DNA of 64,000 bases from Carcharhinus longimanus (lineage: Eukaryota). Below are positions 1-64,000 of this stretch, one piece after another. Under the pieces are notes generated by a model. The model worked only from the letters and a program-made list of their open reading frames with translations. It searched no databases and was not told the origin of the DNA. A program made the position numbers and the translations under genes. How positions within the stretch are numbered: position 1 is the first letter of the stretch; each line of letters begins with the position of its first letter. The stretch covers positions 8,544,137-8,608,136 of the forward strand of contig JASCQW010000119.1 of NCBI GenBank assembly GCA_030264375.1, read 5' to 3'.

Positions 1-183
1 CTTATCTGCAATAATCATTGAACAAGTGCCCCTCTGCAACCAAAGCAAATGAACAATTATCTTAAATTCGTGTTATCTTCTTGTAAATAACGAGTGAATT
101 TAATTCGAATTCTATAATATGCAACGCGTATTTCCAAACTATTTAGTGTAAGCTGTCATATCAGCAATGTCCTTGTTACAATA

Positions 184-1020
184 TGATGTGCAGATGCCGG
201 CGCTGGACTAGGGTATACATAGCATGAATTCTTAGAACACCATGATAAATTCCAATGGGCTTGTTTGGTAACTAAAACGACTAGCTTTCGGACCCCTGCT
301 CCGTCGTCAGGTAAGTGGGAGTTATGCTCACAAACAGGGCATCTAAAGACGCAAACTCAATTTCCAAATAATGGTTGGAATGTTTGTCTTTACAGGTAAT
401 CAAGTTTTAAAGTTGCAGAAAATGTGAGTGGAGAGAGAATTAAGCACAGGTTAAAGAGATGTGCATTGCCTCCCGACAGGACAGTTAATGAGATTTGAAA
501 ATCCAGGCAAGCCTTGCGTGGTTACTGATACTGTGTCATTAACCCATGATCTCGGTTGAGGCCGCCCTTATATGTACGGAACTTGGTTATCATACAATGC
601 GTTGTCGTGTGTCGCAAAGGCCGCCTTGAAGAATACTGACCCGAAGACCAGAGGCCAAATGCCCGTGGCCGCTGAAGTGTTCTGCAACAGGAAGAGAACA
701 ATCTCGCCTGGTGATTGTCCAGACGTCTTCCTTCATCTGCTGTTGTAGATTCTGCATGGACTCCCCAATGTACCATGCCTCGTGAAATTCTATCCTGCAA
801 CCTCTCGTTTAGGCAATGTTGTCCGAGTTGCAAGAGTATGTATGGTGTACCGGATGGATGGTGTTATCATGTGAGATGATGGTATCAGTTTCAACGATCC
901 GGCATGTCTTGTAGAGGTTGTTCTGGCAGGGTTGTATGGTGTCATTCTCACTGTTCTCCTGAAGTCTGCATAGTTTGTTGCGGATAATGGTCTGTTTGAG
1001 GTTGTGCGTTGAAGGTCAGA
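184..1020 (-). mobile_element. Penelope-like retroelement, GIY-YIG endonuclease end plus pLTR/3' UTR (left arm of a fold-back)
   Basis: Minus-strand ORF 522-833 ends ...ITKFRTYKGGLNRDHGLMTQYQ, a Penelope GIY-YIG C-terminus. The segment is the reverse complement of 1160-1975. It is decayed. Confidence 0.85.
279..316 (-). ncRNA. Minimal type I hammerhead ribozyme motif in Penelope pLTR (degenerate)
   Basis: Reverse complement reads TTAC-CTGACGA-CGGAGCAGGGGTCC-GAAA-GC-TA-GTC. Core boxes CUGANGA and GAAA are intact; the stems are imperfect. Confidence 0.55.
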
Positions 1021-1159
1021 GTGCCCTTCACAGTCCAGTGCTCCCACGTCCCCCCCCCCCCGCCCCCAACACACACACACACAGAAACGACGAGATGTTC
1101 TCTGGAGCATTCAACATGTCATTGATGAGAACGAACATCTCGCCAAGGCCATCCCCACA

Positions 1160-1975
1160 AACTCACTAATTGCCGTCTAACAACCACACAACCTTAAGCA
1201 GACCATTGTCCACAACAAACTCCCAAGACTTCAGGAGAACAGTGACCACAACACCATATTGCCACAACAACCTCTGTAAGCCATGCTGGTTCATCGACAT
1301 GGGTGGCATCATCTTACGTGAGAAAACCGTCCACCAGGTACACGGTACATCGTCTGGCAACTAGGTCAATGTTGTCTGCCTGATACGCTGCAGGAAAGGA
1401 TGGCTCGAAGCATGGTACCCTGGGGCGACCATGCAGATCCTATAATAACGGATGAATGGACACCAGTCGACAATAACGAGGCAAGAGTGCTCTCTCCCTG
1501 TTGGAGAACACTTCAGCGGTCAGGGGCATTCGGCCTCTGATTATCGGGTTAGCGTTCTCCAAGGCGGTCTTGATGACACACGACAATGCAGAGTCGCTGA
1601 GCAGAGAGTGATAGCCAAGTTCCGCACACATGAGGACGGCCTCAACCGGAAACGTAGGTCCATGTCACAATGTCTGTCACCCCCACGGCTTGCCTGGGGT
1701 TGCAAAATCTCACTAAACATCATGTCTGGAGACAATAAACATGTTTTTAACCTGTGCTTAATGCTCTCTCCACTCACATTTGCTGAATCTTTGAGTACCT
1801 GTGAAGACTCGCATTTCAACCTTAATTTTGTATATTGCTTTTGAGTCTTTATACGTCCTGCTTGAGAACAGAACTCTCACTGACGAAGAGCAGCGCTCCG
1901 AAAGCTTGTGGCTTTTGCTTGCAAATAAACATGATGGACTTTAACCTGGTGTTGCAAGACTTCTTGTTTTTAAAA
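1160..1975 (+). mobile_element. Penelope-like retroelement, GIY-YIG endonuclease end plus pLTR (right arm of a fold-back)
   Basis: Frameshifted peptides CHNNLCKPC...VHQVHG and RMNGHQSTITRQECSLPVGEHFSGQGHS...AEQRVIAKFRTHEDGLNR. Tail CAAATAAAC...GGACTTTAACCTGGTGTTG. Confidence 0.9.
1874..1912 (+). ncRNA. Minimal type I hammerhead ribozyme motif in Penelope pLTR
   Basis: CTCTCA-CTGACGA-AGAGCAGCGCTCC-GAAA-GC-TT-GTGG. Core boxes are present, stem II is GAGC/GCTC, and a palindromic AGCT replaces stem III. Confidence 0.6.
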
Positions 1976-2284
1976 CACCGACATATTGAGTCTTTCAGTG
2001 ACAAGTTCCTTAAGAAGTACCCGATTCAAAACATTATTTTAAAGATTGTTCGACAGTAATTAAAATAACACGTTAAATATTGCCCGCCAGTTTGATTTAT
2101 TTTGATATCATTTGTTATTCTCTCATTCATTAGGAAAGTGAAAGCTATTGCTTCTTGCATGCTGGACAGAGAGTGCTTACCGTTAACAGAGAAGAAAAGC
2201 AGTACACCATGTTGTCTTACCGTCAAAGCTCGGATGCAGAGAAAGATCAACTCAGTGCGAGAGAAATCTACTAACAAACACTGC

Positions 2285-2610
2285 AGGCAGCACAGAAGAA
2301 ATTGTCCTTGAATCTTTTAGTCCAAGTCCTCACACTTTTGCATGTTTTTTTTTCCTGATGGAAGAAGCTGGAAGACAGTGTGGTCAAAATGCGTGCGGTC
2401 CTTAATTGTCATGACATTTTAAATATTTTTTCCGGGCAGTAGGCCGTGCGCACAGGGTCAATGGATAGGAGGCTGGTTTGTGTGAAGGACTGGACCTCAT
2501 TGTTGACCGTTTGTAATGCCTGTCTTGCGGTCTTCAGTAGAGCAGCAGCAATATCAAGCTGGGATGTTGCCAGAAAAATGATTTCTATGTTGCATCTGGA
2601 AAGATTGTGA
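2285..2610 (-). mobile_element. Rex1/Babar-like LINE 3' fragment (continues at about 3240-3500 after a Penelope insertion)
   Basis: Nucleotide similarity to 31360-31650 of the larger Rex1/Babar copy in this window. Decayed. Confidence 0.55.
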
Positions 2611-3243
2611 AGCAGAAATGCCGGCGCTGGATTGGGTTTTGGGCACGTTAAGACGTCTCACGACATCAAGTTAAATTCCAACAAGTTTATTTAGTTGATC
2701 GACCTTTTGGAGTGCTGCTAACATGCAAACGCTCTGACAATGGATGAACGGACACAATTCAATAATCACCAGGCAGGAGTTTTCCCTTCCTGCCGGGGAA
2801 CACTTCAGAAGTCAAGGGCATTCTGTCTCCGATCTTCGGGTAAGCCTTCCCTAAGGAAACCTTCAAGACTGAAAACAACACAAAATCAACGAGCAGAAAC
2901 TGATAACACGCATGAAGACGGCTTCAACCGGGATATTGGGGTCATGTCACATTATGTATAACCACGGACATTGGCATGGGCTTCCAAAATCCTCCCAATT
3001 GTCCCGACTTGAGACAGTTCAAACTCCCTTACTGTTATTAGCCCTCTCTCTACTCACATTGTCTGTGCCTGTAATGACTTGATTACCTGCTAAGGCTCGT
3101 ATTCGATTCATTATAGTGCAATTGAACCTGTGTCTATTATTTGCCCGTCTTGTGAACCCAAATCTCCTCTCTCCTGGTAACATGCTCTCTAAAAACTCGT
3201 GCTACCAAATAACAATGTTGGACTTTAACTTGCTGTTGTGAGA
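2611..3243 (+). mobile_element. Penelope fragment: inverted pLTR (about 2611-2720) fused to a + strand GIY-YIG end
   Basis: ORF 2740-2961 ends THEDGFNRDIGVMSHYV. The 5' part matches 190-295; the 3' tail GCTACCAAATAAC...GGACTTTAAC matches 1915-1960. Confidence 0.8.
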
Positions 3244-3604
3244 ATTGTAGCTGACATTTCGATTTTTTTTGTCTTCGAAGAATGTAGAGGTGTTGGCGGA
3301 CATTCTTAACTGTAGAAAAAAAAACACGGGCGACTTTCTGTGCAGCGATCACCGCTGTGCTGAAGCAGCATAATACACATTAGTGAGGCAGCACTCTCTT
3401 AGTCAGTTTGCTTGGAGGTTGCGTCACATATTTTATTAAAGAAAACTTTTTTGTTTTCCGATCTATAATCGGCGAGCAGTGAAGCAGGGGATCTCTCTCT
3501 AAATAGTTCTGATGTTGATCTGTTTGAAAAAAAATGAATTGAAGTGTTGTCGTTTACGATCGTCCTTACAAGCCTCAACGGCGAATTAACACATTTAATT
3601 TATG

Positions 3605-4110
3605 TTAAGTTCCCTTCTGTTACAGTTTTGGTCCCCTTATTTGAGAAAGACTTTCGAGGCACTGGAGGCATTTCAGAGGACAATCATTGCTTTCTGAGAT
3701 GAGGAGTTTGTCGTATGAAGAGAGATTGGAAAGTTTAGGCATAAAATCCATAGTTTAGATGAAGGGAGGAGATCAAATTGAGATGTGCAGGATAATGAAA
3801 GATATGACTAAATTCGTCCTGGGCCATTCAATTTTGTAGAACATTTTAGAACGAGAAGTCATAGTCTTTGGTTAAGGCTTGGAAGCTTTAAAAGAGTGTT
3901 GAACTGAAACGATTTCTCCTTAATCTGTGAAACTTGTTATCCCAGGATGCTTTCGATTCTTGTAGAATGAATGCATTTAAGGATAAGATCGGCCCCTTTT
4001 TCTTTGTTAATGTTTTGAAAGATTATGTGGAGAAAGCAGGAAAATGGAAACGAGGAGCCATGAATAAATGGTGAAGCAGACTCGATGGGCCGAATGGCCT
4101 AATGCTGGCA
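3605..4110 (+). mobile_element. CR1 LINE 3' end, decayed
   Basis: TTTTGGTCCCCTTATTTGAGAAAGA ... TATGAAGAGAGATTG ... 3' UTR GACTCGATGGGCCGAATGGCCT, typical of elasmobranch CR1/HER1-like tails. Confidence 0.8.
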
Positions 4111-4199
4111 AACCATCTTGAGAAATAATTTAATACTGTAGTTTATTTGGATCATTGCAATTATAAGTCAACATATGCTAAACTAATTCAATAATGCTC

Positions 4200-5620
4200 T
4201 TTATGTTGATTTCCCCCGCCTTCCAAATGAAGTTAACTGCCTCGGGACAGTTTAAGGTCTTAGTTCATAATTGAAAATCTCTTATAAGCTGACGTGAACT
4301 ATCACTCTGGCAATCATTTAGAATCCTGAGCAGACGAGAATTTTAGAGTCAAGTCCCACAAATATTCACACCTCCGCGTTTCCACAATAAGATTGAGAAT
4401 TGCAAATTATCTTTTGCCGGATCCGTGTAAGTGCAGTTATCATGAGAGAAGTGTCAGGCTACATGTTCGCCTATATCTCCGAGGAGGCATACCAGTTACC
4501 CACCCATTCGAGTGCACAGGCAAAGAACATCATATGAAATGATGTTGCAGGAGATACGTGCCAAACACATTGCCCTTCAACAAGGTAGCAATGGCCGCTT
4601 TGTGAAATGTTCACTTCAAGTTGAAACCCAATTCTCACTGCCGTTCTACCTTAATTGAGGAGATAAAAGTTGCATAAGCAATGCAATGTGGCGTTTGGTC
4701 CTTTCAACATGACATCAGTGGAAGTTGTAATATTTCAGAAAATGATGAGAGATTGTACATTCAGCAGCTAACTGATGTGATTTTTCGGAGGTGGTTTAAG
4801 CTTATTAATCTTGAGGCATTCCCTGCAATGATGGTGAGATCCGTCACATTGCATATGATTGTTGACTTTTCAAACGTAATTTGAGCTGTTGACAGAAGAC
4901 ACATTGCACTGAAGAGTGCAAAAATAATGACACTTCTTCGTTAATTAGCATGAAGGGATACCAACCTTTAAATGTTATGATTGCATGTAATGTACAAATC
5001 AGGATCTTCAATGTAAAGGATAACAACCAGGGATAAGACGATGATTCGATCTCCTTAAAAATTCTATTCATATCATAGTACAGTAGAAACAAGGTATCCC
5101 TACCACGCAAAAGGGGGCCGTTCGCCCCATCGAGTCTGCAAGACCACGATCCCAACCAGCCCCAATCCCCATAATCTCATGCANNNNNNNNNNNNNNNNN
5201 NNNNNNNNNNNNNNNNNNNNNNNNNNNNNNNNNNNNNNNNNNNNNNNNNNNNNNNNNNNNNNNNNNNNNNNNNNNNNNNNNNNAGTTTAGGCACACACTA
5301 ACGACATGAAGCACTAGGCCAATCTCGAACAACCAAGAGCAGCCCCAGTACGACCCATTGCGTGTATGCCCCTCATTGGACACGAGGTGGACCGACTTAA
5401 AACCTGTGAATGAAAAGAGAAAAAACATCATTATCATACTATACCCATTTACATTACCACGGACGCCCCAATGTTAATGACCCTTATTTAAAAGGATCTC
5501 CTACATCCACCCATCTCCAACTCTGTCAGGTAACTAAATACTACGCATCCCTCCTGTGCATGCATTCCTCCTTTCAAAAATTCAATCTCCTTTATCACCT
5601 CGTCAGCAAAAAACAAAATC
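4200..5620 (+). mobile_element. Retroviral pol relic B (tether, RNase H, integrase end), interrupted by a repeat tail and a gap
   Basis: Hand translations: 4442-4537 VSGYMFAYISEEAYQLPTHSSAQAKN (cf. GYA...LPxHxSAQAAEL); 4604-4639 EMFTSS*NPIL (cf. GFLTSSGxPI); about 5378-5470 TRWTDLKP...TSLS...YHGRP (cf. WxDLLP...LSP...YGRP). Motif order is colinear with pol. Confidence 0.5.
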
Positions 5621-6384
5621 AGGAACTATTTTGTTAAAGTAGAAAAAATAAATTTAATTGTTCATGGTGTTAATGTTGCAAAATATATTTTCATGCAAAA
5701 GAAAATTTAGTTGAGGTTTTTATGCTAAGTTAACTGTGAACATGATTAAAGTTTTCTTTTTCATAAAATTAATATTGACGTGTATTTCATGTTTTTTCTA
5801 TTGTACTTAGCAAAATTGAACAACGTATTTTTATAAGAATCACAATGTAACATTGAAATATGATAACACTGACTGAATAGATTAAATACATTTCACAGGA
5901 ATGTTAAACACGAGCACGTTGTAATAAAGTAATAAGTGGCACCTTATCTGGAGAGAGGGTTCTTGAGGAAGGGCTGGCAATGTGAAAGAGAGGAAAGGGA
6001 CCCTAATTATTCCTGCATCTTTTCCAGTCATTCCCATATACACGATGTATCACTCTGCATTCCTGTTGGACCAGATTCTTACTCCACGGTAACTCTTTTC
6101 TGAAAGGGGTGTGTCCTGCTGAGAGGGAACAGACGCATACGTCATCAACTTATTTATTCACTGCCGAATAATCTCATCATTATATCTCAGCAGCTGGTTC
6201 TGCTGTTCCAAAAACTGTATCAGCAGTACATTTCATTGCACCGCACTCTCATGATGTTATCTAAGCACGGCATTTGCTACTTGGAGCTGTTGGGGGATAT
6301 CACTCTGGCCTACAGTTTGTCTTTTTCCAGTTTCAGCATACACTTATGCTAATGTCGTTCCAACCGCCCACAGATTCTTCAGTT

Positions 6385-6576
6385 AGAATCCATCATAAAA
6401 GAAGAATTAGCAGGGCACCTGGAAAAGAATAGTTCAATCAAGCAGACGCGGCATGGATTCATGAAGGGAAAGTCGTGTTTGGCGAATTTACTAGATTTTT
6501 ATGAAAATGTGACTAGTGCAGTTGACAGAGGGGAACAAGTGGATCTGGTGTTTTTAGATTTCCAGAAGGCGTTGAT
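6385..6576 (+). mobile_element. CR1 ORF2 reverse transcriptase fragment
   Basis: HGFMKGKSCLANLLDFYENVTSAVDRGEQVDLVFLDFQKA, canonical CR1 RT motifs. Confidence 0.9.
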
Positions 6577-7029
6577 GTTAGTGATATATAAACATTTATA
6601 TTCTCTTCAGCTGAACCTCAGGTTCAGAAATATGCCAAAAGAATACTTCATGCTTAATATCTCCCTGTTACACCTGGAGTGGGATTAGACTCATAGGCTC
6701 CTGTTGAAACTGGCACAGTTTCCTTCCACTTCATCACTGCTGAGAATGACAAGATTTTAATTCCTCCCTCGCTGCTGACTAATAGCCTGTCTGGACTGGG
6801 ACATCGCTGATACAATGTTTGGTGTGTGGCGTTCCCATCTCTGTGCTATTTCCAGGAACTGAGTCCACAGTTCCGGTAACTGTTGAGTCATAGGAAAAGC
6901 TTGGCTTGATCGTCACTCCAGACCACTGGATAAAGCTGACATGGGGGTTCTTTTTACCTTTCCTCAGTCTATTCACAGCGACTCTGCCTTGGTCATCCTG
7001 TTTCTTCTCTAGGATTCTTAATCAGGCTA

Positions 7030-7243
7030 TAGTCTCTGCCCGTTGAAGAGATGGAGGCTACCTCGCTGAATATATTTAAGTCACGGGTAGATACTTTTCT
7101 GATAGACAAGAGAATTAAGGGTTATGTGGAGAAAGCAGGAAAATGGAACTGATCCGCTTCAGATCAGCCATGATCTCATTGAGTGGCGGGGCAGGCTCGA
7201 GGGGCTAGATGGCCTACTCTTGCTCCTATTTCTTATGTTATTA
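7030..7243 (+). mobile_element. CR1 LINE 3' end/UTR
   Basis: GATCAGCCATGATCTCATTGAGTGGCGGGGCAGGCTCGAGGGGCTAGATGGCCTACTC...TTCTTATGTT tail. Confidence 0.9.
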
Positions 7244-8429
7244 AGTAAATATTACTTCGAGAGTGATTTTTCATCCAAAATATTACATACCTTGGCTGAA
7301 TGCATTCAACCATTTATTGTGACGCTGGCCCGCGATCCTCGGCCTTTACTATCGACAGACATTAATTTTGCTATTTCTTTCCAGGCTATAGTTTATACTT
7401 TACACTGACCAAAGTTTGAAATTTTCTTACTTCAGTTCATATATTACATTTTCCAAATAACGTTCAGAAAAATGATGATTTCTCATTTTTTCAGCAAACG
7501 TTTCAGTGGCCATGTTCGAAATTAAAAAAAAACGAAACTCTCACATGCATGCCGGGTTTATTAAAAGTCATTATAATAATTCAACGCAGATTTAGGGAGA
7601 CACGAGAAATTTCACACCTATGATTCTATGACTCTAAATCGTACTCTTGCAAATTTGAAACCAATGTTTGAAATGATTTGTTTATGAATGTATAAAATAA
7701 TATCCATGCACAATAATGAAAATACATTCACATTTCAGTTTGAATCAGCTAATAACAAGATTATCAAATATTTAAAATAAATAGTAAAATACAATACCTT
7801 TCCAAATATATTATAACAGAAGGGCAAGGTTCAATTCTCATGGCAAAATAAAAACGTTTTCTTGAACCTGGGCCTCAATGTTCGTTTCCAGGCTTTTCGC
7901 GGCAGAAGGAGCTTTGTCAGCAATGTCCTGTCGCACGCTGAAGCCAGGTCAGAAAACGCCACTGTTGGGCTGATGACGATGCAGACATCACTAGCTTCGA
8001 CAGAACGTTTCCTGAACAACTCTGCGAAAGTACTGATGTACACATTCAGTGCAGCTATCTCACCAGTCCCCACCTTGTCGCAGGACATCGGTAACCATGT
8101 TCCCTTATGACGCTGCAAGCCTTCGAACGCCCAGTGAAATCCATGCTTCAAAGGTTGGTTTTATACTGAACGGGGAACTTTCCTCTTTTAAAGGTATGTG
8201 TTTATATATGTACATATTTCTACAATTTCTTTGAAGAACTACTGCTATTGCCTCACTCATGCTGTATGGCTAGCATTATTTAAATCATTCGACGTGAGTA
8301 CAGTTTAATATGTATCAGCGAACAAATGTTTGATTTGATTCAAATTTCTGAAAGTAGAGTTTCAAGTCAAAATATCATAAGAACAAAATTAAGCGTTCAA
8401 CCCACCACTGGAATCACATTGAGTGAAGG

Positions 8430-8740
8430 TCGAACAATGGAAAGTTCTGTTGTGCTCGGTGGACTCTTACATTCTTGGGAAGAATGCGGCCATGCTCTAT
8501 CCTCATAACCCCATGCATTTATGTTGCTAACCTCCCTCACATGAAGGTACAATTTAGCATGTTCAGTCAACATAACATGCACATTCTTGTCTGTGGGAGG
8601 ACACCGGAGCACCCGGAGAAGTCCGCACAGACACAAGGAAACATGCAAACTCCACTGAAACGATCATTCAAGCCAGGAATCTCGCACTTGTCCCTGAATT
8701 TGAGGATGAATGGTCACTACTGTGCCATGCGTCACCCTAA
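8430..8740 (-). mobile_element. tRNA-derived V-SINE (HE1-like), decayed
   Basis: Reverse complement of the V-domain: TGTGGGAGGACACCGGAGCACCCGGAG...CAGACACAAGGAAACATGCAAACTCCAC. Confidence 0.85.
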
Positions 8741-9756
8741 ATCAGCACTATAAAATTGTGCACATTTTTTGTTTAATTTGTGCTACATTGTTAAAAGTGT
8801 TTCTGTGTCTTAAGTTATAATATGCTCACACATTCATGAACCATGATTTGGATGCCTGCATGAGGTAAATCAAAGGAGATCACCCTTTTTGGGCCACGGA
8901 AAATTAAATGCGTTTGTCATCGTTGTTCTTCCGCCTTGTCTCATTTATTTCTATTTTTCATATTTTACTGTTCTGTATGTTTCAACAATGTACTTATGTA
9001 ATTTCCTCTTGAAATGTTTTTGTTTCAATAATTCATTTGCATAATGTTGTTGTTTAATGGAGACTTTTTTATTAACAAAACTAATATTACAAATACAAAA
9101 CTGTGATGCCATGTTAATATTTAACAACTGCATTGAAATGATTAATTGCCTCGTATTTTCAAGTTTTTTTTTGAAAATATATTTTCTACCAATGAATAAC
9201 ATATCTGCATATTGACAGAACGATTCTGTTGTCTCTAAACATGAAGGGGAGGGGTGGATAAGAGGAGTGGTAAGGAGGGGAGGGAAACAATGGAGTGGGT
9301 GGAACGGGAGGTAGTGGGAAAATGATTGTGGGGAACATAATTGTAGGGGGAAAGGAGGTTAATCGGGAACAGATGGGTGTAATGGAAGTGGAAAGACTTG
9401 GGGTTTTAGATGTAGTGTGACTTTTGCCTACATCAATATCTCAAAAACAAAATCAGTTCACAATCAAGTGAAAAGCACGATATTGCAGCAGTGGTAGAAC
9501 ACGGCCCCGGATTTTCGCCGGAGACCAAAATCACTTCAGCTTACTTGCATTCATCAACTGAAGGGATACACTTTCCTGAAGCATTTCAACTGGTCAAATT
9601 ACACAATGATCAACATCGTATCACTTAAAATAGAGTGAAAACAGTTAAATATATTGAAAAATCCAAAGGCTGAAATAAATTCCATGCACTGATATCCCAT
9701 ATCTTAGATGTGAACGAACATTTTAATACAATTATTTGTCATGACAAAGCTTTCAT

Positions 9757-9773
9757 GACAACAACAACAACAA

Positions 9774-9804
<31 letters not shown>

Positions 9805-9832
9805 AAGAAGAAGGAGAAGAAGAAGAAGAAAG
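9757..9832. repeat. Compound (CAA)n(GAA)n microsatellite
   Basis: Directly visible. Confidence 0.95.
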
Positions 9833-11599
9833 GTTCCGTCCTTTACGACTAAGTTGAAAAAAAAATGTAAAGCATGTGCAAAGTGAACGAGGGCAAAACC
9901 TCATCTAACAACAGCGCAAGTGCCGGACAGGTGGGCACAATTGCACCTGCACATCTTCGGGAGCAGAGAAATTCACGCTCTTTCAGTGCACTGGAGCTTG
10001 CAACGGGCCTTCTGTGACGTCCAAGGAGCAGCACTGGCGTTTATTCAACGTTGGCCGTCATTTTGTGCGAAAGGTTGGACCCCAATCATTTAATGTTGGC
10101 ACTAAATTAAACCTTCACGTGCACAGTGCATAAATGTTCAAAAAAAAAGCCCTACTGTCCATAGTCATTAATATAATCAACAGCAGTTAACAAACATGTA
10201 TATTATGTTTTATAGTAAATGTGAGTCAAATTGCACCGCACAGCAAAAAAAAAGTCGTTGAGACAGTGTAGAACGTTAAGACAACTGTCAATTCAGTAAA
10301 CAATAACTTAAAGCATGTTCTTCAGTTAAGACTAATTTGAACAATGCCTCCAGGTAAAAAAAAACACGTTTAAGGAGTGTCAACGTACGGCCATTGGTAC
10401 AATGCCCTTCTTTAAACAAAACTAAAGCATTTCCCTATGTAAAGCAGTCAACTGACCACGAACAACAGGATATCTATAACGTGATTTGAACAATGCCAAA
10501 CCATAGAGAGCCATTTGAGGAGTGACCTTCTGTAACACAGTTATTTTATAAAGATCCATATACCAAATAATCAATAAATTCTGGTCAAAGTGAAACATTA
10601 ATTTAAACTGTGCCCTTTTCTAAACAATCATTTCGTGTACTACAACAAAACGAAATAATAAAAAAGTCGTACTGTGTATTTAAAAGGACACCTATGATTT
10701 GATATCCGTCTCAATGTATTTCATCCAACGTCTGCTGTTCCGTTTGTGACTTGGTTGAATTATGTTTTGTGTTGCTATACCATTTGTCCATTTGTTTCGG
10801 TATTAGGATTTAACCTTTTTTTTGTGAAATTTACAGAATTCCTTTCGGAAGTGTCAGTACTGAAAAAAAGAATGCACTAATCAAACGTAACATTTTTGAT
10901 GCTATTCAAACAGATGAAAAAAAAACACGTTTGTGTGTGACACTTCAATTTCAACAGGAGCTGATACTTTTGTTGTATCTATGGCTCCCTCACCTGGTAT
11001 CTGATATATTCTGGCTCCACTTGTCCGCCACTACTTACTTTTTTTTTTCCGGAAGTTTCGAAATATGAGCCAGCAGGTAAGTTTGTGAATCGCTATTGCC
11101 GATGTTAATCATGAGGCATGTCATCAGGGCATTAGAGAAAGAGGATCTGAAATATAAAAATAAAACGTGATGATTGACGCTGGAAAACGATAAGTGCAAG
11201 CTTGCTGTGGTTGGATGATGAAAAGAACCAAACAGTATTTATAATTTTGAAGCAAAGGAATGCACAATCGATTAATAACATTTCGAATGAATTTTCGAAG
11301 TACATATTGACTAGGTGAAAGTGATTTGCTGTGCAGAATGAAATCTTTGGTTGTGTAGTATTAGTTTCGGGAGCTGATTCTTTATAAACACTATAGGGAA
11401 ATACCATTTTTCATTCAAAGTTAAGAAATGAGAAATAACTTAAATTTGTTGCAGCAGAGCATTTCGTGAAGAGTGAGGGAAAAAAGAAACATCATACACT
11501 CTCGTACACATTTCAGTTTTTCGTCCACTGTTGCATAATTTCACACACACACAATGTACAAACAGAAGAAACAAACACATAATATCAGATATCTTTTTA

Positions 11600-12900
11600 A
11601 GACATCCATCACTGATTTCTTATTTAATGCTATGCTAATACTACCACTCCAATTAGGCAGTGTGTTTGCAACCCAACGATTGTGTTTTGCCCCTGCCGGT
11701 TTCGTAACTCGAATCTAATTGACTCCAAATTATTCATGCTGACATTTTTACTCAATATCTTGCAATATATATTTTAATCAATAAGGCAACTCCAATCCTC
11801 TTTCCTTCATGTATGCCATTGCCAACACAGAAACAACCCATATTTTGAGATTACATCCTGGTATCCATAGAGCCATGTCTCCGCTATGCCTGGTGCATCC
11901 AGCCCGTTTATCACTCTGTACAACTTAGTTATTGATTCTGTTTGGAATGCCACGAGTGTTCACGTGCAAAAGCGTAATCAGAACGAAACTAAATTTTCTC
12001 GTTCCATTTCCACTCTGCATTGCTGTGTCCTTGTCTGACTGTCGAACTTTTTTTGTTGTTGTTGCCTATCAGTTTAATTAATCCCTTTGTTGCCTGATCC
12101 TCTTGATATTTATTCCCCTTTCTAGGAATCGTTGCGTTGGTTGCATGTCTGTCTCGGTCCTGCCGAGAGTAACATATTCAGTTTGTACAGGTCCTACACC
12201 CCATAGAATCGTTTTTAACGCCCCAAAAATCTGAAACCCTCCATTTGCGCCATATGTTCAGTCACATCATCGCTACGAATCCTGTTTATTCTGCTATAAC
12301 TAGCACACGACACTGGCATTAGTTCGGGGTTCAGCGTCATTGTGATCAAATATTTCAACTTTCTTCCTTGAACGCTGTATTTGACTGTCAGAGCATCATT
12401 TTTTTTTACCTTCGAAGTTTGTTCTTAACAGTGTATGACACGATCGCGAGCTCATCACATCCCTTATACAGAATGCCCCACAACTGTTCTGATTAATCTT
12501 TACCCCGACACCTTGGAAAAAAAAACACTCCTTAATAGCCTCGCTTGAGGCTACATAAATGCATGTCAAATGCCCTTGCAATTTAATCCACTAAATCCAT
12601 AGTATTTCAAATTCTGTTTTTCCTCCTAAAGATTTTCCCACGAATGTGGTTCCTTCTATTAAACCTTGAGATCCTTTTCACTTTAAAAAGATTCCCACAT
12701 GGGGGAAAAAGACAAGTCTCTGTCTGGCGGTCATCGAATCCCTTCTTGGTTGTTGTAACTGATCCCCCGAACTGCGTTCTTAATTCCAAACTCTGTTTCC
12801 AAGAACTGCAGCTTTAGACAGTTGCAGCATACTTTCAGGCCTTATACAGTTAACATGTTCGATTTCTCAAAAAAAAGAGCAGACCACAGTATTTTTCTGC
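11600..12900 (-). mobile_element. CR1 LINE 5' portion (ORF1 region into ORF2 endonuclease), heavily decayed
   Basis: Nucleotide motifs AGCCATGTCTC (ETWL reversed) and TTTGTACAGGTCC...AATCTGAAACCCTCC (ORF1 esterase region reversed). Confidence 0.55.
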
Positions 12901-13498
12901 CACTAATTTCATAGTTGAAATTAAACTCTGTAAGTATGATTGATGTCAGCTCACTTCCAACTCTCACCGCTTATTTTCTTTTTACCTCTCCTCGTTACTA
13001 CGAAATATACCAATTCTAAAAATAATCCACGAAACGCCTCTCAAGCTGTAAACGATGCAACTATTAAAGAATTGCCCGACCTTCCTTACTGCTTTACAAT
13101 AAGCATTTTCACTTGAGTGCTCTACTACTGCAACAATATAAAATCATCCTAGGATTTAAACTTTACAATGGAACAGGAAAGGCAGAACGCAACTCCTTGT
13201 TCTCTGACCAGAATTCTAACTCAGCGCCCATTCACGGTCAGCCATGTCGGCTGATTGCGTCTCATTCCAGAACAGGGCTCGCCAACATTTTCTGCGCAAG
13301 CTCAGTGGGCCTGCTACTCTTTCAAAAAGGTTCTCATTGAAATTCGGCAGAGGTGAGCTGGAACGATTTATACTAGCCAACCTTTCAAAGTATGCACCAC
13401 TGTTGATGTCCCAATCTACGGAAACGTTATTGAAAGCAACCTTTCTCTTCATTTCTGCGAACTGTGAAAGCACGTAATGGGCCAGGCTACTTGAATAT

Positions 13499-13523
13499 CA
13501 CACACACACACACACACACACAC
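13499..13523. repeat. (CA)n microsatellite
   Basis: Directly visible. Confidence 0.95.
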
Positions 13524-15784
13524 CTGGACACACACCTGGTCGCCCTATATTCACTTTTAATCAGGATGGCCTCATAATGTCTACGTAACTTCGAGCAAAA
13601 AAAAGACAACGAAACAAAACTGGTCGGAAACACATCCAATGAAAGAAAAAAATATTACCCTATCATGACATTAGCCTTCACCTCAATGGTAAAACATGAG
13701 GTACGCTTTATGCAACCCAATGACCTGAGTGTGCCGCTCGTGAAAGCGGATCCCACCTGCGCAGAACTCAGTCAATGCAAACCTACAAAAACATTACCAG
13801 GAAACAAAGAAACAAACTGGCAAATGATTACTGCAATATAGATGCTGAGTTGTTGGACATGGGGTAGCAAATCGTCCAATAGGAATTATCAGCACACAAC
13901 AACCGTTGTCACAACATCTTTTTCCTCCATCAGAAACAAACTTCAAAAAAAACGAACATGATTGCAAAATGAAAACTGTTCGCAGACTCTCATCACAATT
14001 CCTGCAAATTGGACTGAATATTTCATTGTGATTGTTGAGAAGAGCAAACGTTCAGTTCTTTCTTCAAAGTTTTTCATGAAACTTGTTAGCCTGGAATCAG
14101 GATGATGTTTCAGGAGGCAGGCGCTCAAGAAAATTTTGAATCTTCCTTAAGAACTCTTTACCATAAATATATGAAAATATTTGGAATGGTATGGCACAGG
14201 GTTTAGAGCCTTGTACCATTTTAAAAAAAACCTCAATCTATGCAGTCAGAAACGCTTAGTTATCGCACACGTTTTCTTTTTAAAAACACATAAATCGCTA
14301 GTTTCAGTTCCACATGCAAAGATATGACGTAAGCACAACTTTCAAATCACGCAGTTCCAGAGAAGTATCTTGGCCAACAAAGGTATTTACTAGTGAGTTT
14401 TCATCGTAGCATGCGCACATGCAGAAACGAACATGCACGCATGCCACCATTGATAGCTACAGCTGCAGCTAAATTGGGACACGAGAAAGATAATTGAGAT
14501 CTGCAACTCCGCCACAAGTTGTTATGTTTAGGACAAAAGATAAGTCGTACTAAATCTGCCTTCTTTAACATGTGTGACCTTTAACATAGATTAAATATAT
14601 TAATTAGAATTGTTCGTGTTGCCAAACTTCGATTTTATCACAATTTCGGCATTATGTGAAATTGATCGATAGTTGTGATTGGAAATACAAAACTTTGTCT
14701 CAAAGTGCAAGTTTTATTGTTTTTTTTTCAAAGGATCTTAATTTTAGTCTTTGATTGATTTGCAGCAGAACTTTGATTTTCTTCCTCGTGGACGACTGTT
14801 TGGTGCTTTGGGAACGGAGCATTCTGTATATCATTATTGCGCCAGATTAAAAAAAAAACCTGAAATACTCTGCTTTGTTCGCACGGAAAGAATATGTCAG
14901 GATCCCTGCAAAGAGATACATATCCTCTTCCGGTACTTTTGCTGCTGATCATCTTTCCAAGCAACGTTGAAAAGTATTTGCAGATCAAGACAGACTTACC
15001 TGCGACTTTCTATTAATGCCTCGTTGTGTTAATGTCACAGTAAAGAGTTATTTAAGCATAGTTGGGAAGTTTTGTTTTACTATCTTAATGAGTTATACAT
15101 ACCTTGGGGTTTGTAAAGAAAAATCAATATGAGGATTGGAATTAACACATAATAAACATGCTGCCAATTTTCTTTGTCAAACGTCCCGAGCAAGTGATGC
15201 AACATCTATGTGTGTTAATTGGTTGACACACGTCTGTGCTTTCCGCACTTCTGCGCACACACCAGAGATAGAGATATATGTCAACGCTCGTTCCCTTGCC
15301 AGAAAAAAAATCAGTGCAACACCTTAGATAACCAAATTATGTTTACCATGTAATACAATAAAGCACATTATAAGCCTTTTGCACGTTAGGATAAAAAACA
15401 AAGTGGTATAATCTCATTCAATAAGCCTTGTAAACAAGTGCTGGCCCCCCACATCTTTCACCTTTGAAGAAAAAGACTTTTGTGTTTTGTTGTTGCAAAA
15501 AACTTGCAAGTACATTTCTTAATCCCAAGGTCGCCTTTGCATCGAGCGCACTGCCTTGGCTCAGTCCGGATCATTATATTTCAAGATGCATGGGTCGCAA
15601 AAAAAAAGGGCGCAGGATTTAATTTTTCACGACAGTGAACTCAGAACAAAATTTGCAAAAGGCCAGAACTAAATTTGGGAAGGAATAAAGGAAAGCAATG
15701 AAAGTGCAGCTCATCGAATGTAACATGGAAAACAAGGCGATTTTGGAATGTGCATTCACTAAGTGGGTGAAGAAATAAATGCAG

Positions 15785-16116
15785 TAGATTGTGCCAATGT
15801 ACTGAACGAGAAGCTGCTTCACGTGGGATCATGTGATTTCTCCGCGAAGTACCCAGGAACACACATGAGGACATAGATAATGTTCTTCTTCAGCGGGCAG
15901 GGTTGGAAAAAGTGCAATTAGTTTCCTAAAATTAGTTCCTTGCAAAGCTGAGTGCATGTACTGTGTTAACGCACTTTCACGCTTCTCAATAAGACGTGGA
16001 ATATGAGGTAGTCAATGCCAAAATTCATTGGATAACTTTCCAATTCCACTTTGGTCAAAGAATATGGTCGACTGCATTTTGTAGGGATAGAGTTGTCAAG
16101 TGTTAAATATTACATC
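15785..16116 (+). repeat. Local direct duplication, copy 1 (copy 2 at about 16712-17048)
   Basis: Shared blocks GCCAATGTAC, GTACCCAGGAACACACATGAGGA, GACGTGGAATATGA and TTTCCAATTCCACTTTGGTCAAA at an offset of about 927-935. Confidence 0.9.
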
Positions 16117-16334
16117 TCTGCTAAGATATTAACGTGGACTTTTCATACTTCATTGATTCATCTTCCTAGCTCAAAGATAGACGATTGTGTACGCTGACAG
16201 AACATCCCCCCGAGACACACTACGTTTTTTTTTTCTCTGCAAAAATGCTCATTCATAGAAGTAAATGTGGGTGGTACGGTGGCATGACTGTTCAAAAGAA
16301 TAACAGTCCACGTGTATCTCTATCTATGTTATGC

Positions 16335-16645
16335 GGGCATGCCACGCTGGCACTGGACAAAGCACTGCCCCTCACAGCGTTAGGGACCCGCATTTTATTC
16401 CGGTCTTGGTTAACTTTATGGAATTTATACATTCCCCTTGCGTCTGCGTGTTTCCTTCAGGTTCTTTCTATTCCTCCCGCAGTCCAAAGATGTGCGAGTT
16501 AGACTGATTGACCATGGTACAGTGACTCGAGTGTCAGGGTCAGCAGTGTAATTATATGGGCTTACGGGGATAGGGCCTGGGTAGGAGTGTGGCCGGTGCA
16601 AACTCGAGGAGCCGAACGGCATATTTCTGCACTGCAGGAATTCGA
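16335..16645 (+). mobile_element. tRNA-derived V-SINE (HE1-like)
   Basis: tRNA-like head, V-domain GCGTCTGCGTGTTTCC...CCTCCCGCAGTCCAAAGATGTGC, CR1-like tail CTCGAGGAGCCGAACGGC. Confidence 0.85.
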
Positions 16646-16711
16646 TGCGAAATATTGCTAATTTACGGGATCGAAATCGGCCCTCCTGGCTAAACACGTT
16701 GCTGAAAATAG

Positions 16712-17048
16712 AAGATTGAGCCAATGTACACAGCGAGAAGCTGTTTAATGTGAAGTCGTGTGTTTTATCCGCTCTGTACCCAGGAACACACATGAGGATA
16801 CAGATCATTTTCTGCTCCTGCTGGCAGCGATGGAAAATGTGCGATTATTTTTGTTTTCTAAAATGTGCTCATTGGATAGCTGAGTGCATTTAACGTATTA
16901 ATGTACATTTACACTTCTCAGTATGGGACGTGGAATATGATACTTCAATACTAACACTCATTGGTTACCTTTCCAATTCCACTTTGGTCAAAAATATGTC
17001 TCAATGCATTTTGTGGGGATGGAGTTTTCACGTATTCAATGCTACATC
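16712..17048 (+). repeat. Local direct duplication, copy 2
   Basis: See copy 1. Confidence 0.9.
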
Positions 17049-17198
17049 ATATAGTTTGCTTACGTTTGTGCTTCTTACTTATGTAGTCTTACAAGTAAGA
17101 AGCACAGACGTAAATGGACTATAGAAGGGTACTTATCCACATTCCGTTTTCATTGCCAGGAACTATTCACACACAACATCATCATGTTAATCGGAGGG

Positions 17199-18015
17199 TG
17201 TAGCAGGCCATGATGAAACCTCAGATTACAGGAATTTTAAATCAATGCAAGTTAGCTCGGGAACATTAGCCTTATGCCAAATATAACACGAAAAGCCTCA
17301 TATATTATGCCAAAACATTGTTTATTAACCACACATACCATGGGTTTTAAGAAGTTATGTGACTTTGAAAATGAATTTTAAAGGTATTTCTGAGCCTTAG
17401 TCAAAACTAATTGCCACGTCGCGTAATGGGAAAGAAGTTAAATCAGGCAGATTGCATTCTGTGCGAGGGAGAGGACGCAATAACCTTCAAGTAACTGCAG
17501 CTGGAGTATTGCTGAAATTATTGGTCAACAGAAATCTTCAAGTGCCTACTGAAATGAATGGAAGTATTCAGAGTTTGCTGGTAAAGCTAAGACCGACTAG
17601 AAAGTGAATCATTATCAATTATGTGGTTTGAAAACTGCCTGATGTGCGTAAGCATTTTGCTCAACGATAGAGGAAAGAATTTTGGGTCGAATCAACCGGT
17701 GAATTCCTCATTCTGACTGGAGGTAGAATGATATTAGCCAAAGTGTTAAAGTAATTGAGCCACCCAGTCTGTATGACAGATTGACCCGGAATACAGACTT
17801 TCGAAAACGCTATATCAATTTTGCTCATGTGAGGTAAATTTAGAGAGAAGTTGAAATGTTTCCTGCATTTCTTTCCCAACATGTATTGGCCAGTTAAAGA
17901 CACGTGTTTGAATCAGGACGCTGAGTTCACGAGACTTCGTATTTAACATAAGTGTTTACAGTACACAGCACCAAAAGGTATCCACGTCCCCCCTCCCCGC
18001 CCTCCCACCCCAACA
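17199..18015 (+). repeat. 5' LTR of ERV A (left boundary tentative)
   Basis: 17719-18015 aligns to 21952-22225 at roughly 70% by eye. The proposed start TGTAGCAGG is an imperfect inverted repeat of the 3' LTR end CCTGCCAACA. Flanks GAGGG and GAGTG resemble a 5-bp TSD. Confidence 0.55.
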
Positions 18016-18019
18016 ACTT

Positions 18020-18037
18020 AGACGCTGCGAGCATGGT
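18020..18037 (+). promoter_or_regulatory. Primer binding site, tRNA-Ser-like
   Basis: AGACGCTGCGAGCATGGT, 4 nt after the LTR end. It matches 14/18 to TGGCGCAGCGAGCAGGGT, the complement of the vertebrate tRNA-Ser(UGA) 3' end as I recall it. Confidence 0.55.
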
Positions 18038-18419
18038 CAAATCACTGGATTCGGATGGGAGGACGTGACTGTTAGGGACGGGAGGACGTTTTATTTTAAA
18101 TACTCCAAAGTAGCTTGGCGAGTGGATGCCCTACCGACAGAGCCATAAAATGCCTCGCCCGAGTCGGCATAAGGCTATGCAAAACAATATCACTGACTGG
18201 TAAACCACACAAACAGGGCGCTGTAGAGGGACACACGTTGCTTCCCTGAAGAGCCAAGCGAAAATCCATGTGATGGGGTAACACGTGAGAGATTGATTCG
18301 GTGTAATCGGGGTGACTGCCGGTGAGAATGATCCTTGAGCATTTCACCTAACAAAGCTAAAAGCTGCACGATGAGTAAGCGCGGGAAGGGAGAACCTGTT
18401 ACATTAACATATTAGGGAT

Positions 18420-18818
18420 ATGGCAATCAGTTGTGGGCCGGAAACAAGGAGGAATTGGTTAGCAGAAAAGTGTGTTTGGAAAAAAAATAGAAACGTTTCG
18501 AGAGCGCTGAAGGGAGTGCAAGTCTTGCCCTGGGGGACGAAAGTTTTTTTTTTGAAATTGTCGGGTGTGTTGCGAGCGAGAGGCGCAGAGTTAAGAAATG
18601 GGAGTGAGACAGCAATGCATACACCCCGTTTGATCAGGGAGCGTGAGATTAGACGGGTTGGAGCGCTATGTGCGGTGGAGTAGGGTAGGGCAAATGATGT
18701 AATCTTGCTTTTATATGTTGGACGAAAGAAGGTGAAGGTTTCTGTTTATGTTTGTGAGTTCGATAAATCACTTTCCCCAGTTGTAAATTCTACGAAAGTA
18801 AAATCGATACAGGGTTAA
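18420..18818 (+). pseudogene. ERV A gag end and protease start (decayed)
   Basis: Eroded CCHC knuckle CRVC...RGAELRNG near 18559-18603 (needs a frameshift). TAG at 18681-18683 is followed in frame by GRANDVILLLYVGRKKVKVSVYVCEFDKSLS...KSIQG (cf. VGGxxVxFLVDTGAxxS...IQG); the catalytic DTG is lost. Confidence 0.45.
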
Positions 18819-19899
18819 GTTCAAAGCGATTGGGTATATTTAAAAAAAAAATACTTGAATTAGATCGATGTTGGAAATGATCAGTAGACACGAATATGTT
18901 CATTAAAATATAATAATTCGACAGAGGTTTTACCCCTGTCTTTTTAGAAAACGAAATTTAAAAACTTCATCAATCTCAACAAGGCACGTTACGTTTCGAT
19001 AGTCGCAAACAGCCTCAATTATTTCAGCAAACTTTTTATTTTTTTGTACCATTCTGCGGCTGGGAGCAGTGTTGGGGAATTAATTAAACATGCCCATTTT
19101 AAGCTTAAACTGAAGAGGTATGTCGGCTTAAAAATCGTAACTTAGTAGTGTTATTTAAGAGAAGTATCATACATTTTGTATCGGACTAATGGTACGATTA
19201 GCAATTTAAAAAATATATAATTAAGTGCTGAAAAAAAGGCTAGTACGAACTTTTTATTTGGATTGCCAATAAAAATTGATGATTTCATGACGTCTTGTTA
19301 AGTAAATCCACTCCAACCTTTTAAAGTAAACAGGGAATTGTTCAATTTTGTGTAAAACAAGATGGTTCGTTATGTTTAAATTTTTGCAGTAACTTGGAGC
19401 CAATATAAGAGCAATTGGAAACACAAATCAAAATCTCGTGTGTGTGTGTGTGTGTCGGGGGCGGGGGGGAGGGGTGGAAACATTCAGTGAGGAGGTTACA
19501 CAGGAAAGAATATGTTTTGTAACGTGAAGTGTACATTCGTCCCTATCGGATAATTTATGCTCACATCACCAGACAAATTAAGGCTGTTCAACAATGATAG
19601 TTACCTCATAGCATGTTTGTTGAATTATGAGGAGTCGATGTTCAAATGTTTGAATCAATCACAAGGTTGAGAGAAGTTGTTCAAAGGCATTGTTGTAAAT
19701 TTGGAATATTTGAAGGTCGAGAGTTGCCCTACCTGCCAGTTTGGCTCAAACGGAAAACGTCTTCCGCTAGTAAACTGACAGATTATTATAATTAGAGATT
19801 GGAGAATAAATCCAGTGGAATAAATGAACATTAGTGGAAACGAATATGCGTCGTGATATGTTGTACGTATTGGGAGTGAAAAGTGAACAGGTTAATAAT

Positions 19900-20487
19900 A
19901 ATGGTGTTTCTCGATTTTCAAAGGGTGTTTGATGAGGTGACGCACAAAAGGTTGCTTCAGAAGGTTAGGGGGCATGGAATTGGGGGTAAGGTGCTAGCGT
20001 GGATAGAGGATTGTTTGTCCAATAGGAGGCAGAAAGTTAGTATCAATGGGTGATATTCTGATTGGCGGTTGGTGTCTAGTGGAGTGCCGCAGAGATCGGT
20101 GCTGGTGCCTCAGCTACTTACCATTCATATAGATGATCTGGAGGAGGGCGCTGAGTGTAGGGTAACAACATTTGCTGATGACACAAAGATGAGTGGAAAA
20201 GCAAATTGTGCGGAGGGTGTGGAAAGCCTGCAGAGGGATCTGGATAGGCTGAGCGAGTGGGCGAGGACCTGGCAGATGGAGTACAATGTTAGCAAGTGTG
20301 AGGTNNNNNNNNNNNNNNNNNNNNNNNNNNNNNNNNNNNNNNNNNNNNNNNNNNNNNNNNNNNNNNNNNNNNNNNNNNNNNNNNNNNNNNNNNNNNNNNN
20401 NNNNAGCCGTGATCTTATTGAATGGTGGGGTAGACTCGAAGGGCTAGATGGCCTGCTCCTGCTACTAATTCTTATGTTCTTATGTTA
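19900..20487 (+). mobile_element. CR1 LINE (RT and 3' UTR, spans a gap) inserted in ERV A pol
   Basis: SGVPQRSVLVPQL...FADDTKMSG...LQRDLDRLSEWARTWQMEYNVSKCE; tail TTCTTATGTTCTTATG. Confidence 0.95.
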
Positions 20488-20522
20488 ACAAAGGAACGGT
20501 GATTGTAGGAGAGAAAAAAAAA

Positions 20523-20650
20523 ACAGCACAATTAACAGAGTTTTGGACTTTAGTACTGACCAATGGACAATGGATCAATGTTTATACCAGTATTAGATAT
20601 GCGAATGGAATAATGAACAATTACATGGCAGCCTGGAGTATACGCGATAT
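20523..20650 (+). pseudogene. ERV A RNase H relic
   Basis: One open frame: TAQLTEFWTLVLTNGQWINVYTSIRYANGIMNNYMAAWSIRD (cf. retroviral SAQxAELxAL...VNIYTDSRYAFG...W..RG). Confidence 0.75.
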
Positions 20651-21059
20651 TGAGTTGGATTGGTGTGGGCAGAGTTAGAATTCTCACCATGTTAATGTCC
20701 AACAGGTGGAGATGATGTGGTGTTGTGATTTCTAGTGGGGGGCACATACAACATGCGGATTAAGTTGGAATTTACTGTGAGCAGCTCACAGTCACCGAGA
20801 AGCGGCAGTAATGCTATGTCAAGCCCGCCAGAAGATTACAAATCAGTTGGAAGGCGGAAGCAGCTTAGGTTACAAAGTGGCGAATACTTGAGCGGAAAAT
20901 GATTGGGAATGAAAACAAGCTACAGGGGAAACAAACATTGTTGCCAGACACTGTTCGAATGTCGATCCGAAAATAAGTGTACGAACAAGAAGATGATGAG
21001 GAAAATAAAATGAGAGAGAAGGAAGGAAGAAATGTCTTAATGGGTTCTGGGGAAGTGGA

Positions 21060-21940
21060 GGAAAATATTTCCCCTCGACGTAATCGCTGATGACACTTAC
21101 ATCAACGATTAGCACATGAACGCGGAGACAAAATATTTCATTTGCCAAGGGAAATTTGGTGGCTGAAACAGCTGTGAACATATGTGGAGACATTTTGACT
21201 TTTTTGTTTCAGCGCGCCCGACTGGAGCCAGCTCGTACCTTGGGGGAAGTTGGACATTAAAATTGAAAATCAACGACGACCCACATCACCAGAGGTAAAT
21301 GCACAAATCTACTTTACAAGCCTTTGGCCATGATCCAAGAATAAGTGTATTGTTTGATAATTGTGGATCAGTTAACTATTGGTGAATGAGATAATACCTA
21401 TATGGGGAATTTTGGTTCAGATCAGGCAACTCTTTTCACAAGCAGATCTTAAAAGGAAGTATGCCGGATGTTAGGAAGCAAGCGAAGATTTAATGTGCCA
21501 GAACATCTTCCGACCAGAGGTGTGGTGAAATTTAAGAACCGAGAACTGAAGGACAGGGTAGCTAAAGCTATTATAGACGAATGAACTAATAGGCTGCAGA
21601 CTTTGCATGCAATATGTCTGCGACAAAGTGCTGTCTCAACTCACGGAAAAGTGCTAACTCACCCCTTTTTGAAGTGATGACTGGCAGTGCAATGCGCATC
21701 CCCGAGGATGCAATTACAGGTGGAAAAAAACTTGAGTTAGGCCAAGGGGCAGTAGTTTAATGCATGAGGAATTTGAAGATCGTTGACATTTTGATGTAAA
21801 TCAGGCACTCAAGCAGCAGCAGGAAGGTTGGGCTACAAAGGCTGGAGAGCACAGTTATGAATTGACTACAGCAGCAGGTACCATAATAGTGAAACTGATA
21901 TAGACAAAAAGGGATAGGATGTCCTTGGGAAGGTTGTACC
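21060..21940 (+). pseudogene. ERV A integrase relic
   Basis: AQIYFT...LIIVDQLT / LVNEIIPIWGI / from 21417 SDQATLFTSRS*KEVCRMLGSKRRFNVPEHLPTRGVVKFKNRELKDRVAKAI / FEVMTGSAMRIP / PWEG. This follows rve core order. Confidence 0.8.
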
Positions 21941-21951
21941 TAATTATGCCA

Positions 21952-22225
21952 GGAGGTAGAATGCTCTTAGCCAAGGTAAATAACGTAATTGGATCATTCA
22001 ATCTGTATGTCATTTTGGGCAGGAAAACAAACTTTCAGAAAAAGGTTAATCAGATTTTCTCAAAAGATGTGATTTCAGAGAATAGTTAGAGTCCATTTTG
22101 TATCTCTCGCCCAATGCGTGTTTGTCAAATAAAGACACGTCTATGAATCAGGACATGAGTTTGCACTTTTCCGTATTCAGGTTAAGTTTAGGAATGCACA
22201 GCCTCAAAATGATCTCCTGCCAACA
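21952..22225 (+). repeat. 3' LTR of ERV A (U3 start deleted)
   Basis: Paralogous to 17719-18015, contains AATAAA at about 22128, and ends CCAACA. Confidence 0.65.
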
Positions 22226-22529
22226 GAGTGTATATGGTGACAATGGTTGCTGGAGCATCACATGTTTAGTTGAAATTCCCAGCTGTGATAAGTTGTTATA
22301 CTGGAACTTGTTTTTATCAATTTAACCGAATCAAATAATAATAGTGCATGAGACAGAAAAGTATGTGGTTTATTGTTATGTCATTGAATTGAAAACCACT
22401 GGCTAAGACAAAAATGAAGTCGCAGCATTAAACGATTCTTCTGTGTAAGGTCTGAATTACACTCTTGAACTCCTCCTCCCCCCACCCCCCACCTCTTTAA
22501 AAATTGGCAAATCATTTTGCATCTTTATA

Positions 22530-22839
22530 GAATTTTAGTTAGACCGCACTTGAACTATTGTGTACATTTCTGATTGCCATACTACCAGAAGGATGTGGAG
22601 CTTTGGGGAGGGTAAAGAAGAGATTTACCAGGTTGCTGCTTATAACGGAGGACATTTTCTTTGAGGAGAGGTTGGAGCAACTTGATATGTTCTTACAAGG
22701 GCGACGGTGGTTGAGGCTGATGGAATTCCACACAAATAAGAGGGTCGAGGACAGAGTGGATTGCCAATATCTTTTTCGCAGGGTGAAAACATTTAATTAC
22801 TAGCGAGCGGAGGTTTTAGGTGCGAGGGCAAGGTGTATT
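22530..22839 (+). mobile_element. CR1 ORF2 3' fragment, runs into a gap
   Basis: AGACCGCACTTGAACTATTGTGTACATTTC...AAGAAGAGATTTACCAGG (RPHLEYC...RFTR region). Confidence 0.85.
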
Positions 22840-23119
22840 NNNNNNNNNNNNNNNNNNNNNNNNNNNNNNNNNNNNNNNNNNNNNNNNNNNNNNNNNNNNN
22901 NNNNNNNNNNNNNNNNNNNNNNNNNNNNNNNNNNNNNNNTTTTGCTGTATTTCCACATGCTGTTACCCTTTTCTGCTTTTATGGGGCTGGTGCTTACACA
23001 ATCCTCCCTGGCAATTGGGCGGACACCTGCCTCAGTATCCATATTTCCTCTGAGACACCTGGTTCAGTCGACTATCCACCCTCACCGTCCACAATCGCCT
23101 AGGCTTCACGAAGCGTCAG

Positions 23120-23700
23120 AAATGCTCAGTTTTGAACTGTGTCATTGACTGTAACACTGGCTTCCACCAGTTTGTCCAAGAACTCCTTGCCGCTCTTGGT
23201 GTATCAGAATTAGAAGGAGCCCGTCTTAATATTTCTGCTGCGGTGGAACTAACTGACATCTGTAATGTGGACTTCACTAAGGGCCTCCAGTCGCAAATTT
23301 CCCTCTTTTTGATGTGGTGTAGTTGCACCAGGTGGCCCTTGGTGTCTTAGCAGGAAGAATGGAGACTTTGTGCGGCTGTAAATGAAACATGCTGCCTCTA
23401 ATCAAATCGGACCAGAGAAGTCGGACCGATACACATACTAATGAGCATTAGTATGTGTATCGGTCCCCTGCATTCAGTTGCTTATGAAAAGCCTATTTCA
23501 TTGGTGCGATTGCCGCCCTAGCATTTACGGGTGGTTTGGTGTTTTTGTTTAACTCTTCTCAAATAAATTGTTGTTGCCCTTGCCATTCTCATTGTCCTGT
23601 ACGCCGCATTTTTTTTTGCTGTACTCATGGCATTTGTCGTCCTGCTGGTCCTATCCACAGCCTCGGCCTCCATCTGCTTCCTCTCCTCCCAACCTACGAA
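23120..23700 (-). mobile_element. L1-clade ORF1 relic
   Basis: Minus-strand DNENGKGNNNL (cf. DLENRxRRNN) and SDTPRAA/KEFLDKL (cf. FxxPxxAxxFL C-terminus). Very decayed. Confidence 0.4.
23423..23466. repeat. Perfect inverted repeat, 21-bp arms, 2-nt spacer
   Basis: GGACCGATACACATACTAATG-AG-CATTAGTATGTGTATCGGTCC. Confidence 0.97.
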
Positions 23701-24429
23701 TTTAGAACCTAACGTGCATCTAGTGGAGGGCCCATCGGATTGCTCATAAAGGACAAAATGGGGGACTTGTGGAATTTTAGTTGTGAATACAGCTATGACT
23801 AATACTTAATTCACTTCTACCTCCACATTTCTCACTTGGAAGAACACCATGGCGTTCCTGAATCTTGTAAAGCTGTAGTTAAAACAAGGGCTGAGAGGAA
23901 AGAAGTCGGTTGCAACAATTGTGGACATTGAGTTATGACAAACCACCTGATAGGTAATGAAAATAGTTATTAGTTAGCGATGCGTTTTGTAAAGCCAAAG
24001 CTTATTCACGCAGTTTAAGTGGCTAACAATCCTTTCACTGGTTTCATAAACATTGAATTCCAGAGCTAGGAAACGGGGGAAGGAAAGAAAAGGTGTCAAG
24101 ACAAATACCAATATAGCATGCTATTATGACGTACTGCACAAAGGAAGGAGATGTTTCTCTAATGGATTACAAAAAGGGGGGGTGGGGGGGGGGAGGTGGG
24201 AGGGGAAACCTGTGCTATCATTGGCGGACTGTGTATGCAAATGAAGGATTAAAATGTTTTTCACTTCACATTCACGACAATTAATTGCAACTGCTAAGAA
24301 TCTGTATGCGTCAACATGGTGAAGTTTGTTATTCACTGTCTCTTCCCACTGCTAGCAGGTAATAAATGATAATTTTTAAAAAAACTTATAGATTTGATTA
24401 TTCACCGTCCATTGTCTGTTCAATCCTCG

Positions 24430-25330
24430 ACACCTCAGTCTCATGTTGAGTAATTGTACTTTCACCTTCCTGTGAGATTTCTATTATTGAATTGTGAATA
24501 TATGAGTGCCTCATTCATGGCTGCTCCAATTCTGTTTTACGAAGATGTAGTTGTTCTTTTTTATTCATTGTGGACTTTAAGTTAAGTTTAACAAGTTCGG
24601 AATTTTGGAACATTAATTGAAGAACTTGGAGGTGAAAAATCTATATTCATAGAATCACTTTTAATGTATCTGTCACCAATTCAATAAACAGTTTTTTTTA
24701 AAAACCTTACAGTCTAATGGCGAAACGAATTAAGCATTTCACCTCAAATGAACACATTAATCAAGAACATTCCTCAAGCAGATTACAAAGACTCAACACA
24801 TCCAGCCACAACACTTCATGGAATTGATAGTGGTGCTCAACATGGTCCAGCTCGTCGGATTCAAAAATACCTTGTTATTGATAGAGTGCATTCAACGTGT
24901 GCAAAGTGTTCACAACAGCACAGGCAGTCCGACTGCTGCTTCGCTCTATCATGTGCAGAATGTCCATGTATTGCATACAATTCAGTTTGCAGGAATCATA
25001 ACTAGTTCAGAACATTTGAACATCGCAGTTGTTCTGGCCTCTTCCTGGTGTGTTTTTTTTTAATGTCTCTTCCCCTCTGACAATTTAAGTGCGCAGTGGG
25101 AAATTAGATTAAATTGTTCTATTTCACGCCAATTTTGCCCTATCAGATCAACTTTGCTCTCTGGCACAATTTTGGAGAGAACCTCTGCAACACCGGCTCT
25201 TGTTAGTGCTTCAAGCTATGCCGCATCCTCCGTGCCACACTCTTCCACACGTTGGGCCCTGTAGAACACACCACAGTGAATGGCATCATATCAGGGAAAT
25301 CATGTCAGTCATGTAGCTCACTTTTTCACG
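24430..25330 (+). mobile_element. Retroviral pol relic C (RNase H-integrase), very decayed
   Basis: Scattered colinear motifs: LTSSE (cf. LTSSG), KYLVID (cf. KYxLVIID), IQFAGII...LNI (cf. HFTGxI...LxI), N*IKL...IRST (cf. WxxLLP...IRST). Confidence 0.35.
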
Positions 25331-25349
25331 GGTTTTATCATTGATATCA

Positions 25350-25620
25350 TCTTTAAAACACCGTAACATATTCATGGAGATGGATGAGGGGACAGAAGGA
25401 AAGCCAAAGACAGTTATAACCTTATCCAGCCCCTCCATTTTGAGACAATCAGTGAGATTTGGTGATGCAAACATTGTCGTAAGGTCAATTTTGATAACTA
25501 ATTCGGTTACATTGGAAATGGTGAGAGTTGAAATTAAAAGTAGAACAATTCCGCTGTTGATTGTTATTTACTTAAACAAGCAAATAGGAATTTGGAGAGC
25601 ACTTTTAAATCAGGCAGCTT
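25350..25620 (+). mobile_element. CR1 endonuclease fragment
   Basis: RNIFMEMDEGTEGK...EMVRVEIKSRT...IVIY resembles the CR1 APE segment (FRxDRxxGKGGGV...ESxWVE). Confidence 0.45.
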
Positions 25621-25774
25621 ACAAACACCATGAATCGAATTAAGCTTCGACGTGACCCGTGTATCTCTTTACAAAAGAAAAAGTATCCAATTCTGTAACT
25701 GTCATCACTCAGGTATAGTTTCTTTAATTTAAGGAAACGGTCAATTAAAATTTACTGTGCTGAGACATAAATCG

Positions 25775-25865
25775 GGGCGGCAGGTTGGCACAGTTATTAA
25801 AATTGCTGCCGTTGAGTGTCTGGGACCCGGGTTCAATTAATCCTTGGGGGGATGTCTCTGTGCAG
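25775..25865 (+). mobile_element. SINE tRNA-like head, truncated
   Basis: GGGCGGCAGGTTGGCACAG...GGGACCCGGGTTCAATT (A/B-box-like). Confidence 0.6.
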
Positions 25866-27179
25866 CTAACGAGCCAAATCTTTTAAACGGTATACATGTC
25901 GTGACATAATCAAATCGTAGTTATGAGTTTCGACTATTCGGAATATTTTAAGATGTATTTTAAGTATTGTATGAATAATTGGACATTTCAGCCTAGAGTA
26001 GGTTAATGTAAAGAGTGAAGGAAAATCAGTACAATAGAAGAGACACTTGCCTGGAAACAGTAATAGTGGGCAGATTTCCCACCAAAATTGTTTTGTAAAG
26101 AGTATTTCTTTCAGCTTTACGAATACGGACATTTATCGCCCATGCAAGGAATAGATATGTATATTGACACAAAATCCCATGTCTATTCAATTTGGCAGTG
26201 AGTCGGAGGGAATGTTCATTTTGACATTGTGATGATTGTCTGCATTTATTTAGCAACAGGAAGATGTGTTCAGCCAAGATAAGTGTATTTGTCCGATTTC
26301 AATGTGCAAATGGTAAAATGGAATTAGGTGAGGAATATGACAGAATAATTACTATTGCATGTTTCGTGAATGTAATTGATTTTAAACAGTTTGGAGATAA
26401 TTAGGCTCCTCTGGTGATCACGGAGAGCAACTGTCTGTCCTGCCTTTGCATTGAACTAATTTTACAATAAGCTTTTCCATTACTGTCTCAAAATGATAAA
26501 ATTGTGGTCCTATCTCCCAAATCCGCCGCACCCCACATCCGAAACGCCCAGGTGCACACGTAACCAAAACAATATCAGCCATTTGCCGTGTCTAATTTCC
26601 AAATGGCAGTTTCTGTTTATAACTTCTCTCGTAAGGTAATTTACATATTTATTGAGCATTTTTTTTCCAAACACAAATGAAAATTCTGTTCCAGCCCCTA
26701 ACAATATGAGGAGAAAGGTCATGTTTAGAGTTTCAAAACCTGTCACAACCACAAATGTATGAAGATTAAAGCTACCTGCAATCTCCGTATGTGTTCGTTC
26801 TTCAATGCTCACTGTTTATATGGGGTTGGGATTTATTTTTGGGGGCGGGAGGTGTTTTGTTGGGGGGTGAGATAGTTGGGGCTAGAATTCTACGAACACA
26901 TCTCGCGATTACCCCTTTTTCCTTTGTTTTACCTCACTCATATAGTTTGATTGTGTGACCACTCTGGGATGCCCTCACTTACTACTACCATGATGAGTTC
27001 CCCAGTAAAAACATCACTCTCAATCCTTTGCTGTCGCCTCTTCAATCCTTCCTGGTGTAATTTTACCTTCAACCATTGAGCTGTCAGCTTTGTCCTTCAT
27101 TCCTTCATGTTTCTGAAATACTTGTAGGAAAACAGTACCATTTCCCCACCCATCTCCTGACCACCAACATCACATGTCA

Positions 27180-28115
27180 GAAAATAAGAACTGGATAGCA
27201 TTAAAAAATGGAGCAGCAGAAGACCCTATGGCCGTTCGAACCTGCCTCATCATTCAATAAGATCATGACTGATCTTTTCCTCAACTTAGCTCCACTTACC
27301 CGACGTACGTCATAGGCCATAATTCCTTCACTGTGCAAATATCTGTGTATCTTTGCCTTAAAAAAAACCCGAAAATCAACGTGTAGCATCACTGTTTCAC
27401 TGGGCATAGGACTTCACAGATTCACAACCTGTTGAGTGGATAATTGCCCCTCAACTAAATCCGCTTCCCCTCATTCTGAAGTTCAGCGCCCATTCTGGTT
27501 TCACCAAACAGTGGAAACAACCTCCGCTATATACACACTTCATAATTTTGTATATTTCTATAAAATACCCCCTTAACCTTCAAATTTCCAACGAGTATGG
27601 TACGTGTCGACTTAGCTTTCCTCGTAAACTAATGAAATCAACTCCAAAATTAACCGAGCGAATCATTCTTGCCCCGTCTCCGGTATTAATATATTATTTC
27701 TCAAGTAAACAGATCAAAAGTGTATCCCATGTGTGGTCTTACCAGCAACATAGACAACTACAAAATAAATTCCCTGTTTTTCGACTCCATCGTTCTTAGA
27801 ATGAAGGCCAACATTCAACTTACCTCCTTACTTGCCTGCTGCACCAGCAAATTTAAATCATGTGATTCATACAACAGAGTGCCAGGTCGCTCTACACAGC
27901 ATCATACTGCATATATTTTTCTTTTAAATCATAGCCAATTCCCACCTAAATGGATGAGCTCAGTTGAACAACATTGCTTTTTCATCTGCCAGAGCCTCGC
28001 CAACTCACTTAAGAAATTTATATCCCTTTGCTGAAGTTCATTGTCCTCTGCAAACTTTGCTTTTCCATTCATGTTAGTGTCATCTGCGAACTTCGGCGCA
28101 CTACACTTGGTCCCC
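27180..28115 (-). mobile_element. CR1 LINE RT to 3' end
   Basis: ORF 27929-28117 KFADDTNMNGKA...LQQRDINFLSELARLWQM; 3' UTR reversed at 27180-27300. Confidence 0.9.
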
Positions 28116-28159
28116 AAATCACTATGACGATGATGATCATGATGATGATGACGATGATT

Positions 28160-28540
28160 AAAATTTTATTCATTCGTCGGATGTGCTGGCTAGCCAGCAG
28201 TTGTTGCCGATCCCTGATAGTTCTTGAACTGAGAAGCTTGCTAGGCCATTTCAAAGGCCAGTTGAAAGGCAGCCATGTTGTCGTGGCTCTTGAGTAACTT
28301 ATCGGCATAATAACGGAAGATTGGTACACTTTCTTCCCCAAAAGACATTCTTGGACCAGATGATTTCTGTGTTTTCTTCTTCGACAATAAACATTTGTTG
28401 CATGGTCAACGGTGGATTCCTATTTTCTGATTTTATTTTTTTTTTTATTTCAAATTGCAACTTCTGTCCTAGTGGGATTCGAAGACAGGCCACAAGAATA
28501 TTAACTGAATTTCTGGATTCATAGTGCAGCAATAATACCC
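28160..28540 (-). mobile_element. SacSINE1/DeuSINE-like tRNA-derived SINE
   Basis: GTGGGATTCGAA B-box reversed, central ...CTTCCCCAAAAGACATT..., tail TTTTATTCATTC. Preceded by a (GAT)n run at 28122-28158. Confidence 0.7.
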
Positions 28541-30394
28541 TCGTTCAAATCAATATTGAATGCGATATCGACATAAAATTATGATGGTCACATCCAATTA
28601 ACGGTCCAGGAAAGCACATCTTCCTCCATCATTGAGATATAGAGACAACTTCCGCAAGGAAATATTGATGCCAATAATATAGATATTAAAAGAAAGAGAA
28701 TAACAAACTGAGAAATGCATATTGATGGGCATGGACGCAATGGGTTTCAGGATGCAGCATCTGAACCATCTTGAACTGCTTAGAACAGTTAAGCCATAGA
28801 TACACCATGTTTCAGTGTTCACCTTTGCTCCAAAGCAAATACAGTGGAATAATGTGTGCCAAGGAAAAATTGAATCTCGGCCTTGCATTATGTCAGATGT
28901 ATGAAGTTTCTATGTTCATATATGTATAACTCTGATATTACGATACATCATTTCAATTTTATTTTCAGTAAAATGCAAGCATGCATATTTCTAGATTTGC
29001 AAACAAATTTACAATCGATGTGGAAAAACATCGACAGTTACCAGAAAGGCAAATCGTCAATATCCCATGCTGGAACGCATTGTGTTATGTTGAAAATATT
29101 CTGGTGCATCAAATGTTGAAACAAATACAAACATTGTAACATGGGTGTACCCTCTTTCAGCCTAATTCAATCTGCGCAGTATAGAAAAAAAAACAAGGTC
29201 ATTCATTCTCTTGATATTTTCAATGGTAAGACAGTGAATAATAATATATTTTAGGCTGCAAATCTTGTGGCGAACAATTTGGATATTCTTTTCAACAGAA
29301 GTAATGGCCTGTCTCATGAATAAATGACTCTTGAATAACTTAAAATTGAAGAAAAAATAATCCACATATTTAAGGATCAAGCAATGCAACAATTAATAAA
29401 GCATGTGGAAGTATAATGGAATTCAGATCATTTCAGACGAGGGATTTATTAGAATAATCATAAATAGATTGTTTCGTGTCGCAATTCAAGTTGCACAACT
29501 ATTCAATAATTCAGGGTGGACCGGATTATCGTCTCAACTCATGGCTTTTTTGTCTCTCCCTTCCCCTAGTTTCAGTATTAACCTGTAACTGTCAAACTCG
29601 TATTAAACAACTTCAATGACCAAATTAAAAAAAACACAATAGCCAGTTAAAATAAAATGCAATGATCAATTTATCAAATGAATTTCCCTAGACCAAGTTT
29701 TCGTTGAGAAAGTCAATGCCACTGAGCAAGTACCTTCAAAGAGGGATAAATTAAATTTTCCCTTCAGATCTGTCATACAATAGAAATGCGATAACCTTGA
29801 AAGCCGTGTTTGTGTCCTTCCGTTCTCCGGATAGAGCGAACATTTTCTAGGTGTTTAATAATACGACATCTCAAGAATGTCCATGCTTGATAGATAATCG
29901 CAATGCTTCAAAATACATTCATCGCAAGATTCAGTCAACTCATCTGCACTGAGGTCTTTCTGATGTTACCGTAATTTAATGAGTGGAAGGGAGGCTAATA
30001 TGGATACATTTATTTATATTCTAATCCTTGTTGGTTAACAGAAGACCAATTCGTGTCATGATTTATTCCTTTCAAACTGGTTGAGCATTCTTACCTGTCA
30101 TTCATTTGAGCACGCTACCAACCAGTATCCGTAAGGTGTTTGTGTTCGGCCAATGCAGGAGCAGGGTGATATGAAGGAGTGGGCAAAAATACTCCAAAAC
30201 GAACAACCAAGTAGCACATTCCATTAGTTGGATAATCAGCTTAATGTCGCTCAAAGCTCATTATTTTCAGGGAGGAGTACAATGGCCACGATGGAAATAG
30301 AAAATTCAACGTATTTATGTTATCCTTGAATGCACAAGTACACCAGTTCGAATTAATTTTCCTGTCTTCCAAGAGATCAAGTTGTATATGAGAG

Positions 30395-30955
30395 TCATTA
30401 GCGTCATGGGTTCATAGGGTTTTACAGCATAGAAACAAACCGTTCGTTCCAAGTTGTCCATGCCACACTTTTTTTTAAAGCACTGAGTTAGTCCCAATTG
30501 CCCGTGTTTGGCACGTGTCCCTCTATACTGATTTTATCGATTTTGACAGAATTGGACCCGCCTCTTCTACTACTTGTAGCAGCTTCTTCCAGACAATCAT
30601 CACCTTCTCTTGACCCTTCTGTATCTCTCCCCTCTCACCTTAAACCAATGCCTTCTCGTTGCAGGCTTCCTACCTTTAGGAAATACATTGACTATCTCGC
30701 TGATCGAAGCCGATCATTTTACGGTCATTCCTAAGCTTCGGATGCTCCAGTGGAAAAAAAAATCCATTACATCTAATCTCTCTTCATACCTGAAACCATC
30801 AAGTCCCGGTTGCATCCTAGTAATTTTTTTTGCACTATTTCTAGTACAATAACATCCTTCCTATAGTAGGGCGACAAGAACTGTAACCAGTATTGCAAAA
30901 GTGGCCTTCTGAATGTCTTGTACATCTTCAACAAGACGTCCCAACTCCAGCATTC
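30395..30955 (-). mobile_element. CR1 LINE 3' end
   Basis: ORF 30773-31039 LKMYKTFRRPLLQYWLQFLSPYYRKDVIVLEIVQKK. Confidence 0.9.
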
Positions 30956-31189
30956 TTGGATTATTGGAAACATGTAAGAGAAACATATATATTCATAACT
31001 GAAATTCCTTTTGTCTGACGTTTTACAGAATAGAGTCAATCAAATGCTGCATAGTCAAAACATGATGTTTTCCTTTAGTGTTCACAATGTGACATTGTTG
31101 CAATGGGATTAAACATGCCCAGAAAGCGGAAATTAGACAAAATGCATCGTGTTGTAGGGCAGACAACAACATTTTGTTTTCAGTGGATT

Positions 31190-32720
31190 CGATTTATTTA
31201 TTACTGGCAAACATATTAGTATATAGTGGGAAGTATTGTACAGTGTGCACCATATAGACAAAACATACTGTCCATAGAGCAGGAAAAGAGAGATTGAAGA
31301 ATGTCGTGTCACATTCATAGCTTGGTTTAGAAAATAATCAGCATAATTTGGTGTATGCCCAATCAAAAGTTTGATGGCAGGAGGGAAGACACTGTTTTGA
31401 ATCGTGCTCTTAGGCTTCCGCATTTTGTTTTCCGAAGGAACCAGTTTGAACTGTGTATGCCCAAGGGGGGCTGAGTCCTGTCTCAGAGGCAATGAGACAG
31501 TGTGGATGAATAGCATGATGGATGAGGAATAGACTAGCTTCTTTCACGATTCCTCGCAGTTGCCTGCTGTCTGGGACAGATCTGGGACGACAACAAGCTG
31601 CGATACAACCACAAAAAAGTGTGCTTTGGCGGACCTGTACATGATGATGAGATTGGTTGTGGGCATTCAAATTTTCCTTTATCGTCTGATAACGTGGAGG
31701 TGCTGATAGATTTTCTAAAATATGATATTTGCATTGTAAGATTATGACTGGTTGTAACTGGTTGGAAAACTAAATACTTTTCTACTTCATCCCCATTGAT
31801 ATTAGCCGGGGGATGTTCCCCATTACGCTTCCTGAAGCCGATGGCTACTATTTTCTTTTTGTTGACAGATTATTGTCGTCACCAATTGATCTATCTCTTT
31901 CTTGTATGCCGTCTCAACATTGATTGTGCTCCGTATTTCTGTCGTGGTATCATCAACATACATGGAAATCAAAATGGAGGGTTTATTTTCAGACAGTTAT
32001 AGGTGTGTAAGGAGTATTACAAGGTGCTGAGAACGCAGCTTTGCGGGGTGCCGGTGTTGAGGATGATCGTGGAGAATGTGTTGTTGCTTATGTTTACAGA
32101 TTATGCTCTGCGTAAGGAAGTTCAGGATAAAATCAAAGAGGGAGAAGCTGAAAACTAGGCCATAGAGTTTGGAAATATGTTTCCTCGGAATAATGCCATC
32201 GAAGGCTGAGCGTTCGACATTTGTGTCTTTGTTGTCCAGGTATTCCAGGTTGAGTGGAGGTCCAGAGCGATGTCATAAGCAGTGGACCTGTTGCGGCAGT
32301 GGGCAAGATGTAGTGAATTCAGGGAATCTGGGAGGCTGAATTGATTTCTGCTGTTACTAACATTGCAATGCCCTTCATAATGATGAATGTCAGATCAGCA
32401 TTTCGTTAGCCATTAGGACACAGTGCTTGGCCTTTCTTTGATGCCCGGATGACAGTTGATTCCTTAACACAGCCATGGATCTGAGAATGTTGTAAGCAAA
32501 CATTGAATATGTTTACACATACCACTATCAGCTCGTCCGTGCATGATCGGGCACTTAAAAGGGTACCCCAGCTGGGCAAATAGCTTTCCGTTGTTGACAT
32601 TCGAGAAATTTGCTCTGATATGTGCAATGGACACCCGGTATCGAGTTTCGTCCGAGATTCCGCGATGAAGTGAATATTCTTGCCGACCATTTACTCAGGC
32701 ATGGAATGCTTTGAGTTCAT
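31190..32720 (-). mobile_element. Rex1/Babar-clade LINE (RT to 3' end)
   Basis: Minus-strand IILNTGTPQSCVLS, YVDDTT...ETAYKKEIDQLV and QNSVFPPAIKLL (cf. NSFFPxAIRLLN). Confidence 0.85.
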
Positions 32721-33019
32721 CGGGAGAATTAACAAACGCAGGCATTAGCGTGATAATCATTTGACAGTCGTAACCCGAAAACCAAATACAGACCTCACAA
32801 CATTTAATTTCTTATTCAACGAAAAATAAAGTGATATGAATAAAACATGGTTGCATTTTTTCATTCAAATTTGACAGAAAAGACTTTTGTGTCCAGCTCA
32901 GAACTCACCGCCAGAACATCCTGGAAATTTTCATTCGGGAAGATACGATATTGGGAGAGATAACAGAAATAGAGTTTTGTGTCTGAATGAATGTTCCACA
33001 GAGCCCAGCAACAACGTTA

Positions 33020-33135
33020 GCACTGCTCCGTGTCACCTGACGAAGGGACAGACCCCGAAAGCTCGTGAGTTTACTGTCAAATAAATTGGTTGGACTCTAA
33101 CCTGTTGTTGTGAGACATCTTACGGTGTATAGATG
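33020..33135 (+). mobile_element. Solo Penelope pLTR fragment nested in a second short palindromic repeat (about 32890-33200)
   Basis: CAAATAAATTGGTTGGACTCTAACCTGTTGTTGTGAGAC matches 1922-1960. Confidence 0.75.
33033..33068 (+). ncRNA. Minimal type I hammerhead ribozyme motif (best preserved copy)
   Basis: TCAC-CTGACGA-A-GGG-ACAGAC-CCC-GAAA-GC-TC-GTGA. Stem I TCAC/GTGA is perfect, the core is intact, and the AGCT palindrome is present. Predicted cleavage is after C33064. Confidence 0.7.
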
Positions 33136-33899
33136 ATGCCAGATCTGCTGTGATGTCACAAATTTTCCTGTTTTTGTTTCATCTCCCAGCATCCAACAAA
33201 AAAAAGACAAAAGTTTCATATTTCGAAGATATATTCACTGGCTCTTAAAAAAAAATGTGCTTGTGTAAAATATTACCGTTGTTAAATAAATCTGCCTCAT
33301 TCCAATTTTGTCCATACCTTATGTCACAATGATGCAAGGAGGAATTGTGTTTTATTTAGGTAATTTAGTGACCATCCTCTTTCCATTCTTTTCATCGATT
33401 TGCTCACCAAGTTCAGATTGAAATGCTCCATTTATGCTATGCTCTGCTTTGCTCCTGATTACGTGTATTTCAACAATGACGAACTGACCAAGCATAAGAT
33501 CTGGGATGCAACACACCAGAAAACATGTAGTGAGATAACTTGTTCATTCAGCAATCAAGTCATCATCTAATTAGTAAATGCGATCTGAAGGTCAACGACA
33601 ATCGTGGGAATGATTTATGTTTCTATTTCTGTGGATGGAAGAAAAAAAAACACGATCTGCCCAAAGATGTCTGGCAACAGTTACGAATAAGGAAAACAAA
33701 ACACAGAAGAGCAGTGCTGGCAGAAGTAATTCAGAAAATGAAATAGGAAGTGTGGAAGCGGAACTTTTTTCCCTCTATGGTGAGAATTAGGAATACACGC
33801 ACAGAAAAACATGGAGAATGAGAAATGTTCAGCATTCAGTGAGAAATAAAATAATGGTTCATAGAATGTCCGAGTGGGGTGAGGGTGGGTTAGTGGAGG

Positions 33900-35680
33900 C
33901 ATTGTGAGGTACACAAACTGCAGGATGGAGAGTAAAAAATCATTTGGTAATGCAAAGTGGGGATATGGCATACACTTGTTAATTAAAGATATGGAAAATC
34001 CCAAGATATTGTCGAAATATATCACTGGAAGAGGACAACCAAACAAATATTAGGACCCATTAGGGATCTGTTGGGCAATCTGTGAGTGCGTACAAAGCAC
34101 GTTGGTAGAATGTTGCATGAAAACTCCATATCTGTATTCATCCAAGTGAATGGGGACCATGGCATGGAGCTCAGTAAAAGGCTCTTTGAGATTCTTGAGA
34201 AAGCAGCGTGAGAGATGGATTAGATTGTGGAGGTATGGGCACCCTTAAAATTGGATAAACCTTCAGTTTCTGTTGGGTTGTGTCTAGGGTAGTTGTGGCA
34301 GTCAATGTAGGAGATGCAGGGGCTAAATTTCAATTATTACCTGGCAACACAAAATGCCAGACGAATGGGAAACAATTGATAACTTCCTGCTATTTTCGAA
34401 ATTTTGTAGAGACCAGAGGACTCCGGGTACTGAGTCTCAAGTCAGTGTTAGGGAAATTATTGGGGAAATTTATTTTTGAGTATCTTTCTTGAATTGCAAA
34501 ACCAACCCTCGATCAGGACCATTCACCATGACTTCGTCAAAAAATTGTCCAGCCTGACAAATTTGATTGATTGTTTTGAGGATTTGACCAGCTGAGAAGA
34601 TGCGGGTGGTGCAGTATATGCACGGTATGGATTTCAGAAAAAAAAACACTTTGACAGGATTCCACATTGGAGGATTGTAAATTAGGTAAACTCACATGAG
34701 ATACACGGTAATCTGATGATGTTGATTCTAATACTTTAGGAAGCCGAGGGATGACAGAATGCAGTTTTCATGCCTGGAGGCCAATGTTCAGTGGCGTACA
34801 ACAGGGATTTGTATTATCAGTAGTAGTTGATATACATAGCTGAAATGACCGTGCTAATGGTAGCATTGGTAAGTTTGTAGATGATACAGAGTTTGAAGTG
34901 ATGGCGAACAATGAGACAGAGTGTCTTGGCCTGAGATAATGTGGACTGAATGAACACATGGGCAGATAGATTGCAGATGAAATTTAAACCTGAAAACTGA
35001 GGGATGGTACACTTTGCAATGAGCCATTTAACAAGGAAGTAGTCAATGGATGTAANNNNNNNNNNNNNNNNGTGAAAGGACATGCCAATAGGGCGTGGAG
35101 TGCACTGGGCCGCTTGGCCGCCACAAGTATGTGATTGCACTGTAGGGAAGAGGGTAGTGGGAGGCATGGGTGGGGATGAACTTCAGAGGGGACAAGCCAG
35201 AATGTTGCCTTGGATGAAATATTGAGATTTTAAAGAGAGAGGCTGTATAGAGTTGCATTGCTCTCGTTGGAGCAGAGAAGACTAAGGGACAACCTTAGCA
35301 GTACACAATTACGAGAGGCATTTACAGAATGGAACAAGAACTGATGTTCCCAATTATTGAATGGTCAGTCACGAGCTTAGGTTAAAAGTGATGGACAAGA
35401 TCATTTGCAGGATTGGGGGCGGGAGAGAGAGGTGTGTGTTGGGGTGAGGAAATAAATAATTTTACCCAGAGCGTGATGACGATTTGGAATGTGCTTTGCG
35501 GGTGGCTGTTGGAGGCGGCTTGCGTTACAGCCTTTAAAAATGTCTGGATGAGGGATTATAACGTTCAGGGCTAAGTGAAGAGTGCTGACAATAGCATTAG
35601 GTGCTGGTTCAGTTGTTTCTAATGTGTAGATATTGGCTTGAGTGTATTTTATTCGCTGCACATTTCTATGATTTTATGGC
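33900..35680 (+). mobile_element. CR1 LINE ORF2, long decayed copy
   Basis: ATGGATTTCAG...TTTGACAGGATTCCACAT (MDF..FD.IPH), AAGTTTGTAGATGATACA (KFVDDT), tail TTTCTATGATT. Confidence 0.85.
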
Positions 35681-37529
35681 TAAATTAATCTAAGATCATA
35701 TGACTTTGTTTTTCGCATAAAATATTCTGGAATAGTATTATTTATTGTACGTGGATTCAGCATTTGTGTCATATTGATCCGAGGTTGATAAACTAGCACA
35801 TTACTCGTGTAACTGATTGCAAAATGTTTGTATTATTTTCACTGAAGTTTTCATCGTGCCTTTGGACAGACTGAAATCATAAACATCGCTATTCCTGATG
35901 AAACGTGACCTAACCAGCCACTTGGCATCAGGAATTAACTTGTGTAGAAAATAGGCTGTTCCATATAAAAGTCGTGTCAACCAAATGGAATAAATACAGT
36001 TTAACTCTCTGCAGGCATCGAAATATCGGTGAACTTCTACTTCAACTAAAGTTGTGTTTTTCTCTCTCTCCTATAGAATAGCAGCTTTTATAACAACAAA
36101 CTGCAAGTGCAATCCCACGGAGAACACAACTTTAGAAAGGGAACTGTATTTTTGTTTTTGCTATTTTTGAAATGAGTTCGGTTTTGATATAGTGATAATG
36201 CCTGACATTATTTTTATCCTCTGTGGACCATTAGAAACTCACTGCGGTTGCTATTGCTGCTGAAACTCACGCCTCTCTTCTCAAATATGCTTCATACGAA
36301 GGAATTTTCGCCACTTACAACGAAAGGTTCAAAATTGCACCTCTTTTTTTTCGCTCTGCAGAGGAACCAAAGCCAAGACGATTTTTTTTTAAAGTTTATT
36401 CTGAAATGTAAGGGCTTTTTGTAACTTAGATGCCTTGGAATGCATTGTGTAAGGACAAATTTCATAAGTGATGGGTTAATATTGAAGGGTGTAACTAAAA
36501 TTTTCCAGCGCCTGCAACAGGTAACGTGGAGTTTTTTTTTAAATTATTATTCCACTACTCTGCTGTTGTAATTAACAGAAACCTGTAAGCTGGTTGGGTT
36601 AAGATTCACCAGTCATTCATTGCCATTCACAGTAGAAAATGAACCCGGATGCTAGAAATCAGCTTCTGTTGATTGCTCGATATTTGGAATTTACAATTGC
36701 ACAATTATATGAAAAATGACTCAGAAAACCTCTGCAGTTAATCTCATCTGCAACATTCAGAGCCTGCACTAAAATATAGGGTTCCCTTTTAGGAAGAGTT
36801 AAGAAAAACGTTTATGCTGTTTCGATCCTCACAAAGATCAGAAAACGAGTTGAATAAATAAACATAAAGCGAGTATTATAGCACGGAAAATGGATCAATT
36901 TAATGGAATGCAGTGCAAGTAATTTAGACAAACAATGGCGTAAATTAATCATGTTAAAACGGTGAGGTGAATGAAGGGTGATAGATTATGTAGATTTAAA
37001 AATTAAACGAGAAAATGACACATTTGGCTGCTTATTTGGTACACACTGTCCGAGAATAGAAACGCTGAACTGTGTTTCTACTGTTGCCAATTACTGTTAC
37101 TTAATAAAGTTTTGATTGGCTTAGGAGCAATGATTTGAGCAAATGCCGGTTTTGTTATGATCGAGTGCCATCAGAATGCATCATGTAGCTCTCGAATGTT
37201 TGGGGGATTCCGTTAGACAGATAATGCGGGCGTTACCACAGATTTGAATTTGAAATACGGGATGATAATATAACAGTTGTTGTTTGGCTTTTCGTTGAGC
37301 AAAGGTAGGTCAGAAATTTGACATTGTTCAGTCAGTTTCATGCTTAACGTTATGAAACGAACATTAACCTTTAATCGCTCTCTCGTTTACATAAAAAAAA
37401 AACAGAAAAAAAGTATGAAATAATCAGTTAATTTCTCATTAGCAGATGAAAGAGGCAGATATAGTCGCATTTTGTTCTTGTTTTCCTTTTGTTATTCGAT
37501 ATGTTTCTCTTTCTCGAATATAAGAGCAT

Positions 37530-37920
37530 ATAAGGCAGTATATCATGCGGATCTCAGATATTTATTGAAACAGTTCGGTATAAGGGACATCAATCGGAAA
37601 GTTCTGCTGACCTTATGCAAAACACGAATTCAGTTACATCTTGCCTTGAAAGTTATTTGATACACCACACGTTCAACCTGACTCTTATGCCGTGACAATA
37701 CCAATAATAGGGTCTGCGATGACAGACTGCAATGTCATGGACGCATTGGATTTATTCTCATTAGATCAGGAAAATAACAACAAGACGAGAATTGAACTGA
37801 TATAAATGTTTAGCCTGTTGAATTATTGTGTAGAGTATGTAGAGAAAAAACATGCTACTGGTTACGGATCGAGAAAGCGGGAAAGTGGAACTTATCCACT
37901 TCAGATCAGCCATGATCTGA
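37530..37920 (+). mobile_element. CR1 LINE 3' fragment
   Basis: Ends GGGAAAGTGGAAC...TCAGATCAGCCATGATCT, as at 7140-7177. Confidence 0.7.
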
Positions 37921-39102
37921 ACCTTCTGATCTCACCTTCTTGAGAAGGTGAGAGGGCATGGGATCCGAGGGCCTTTGGCCTTGTGGATCCAGAACTGGCT
38001 TGCCTGCNNNNNNNNNNNNNNNNNNNNNNNNNNNNNNNNNNNNNNNNNNNNNNNNNNNNNNNNNNNNNNNNNNNNNNNNNNNNNNNNNNNNNNNNNNNNN
38101 NNNNNNNATTATTGATGATCCGTGGGAAGAGCCCTCATAAAAGTGATAAGTGATTCAGACATACGATAAAGTGAAAGAGAGTGGGACTCTGTTGATAGTC
38201 ATTCAATCGAGTGTGTACATTGCCATAACATTGCATGGCCTAATTTCGTGGCTGTGTCAGAAAAGAAAGCTGCAGCACAAATGTTCTGCTAATATGGAAT
38301 GAGAACATACACATTTTATTAAAAGTTTTATTTTCCATTACAGGTTTGCCACAGAGCGAAGACTTACATTTTTGGTAAAATAAGTATGATATTTTCACCC
38401 TCTCAGTTGTCTAAACGGATTTGTAGTAAAATGATTTATCGAAATTACCTGAGTATCCATAACTGGAAAAAAAATCAACCAGATTTTTAGTACAGTGAAA
38501 GTTTTTTTGTTTCGTAGTTCTACAAGTAAAGTGGGCATGGTAATTGATTGGCAAAACTCTCCATATTACAGCCTGATATAGTTGATTTGGCCATGGTACA
38601 CACCATAATGCAGGGTACAGATGTATGGCCGCCATAAGTTTGACAACTATAAAGACACTGGACCTACTGCACGAATTAGGTTAAAAATAAATGCTGCCGA
38701 TGCAAATTCATAAATTTAGTAACACATTCAAACCATGAGTTGTGCTGTAATAATGAAAATAAGATAATTTACAAAGCTATCTCAAAAGTAATTATCAATA
38801 AACGTATATTGCTGCGCTCATAGGTCGGTCTTATAAACTAAAATACATCGAATGGATTTAATAGTTAACCGTCCTCGAATGATCAAGCGACATCCTGAAG
38901 TCAATGAAACATGAGCACATACAAATTACGTGCTTCCGAAACACAAAATGTTAACTCCTTTTCACAAGGGAAATAAATAGTGGACACGGATAAAATGAAA
39001 ACTTCAAGAACATAAATCAAATTTATGGAATGATAAAATAATTATACCAGAAGTAAAAGATCAATACATCAATACATTACTCTGCATTATATTAAATTCA
39101 AT

Positions 39103-39138
39103 GTATGTTTGTGTGTACGTGTGTGTGTGCGTGTGTGA

Positions 39139-39171
<33 letters not shown>

Positions 39172-39205
39172 CGTGTGTATCTGTTTGTATTTTGTGTATG
39201 TGTTT
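39103..39205. repeat. Imperfect (GT)n microsatellite
   Basis: Directly visible. Confidence 0.95.
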
Positions 39206-42077
39206 GATAATTTGCCAATCTGAGGCATTATCATGTTACGTCATAAAATATCAATTGTGATCATACCTTAAAATAAGTGAGACAATTAAATAAAAGTTGC
39301 ATTTGGGAAATTCCGAGCGAAAATTGATCGTATAGCCTAATTATATTGCACCTCATTTGAACACTTTCCCGGGTATCCAACGCTCCATTTGGAGCAGCCA
39401 TTTTTCTGCCACTCATTTCTTCCAGCTTGGTTAGAGCTCGCAATGGATTGTACAAAGGTTAATCTTGCAGCGACAGCACTGAACTCAAAACAAATTTACT
39501 GTCAATCTTATTAAAGAAATGGCCTAGATGCCCTGAAGCACTCATGAAAAAAGCAATTTTCAGAATATTGCAAAAGCCAGAAATGGGTACTGTCCAGAAA
39601 TTTTGTTCGTGCCATGATCCTTCAATTTGGATTTAACTAAAACGACCAGGTGGAATTGCCCAGATAGGAAATGAATTTAATGTATTTCTGTCCACTTAGA
39701 CAAATATTGAAGTTATCAAATTTTGAACGCCAGGGCTAAGAGTATGTGAAGCTATTAGTTCATTATTTTAGTGATACGCAAAAAACGAGATTCTCGGGTT
39801 TTATAGTCCATGCTGACAACATGAAGAGCAGAGTGATACTAATGTTGTGGACTGAATTGTTTGCAAGAATAATAATGTCAAGATTATTACGCATGTTACA
39901 CTTTGACACTGAGAAAAATGCTGTTGTGAAATAGGGGGAAAAACTTTTCATTTCTTAGTGAAATTGCGTCAGCAGCATCCTACGATTAATGCTTCTTGCT
40001 GTCGTGCACGCGATTACGTGATCCAATATGCAATCTTTTTTGAGCAGTAATGAGTGGAGAGTTTTGGCAGTGATCCCCATTGTGGTAAAGGTTAGCGATA
40101 AGTTGTGAATGCATTGGCAATTTGAAAGTAAATTCATATGGGATATAAATTAATATTTGACATTGAACTATCCAATATGCTCGGTGTGATTTGAGGAATA
40201 GCGGAACAAAGCTCGTGGGAAAAAAATGTTTTGAAATTTATTATTTCATTCCAAGGCACAAAATAAAACAAGATCCGAACCCCAGTGCCACTTGTAGACG
40301 ATCCAATGAAGCAGAGGCATATGTTCCAATGTATTTATCTATCGGTCAGAAATGCAGCAGGAGTATTAAAAAAAACTGTCGATGCGCTTAAAAAAATAAG
40401 GAGTGTCATTAAAGAAAAATATAAACAAAGACAATTATTGATACAGTCAGCAGTGCGAGTTGCAACTTTGAATTTGGAAGTCACGAAATTTCGAACGACA
40501 AATGAAAGCATCCTTTGAAATGTAAACGCATGGCTGGCAGTCTTTTTTTCAGCAGTCCAAAGAACGACGAGATTACAAAAATATATAGACTTTTTTTTGA
40601 GATGTCCAACAAACTCTACTCGTATGTTATGGGATTTGATCCACCCTTTTCTTAAACCGTGTCCAATTAGACTGCACTGATCGGATGTTGGGGATTCTTC
40701 ATCAAACACAGACGAATGGATGAGAAAAAAATGGAGTAATAAATTATATAAAATCGAATGTTGTTGAATTTCTAAAGAAATATTTGTAATGGATTTTCAT
40801 GTAGCTTGTGTACTGATTTAGCCTAGAACAAGCTGTATTGTGGGATATGAAGGACAATAACATTTTGCCGTTATTTTCTGGGCACGTCAGCTGATGAGTA
40901 GTTGTAGATGCTAAAATATCACTGTCCAGATTTAATTTGACTTGGGAACGTGGTATCATTGATCAAATGCAATCCATTTTGTGCATCATTTGCCGCAGTG
41001 AATTTGGGCTCGGCTACTGGGGGCAAAGAGCATTGTCACCATGTTTTCCTTGTCAGTACGTTAGTAACATCAATACCCTTCCAACGCACAATGATCTGCG
41101 GATTCGAGTGCAACTTGCTAGCAGTAATGATCCAATGAACGTGCTTCCGTCTTCCATGCATCTGCTGGATTGCTGTGATGCATCATTACGGTGGTCTATG
41201 GTGTGCACCTGTCCACGTTCTTGAATGAGTGAATGCGTTATGTCGGCACAAATCGTCAGCTTGCATTGTCATGAATGTCGCATCACATGCCACGGGCTCA
41301 TATAAAATCACTAAATGACCTTAATTTTCGACTAGTTACTCATGTTAATTATATGGTAGTCCTGACCTCCATCTGTTAAATGGAACCCACCGGTTGTTTT
41401 GATTTTGAATCAACAATAGTAATGCATGCAAAATTCAACAGGAAGTGCCTACATGTGCTGTTTTAGGTGATTGCCATTGCTTTGTTACTCTTTAATGAGG
41501 ATACTACTTCACACCTATCTGGGCATTGTTGGTTGTATTCTACGTCTTGTTCAATATGGGAAGTTTCCTTCAGCGTCACGAGTAGATGATAACGTTGATC
41601 GATGTGCGATCAATACATCAAAAGTTCTTCGGTGGTAATGGAAGAACCATAATAATAAAAAAAATGAAAATAGTTAAGCCAACGTTTTTCGCAAATTACG
41701 ACTCATGCAACAATGCATTGTGACTAAGCTGACTGAAAACGTGCTTTTTTTTGTTTCTTCTGGCGCATTATAAAGTTCAAAAGCTATCAAATGTGCGCAT
41801 GATTCTCATTTACTTTGGCAGATCTTTGGATAACTGTTGAACTGTTATCAAGTCAATAAATGTTGCATATTTTCTTGTGGTTGTTTTTTTTTTACACTTG
41901 GGATGAAGAAATGTGTCCATTCATCACTTGGCGCTCCTGAAGAAAACCAAAAAAATGCACGTGAGATATTTGTTGTTNNNNNNNNNNNNNNNNNNNNNNN
42001 NNNNNNNNNNNNNNNNNNNNNNNNNNNNNNNNNNNNNNNNNNNNNNNNNNNNNNNNNNNNNNNNNNNNNNNNNNNNN

Positions 42078-42212
42078 TTATCTTGAGGCTGTGCCCTCTT
42101 ATCCTGCTGTCCTTTCTGAGCGGGAAAAATCTCTCTACCTCTACCCTATCCATCCCTTTCATTATCTTATATGTTTCGATAAGATCCCCCCTCATCCTTC
42201 TAAAATTTACTA
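42078..42212 (-). mobile_element. Young CR1 fragment abutting a gap
   Basis: FRRMRGDLIETYKIMKGMDRVEVERFFPLRKDSRIRGHSLKI. Confidence 0.95.
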
Positions 42213-44328
42213 GGTACATCTTCTGCTCCGCAAAACAAACATATCAAATAGTGGCGCAGTTATTCTCGGAATGACCAACGCTTTTCGACGAGCTCAGGTG
42301 TAGACAAGCTTTTCCACTTTTTTTTTATTAACGTTGTCCATGATTCAAGGCAAGTGACAACCACCTCTAATGATATTATACGCTGCCCATTGTTTAACTT
42401 GTGAAAGAATATCTTGAAATCAATTTGTGCGAATTTGCATAATTAACACAAAGATTGGGAGCGATGTCACTATCAGCGAACTGGAATGTAAAGGATGAAT
42501 AGTTTGTCTCATCTTTCATTAATCATAACGATGCCCAACCGTGCGATTGATTCCTGGAGGACATTTTTACCTGAAGTGATTGCAAACTTTGTTTTATGAT
42601 CACGAAATTGTAAATATTTATTCAGCGGAAACATAGCGCCATGATGCACGTTATGGATAAAAATTCCGCAGAGTATTTGTTATAGCTGCCACATTCCGAG
42701 GATTATGCCATGAATTCATAGATTTACAGTAGACAATACATCATATAAATTGGACAAGTCTCCTGATCATTGCATGCGGCCAATTCAAGACAGGCAGTGG
42801 TTGTGTTTATATTTTTTTTTCTAAAAAGAAGAATCCTGGGAAAATATATTCCTCGGGTAGACCTATAAGTGTTAGTGACAACCTTTTACAGGATTAAGAG
42901 GAGGTGCAATGCATATCATTATTTCTGAGCATGCTGGTGTACTGCAGCATTACTTTTTGGACATTCAATTGCATATTGTAGATGTAGCATTTAAAACAAT
43001 GTGCCACAAAACATACCAACAACCTTTTCATTTTGTTGTAATATCCTTTGGCAAATTCCATTGTCTTTAACTATTTTGCATGTATGTACTTATTTCAGTT
43101 CCATCCTGAATGCATTCATGAAACAATTGGACTATTGTTCAGATCGAAACAATCTGACAATTCTGCCGTTCTTTTTTTTTTGGTTTGAACAAACGTGACG
43201 AAAAATAATTTGAAGGTTTATGCGATAAGTAAGCTGTCAGGGAGATAAAACTGTGTTGATTTATTGTTTTTTAAATTATTTTTTATATAACATTCTACTC
43301 ATTGTTGAAGAAAATATTAGGCCTGAAGGACTGTACATGGACGTGAATACCTGAAAAAGTTTCCATATGATTATCATGTTACTGGCACTTATTGGGTAAT
43401 CGAAGTTGGCCTCAAGTTTTGTCAACTGCCAATATACTGTGCAGGACCACAGGCACTAACAATAAATCAAGCAATCAGAACGTACCATATTGTTTGTGGA
43501 CACATACTATGAATGAAAAGATAACAATAACGGACCATCGCACAAATCTCATTCCATTTTATCCGCATTAATTTCCACTGTTTTTTTTTGGTGGGGTACT
43601 TTTGAACCAACTTAAATTTGGCTTTAAAAATCATCTTGTTTCATTTATTAGAATTGCCAACATTGAAAAAAATGTGCACGATAGAAGTGATTAATAATAT
43701 TGGCTGGAAAGATAACTGAATCACATTTAAATTTTACAGTCTACACAACGAAATGGAACGTTAGCCTTTGAATCTGTAAGGACTAAGAATGCGTCGAATG
43801 CACCATGAACACTACCCTCTTTGCAAAATGCACAACATAGCAAATATTCAAATGATCGCTGCACATTTGGTGATGTCGCATTAAAAATGATAAATATGCA
43901 AGAAATTTCTGCAGATCGTCAATGCGCACATTATGTTAAAAAGACGGTAACAACATAAATTTCAGTGTGGAAACAATGCCCCATTCTGTGTCATAAGGAT
44001 TCTGTGGTGCAGTTGCTTGAGGCAAACAAGATTTAAATTTGCGAATAGCGATTATAAATTTTGTTGGTGAACCAAACTTCTTAACGTGATGTTATGAAGT
44101 ACCTGAATACATTCAATACACTGAAAGCTCTGCCGCCTGAAAATGTTCTCTGAAATGTAATGGTGACTAATGCAATTGATTTGGCCGCGCCCAGTCACGC
44201 TGTTGAAGTACATATAACACTCAGTCTTTGGGATAGCGATGTTGAAAATGAGTTAGAAATTGATGATGATAGAAAAAAAAATGCAAATTACATGTCATTG
44301 ATTCACGCAAAGAACAGTCTATTATCAG

Positions 44329-44397
44329 CGTGTGATGAACATTTTCATCAACAAATTTTAATGGCGCTCAGTTGTTTTTTGTTGTTGCCGGGGCAAG
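44329..44397 (+). CDS. Candidate signal-peptide exon of an unrecognised micro-exon gene
   Basis: Acceptor TCTATTATCAG| and donor CAAG|GTATGT (phase 1). ATG 44361 gives MALSCFLLLPGQ. An upstream ATG at 44335 is one base out of frame across an A run and would give MNIFINKILMALSCFLLLPGQ. Confidence 0.4.
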
Positions 44398-44452
44398 GTA
44401 TGTGTTGCAGAGTTGCATCTGAGAAGTACGATATTGAAGATTCAGATGAACA

Positions 44453-44877
44453 CAATTTTCACAACTGATTCAGCTTTAGTCGCTTAATGTATGTTGTCAT
44501 TATTGATAAATGCATTAGTTCCACACGATAAATAAGTTGGCTCTGACTGCAGGATAGAAACTGTCAATTCACTGGAGAGTAACTCACATAAAGTGTTCCA
44601 AAAGGTTGCCAAATAACTGCATGTCCCATTCAAAAGCACCAAAACATTTTCTATAAGTATTTGCCCGAGTTCCACTACAACATCAGTCAGGACTATCTAG
44701 CGCACAGACAACAATACATTTGTTTTGATAGTATGTTATGCATTTCACTAGACATTTCACTCACTTACACATAGTCACAATTTTTAAATTGCGTCCGCCG
44801 GGCCAGTATGAATGCTTCTATTACAGATGACGTTGACGACAGCCAACATGAAGTGTGCATGTTACCGTTTAAAACAT
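44453..44877 (+). repeat. Local direct duplication, copy 1 (copy 2 at about 45616-46008)
   Basis: Shared ATTCAGCTTTAGTCGC, CTGCAGGATAGAAACTGTCAATTC, CCAAAACATTTTCTATAAGTATTTG and TTACAGATG. Confidence 0.95.
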
Positions 44878-45082
44878 GAATTATCCTTTTTTTTCATAAA
44901 TCAAGCAAGAACAGTAAGCTTTTTGGAGTAAAGAACTGTTAACACGAAGACTCCTCGGACGTTTCAATTTCAGATGTTTCAATCTACATACACCACAAGA
45001 AATGCTCATCAGTTGAGGTCGTTGTGTCCAGAAAAATTCGGTTGCCTTATCAATGACCTTCTTTCCATCGTAAAACAGAAAT

Positions 45083-45412
45083 GGGGTGGCACGGTAGCAA
45101 AATGGTTAACAAAGCTGCTTCACAGCTCCAGCGATTCCCGGCTTGGGTCACTGCTTGTGTGGAGTTTGCACATTCTCCTGGTGTCTGCATGGGTTTCCTG
45201 CGGGTGCTCCGGTTTCCTCCCACAGTCCAAAGATGTGCGGGTTAGGTTGATTGGCCACGCTAACATTGTCCTTAGTGTCCCGAGATGCGTAGGTTAGAGG
45301 GATAACTGGGTAAATATGTAAGGATATGGGAATAGGGCCAGGGTGGGATTGTGGTCGGTGCAGACTCGATGCCAAATGGCCTCTTTCTGTACTGTAGGGA
45401 TTCTAGATTCTG
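45083..45412 (+). mobile_element. Full-length V-SINE (HE1-like)
   Basis: GTGTGGAGTTTGCACATTCTCCTGGTGTCTGCATGGGTTTCCTGCGGGTGCTCCGGTTTCCTCCCACAGTCCAAAGATGTGC; tail GATTCTAGATTCT. Confidence 0.95.
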
Positions 45413-45615
45413 GGCTTGCATATCAATAAATGGGCAATTTGCAGCATAGGTCTAAGTTCCATGTATAATTCAACAGTGCTTGTCCATATGTAACAAATCC
45501 TCGATAACATTCAGTCTCACTTGGAAATAAGCATGCACATCTCAATTCATGAAAAAATAAATCAATTGCCATCTCCCACAAATTAATCTTTAAAAGTTAA
45601 CACTGTCATTGGATG

Positions 45616-46008
45616 CAATTTCCACAACTCATTCAGCTTTAGTCGCCGAATGTATGTTGTCGTTTAAGATAAATAAGTTGGCTCTTACTGCAGGATAGAA
45701 ACTGTCAATTCTGCGGAGAGTGACTCAAATAAACGATTCCAAAAGATTGTCAAACAACTGCATATCCCATTCAAAAGGACCAAAACATTTTCTATAAGTA
45801 TTTGTCCGAGTTCCACAACAAGAACACTCAGGAATATGTACCGCACAAACAGCGATACATTTGGCTTGATTGTGTCTTATGCATTTCACGAGACATTTCA
45901 CTCACTTTCACATTGTCACATTTTTTAAACTGCATCCGACGGGACAATGTGAATGGTTCTTTTACAGATGGAGCATATTATATGTGTGTATATTTTCGTT
46001 CAAAGCAT
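45616..46008 (+). repeat. Local direct duplication, copy 2
   Basis: See copy 1. Lacks about 22 bp between two GATAAAT microhomologies. Confidence 0.95.
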
Positions 46009-46009
46009 T

Positions 46010-46290
46010 CGGGTTTATGCGGCTGGGCCGAAATTTCTGAGGTCATTTACGAATCAAGTAGTTTCCTCTGGACCCGGTGTTAGACTTCTGGCAGCTCATG
46101 TGAAGATAGTAGAACGCCTTCCTTAAAGGGCATTTGTGATTCAAATTCGCTTTCACAATTGATAGTGGGTTTATTGTAATCTTAAATGTTAAATGCCAGA
46201 TGCATTTTAAATTAATATTCTATGCTTGGATTCGAAGCCATGTCTGTTGGTCTCTGGGTTATTAGTGAAGACGTAATACCGCTCTGAAAC
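46010..46290 (-). mobile_element. SacSINE1/DeuSINE-like SINE, decayed
   Basis: Similar to 28160-28540 (CCTTCCTTAAAGGGCATT, GGATTCGAA, GGTCTCTGGGTTATTAGT). Confidence 0.55.
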
Positions 46291-46699
46291 TTCAAACTTT
46301 CAAGAAGCCATCACGTCACATTTTTCTCAAAGAATGTGAACAGAGTTAACACATTTTGTCCTTCGCAATTTTTGCACAAACACAAGCAAAAATGAAGGCG
46401 ATCAATGGTTTACCATTGTTCTCTAACTCAAAGGACCAAACATGCACTCAGCTATCTCGTTTAATGGCTTGCAGGTCAACCAATAAAGTCTGGATTGTTG
46501 ATTTACCTTTTTTTTCAAGAAAGGAGATGATTTGAAATTAACATTATAAATCTCGCTTTGTTCGATGTTCAGAAGAATGCAAAGTGAATAATTTTGCATG
46601 TGGTGGGAAACTAAAATGCTAACCTGCAAAATTCAGTTCTCCACAAGGTAACCATTGGGAATCTCCTGAAACATTGTTTTTTTTTCCAGCGTAGGAGAG

Positions 46700-46960
46700 A
46701 AGTGGAAGATAAAGGCAATGAGTCGCTTAATCTAACTCATGCTCTCAGCTGTTGGATCAATTAGTATATTGGCATTTTGCTTAAGAAGAGGGGAAAAATA
46801 GCCAAGATGGGAGCAACTTCCGGTCGATAGTGGACAAATGAAAAAAAAACAGTTTGTATGAAATTCAACATGTTTTGATTGAATTTTTGATTCACCTGCT
46901 TTATTTAGAATGGTACGTGCATTAAGGGAGAGTGCCCTTTGTGATTTGACGTTGAAGTGT
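46700..46960 (-). mobile_element. CR1 endonuclease N-terminal fragment
   Basis: ALSLNARTILNKAGE (cf. LYLNARSIxNKxxEL). Confidence 0.55.
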
Positions 46961-47084
46961 GCGACAATCTTCTGTTTCAATACTTTATTTTTTTTCTCTC
47001 TCTTTCTGTGAAATTAGACTCTACCTCATCATCCGTAATGTGTTGTTTTCTTTTTAATTATTCTTAGATTCCTTGTATTAAGGG

Positions 47085-48200
47085 TTTCATAGAATCATAA
47101 AAATTGGGGAAAAATGCTTTGGACGATCAGTCTGCAGTGACACGCAAGAACCAATTTCCCAGTTACCACCACTTGGTCCATAGTTTTGAATGCTCTTAAG
47201 AATCATGTGTTCATCCAGCAGCATTTGAAAAGATATGAGACAACCTGTCTCTACCATTCGACAAACAGGTGCATTCCAGACAATCAAAAACTATTTGGCA
47301 AAAAAAAAATGTTGCTCACATCCCACATCGTCCTAAACCTTCTGCAACTAAACGTTATCAAACGTCCCTTCAAAATCTATTTGGCAACTCGGCGGAACGT
47401 CTCCTCCCATGCATTTTTCCATGTCTTTCATAATCTTGTAGATCTCGATCATGTCATAACTCTTCTCGATCAGAAATAACAGAAGTCTATCAAAAATGCT
47501 TTTGGTAATTTAGTTTTTCCATGTCGGCAGCAACCTGGTAAAACTCCATTGCGCACCTTCCAATGAATTCACATCATTCCGCTTATACGGTGACCAAGCC
47601 CAAGTTTGATTCGATTGTAATCTTGTCAATCCAAACTCAACAATGTCAACTATAACATATATTTGCATGACAAATAGCAGGCGAGCCAGCTCAGGTTCCT
47701 GTAGCGTGCCATTCGACAGTGGCTCCCAATCACGATCACTTTTTTTTTGCTATCACTACTTACCTTCTACAACTCAGAAAAAAAAAATTGAACTCAATTT
47801 ATCAATGTGACCGACTTTGCATGCGTATCTATCTTCTTTATCAGTTCCCCATGTAGTACCTTGTGTGCAGCTCACTGAAGAGACAGTCCCAGCGTGGATC
47901 ATATGCAAAATCTGCCGAGGTACAGATCTCATGTTCTCCAATATTGATCTGACAAGAAACAGGAATCCAAAATTTGCGCTTCAACATCTGAGCGAATTAT
48001 CGATCCCACGAATTGATTTTCCATATATCATGTTTATCCTTGCGAAAATTCCCGCTCCATGTTCTTCATTTCCAGCCCATCTCCTTCCAAGTGCTGTGAA
48101 CAAATTAATTTCTCGTTCTTCTACCTATGTCGGACGAAGTTTCGTGCATCAGTACAACTTGAATTCCGCCCCAGGCCTGATCAAACACCTTGAATCCTGA
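47085..48200 (-). mobile_element. CR1 LINE, decayed
   Basis: Tail CATAGAATCATA reversed; ORF 47087-47287 VWNAPVCRMVETG...LDEHM...YGPSGGNW. Confidence 0.75.
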
Positions 48201-48306
48201 CAGCAGGCAGGCAACAGAAGCATTAACATTTAATACTTAACTTTGGCGGGGTGGGGGTGGTGGGAGGGGGACGTATGCAGCAGACCCTACTCTCCGCTTT
48301 TAGCAT

Positions 48307-48430
48307 AAAAAAACCCACAACACATTCCAAACAGGTTTATTTAAGTGGACTTTAACCTGGTCTTGTGGGGTTTATTTCTGATTCATCCCAGTCCAACGCC
48401 GGCATCTCCACATCATGACTACTTTTGACA
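48307..48430. mobile_element. Collapsed palindromic Penelope-derived mini-insertion with a perfect 13-bp TSD
   Basis: CCGCTTTTAGCAT at 48294-48306 and 48431-48443. The interior has GGACTTTAACCTGG...CCCAGTCCAACGCCGGCATCTCCACATCAT, the reverse complement of about 184-260. Confidence 0.85.
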
Positions 48431-48449
48431 CCGCTTTTAGCATTTCAGT

Positions 48450-49200
48450 CCCTTTCTTCCCTCACTTGAATGATGTCTGCAGGACAGTGTCAAATTGTTT
48501 ACTTCATCCGCACAACTCCCTTTCTAATGGGGAATACAGTTGCACAGCTGTAACCTGACGACACTTGAAATCTCGCATCAAAACATATCTTTGCTCTTTG
48601 GACACGCATCACTTTTCAGCAGAGCAGCTTGTCAACACACCGGTGAATTTATCCCCAAATTAAATTATTCTCCATGTGGATACCTTTGGAGGCATTGTTA
48701 AATGCTGCAAATTCCCCGAGATTCAATCATGTCATTGCAGAAATACAGTCTGGAATGACAAAGTTCCGACTCCTTATGCACAGCCAAAAATGGGGAATTC
48801 GTTTGAAGTCATAATACAGCCGTATTCTCCATGCAGATCAACGGCAGTAACCTCAGAATGTTTGGAAATAAACAGTAGCCAAACATGCAAACGTTTGTCT
48901 AATGAATCTCATTACCAGTCCCCCTGGAAACACCATTTTTGTTAATGAACGCTGAACGAACCATAAGCCCCTTTCACGCAGTTGTAAGTCTTTTTTTTTC
49001 GCATAGCCTGTCCTTTGCTAAAAAAAAACTTCCATGCAACTCACTCACCCCTGCACCCCAACCACAATATGTCCAGACGTACAGTCCTTGATGCATTTCT
49101 GTGTTGCAGCATTAGTTTCCCATCAATGACACTTAACTGAATTTCCTCCGGCCGCAGATATTCCATGCAGAAATATTTCCCTTTTTAACAGAATGGCGTC
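48450..49200 (-). mobile_element. Retroviral pro-RT relic D, very decayed
   Basis: Minus-strand colinear motifs VIDGKLM...ASRTV, IVVGCRG, LAKDRLC (cf. LGRDLL), TNSPFLAVHK (cf. NTPxxPVxK) and GINSPVC*QAAL (cf. GFxNSPxxFxxAL). Confidence 0.45.
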
Positions 49201-49244
49201 CAAATCATTCACATTCTCTGGAAGCTCTTTCTCTGCCGGCACTT

Positions 49245-49452
49245 TCATTTCAGGTTAAAATCCAACAGATTTATTTGGTAGCACGGGGTTCCGGAGCGGT
49301 GCTCTTTCATGAGATGAGAGGCGCTCGTCTGATGAAGGAGCAGCGCTCCGAAAGTTCGTGCTACCAAATAAACGTGTTCGTCTTTAACCTGCTGTTGTGA
49401 GAATACTTGTTCTGCCTTATCCCAGTCCAAAGGACAGCAACTCCACATCGCA
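49245..49452. mobile_element. Short palindromic Penelope-derived element (head-to-head pLTRs)
   Basis: 49250-49315 is the reverse complement of about 49325-49392. Confidence 0.85.
49325..49361 (+). ncRNA. Minimal hammerhead ribozyme motif (stem I decayed)
   Basis: CTGATGA-A-GGAGC-AGC-GCTCC-GAAA-GT-TC-GTG, with a perfect 5-bp stem II. Confidence 0.55.
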
Positions 49453-50277
49453 GCAGTTTTATTATTCACGGGTGTCATGTAATTCAGTTGATCAGCTTCC
49501 TTATGTTCGATAAGCAACTCAGCTTTTTTCAACAAGTTGTTTTCCATTTAAATCCCGTGAATGGAATGCACGCTGAACACATTGAAAGCACTCAGGGCGA
49601 AACTCTGAAAAACAGCTTTTCCCATCTTTGCATTTTCTTAAATTGCAACGTGAAGGTTGAAATAGATGGATACATATTTACTATTTTTGGTGTGATTCAA
49701 ATCATGCCGCTTTTAATAGAGTCGTGTGTTTAAAATAAGATGAAATTTTCATTGCTTGAAAGGCAGTCAAGCCGAACGGACGTCTGGAACATGGTCTTGA
49801 ATGTAGGTGGCTGTGTGTGTGTGCGGTAAGGGGAGCGTGCAGCGTGAATTCTACAATTCTCAACACTTACAATTCTATAGCAGCATTCCTCCAGGTGACT
49901 AGATCATTATCTATGGCTAACTGAACAATGTAACACAGCCAATAGAAACGCAAGATGCACGTTTGAGTGATCTTTTTCAGTAAGTCAACGTTTATGAACT
50001 TCGCCTCAATCCCGCTCAAGATTTTTGCCTCAGGAAACCTTTTTTTTTTTGCGTAACCGCCTTTTACAAATTCCAGTTGTAGGCATGTACCCATTTTTTA
50101 TTTGTAATTCTGATATGAACTATAATAATAATAATAAAAATCCTTCCTTCAAACAAACTCCCAGGTACTTTGATAATTCACATCGTACGTATATTTCTTA
50201 TACAATAGCAGCACAAATACACACATTGAAAATAAGCAGCCATGCACGAATGAGAGTCGTGCCGACCAGGAAAGATG

Positions 50278-50605
50278 CATAGAATGATAGAACACTACAG
50301 TGCAGAAAGAAGTTTTTCGGCCCACCGAGTCTGCATCCCATCCAGGCTCTACCCCGTATCCTTACATATTATACCCAGTAATCCCTCTAACCTACATATC
50401 TCTGGAGACTAAGGGACAATTTCTTAGCATGGCCAATCAACATAACCCGCACATTTTTGGACTGTGAGAGTATCCGAAGGAAACCCACGCAGACACGAGG
50501 AGAATGTGCAAACTCCACACAGACAGTGACCCGAGCCGGGAATCGGACCCAGGAGCCTGGAGCTCTGAAAAAGCAGCGCTAACCACTGTGCTACCGTGCT
50601 GCCCA
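50278..50605 (-). mobile_element. Full-length V-SINE (HE1-like)
   Basis: Reverse complement of the 45083-45412 family. Confidence 0.95.
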
Positions 50606-50685
50606 CATCTCACAATAAGGTGTGTGGCCTATCCGACACCAGGGAATCTCCACACCAGGAACCAACCCTGTTTCACTCAATAGAT

Positions 50686-50845
50686 TTTTTTTTATTCGTT
50701 GGACATGTTGTCGCTGGTTGGCCAGAATATACTTCTTATCCGTAAATGACCACGGGCAATTGAAACTCCGCCCAATTGTTGTGGTTCTAGAGCCAGAGAA
50801 AGGCAAAATCGAGAAAGGGCGGAAAAAAAAATCTTTACCAAATCA
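50686..50845 (-). mobile_element. Deu-like SINE 3' fragment
   Basis: TTTTATTCGTTGGACATG...GTCGCTGGTTGGCCAG, as at 28163-28200. Confidence 0.5.
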
Positions 50846-50854
50846 ATATTTTAC

Positions 50855-51160
50855 TTAGAATCCTCCAGTGCAGTAGGCCGCCATTCGGCCCCATCGCGTC
50901 TGCACCAACTACGATCCCACACAGACCATATCCCCATAAAGAGAGCTAGATCCCCGAATCTGATGGGCAATTTAGCATGGCCAATCCACCTCACACGTAC
51001 ATTTTGAAGTATGGATGGAAACCGGAACACCCAGAGCAAACCCGGGCAGACACGGGGAGAACATGCAAACAAAGACAGTCAACCAAGCCGGGAATTGAAC
51101 CCAGTTCCCTCGCGTTTTGAGGCAACAATGCTAACCGCTGTATCACAGTACTGCCCCCGT
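50855..51160 (-). mobile_element. V-SINE (HE1-like)
   Basis: GGAAACCGGAACACCCAGAGCAAACCC...CAGACACGGGGAGAACATGCAAAC. Confidence 0.9.
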
Positions 51161-53074
51161 GAAACATGTGCTAAAATGTATACTGCCATAGCCAGATGTG
51201 TGTTTTTTTTAACTCAAATTTCACCATCTCCTTTGACAGTATTCGAACAGGAGTCACTATAAATTTAGTTGTGTTTCGGGATTATTAATGCAGCGTGGAT
51301 ACCACAATGTCANNNNNNNNNNGCAAGCAAAAAGGCAGTAACGATTGTTTGTGTTTTTTTTTATTTGCACCTGCATAATAAACGGATGCTTAATGCTCAC
51401 ATCAAGGTTATTTTACCTTTGTTTTACTGTCCTGGCAGCAGCATCAATATTGCTATACTATCAGGACATCTTAGAATTTTTTTTTCAAAAGACGGGAATA
51501 GTACTGTTGTTTACATGAGATTTACAGTGTGCCATTCGAAATTCTTTAAAACATGGTGAACATCGTTTTTGTTCATATTACTAAAATGAGTAAGATGTCA
51601 AAATATATTTCTTTGCAATCACGCACTTCAGTAACATAACTTACAACTCACTCTCTCGGCATGTTTGCATTGGAAACGAATCTAGAAATGGCCTTTAATA
51701 ATTTAACGTTGTGTCTGCAACTATTGCTCATTGTCACCAATGTATCTGCGAGACAGCTCAAAATTATCTCATATGTGTAACAAAACTCATTCCTCGACAG
51801 CAACATCCACATCCCAGGAATTAAGAGAGAATACATGTTTGCAGGTTGGAAGATGCATTCCTGTAGAGGATCTGAAACCAACATTATGCTTTCTTATCGG
51901 GATACTGTCCAGCTGAGGTTGCACATCAATTACTGTTCACAGTAGCAATCTGTGAACAGAATTCCATTTTGTCAAGAATTAAGGCGGTCGAATGAAATAT
52001 AAACTGACAGTTTTCGGGGGCTGAATATCTGACATTAATTGGGCTGTTTCAATTTAGTGTATGTGAAGAGAAGGAAAATAAAATAAACTTGGAGGTATGG
52101 TGCAGTATCACTCGACTGCATGTCTATGAAGTATAATCAAATTAATAATTGGATGTGGAAAAGCCACGATTGCGACGATCGGCCAGAATATCCTCATCGC
52201 CAATGTTCTGGAGACTTTGTTTTTCAGAAAACCAATAGCTCAATTGATTGTATTAATCCCCCAATGATTTTGAGTTTGCGAGTAGATTATAATATATGTC
52301 AGTGACGCATTCATGTGACGTGATTGTATGAAATATTTCATCCCAAACTGATTGGCCACTTTGCTCTTCACAAATAATGGCGAGGCATTGTGTACGTGCA
52401 TTCCACTGGACAGTAAGAACATTTCATTACCGCACCAAGTGCCCCAACATTTTTTTTTGACGGCAACAATAGCTTAAGAAGTATATTTCCGTTAATGATC
52501 GGAGTGATCGTAGTCTGATCGAACAACATTCACACTTCGTCACTGCATGCTTCCTTCTTTTTTTTCTGACCAAATAATGGTTTTGGCAAGGTCATCCTCC
52601 TCATATTAAATCTTCAGTGTGAAGATATTTTAGTATGTCTAGGCTGAATTTAATCTGTCTTGTAACAATTCATAAGCTTCAAAGCATGCACTCCATTGAG
52701 GACACTGTTAAATTTGAAGAATACAATTCAGTTGTCCGTTATGTTGAATCTAATTTTTCGAATTGAAAACCGACAATGTGGTTAAATTTACTTACTCGCA
52801 CTGTACATTCTAAATTACTTTCAACGTGTATTGTGCACTTCACTGGCAAATAAATGTAAGAAAAAGACATAAATACACATTGAGCGAGAATACAGTGTAC
52901 AGATAATCCCCTATGCCAAAGTCAATGCGGGCACGAAGCATGGGACAGTGAGAGTAAAAGGCTCGTGCAAAGCATGCATGTGGCGACATGTTCTGATCAT
53001 TCAAGAGGATGATAATTCTCGGGAAGGGAAAAAAAAACAACTTCACTGTATCTGTTTTCTTTGATTGCGCTATC

Positions 53075-53350
53075 TGATGAAGTGCTTGGTAATGCTGCGC
53101 CACGGATCCAGCAAGCTGGGTTCAACTCCCGATTGGCGTCTCTGACTTTATGGAGTTTGCACATCTTTCCTTGTTCCGGCGGTTTCCTCCAGGTGGTCCT
53201 GTTTCTCCTCACAGTCCGTAAGACGTGTTATTTGGTGATTTTGCCAGGGCGCATTTTCCCTCAGTGTATCCGGGCAGATGCATGAGTGTGGCAGTTCCAG
53301 GATTGTCACAGGAGTGTAGTGTAAGTTGGCGTTTTCACAATTAAATACAT
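53075..53350 (+). mobile_element. V-SINE variant with a different tail
   Basis: GGGTTCAACTCC B-box, V-domain TGGAGTTTGCACATC..., tail TTCCCTCAGTGTATCCG...GAGTGTGGC. Confidence 0.75.
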
Positions 53351-53429
53351 TTTACCGTTAAATATTTAAATAATTTATTGTCTTCTTGTTACAACACGGG
53401 GAATCTAAGTATTTAATCTCCATGTTCAG

Positions 53430-53456
53430 ATGGAAAGATGGGGAGTACAGATTCAG
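53430..53456 (+). CDS. Candidate 27-nt phase-1 micro-exon, (D)GKMGSTDS
   Basis: TTTAATCTCCATGTTCAG|...CAG|GTAACA. Confidence 0.5.
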
Positions 53457-54353
53457 GTAACACGCAAGTTTATGTTGATGCATTTCTGCGTATGATATGA
53501 CGTTTGTTGAGAAAACAACCATCCTATGTGCTGAAGTTACCTAAAATAAAATCAGAACAAAGCTTTGCTGTTACTTTTCTTGTGGCGGTCTTGTTTGTTT
53601 CAGTTCTGTGAATTCGTCCAACTTTGCTACCTCTCTGCCTCTGTCTGTGTCTGTGTGTGTGTGTGTCTCTCTCTCCAGTTTCTAACCTACCCTGCAACCC
53701 GCCAATTAAAAAAAAATGTACATGCCAATAATATCATAGAGTTTTTAGCAGACTTTTTTGACAATGCATATTCGACAATTCATTGCACAATGTTGTGAAA
53801 TATTAGATATCCTGTTTCCTGTGATATTGATTTTCATTTCTCTCACTGTCTCAGTGCAGTTCATGATTTTGTATAATTCTGTCGAAAACGAGTTTCTCAT
53901 CTGGCGGTGCCAGANNNNNNNNNNGTTTGCAGTGCATTCGCGTATGTTAAAGAAATAATTCAAATTATTTGATTGTTGTTTGCACTCTGTGTGTCCATTT
54001 GCTGATTGTGGCTCGCCTTTCATCACCTTTTTTATGTTTGCGAGGTTTTATTTTAATCTGCCCAGAACGTATTTTAATGTATTGATGGCAGTAACAATTT
54101 CATCTCTATAAGCAGACGAAGGCAATGTTATCTTATGCGAAATTATGTATCATAATCATTACCGGCTATGTAATTGGCTTTGATAACAAATCGTACACGC
54201 ACCATTCCAGGAAAGCTAAATTTTCAACCTGCTGGGTGGTCATAGCCGTACTTCGGGTCCAATGCACCGTTCAGGTGAGAACATTACAATTAATTACTAT
54301 AATGGCCTTTGAATATTTAACTCTCAGAACAGCTAAATGCTAATGCCAGAACG

Positions 54354-54397
<44 letters not shown>
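54354..54397. repeat. (GT)n microsatellite
   Basis: Directly visible. Confidence 0.97.
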
Positions 54398-54399
<2 letters not shown>

Positions 54400-54949
54400 A
54401 ACCAGCAACTGTTCCATTGTTTGAAACAGCACCTTTCTGTCCGTAACTCAATAACTAAATCTAATAAGTTGGCATTGTTGAATGCATGTGACCAGTTCTG
54501 TTGAGGAAACAGAGCTCATACTAATTGCTCTGAGTTAACTTTCATTGCATGTTACTAATAGCGTTCTATTTCATTCCAATGAAGGTACTTGCTTTCCTAA
54601 CCAGAAGCACAGGCGACAGAAAAGTGCACAAGTGAGGTGCAGAATCCAGAATGGATTCCCACGGGTGAAAACAAAAACTGGCCATTTCCACATTATCCAA
54701 TGCACACGGCAATCGTTTGTCTGATTTTTCCAGCAGTAGATTTACTCTGAATATTTGTCAGAACACTTCGGATATATATTTCAAAGTAAACCTATAGTCA
54801 CTGGCTGCTGGCTTGTGTATTTGTGATCATCGTACAATTATAAAGCGGTGATATCGCCTACGCGTGTTGTCACTGAAAGTTATACGTGTACCAAATGAAT
54901 GCATCAATATGAATTGACATCTAGTTTCATTCAATAAAGCCACTCTTAG

Positions 54950-56000
54950 TTCTACACTAACTATAACGTGGATAAGGATGCGAGCAACGTGGACAGACTT
55001 TCACAATAATAGAATATGCAATGGTAACAATTTAAACCAGTTACAAATCACAATCTATCTACGATAATCTCGAAATGGTAATGTTTCTACAAAGCCTGAG
55101 CCGCTGCAACTGCTGCTGCAATTCAAGAGAAACACAATTTGTTCCTCGCACAGAGAGGATGCGACCATCAAGCCAAAAGGACGTTAGGCCTTTCACATAA
55201 ATGAATCATGAGATTTTGGAAATGTTAAGACAGTGCATTATGGATTCTGAAGACATGCATCACAAAGACTGGCAGGTTGTTGAAAAGACTACGCACTTTC
55301 TGTTGTGAACAAGGTTCACAGAAATATCCTTAGAGACTTATCTCCTGCTCACATAAAGAAAATCACATTCGGAAGTAAATGCAATTAAATCCATGACTCG
55401 GAAAACTGACAACTAAGTCACAATGTGCTAACATATACCTTGAATTCAGGGTTATTTGTCCAGATGCTACTGAAATGTGTCAATACAGTCGGCGAAGCGT
55501 TTTTTTTTATTTCGGACATGACACACATGTCATTATTTACAGGAGTAAAACAGCTTCAATCACCGATACAGTGAAGTGGTCTATCCGTGCCATTGAGGCA
55601 ACTTAATCTCTGCAATAAAAAAAAACAAACTGTGGATTGCGCTGAACTGGAGAAGTTTGCTAAAATAATAATAAAAAACAAAACTAATGTTCTTCATTGT
55701 TGGAAACTGGAACCTCTGCTCAATAATGAAGCACATGTATTCGGAACAATTTTCAGCCAGAAGGATAGAGTGGATCATTCATCTTGGCCTCATCCATAAG
55801 TTGTCATCATTTCAGAAAGCAGCTTTCAGACAATTCGATGAAATCCATATGTAGTAAAGTAAAAAATGATGGCCGTATTCATTTCAAAACCTATGNNNNN
55901 NNNNNAAACCTATGGACTTTGACAATATTCCGAAATTTGTACTGAAGATTCCGACTCCAGAACATGACACCCAAAAACCATGATCGTCGTGTGCATACAA
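54950..56000 (+). mobile_element. CR1-group LINE (partner-type tail of the Deu-like SINE), internal ORF2 fragment
   Basis: EAHVFGTIFSQKDRVDHSSWP; ...CTATGGACTTTGACAATATTCCG...GTACTGAAGA (G.DNIP..VLK). Confidence 0.65.
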
Positions 56001-56929
56001 AACACTTCAATATACCCAGCAACACAGAAAAGAGAGGAATATCGAGCTATGACAAGTGGGCATGAAAAAAAAAACTCGCTTGTCTCTCTTTACATCCGAC
56101 TCTAAGGATAAAGATGTTTAATTCCAAAAACGTCCTTCAATGTTCGAGATTGCGCCGAAAATAACTACCAACAAAGCACACTACCCGAATTTTACAGCAT
56201 GGTTCCATATCATTGCTTGTACTGAGTTTTCAGGCGCTCTTTTTTTTACAGTTCGAAAGTTTGTGGCCTCCACAACCTTCATATGCAAAATTCTCCAGAT
56301 TCCAACTGCAACCTCAATGAAACAAAAGAAATCTCAAATCACAGGGGAAACTCCTGCTCCTTGGGTTCAAGCTATGGTCCTAATGATTGCAACTTAGGCA
56401 AGGGGAGAAGCAGCTTCCTATTCATTCTGTCCCTTTTCATCATTATGCGATACACCGCACAATCCTGTGCACTTGTCAGGTCTAGAGAAAATAAAACATT
56501 CTTGCCAATCCAGTCAGATTTGGAATGTCATATGGTCTAAAGTAAAAATTCGGGTAAGCCTGCAAGAGTGATCGTATCCTTCCCATGATAAGATGAACAG
56601 ATCTAAATCTTAGTACTCCAACTGAGGCTGAAGCCATGTTCAGTACAGCTCCTGCATTATTTTCTTGTACTCTGTGGCACAAACTATGAAATTAGGTGTT
56701 CCATTAGCCATCTCACATGCCATGTGCATCTGAACTTTCACTTTTGATATCCGTAGTAAGTACCTCAAATCGATATACTTTTAACAAAAGTTATGGTGAC
56801 GAATAAGCCATCAACAGCACAATCTTGGGCACTTTTTTCAGACATAAAATGATAATGAGCCCTACTTTTTTGTTTCATTTTCATTTTCCATTTCCATTTG
56901 CACTGTGAGAGTGCTTTGTTGGATCAAAA

Positions 56930-57840
56930 CGCTTCCGGAGATGACAGGCGTGTTGTAAGATAGCGAGTGTTCCATATTTATCGCAATGATAGTAACATAA
57001 TGAATGTATATGTCAAAGTTAGAACAGTGAGTGAATTTAAGGGGAAAACTCAGGTAGTTGTGTTATCTAGTGTGTGATTCCCTCAATCTTCCAGGTGGTC
57101 ATGACAGTGTGTTTGAGAGTTGCTGCCGAAAGAACGTCGGCGAGTTTCTGACGAGTATGCTACAAGTCCTAAACACAATTTACTGTTTGACAGTGATAGT
57201 GTGGTCATCGACTTTTGCCCTCTGTACAATGTTGGTGAAAATATGATCAAAAGAACCTAGTGCCAGTTGTGAACTGAAAGTGCCTGCCCTTGAGATCATG
57301 ACAGCGCATGACCAAAAATCCCATCAGGGAACAAGGCAGCAGCTTTTGAATCCTGTGATGAATAAAATCACTTGCTGACACCCGAAACGACTTCCACTAT
57401 GAACAAGACGCAAACAGGCAATGAAATTATACCATCTCCAATTGCCTGGACGAGTGCATCGTGAATTCGACTCACGGAGCTTGAAACCAAAATGAATGAA
57501 ACAGCTCACTGAATTGGGACCCCTTTCATGAACACTCGGCTACATCACCGCCTCTTCCAAGAAAACCACTATGACCATACAGAAGGTTAGGAGAAACACA
57601 TACCTGGCAACATAACCACATGAAAGTGCTCCTTTCAATTCACTCACGATTCAGATTCAAACATATACAATTGCTATCTCACTGTCACTGCGACAGGTAT
57701 AAATACCTCCTCCCGAGCAGAACGTCTGACACCTCCAGAACTTCTGTAATTCAAGAAAACTTCTATCTTGTAAATTGTAACTAGAGACGGGAAATACATG
57801 CTGAGAAACGACGATTAGATCCCACCCATGAATGAAATCA
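56930..57840. mobile_element. Same LINE family 3' end (+, 57250-57840) with an inverted copy (-, about 56930-57230)
   Basis: TCTCCAATTGCCTGGACGAGTGCA (SPxAWxSA) and tail CCCATGAATGAA. 57040-57130 is complementary to about 57540-57630. Confidence 0.55.
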
Positions 57841-58088
57841 TTTCATTTTCCTGTTATACATGTGACCAAAACTTGGCAATTGTATGTCAGTCATCAGTTA
57901 ACAGAACAATTATACCAACGTTGCCTGTCTGTACAATAACGTTTCCTTCATTGATTACTTAAATTGTTGATGATTGCACGGCAGAGTGGAATTCATGGAG
58001 TAGGCCATGGCGCCACAGGCCAAAGTATGCAACAGTTCCATTGCACAATGTTTCAAATTGTGTTTGATTTATATTGTTTTCCTTTTAG

Positions 58089-58115
58089 ATTTCAACAACC
58101 TTTTTGAAGGAATGG
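58089..58115 (+). CDS. Candidate 27-nt phase-1 micro-exon, (D)FNNLFEGM
   Basis: TATTGTTTTCCTTTTAG|...TGG|GTAAGA. Confidence 0.55.
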
Positions 58116-59204
58116 GTAAGAAAGTACATTCTTGATGGTGCTTAACTGGGATTTTCGCAGAGTTCCAGATTGAATGAATATATATGTTGGCGAGTGAAAA
58201 TCAAAAACCGTTAACATGGGCACGTCTTTGAAAAGCTGCAGGTGCGCATCATGAACAGAAATGTGCAGCGCAAGTTGTTGCACATAAAATGTAATGGTCC
58301 ATTGAAATGTACAAAGTTGCGATGTGGACTGTTGCCAAAAGACTGCACGTTGTGTTTCTTTCGATTGATACAGGGAAATACGTAACATGTTGCAGTTTTT
58401 TTTTTCAACGTTCCAACGCATAATTACTTGAGATCACTCTGACAGCAATTTTACAGTTGCAAATAAAATCCCACGTGGCGTACTTGTTCTTCTTCCAGAA
58501 CAACCATCACCNNNNNNNNNNNNNNNNNNNNNNNNNNNNNNNNNNNNNNNNNNNNNNNNNNNNNNNNNNNNNNNNNNNNNNNNNNNTTTAAATTAAATCA
58601 TGCAAAATATCAATGCTATTAATCATTGTCAATAATTGTTAATCTTGTGGTTTTCTTGATTCCGCCTGCGTGCCTGGTTCATATTCTGCTAATATCACGA
58701 TCCTTACTGTTAGTTGTAATGGTGGTGACGTCTTGTGGTCATGCTGTTGCATGACAACATTGGCCCTTTGCAAACATTTACTATGAAGGCATTTAATATG
58801 AAGATGCAGGTATCAAAGTTATTAATGTCTAGTAAAAATTACAGCTGGTTATCATTGTCAGAGTGGCTGGAATAAGATGATCAAATCTTACCATGTGGCA
58901 CAGCTTAAAGATCGAGGCATCAACACCAAATAGGGCAGATAACGAGAACATAACCGAATATAGTGCATATTATCGATACCCAGGATAGAAAGAAGCCGAG
59001 CTTGGTAGAAAATCCAATGCTAACGTTTTACCACCACATGCAAAGGTTGTGGAAATACTGATTATTTTCAAATAGACAAAAACACAAGGGACAAATGATG
59101 ACAAATGTAGTTCGGTCCCCATTTGGATGCGTTCAGGAAGAATAACGAAGTGTTCCTGCAATTAATGAACGTCTCAACCTTGCATTTGTCTTATTCATCA
59201 GCAT

Positions 59205-59500
59205 CGATATCATCATTCTCTTCGGCTGGATATTCTTCTTCTTGACATCCGTATTGTTATGTCCTTTTTCTTGTTGTTCTTGTTCTTTTTGCTCTTGTTT
59301 TTGCTCTTTTTCAACTTGTTTACGTTGTTGTTGTTGTTGTTGTTGTTGTTCTTCTTCTTCTTCTTCTTCTTCTTCTTCTTCTTCTTCTTCTTCTCCATCT
59401 TCCTCCTCTTCCTCTTTCCCCTCATCTTTCTCTTCCAACTCGTTGTCGTCCTACTCGTCCTTCTTCTCCTCCTCCTTCTCCTTCTATTGTCATTATTCAT
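59205..59500. repeat. Compound (GTT)n(CTT)n microsatellite in a pyrimidine-rich low-complexity tract
   Basis: Directly visible; explains the poly-E/Q/K/S/F ORFs. Confidence 0.95.
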
Positions 59501-59768
59501 ATTTCCTTTTGCAATCCCCTTCATATCATGAGTTTTTATATTTCTGCATTGATATCAGGATGTTACTGAATTTTCTGATTCAACGCTGCACGGTCTAAAC
59601 TAAAATTCAGCATTAATTGACGAATGTGAGAGTGTGGTCCTGCGTTAGATTTGCAGTTTTCTTTAAGTACGTGAATGCAAACGTTATGCATGCATGTCTG
59701 GTTGAGCGTCTGACAAACCATTCATCGATTTTGTTTCTAGTCAGAATTTTTTTTTAATGTGTTTACAG

Positions 59769-59795
59769 CAAAGAGCATGCTGGACAAAGATAAGG
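59769..59795 (+). CDS. Candidate 27-nt phase-1 micro-exon, (A)KSMLDKDK
   Basis: TTTTTTTAATGTGTTTACAG|...AGG|GTAATG. Confidence 0.55.
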
Positions 59796-60958
59796 GTAAT
59801 GCAACATATCAGGAAGAACTGTATGTATTCTGGGCAACCGCGTTGAAATGAACATTATCAACATCATGCATATTTCTGACGTGGATATACTCTAAATTTG
59901 TGACGGATGCTTCCCTTGAAAGATAGAGATTGTGGAATCACATTAGGGCATTGAAATGTTAATGTAATGTCAATCGAGAGGTAAAATCTGTTGAGCACAT
60001 GAAAGCGGAGAAACACAAAATTTTGAAGGCCATGCAGTCTGTCAGATTTCACGGTGCAACAGTGAAGGGTAGGAGTTGGAACATCGTAAATGTATTCATT
60101 ATGTTGTTTTCACTGAGAATTGTGGCCTCATCATGGAACATGACTCTCAAATGGACCATAACATGGCTAGAAGAATAAAAGCTATTGAGCTAACAAGATA
60201 TTTCGGATACAAATGTGCAATGCAGAAGCAACATGTCATTGAAATTTGACATAATGTAAATACATGTGATTCCAAGGTGATGTCACTCAACATTGTGTTT
60301 TGATCGCATACGTTCAACAGTGTTTTCTAACCCCGTAATTAAAACCCTGAAATCATACATGTTTTTATTCGACCGACATTTCCAAAACAGAATTGGAATA
60401 TTAAAGAAAATGAATCCCTGAGACATGATTTTACCACGTCAGTGGATTAAAGTATTGACAACACAGAAGTGACGTTCAGCAGAAAAAGAAACAGTCAATA
60501 TAAACAGTCAATAAACAAACAGTCAAAATACTCAACGGCGCCCCCACTGATTATCTGACCAGCTAACAGAAAAGTGGACTGAAACGTAACTTTAAATTAC
60601 AGGAAAACATATGAGACCCACGAATTGTAGATGATGTAATTCATCATGTTTGTCTTTCCAATATTCCCAGCAAGATTACACAATCAATCCAGTGACAATA
60701 TTTTTTTGAAATAGGTTGAGGATATTTTTTTTTTCTCGCTGTGGGAATTTGAGAGCGCATGAGTGCGTTTTGAGTCCCCATTAATTTTGCTCAATATATG
60801 TGAATGTCAAACATAACCATATGTGTTGCATTCGAACGTCGGTTGCAGTATCACTGAAATGCCACAGTGCAACACTTACTTTTGCTTCGATTAACTGAAT
60901 AAAAAAAAACAACTAATTTCGCATTTCATTGTGAATGTTTTCTTATTTTATACTGCAG

Positions 60959-60994
60959 AAATACGCAAATTGAAAGAAATACTGAAAGATGCTG
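60959..60994 (+). CDS. Candidate 36-nt phase-1 micro-exon, (E)IRKLKEILKDA
   Basis: Branch-like CTAAT at about 60913; TTTTCTTATTTTATACTGCAG|...CTG|GTGAGA. The peptide is an amphipathic helix. Confidence 0.55.
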
Positions 60995-61926
60995 GTGAGA
61001 GCAATCATCAAGTGAATGATTCTGCTTTCAAATGTTCACTTAATTCAGAGTATGTAAGGTAAATAGTACTAAGAAAAAAATGCTTATTCATTTTATGGGA
61101 CAAAGTAAGTGTTGACCGTATCCATCAGCAATTGTTAATTTCTTATAGAAACACTGTGCACGTCTTTACATGTTGCCAGGTATGCCGGAATATGATGGCG
61201 TCCGAATCGAACAACATTTATTTGCTCAACACTAAAGGCACATCAGAAATAATCATGCGTGCGACGCGTGTGTGCATTGCAAAATCATCCCATATAATGA
61301 CATGTTCCAGCATGCTTCACTTAAGTAGTGATAATAGATTTTTCGACATGAATTAGTATTCCAGTGCCAATTCAGACTTCCCAAAGAAACTTTGTGGACT
61401 ATTACTAAACGCTGGATAATACGATAGAAATGGACACATCTGAAACTGTTACTCTTACCATCAAGCAGCAAAAAAAAACAGAAGTATTAAAGTGTTGCAG
61501 ATAAGTCAATAAGTTATAGATTAATTTCAAGCTAAATATATGTGACAAGGCGAAACGAGTTGAAAAAAAAAATCTGAATTGACAACGAGATATCAGCTTG
61601 CACATGTGATTTTTTTCGGCACTCAGAGAGATCAATTCAGGTAAAGAGCAGGAATTCACATTCACTTTTGCTGCACACCATTTTTACAGGAAATAATTAC
61701 GTAATAAACTAATGCCATGTGTTTGCAGTTAAATGAGAAATTTTAAGGCTGATCTTGAAGAGATATTTTGCAAGACAATTGTATCTAAATGGGTACCGCA
61801 CAAGTTTGTTTTTTGTCGAATGGATTAATTATCAGAATTTTGGCATACATGTTGGCATGAGGTCAGAATAGAAAAAAAGAACCTGAAGTGCTCAGTCGAT
61901 CTTATCAAACATTTTCTTTTTTTCAG

Positions 61927-61940
61927 TTCAACGAGAATAG
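61927..61940 (+). CDS. Candidate terminal coding exon, (V)QRE-stop
   Basis: Strong acceptor TTTTCTTTTTTTCAG|; TAG at 61938-61940 in phase 1; AATAAA at 62401-62406. Confidence 0.35.
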
Positions 61941-62519
61941 GCAGTTGGGTTCTTCCTTTAGTTTGGAAATGCAGTCGACCAAATCGAACAAAAGTGGTAT
62001 ACGTATAGGGAGACGTTTAGAGAAACACAAACCTGGATAACAATAGCTGCAAGAACCCTAAATTCGGATATGTGCTCCTGACACAAAATGTCGTCTCAAT
62101 TCCCGCTTCACGAATTCTGTTTGATCTTTTGACATTTCGCAGCATTTTCTCTTCCTGTTTCAGATTCCACCACAAATACTATTTTGCTTTATTTCCTCCC
62201 ACATTAGCTTAGCATGTTACAGAGAAGCAAAATGAACAGTAGAAAGACAACAACAAACAGCTGCAATGTGGTAAGAATAGAAATGAGTCATCAAAGGAAG
62301 CAGATTGGGACACTGCTGCTCCCATTTCGTTTTCTTCTGTGCATACCTAATGCATTGCATAAATTGCTCAGAAGGATTTTTAAATAAGAGTAAACTCATA
62401 AATAAAATACAACGGCAGGCATTGAAATCCACTGATGGGGCACTGCTATCAAACTTTATTATTAACAGAAACTTAACTCATTAAATCAAAATGACATGAG
62501 TTGTTTTCAGGTGCACTCC

Positions 62520-63220
62520 AGCCCCGTGGCACACATGAGTGTGGAAGGCCAGTAGCAAAACAAATGCAAAAGACATATTCCCATTCAAGGCTGCCTTGAA
62601 AAACGGACAGACAATTCGGCTGTTAGACTCCATCGATCTGGCTTTTTACTGGACTTGTTAATGCTATACTTGGTGAAGCAGAGAACCACGCCAAAGAGAA
62701 GGACTGCCACACCATCCTACTCATCGTCAGCACCTGATGTCAACTGATTTGTGTTTTCCACAGTAGATGAGCAGTAGCTTGATTTCATCGGCAATGATGC
62801 AAAGCAAAGAGAAACATTATATGCTTATGACCATTCAAGTTTTACCACCCTCATGTAAACATATTTTCTGTGAATGGTCACGGTCACGCATTTCATGCTC
62901 ACAGTTATTGCACGCCATCCAGTCGGAAGCGTCCTGGTTCCTTTGACATAGCCGTATTATTGCTCAAGTGGCAATACAAGCACTCAGAGTAACAATTTGG
63001 AAACGACGATTCAAACAAGCACCACAGATGATGATGTCAAATGCAAGCCTTCACTTAATGTCTCATGATGTTCTTGAAGTTATCCACTGAACTTGCTATC
63101 GATTTATTTCCTCGATGATATCAGAGAAGACATTTGATATCCTTAGCTGGCCTGCCCTACATGAGAATTAACAATATTTCAGTGGAATTTGAACAAACCA
63201 CCAGTGATGCCCCACAAAAT
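62520..63220 (+). mobile_element. Very decayed LINE endonuclease-region fragment
   Basis: Weak nucleotide resemblance to the family at 54950-57840 (CCATCCTACTCATC...TCCACAGTAGATGAGCAGTAG). Confidence 0.35.
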
Positions 63221-63386
63221 GCACAGGAAACACCCTGGTAGAACTACAGTTCGATTTCAGAGCTTAGAATGACTCGTTTTTTTTCGAATATTTTATAATT
63301 AAGGAAAGGTACCCCAGGTTTGCATTTTCTGCAAGCGTCCCACTGTCCCAACCAAAACTCGCTCCTTCCCTGCAGACGCCGGAGCT

Positions 63387-63387
<1 letters not shown>

Positions 63388-63431
<44 letters not shown>
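63388..63431. repeat. (CA)n microsatellite
   Basis: Directly visible. Confidence 0.97.
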
Positions 63432-64000
63432 AAACACGAACGACTCGGTGCTACATCATCACTCTGCCATGTTGAACGGCATTTGGAGGAAACACATGTC
63501 TGGCAATGGCGCAAAATGTTCTATAACGGGGCGGGGGATTGGGGGGCGGGGGGTGGTGGGGTTCGTGCTCTGCTGTCAAGAGTGACGGTGGAGAATCATT
63601 GCTGATTGAAATGAAGAAGTGAAAATGCCACAAATGTTAGAGTCGTTGTGCAGTATACATTAGGTGAAGTAGCAAAGGAAAACCATAATCTAACTCATGC
63701 AAGTAGGCATGGGCTACGAAAACCATTAAGCATCCATTTTCCAGACTGACCAGCAGGCACTAGTTTTGATCTGATATTCTGTACTTATATTGAGAGAAAA
63801 AAAACCCCTCCATAGCATCATTTCCTATGAACGTGGTGCTACATTGGATATATTTTGACCAGTTTTATGAACTCACCCTTTTACAACAATAAGGCATTCG
63901 CTGCCACGAGCTGAATTAGAATTGTAATTAATCGTAACATTAACGTTTATGGCACTGTATGTGCCCCTCTCGAGATATCCACTGGAATGTAATGAGGTAA

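Follow-up and report, generated by a model that had tools for sequence, protein, structure and literature searches.

The interval 17199..22225 of the 64-kb window (the whole stretch of DNA that was analysed) holds, all on the + strand, the remains of an endogenous retrovirus (ERV) with a long terminal repeat (LTR) at each end. The 5' LTR (17199..18015, 817 bp, TG...CA) shares an imperfect terminal inverted repeat with the end of the 3' LTR (21937..22225, 289 bp, 5'-truncated, with AATAAA at 22128), and CCAACA closes both repeats (18010-18015 and 22220-22225), as an earlier note made from the sequence by eye had read. The identity of about 70% given there was confirmed by alignment at 69-70%: local alignment of 17704-17978 with 21937-22211 gave 69.2% identity over 273 columns and a score of 545, compared with a maximum of 113 among 200 shuffles, and global alignment gave 69.7-71.5% in four of five scoring schemes and 75.4% in one. 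The LTR-LTR distance, whose computation had also been proposed, was K2P 0.40 (0.31-0.51), and the ratio of transitions to transversions (41/43) resembles the near-even spectrum among the orthologues described below. The initial ~505 bp of the 5' LTR are unmatched in the 3' LTR; other LTR copies contributed the joints 17414->17537 and 17585->21940, and contig depth rises from bin 17219 onward. A C-rich expansion lies close to the 3' end of the 5' LTR.

The candidate target-site duplication (TSD) pointed out earlier, GAGGG (17194..17198) and GAGTG (22226..22230), matches at four of five positions and is backed by the terminal inverted repeat at 17199. Among the 59 TG sites in 16900-17704, position 17199 is the one whose inverted sequence best matches the end of the 3' LTR; it is also one of two with a 5-bp TSD of at least 4/5, and alone combines both properties. 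No polypurine tract precedes the 3' LTR; it has been deleted, since integrase homology reaches 21934 and the 3' LTR begins mid-sequence at 21937. A purine run precedes TGT 21920, but the 3' LTR does not start there, because this stretch is the integrase C-terminus.

An eroded primer binding site (PBS, 18020..18037) starts 4 nt past the 5' LTR and is complementary at 14/18 positions to the 3' end of human tRNA-Ser(UGA), the only tRNA compared, as printed in PMC11096365. This reproduces the tRNA-Ser-like PBS described earlier, and it is the sole 14/18 match among ~128,000 positions on both strands of the window, in which tRNA and Rfam scans gave 0 matches. The adjoining eroded region (18038..19867, including TAG 18681-18683) is present in the orthologues and contains no detectable domain. 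Its G-skew of 0.25 is as in the pol part (elsewhere, 2 of 110 windows are as high), and the region would correspond to leader, gag, pro and part of pol with large deletions. Three features that the earlier note had placed here, a CCHC knuckle, an amber gag-pol junction and a protease-like peptide in frame after TAG-GG, found no support: 151 of 200 shuffles scored as high as the knuckle candidate, the best site for the protease profile was beaten by 176 of 200 shuffles and the frame after TAG 18681 scored lower still, and TAGGG occurs four times in 18038-19867. Erosion could have hidden all three. When 20 Gag-bearing or long proteins were compared with this region, none (0/20) beat all of its own 20 shuffles; a usable match to the 91-residue 5' ORF was absent from a protein-cluster atlas, and viral homology was undetectable throughout the 1.8 kb. 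A C-x2-C motif is seen near 19720.

The region is followed by a later insertion, the 3' fragment of a LINE (19868..20486, 5' edge +/- ~30 bp), which from its sequence features we take to be of the CR1 type. The fragment was assigned to family D8, shows very high contig depth with loose ends at 20304 and 20486, and carries a match to Pfam RVT_1 (E 3.8e-15), the only Pfam match in six frames of the element; the sole reverse transcriptase (RT) in the interval is that of the LINE, not a retroviral one. Its position is upstream of that part of RNase H that can be detected, and its junctions with the element are spanned in X6 and X16. A 100-N assembly gap (20305-20404) lies inside it; neither fragment nor gap appears in the earlier note. 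No contig among those compared bridges the gap, no protein homology links its two sides, and a CR1 target-site duplication is unsupported (189 of 500 shuffles as good), so that the halves of the element are joined by scaffolding and by LTR/TSD logic only. An RNase H N-terminus before the CR1 fragment, seen by eye, was unsupported by profiles.

Downstream of the fragment, the C-terminal two thirds of an RNase H (20514..20903), interrupted by stops and frameshifts, scored 65 with a non-crown and 81 with a class I profile, neither value being reached by any of 100 shuffles, and 97 in a second scoring against a shuffle maximum of 39; a PDB search with its frame gave 0 matches. A second RNase H of retroviral type is present in this way upstream of an integrase, whose zinc-binding region (21100..21207) is weak (1/100 and 0/100 shuffles as good with two profiles) and was excluded from the tree as it fell below the shuffle maximum in the second scoring. 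The broken integrase core and C-terminal part (21277..21934) were recognized by profiles and by homology to protein P0003. The core (21277-21712) scored 178 with the non-crown and 132 with the class I profile (0/100 shuffles), and the relic matches solved retroviral integrases (E 6e-5). Relative to P0003, 21367-21934 contains 6 stops and 5 frameshifts, and homology stops at 21934, ~30 residues before the end of the closest relative. The retroviral order of RNase H and integrase motifs reported earlier therefore stands, as their profiles beat all 100 shuffles; the domain search bore out these two and not protease or retroviral RT. For retroviral RT, thumb, tether and the N-part of RNase H, two profiles gave nothing above shuffles, and no space for env remains between integrase and 3' LTR, that region being deleted. 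With a 3' LTR of 289 against 817 bp, a cut integrase tail, the CR1 insert and the gap, the element is not the structurally complete one that the earlier note had described. The relic encodes nothing, all its genes being broken or gone, and shows no hint of function or of risk. No host genes were found in the window, 0 of 73 ORFs having a Pfam match.

The closest relatives are the integrase C-halves of P0001 (Logan) and P0003 (JGI), which belong to the same family as the relic: identity is 48-51% over 118 core columns (51% for P0003), the three form a clade with support 98-99, and the C-terminal extension is shared. Unlike the relic they have open frames and near-zero branch length, indicating much younger or better-kept copies; P0001 sits in generic integrase clusters of the protein-cluster atlas. 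P0002, the second match in the search of representatives, was a repeat-like ORF and was dropped. In frameshift-aware comparison, the integrase scored 327 against P0003 (shuffles ~34-42), 170-185 against a grade of fish ERVs, 60-136 against class I, 86-99 against loki-like and 55-97 against Gypsy-like rows. The fish grade (P0033/P0185/P0187, P0195, P0200 and P0209; named hosts include Cirrhinus, Coilia and Pimephales) thus gives the next-best integrase scores, and it also offers the best placement and the same RNase H type; it differs in being recent and intact, at 31-35% integrase identity, and no single branch of it is preferred. Its RT motifs resemble the row of snakehead retrovirus (SnRV) in the supplement of PMC7947760, and by eye SnRV shows ~42% RT and ~49% RNase H identity to P0033 and ~47% and ~42%, respectively, to P0049. 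SnRV-like ERVs correspond to clade Huo of PMC6001957 and to CmiERV lineage I of PMC4422223, which has an LTR distance of 0.033 and an env, the relic having no RT to be compared with it. The trees included REV as the only named virus, SnRV not being among them, and the loki-like rows were those whose RT motif is the same as in Loki-Pma (PMC7947760 supplement).

From these sequence comparisons the virus would belong to Retroviridae, in a fish-retrovirus grade outside the crown that holds REV. Placement of RNase H plus integrase on a fixed backbone of 69 branches gave a weight of 0.947 to the fish grade or its stem and 0.052 to crown class I or its stem, and the relic fell outside a class I clade with support 100. 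With RT lost, and with exchanges of integrase and RNase H among lineages on record (PMC7947760), the lineage is read from these two domains only. We consider it unlikely that the same old insertion was made by a crown class I (epsilon- or gamma-like) virus with amber readthrough, in spite of an RNase H that by itself leans that way (placement 0.56 crown class I against 0.44 fish grade; best pairwise scores 115 for class I P0220 and 112 for fish-grade P0209; the class I profile ahead of the other) and an in-frame TAG-GG at 18681. The integrase core fits the non-crown profile better, protease and knuckle do not rise above shuffles, and the placement weight is small, although p-AU for crown class I was 0.06-0.10 across tests and, on quick trees, crown class I (0.061), the P0049 group (0.111) and Gypsy (0.075) all survived the free one-clade tests. 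When the tree was built from integrase only, four rows assigned to class I by their RT also fell outside the class I clade. The RNase H motif type, the domain order and the 5' LTR-PBS layout are in common with epsilon/gamma class I ERVs (WDSV, REV, CmiERV lineages II-III), from which the relic differs by its integrase placement and by an amber junction, knuckle and protease that are not demonstrable. The gamma/epsilon assignment of the earlier note agrees with the RNase H and is nevertheless too narrow, since this RNase H type is common to class I and the more basal fish grade. Far more improbable is an element that is not a retrovirus proper. Lokiretroviruses and Gypsy/Metaviridae were both rejected on the fixed backbone (p-AU <=0.006 and <=0.001), and RNase H scored with retroviral rows only, loki-like and Gypsy rows (33-41) being inside the shuffle range; the RNase H and integrase rows of lokiretroviruses in the PMC7947760 supplement also look different by eye, and Table S2 of that paper leaves six chondrichthyan genomes unmarked for lokiretrovirus. 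The absence of a visible env, database names of relatives such as 'Gypsy retrotransposon integrase-like' and the unrejected free test with Gypsy speak for such an element; the clustering with Gypsy that the earlier note had set against its own reading was dismissed by the fixed backbone and not by the free test.

Orthologues of the locus, which the earlier note had proposed to look for, exist in three further organisms (B, D and E) at 4-8% divergence. Contigs from B and E cross both the 5' flank/LTR and the 3' LTR/flank edges, and those from D are internal pieces. Divergence on element pieces (0.040/0.040/0.074) is close to that on pieces of the immediate flanks (0.037/0.031/0.077), relative to which the locally fast-evolving region considered earlier finds no support, and the LTR distance exceeds the orthologue distance 9.8-, 9.8- and 5.2-fold. 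The insertion is hence 5-10 times older than the splits from these three organisms; its age would be roughly 200-400 My at an assumed 0.5-1e-9/site/year and, depending on this rate, is probably >150 My, in agreement with the very ancient insertion proposed before. Short pieces with >=80% identity over both LTRs and 21663-21775 occur in all four runs, where full solo LTRs were not seen as such, and no related loci were found in viral or metagenome contigs; repeats lacking copies elsewhere or shared ends, which the earlier note would have counted against itself, are thus not what was found.

Taken together, the locus is a genuine but badly deleted old retrovirus relic, probably derived from one integration that became fixed in a common ancestor of four or more sampled organisms and has decayed neutrally since. 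To judge from boundaries, TSD and PBS, a tRNA-Ser-primed retrovirus would have integrated with a 5-bp duplication, its two ~0.8-kb LTRs presumably identical at that time. Large parts of gag, pro and RT may then have been lost, because only 1.8 kb remain for a stretch in which Pol alone, as far as RNase H, takes ~2 kb. One deletion removed the integrase tail, any env and the polypurine tract together with the initial ~505 bp of the 3' LTR. The CR1 fragment was inserted later, yet before the splits of A, B and E, as its junctions are shared. The weak points of a single insertion, a TSD of only 4/5 and halves unlinked by homology or contigs across the gap, would be accounted for by a younger chimera of two proviruses of related subfamilies, formed by recombination or by mis-scaffolding at the CR1 gap, in which LTR divergence overstates age; the value of 0.40 is indeed >10 times the LTR distances of elephant shark ERVs (0.033 and 0.024; PMC4422223). 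We regard this as slightly less likely even than a crown class I origin. Terminal inverted repeat and TSD coincide at only 2 of 4972 TG sites across the window, both halves and both flanks are orthologous in B and E, and the decay of the integrase, with 51% identity left to the closest intact relative and 11 breaks, is by itself, whatever the LTRs show, what prolonged neutral erosion would leave; the unrecognisable 5' region likewise agrees with great age. More tentatively than the single old integration itself, which we favour, it may be proposed that this integration took place >200 My ago, before the major cartilaginous-fish splits, and that the virus came from a deep lineage, as yet undescribed, lying between the snakehead-like and the class I retroviruses.

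Cartilaginous fish carry many ERVs (six genomes yielded 2018 clade I and 2843 clade III RT loci; PMC11089739), and one more relic is therefore ordinary; its family may already be catalogued in Repbase, Dfam or another repeat library. The relic is a new, old representative of a known retrovirus type and not a novel kind, although its lineage may be undescribed, its nearest proteins forming their own branch. RT-based screens would miss it, as the sole RT belongs to the LINE. What stands out is its age, with LTRs alignable at 0.40 and orthologous across species: the paired-LTR dates that turned up for these hosts lie at 36-75 My (PMC4422223, PMC10699275), with distances >10 times smaller where given, and a literature search that left out most subscription papers found no published orthologous elasmobranch ERV. 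An ERV-L orthologue of placental mammals (PMC3758187) is likewise very old, deleted and orthologous with nested later insertions, and has a minimum age of 104-110 My; it differs in lineage and host, and the age of the present relic rests on LTR distance and undated host splits. If >200 My is true, the relic would be about twice as old, the LTR pair would bound the host neutral rate from below (>= ~0.35e-9 if the insertion is <450 My) and the rate of 2.2e-10 used to date elephant shark ERVs would be excluded for this locus. With its orthologues and its other LTR and integrase copies, the locus is, as the earlier note had expected, useful as a dating marker, offering an internal calibration of the host neutral rate and, within an early vertebrate group, a firm lower age limit for a retroviral lineage.

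The eroded endogenous retrovirus at 17199..22225 (+) is bounded by a 5' LTR (17199-18015) and a truncated 3' LTR (21937-22225). Alignment of 17704-17978 with 21937-22211 gave 69.2% identity over 273 columns, with a local score of 545 compared with a maximum of 113 among 200 shuffles, which bears out the direct repeats of about 70% identity reported in the earlier note; the LTR-LTR distance (K2P) that it proposed to compute is 0.40 (bootstrap 0.31-0.51). For the first ~505 bp of the proposed 5' LTR (17199-17703) the 3' end offers no partner, the score (63) falling below the shuffle mean (80). The 5' LTR start at 17199 is well supported: of 59 nearby TG sites, this one pairs best in inverted orientation with the 3' terminus, a five-base target duplication there agrees at 4/5 positions, and both features together occur at 2 of the 4972 TG sites of the whole window. 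In contigs of other loci, depth rises from bin 17219 and 17585 is joined to 21940, indicating that the family LTR takes in the upstream part. The PBS (18020-18037) matches the 3'-end complement of tRNA-Ser(UGA), as printed in PMC11096365, at 14/18 positions, the sole such match in about 128,000 positions when this one tRNA was tried, and the tRNA-Ser-like PBS described before is thus confirmed.

Searching 15 frame pieces of the relic with Pfam gave a single match, a reverse transcriptase (RT) at ~19895-20304 (E 3.8e-15), which belongs to a high-copy LINE fragment (19868..20486) with a contig depth of 10^5-10^6 and a 3' end that recurs at 7166. This fragment, which we take from its sequence features to be CR1, contains a 100-N gap (20305-20404). 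With a frameshift-aware aligner, two profiles of relatives and 100 shuffles, RNase H (20514-20903) and the integrase core (21277-21712) scored above 100/100 shuffles with both profiles and the integrase zinc region was marginal (1/100 and 0/100 shuffles), whereas protease, RT, thumb, tether and the N-part of RNase H were at chance level (20-87/100 shuffles). Dedicated profiles built from 31 protease rows and 24 CCHC rows were outscored by 176/200 and 151/200 shuffles, respectively. Of the coding features listed in the earlier note, RNase H and integrase were therefore recovered, whereas the CCHC knuckle, the protease and, alongside them, the amber gag-pol junction are not demonstrable at shuffle level and may be hidden by erosion.

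The 1.8 kb between PBS and LINE (18038-19867) are probably viral in origin, because they directly follow the PBS and share their G-skew with the pol part (0.25, equalled by 2/110 other windows); the relative P0033, a fish ERV protein, needs ~2 kb of Pol, excluding Gag, to reach the matching RNase H position. P0003, one of the two nearest integrase proteins, has 248 residues, and homology to it stops at residue 217 (position 21934), just three bases short of the 3' repeat; a single deletion thus took away the integrase tail, env if any, the PPT and most of U3. The integrase C-terminal third by itself scored above 300/300 shuffles, narrowly (48 vs 41), and integrase carries 11 breaks (stops and frameshifts) in 568 bases.

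The window, which has ten N gaps in all, looks intergenic or intronic: outside the relic it has 78 stop-free frames of at least 85 residues, and the 73 searched with Pfam (5 low-complexity frames were excluded) gave no match. A long inverted repeat (223-1966; arms ~780 bp, 72-83% complementarity, 180-bp spacer) has partial further copies near 2656-3245, and its translation, judged by eye, looks like that of Penelope-like elements at the endonuclease end. Just 5' of the provirus, an old local duplication (15783-16116 / 16710-17048; K2P 0.24, 331 columns) encloses a very high-copy SINE-like repeat (~16450-16570), which appears similar to V-SINE/HE1, and a hairpin (17050-17123; 31-nt arms, 84% complementary) ends 75 bp 5' of the 5' LTR. 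Further hairpins lie at 23423-23466 (perfect, 21 nt) and 49251-49391 (68-nt arms, 81%), and a second local duplication at 44453-44826 / 45616-45967 (86% identity, ~1.15 kb spacing).

Orthologues were compared in 4 of 21 runs. Contigs of organism B cover 16473-19964 (139 differences) and 20457-22693 (90 differences) and those of organism E 16236-19427 (222 differences) and 21207-22483 (102 differences), whereas organism D covers the locus piecewise. The orthologous insertion that the earlier note proposed to look for is thus present in B and E at both edges and in D in pieces, and as contigs of B and E cross both relic edges and both LINE junctions, the provirus, the deletions there and the LINE are all older than these splits. 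Among the contigs listed for the 4 runs none spans the gap; we infer a single origin of the relic across it. JC distances over the listed pieces were 0.041 (B), 0.041 (D) and 0.078 (E), after removal of a paralogous LTR piece (79%) from X16 and of the LINE-only pieces from X6, and the LTR/orthologue distance ratios were 9.8, 9.8 and 5.2 (4.0-6.6), respectively. Element and flank diverged by 0.040/0.040/0.074 vs 0.037/0.031/0.077, a rough comparison of the longest pieces, in which some element pieces take in flank and gaps are uncounted.

With age taken as d/2u, where d is the LTR distance, the mammalian rate of 2.2e-9 would date the insertion to 91 My, a rate of 1e-9 to 200 My and the catshark rate assumed in PMC10699275 (0.5e-9) to 401 My, whereas the rate assumed in PMC4422223 (2.2e-10) would give 911 My, which is impossible; PMC10587355 gives an epaulette shark pedigree rate of 7e-10 per generation. 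Should the host be a shark, the insertion is likely older than 150 My.

A search of representatives returned two proteins, one of them genuine (P0001, E 1.2e-9; cluster mate P0003). A quick RT tree (79 of 271 proteins) separated Gypsy-like rows, a clade termed loki-like because it shares its exact RT motif with the Loki-Pma row in the supplement of PMC7947760, a 28-row clade including REV and, between them, fish and amphibian ERVs that form a grade and whose RT motifs are SnRV-like. The group labels are our own, "crown class I" being the REV clade, with WDSV-like motifs by eye; REV is the sole named virus in the trees, which contain no foamy, ERV-L, alpha, beta or lenti references. In the integrase tree (relic and 61 proteins) and the Pol tree (relic and 39 of 319 proteins, with 27% column occupancy), the relic grouped with P0001/P0003 (support 98-99) outside crown class I, the loki-like clade and the Gypsy rows.

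Placement on a fixed backbone (all 69 branches) put 0.947 of the weight on the fish grade or stem and 0.052 on crown class I, with p-AU of at most 0.006 for loki-like and at most 0.001 for Gypsy branches; P0001/P0003 placed without the relic gave 0.915 for fish grade or stem. The Gypsy affinity considered in the earlier note is thus excluded on the fixed backbone, although one-clade tests on quick trees rejected neither Gypsy (0.075) nor crown class I (0.061) or the P0049 group (0.111). RNase H placed by itself was divided between crown (0.56) and grade (0.44), and the repeated replacement of RNase H and integrase described in PMC7947760 counts against placement from these domains. The relic would accordingly be assigned with caution to the fish grade or stem; since SnRV is by eye about equally close to P0033 and P0049, this grade may correspond either to "stem class I" or to "SnRV-like" of published schemes. 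In Heptranchias perlo, the annotated gene model P0056 opens with a piece of integrase (35% to the relic) that falls in this broad grade, and the model is probably mis-joined over an ERV.

In the history that we propose, one integration, primed by tRNA-Ser and making a 5-bp target duplication, would have given rise to the whole relic, which would then have decayed neutrally through stops and frameshifts, undergone internal deletions and later received the LINE. SnRV-like and epsilon-like ERVs are described from elephant shark (PMC4422223) and numerous ERV RT loci from cartilaginous fish (PMC11089739); no report of an orthologous elasmobranch ERV was found in the literature searched, and repeat libraries or further supplements may list the family. 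The relic does nothing now; it is a new and unusually old example of a known sort of element.

Follow-up and report, generated by a model that had tools for sequence, protein, structure and literature searches.

Introduction

Most known B30.2 domains are cytosolic. Enterophilins, which are intracellular mammalian proteins, join a long heptad run to a B30.2 domain and contain no Ig domain, while collectins, ficolins and CD209-type necks combine a stalk with a terminal recognition head. In chicken BG genes, according to PMC4046983, a long coiled coil is encoded by many tiny exons of 21 or 24 nt, 13-36 per gene, preceded by exons for IgV and TM and closed by one for the 3′ UTR; the genes form a tandem multigene cluster, and their exon number expands and contracts. 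The same source assigns few heptads to butyrophilins (BTN). A precedent for an extracellular B30.2 is provided by the vespryns (ohanin, thaicobrin), presented in PMC5384570 as secreted proteins with a signal peptide and a B30.2-like domain, and PMC13749957 links an enterophilin to SNX1.

Here, a window of 64,000 nt of Carcharhinus longimanus was analyzed (assembly GCA_030264375.1, contig JASCQW010000119.1, positions 8,544,137 to 8,608,136 of the forward strand). C119 coordinates refer to this contig; all other positions are relative to the window. We read the locus as a giant micro-exon gene whose product has a predicted coiled-coil stalk and a B30.2 domain and is likely a secreted, disulfide-linked rod (probability about 0.6). 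Its design is a variant of the butyrophilin/BG micro-exon architecture. Like chicken BG, it builds a coiled coil from many tiny exons within a tandem cluster, but the exons measure 27 or 36 nt, number about 100 per gene and lead to a B30.2 end, and neither an Ig exon nor a clear TM exon was found: a profile of 10 BTN N-halves gave no Ig domain in 1.86 Mb (best E 0.11), and tblastn gave no IgV/IgC over 1.26 Mb, in which assembly gaps remain. As in butyrophilins (BTN/BTNL), heptad micro-exons precede a B30.2 exon, whereas IgV, IgC and a clear TM went undetected in these searches and the B30.2 forms a clade of its own. TRIM proteins with PRY-SPRY (TRIM39/69, A33, xnf7-like) also place a coiled coil before B30.2, and fragments of the family are named after them in databases; in contrast, a profile of 10 TRIM N-termini found no RING or B-box at E ≤ 1 in 1.86 Mb, and the micro-exon coil is far longer. 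The likeness to enterophilins (heptad run and B30.2 without Ig) is one of description, not of exon structure or sequence. Vespryns, too, are set apart by description, not by sequence, as 190-aa stalkless precursors of the snake venom gland that consist of signal, propeptide and B30.2, against about 99 stalk exons here. With collectins, ficolins and CD209-type necks the likeness is functional, without homology, the shark gene combining an alpha-helical stalk with a B30.2 head.

Micro-exons of the window

The features of the locus are the following.

Start at C119:8528663 (15.5 kb ahead of the window's first base): B30.2 exon of the upstream tandem paralog (Pfam SPRY, E 1.2e-13)
1..44328, no strand: repeat-rich stretch without family exons between the gene and the upstream tandem paralog (59 kb without a 27/36-nt sense candidate)
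44329..44397, + strand: candidate signal exon, unproven (ATG at 44361, 12 codons, phase-1 donor of 5.3 bits, weak acceptor)
53430..53456, + strand: first micro-exon, 27 nt, phase 1 (GKMGSTDS), with a paralogous exon at C119:6396234
54605..54631, + strand: possible extra 27-nt phase-1 exon (AQATEKCT), uncertain (composite score 13.0, paralog support absent)
58089..58115, + strand: micro-exon, 27 nt, phase 1 (FNNLFEGM); its slot in the upstream paralog is filled by a 27-nt AG..GT segment at C119:8182170
59769..59795, + strand: micro-exon, 27 nt, phase 1 (KSMLDKDK), counterpart at C119:8186026 in the upstream paralog
60959..60994, + strand: micro-exon, 36 nt, phase 1 (IRKLKEILKDA), counterpart at C119:8187598
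60995..64000, + strand: intron leaving the window and continuing to the exon at C119:8611276
61927..61940, + strand: previously proposed terminal exon, likely intron sequence and at most a minor alternative end
C119:8611276 (window-relative 67140), + strand: next exon, 27 nt (EKLRTCGD), order shared with the upstream paralog
Up to C119:9013438, + strand: about 93 further micro-exons after window-relative 67140 (array scan)
C119:9018199-9018719, + strand: terminal B30.2/SPRY exon, intact

Four of these segments, 27, 27, 27 and 36 nt long with AG/GT ends and a final G, had been proposed by the first-pass annotation in apparently non-repeat DNA; they lie where it placed them, outside local repeats. 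Phase 1 is the sole frame open in all four, since phase 0 meets a stop in the 36-mer and phase 2 in 58089, as well as in 59769. The four micro-exons are real, and candidates of their lengths are abundant beyond chance: in the 864 kb around the window the + strand carries 83 AG..GT candidates of 27 nt and 72 of 36 nt, whereas each of the other 47 lengths has 11 on average; the − strand carries 12 of 27 nt and 12 of 36 nt. Significant look-alikes occur elsewhere in the cluster for 53430, 59769 and 60959, whose scores are reached by 0, 1 and 0 of 300 shuffles, respectively. The peptide likeness of 58089 to cluster exons is not significant (33/300 shuffles), although the exon occupies the expected slot. 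The candidate at 54605-54631, overlooked in the first-pass annotation, has a best paralog score that is reached by 211 of 300 shuffles. A further acceptor had been placed at 58498; it exists, with 58499 as first base, and was left out of the gene model, no counterpart exon being detected in two paralogous modules and an N gap lying beside it.

Pfam searches of the 38 window ORFs gave nothing above the cut-off, and DNA searches of the shark's own genome with region 58000-58511 and with the signal region returned the self match only. A search of sequencing runs with 61927-62600 listed no RNA run; the single run found was genomic, its contigs being collinear through introns, with no joints. Of the small secreted protein originally proposed, what stands is a hidden elasmobranch coding gene of phase-1 micro-exons, to which ORF finders are blind and whose product may be secreted; its size and kind do not, and what had been taken for a C-terminal amphipathic helix opens a long heptad stalk.

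Extension of the array and its paralogs

With the window exons begins an array of phase-1 exons, about 99 in number and for the most part 27 or 36 nt long. It reaches about 410 kb beyond the window as far as the intact B30.2/SPRY exon, with which it likely constitutes one gene of about 430 kb and about 100 micro-exons; that both belong to one transcription unit is highly probable. Of the 74 sense 27/36-nt candidates that lie downstream of the window, as far as the B30.2 exon, 71 are open in phase 1, while 34 and 36 are open in the other two frames; antisense candidates number 10. Taken in genomic order, the exons carry a hydrophobic rhythm with a power of 0.64 at a period of 3.5 residues, which none of 300 exon-order shuffles reaches (0.32 ± 0.06). 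Stops arise at only two exon junctions, both involving low-scoring candidates (8.2 and 9.6), and the whole array contains a single 21-nt pre-terminal exon. Assembly gaps total 41 kb within the 430-kb span. At least one piece of the scaffold is out of place, and a nebulin exon lying 79 kb upstream was rejected as a synteny marker, being a lone and likely misplaced piece.

The chromosome holds six B30.2 exons of the family, each with its own same-strand array, and the arrays change strand together with their B30.2 exon. Pooling of seven arrays yields 316 sense candidates (301 open) versus 42 antisense (25 open), and in two gaps after a B30.2 exon no + strand 27/36-nt candidates were found. The exon-level alignment to the upstream paralog covers both genes nearly end to end, with a score of 329 versus 80 ± 15 in 60 shuffles, and DNA likeness between the two is seen in four stretches, in the same order. 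Two arrays of the cluster have no detectable B30.2 exon, so arrays may also end otherwise; for the gene at 6.328 Mb, no end was found within 130 kb.

The B30.2 domain and its relatives

The terminal domain is identified by the Pfam SPRY match of the paralog's exon and, for the window gene's own exon, by PDB sequence and fold matches, the best sequence match being BTN3A1 (E 1.3e-17) and the fold match reaching a TM of about 0.7 (TRIM-type PRY-SPRY). Pfam PRY gave no match on the family B30.2. The separate clade includes relatives from five further sharks and rays, its 14 family rows grouping with a support of 100/100 against 16 TRIM/BTN rows of our own choice, under a midpoint root only. Residues W42, W45, R83, W96, R106 and W160 are each conserved in 12-14 of the 14 members, but occur in at most 10% of 240 TRIM/BTN domains.

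Under TRIM names, the database records of the related species preserve either a short model or just the last exon. Read by eye, the skate RefSeq model XP_055510696.1 (295 aa) has a signal-like start followed by 9/12-residue modules and B30.2, with no TM or Ig. The parse into 9/12-residue modules holds for this model and for Narcine XP_069797409.1 (0/500 shuffles each; three control coils gave 5, 5 and 54 of 300); the records from skate and Narcine are model predictions of 280-295 aa and not orthologs of the window gene. Exactly nine residues, located directly before B30.2, distinguish the two Narcine isoforms. No long family member appeared among the listed matches to proteins of 302-2000 aa (118 matches from 336 candidates, and the best 120 of 172 matches among 8000 scored), which comprise only generic TRIM/BTN and other B30.2 proteins with at most 43% identity over part of the query. 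Protein-cluster searches with two homologues returned generic SPRY clusters plus one lead. Searches of open PMC and bioRxiv listed no paper on the family.

Predicted stalk and location of the product

The approximately 100 phase-1 micro-exons would splice into a coiled-coil stalk of about 1,000 residues ending in B30.2. A 27-nt and a 36-nt exon together encode 21 residues, or three heptads, so that duplication or skipping keeps the frame and, in such pairs, also the coil register; this register-safe behavior would explain gene growth. In 36-nt exons, cysteines fall on core positions 4 and 11 (17 and 9 of 109), and they account for 2.9% of residues versus 1.3% in 66 TRIM coils. The product is likely secreted as a disulfide-linked rod that would present its B30.2 heads to a ligand; the stalk would provide reach and multivalency, and binding would occur through the family-specific Trp/Arg-rich B30.2 face. 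The best reading is a coiled-coil stalk with a putative ligand-binding head, extracellular more likely than cytosolic, and we consider an extracellular product probable.

In a hydrophobicity scan of the 68 kb that precede the first micro-exon, the hydrophobic phase-1 signal exon of the first-pass annotation, at 44329-44397, ranks best of the 22 ATG..phase-1-donor candidates on the + strand, but the cut that it passes is also reached by 3 of 25 antisense candidates. Its acceptor scores −3.8 and −5.6 bits in two scorings with approximate matrices, its hydrophobicity stems from a T-rich tract, and it shows no significant likeness to the skate signal. Upstream, at 44335, another ATG begins a frame of eight codons, the stop of which overlaps the candidate. 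This chance-level signal exon favors the alternative that the same giant gene encodes a cytosolic coiled-coil and B30.2 adaptor without a signal peptide (an enterophilin-like or RING-less TRIM-like sensor), the 44329 segment being non-coding. In agreement with it, nothing convincing as a homologous signal exon was found at three other array starts, and the PDB relatives of the B30.2 are intracellular domains; the signal-like start of the skate model and the cysteines at coil core positions point outward, which leaves a cytosolic product unlikely. A 54-nt hydrophobic segment at C119:8167313 was dropped as the paralog's signal exon because it runs into what we take to be a LINE 3′ tail.

Membrane anchoring of the same product is less probable still, whether as a butyrophilin/BG-like receptor with ectodomain and TM exons hidden in gaps or as a type II signal-anchor protein whose stalk lies outside the cell. 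Heptad tails do occur in both BG and BTN, those of BG being written in tiny exons (PMC4046983), and TM-coil-B30.2 proteins exist in ray-finned fish (P0033, P0095). Moreover, the window has five or six upstream 100-N gaps of unknown true size, five of them before 44329, plus one of 16 N, and the frame 44154-44468 is open for 104 codons. However, the 68 kb upstream of the first micro-exon contain just 1,451 N, and the search for a TM exon before the heptads gave one hydrophobic candidate, at chance level, whose approximately 12 residues are short for a TM. The lack of Ig matches in 1.86 Mb and the B30.2 clade separate from BTN also argue against such a receptor.

Downstream end of the gene

The first-pass annotation had tentatively closed the gene directly after the fourth exon, with a VQRE* exon at 61927-61940 and a poly(A) signal. 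The 6.3-bit acceptor, the in-frame stop and the AATAAA at 62401 are all present, and a small secreted protein could end there via intronic polyadenylation. The VQRE* exon is nevertheless at chance level: gene-wide, acceptors of at least its strength that are followed by an early phase-1 stop and, no more than 500 nt on, by AATAAA occur 13 times in sense and 15 times in antisense, 0.21 such combinations being expected in the intron after 60994. The supposed 3′ UTR contains a high-copy repeat at about 62076-62195. The gene instead continues from 60994 to the 27-nt exon at 67140 and about 90 more; the paralog's next matched exon is the counterpart of that at 67140, and the exons that follow it are undamaged and keep the register, making the small protein a very improbable main product. 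Equally improbable is a set of several shorter genes or a decaying locus with few exons used together, as the short annotated relatives, the two arrays without a detected B30.2 exon and the assembly gaps might suggest, against which stand the full-length collinearity with the upstream paralog, the near-complete openness of phase 1, the scarcity of junction stops and the lone 21-nt pre-terminal exon.

Implications

The window contributes the 5′ end of what is likely a giant gene, part of a multi-megabase cluster of large coding genes that annotation almost entirely misses. In this family the BG/butyrophilin micro-exon design is enlarged about threefold and its unit passes from 7 to 9+12 residues; the family also offers a clean case in which coiled-coil register constrains exon duplication. 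By analogy with collectins, a role in innate recognition, based on stalk reach and multivalency and on binding by the Trp/Arg-rich B30.2 face, is put forward tentatively. More speculative, and rather doubtful as a whole, is the proposal that sharks and rays possess a hitherto undescribed family of recognition proteins, secreted and rod-shaped, with distinct Trp/Arg-face B30.2 heads on disulfide-linked coiled-coil stalks of up to about 150 nm, stalk length being set by duplication or skipping of 27/36-nt cassettes and the genes measuring 0.3-0.5 Mb or more. If true, this would represent a collectin-like arm of humoral defence derived from a domain whose familiar role is that of an intracellular sensor. 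The family may have moved B30.2 outside the cell, and its members are concrete targets for elasmobranch immunology or secretion biology.

Micro-Exons of the Window and the Predicted Gene They Open

A predicted giant micro-exon gene of an elasmobranch family, encoding a coiled coil and a B30.2 domain, has its 5′ end at this locus. The four micro-exons proposed by the first-pass annotation are borne out by the window sequence (G000:C119:8544137-8608136, source assembly 2.68 Gb) in their places, splice dinucleotides, lengths and frames:

53430-53456, + strand, phase-1 micro-exon
58089-58115, + strand, phase-1 micro-exon
59769-59795, + strand, phase-1 micro-exon
60959-60994, + strand, phase-1 micro-exon

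Positions of the gene above 64000 are counted relative to the window start. The small secreted gene to which these exons had been assigned survives in part: the coding exons are indeed hidden and secretion is likely, but the predicted gene is a giant coiled-coil B30.2 gene.

About 1.9 Mb of the chromosome around the window was examined, using splice scores from approximate matrices, with the opposite strand as the control throughout. Within 864 kb around the window, the + strand carries 83 AG..GT candidates at 27 nt and 72 at 36 nt, versus a mean of 11 at other lengths, and the − strand carries 12 at each of the two lengths. A B30.2/SPRY exon, belonging to the upstream paralog, a neighbouring tandem gene, is located 15.5 kb before the window; five further exons on its chromosome (C119, the contig of the window) are closely related to it:

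6.328 Mb, − strand, B30.2 exon
9.018 Mb, + strand, B30.2 exon
9.086 Mb, − strand, B30.2 exon
10.681 Mb, + strand, B30.2 exon
11.288 Mb, + strand, B30.2 exon

All six are intact, terminal and entered through a phase-1 acceptor, and each is preceded by a micro-exon array on its own strand, which adds up to 316 candidates on the sense strand, 301 of them open in phase 1, versus 42 antisense (25 open). The stretches of 59 kb and 67 kb that come after two of the B30.2 exons hold no + strand array candidates; the window exons, being the first after a candidate-free stretch, therefore mark a 5′ end.

Between 53430 and the 9.018 Mb B30.2 exon (41 kb of gaps in 430 kb), scoring with parameters trained on the remaining arrays yields 108 sense versus 5 antisense candidates. 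Removal of overlaps leaves 99 exons (55 of 27 nt, 34 of 36 nt and 10 others; ~977 residues), with two junction stops, each involving low-scoring candidates. The predicted product contains 18% Lys, 17% Glu and 13% Leu, and its hydrophobic residues peak at a period of 3.5 with a power of 0.64. Shuffling of the exon order lowers this power to 0.32 ± 0.06 (0 of 300 shuffles reach 0.64), and the genomic order itself therefore holds the heptad register. Aligned exon by exon with 169 upstream candidates, the model tracks the neighbouring gene at 8.186-8.515 Mb with a score of 329, versus 80 ± 15 (maximum 127) over 60 order shuffles; window-relative exons 59769, 60959 and 67140 match C119:8186026, 8187598 and 8189512, and DNA likeness between the two genes appears as four stretches in the same order.

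Proposed Ends of the Gene

The terminal exon (VQRE*) placed at 61927-61940 is at chance level, with 13 comparable sense candidates facing 15 antisense ones; the putative 3′ UTR after it holds a high-copy repeat. The signal exon proposed at 44329-44397 is plausibly positioned and is the sole + strand candidate, among 22 running from an ATG to a phase-1 donor in the 68-kb upstream stretch, above the hydrophobicity cut, but 3 of 25 antisense candidates there also pass and its likeness to the start of a skate model (RefSeq XP_055510696.1) is not significant. The odds that it is genuine are close to even.

At window 44335-44363, an eight-codon upstream frame, shifted by one base relative to that of the hydrophobic stretch, ends in a stop overlapping the candidate start codon; it may be a uORF or reflect decay or a slip of the assembly. 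A local duplication of ~375 nt (82% identity; window 44453-44829 and 45616-45970) comes right after the candidate signal exon. Two non-symmetric AG..GT segments upstream of it are possible 5′ UTR exons:

window 36362-36407, 46 nt
window 38344-38374, 31 nt

Other Arrays and B30.2 Exons

Further features were observed on C119 and elsewhere in the assembly:

C119:7.744-8.158 Mb, + strand, further array of >400 kb, B30.2 exon not found
C119:7934325-7937184, + strand, three 30-nt Ser/Thr/Pro-rich exons in that array
C119:7809632-7813529, + strand, repeated 18-nt exons in that array
C119:10.72-10.88 Mb, array restarting beyond the 10.681 Mb B30.2 exon
C119:10.603-10.637 Mb, near-identical micro-exon blocks recurring 15-20 kb apart
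C119:8464875 (L041:739-1047), lone nebulin exon within the upstream paralog, flanked by gaps
G000:C81:85.9-102 Mb, dozens of ordinary B30.2 exons, densely clustered

The exons at 10874635 and 10876515 resemble window exons 58089 and 59769, and another gene may therefore begin near 10.85 Mb. The recurring blocks point to recent internal duplication. The nebulin gene lies on contig C32 and near-identical copies of the lone exon on small contigs; this exon has probably been misplaced from the nebulin repeat region. The C81 cluster is likely the TRIM/BTN region.

Relatives in Other Elasmobranchs

When a profile of the six B30.2 exons was run against 662 candidate proteins (cut E ≤ 1e-28), 11 proteins of 93-301 aa passed, eight being family members at 191-256 bits and the other three reaching at most 125 bits. 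The members come from Scyliorhinus torazame (two), Chiloscyllium punctatum (two), Narcine bancroftii, Hypanus sabinus and two Logan records; a Leucoraja erinacea RefSeq protein clusters with one of the Logan records. Seven of the eight barely exceed the last exon. The skate model, 295 aa long, runs from a signal-like start through a stalk to B30.2; both it and the Narcine model split into the same 9/12-residue modules, matched by 0 of 500 shuffles. By eye, the skate residues preceding B30.2 are similar to the last micro-exon of the gene, and a nine-residue difference just before B30.2 distinguishes the Narcine isoforms. Both records are predicted models, presumably transcript-based. In a 30-row B30.2 tree, a single clade (100/100) unites the 14 family domains; one paralog clusters with catshark and bamboo-shark sequences (100/99), separate from the ray pair, which marks the source of the window as a cartilaginous fish and most likely a shark. 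Profiles of the BTN ectodomain and the TRIM N-terminus gave no match in 1.86 Mb, 187 kb of it gaps.

Comparison with Known Systems

The closest known design is that of chicken BG genes, which place 13-36 exons, each 21 or 24 nt long, after IgV and TM (PMC4046983). Butyrophilins vary in heptad number and are present in cartilaginous fish (PMC12841164), and vespryns demonstrate secretion of B30.2-like domains (PMC5384570). The gene resembles all three in part of its working, yet falls outside each group when membership is tested. Searches of the open-access literature brought up no description of the family.

Bowfin, mormyrid and bonefish proteins (P0033, P0095, P0028), two of them named TRIM39 or nuclear factor 7, display an N-terminal tail, a hydrophobic stretch, a stalk and B30.2, and are possible type II membrane B30.2 receptors. 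The rank 7 cluster of the protein atlas comprises long SPRY proteins (1579 aa) with ATG16 Pfam matches on 34% of members (score 0.84); as a lead, it may contain long proteins of this family or of a parallel one.

Proposed Working of Stalk and Head

The stalk would form a parallel coiled coil of ~1,000 residues which, at a rise of 0.15 nm per residue, would extend ~150 nm. Cysteines at core positions 4 and 11 in the 36-nt exons suggest inter-chain disulfides and hence an extracellular setting, and the predicted product is likely secreted. In the predicted structure, the head folds as B30.2 (pLDDT 80), with TRIM7, TRIM58, TRIM15, TRIM21 and BTN3A1 as best fold matches (TM about 0.7). It bears family-specific Trp and Arg residues, and positions 42-45, 106 and 158 fall, when aligned with BTN3A1, on stretches that would line its phosphoantigen pocket. 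BTN3A1 His351 and Tyr352 bond the ligand (PMC10533412). The conserved head residues would argue for a ligand class that stays fixed, not for a fast-changing target. The product may serve structurally within a secretion, but with BTN, TRIM and BG as analogues its most likely role is innate recognition.
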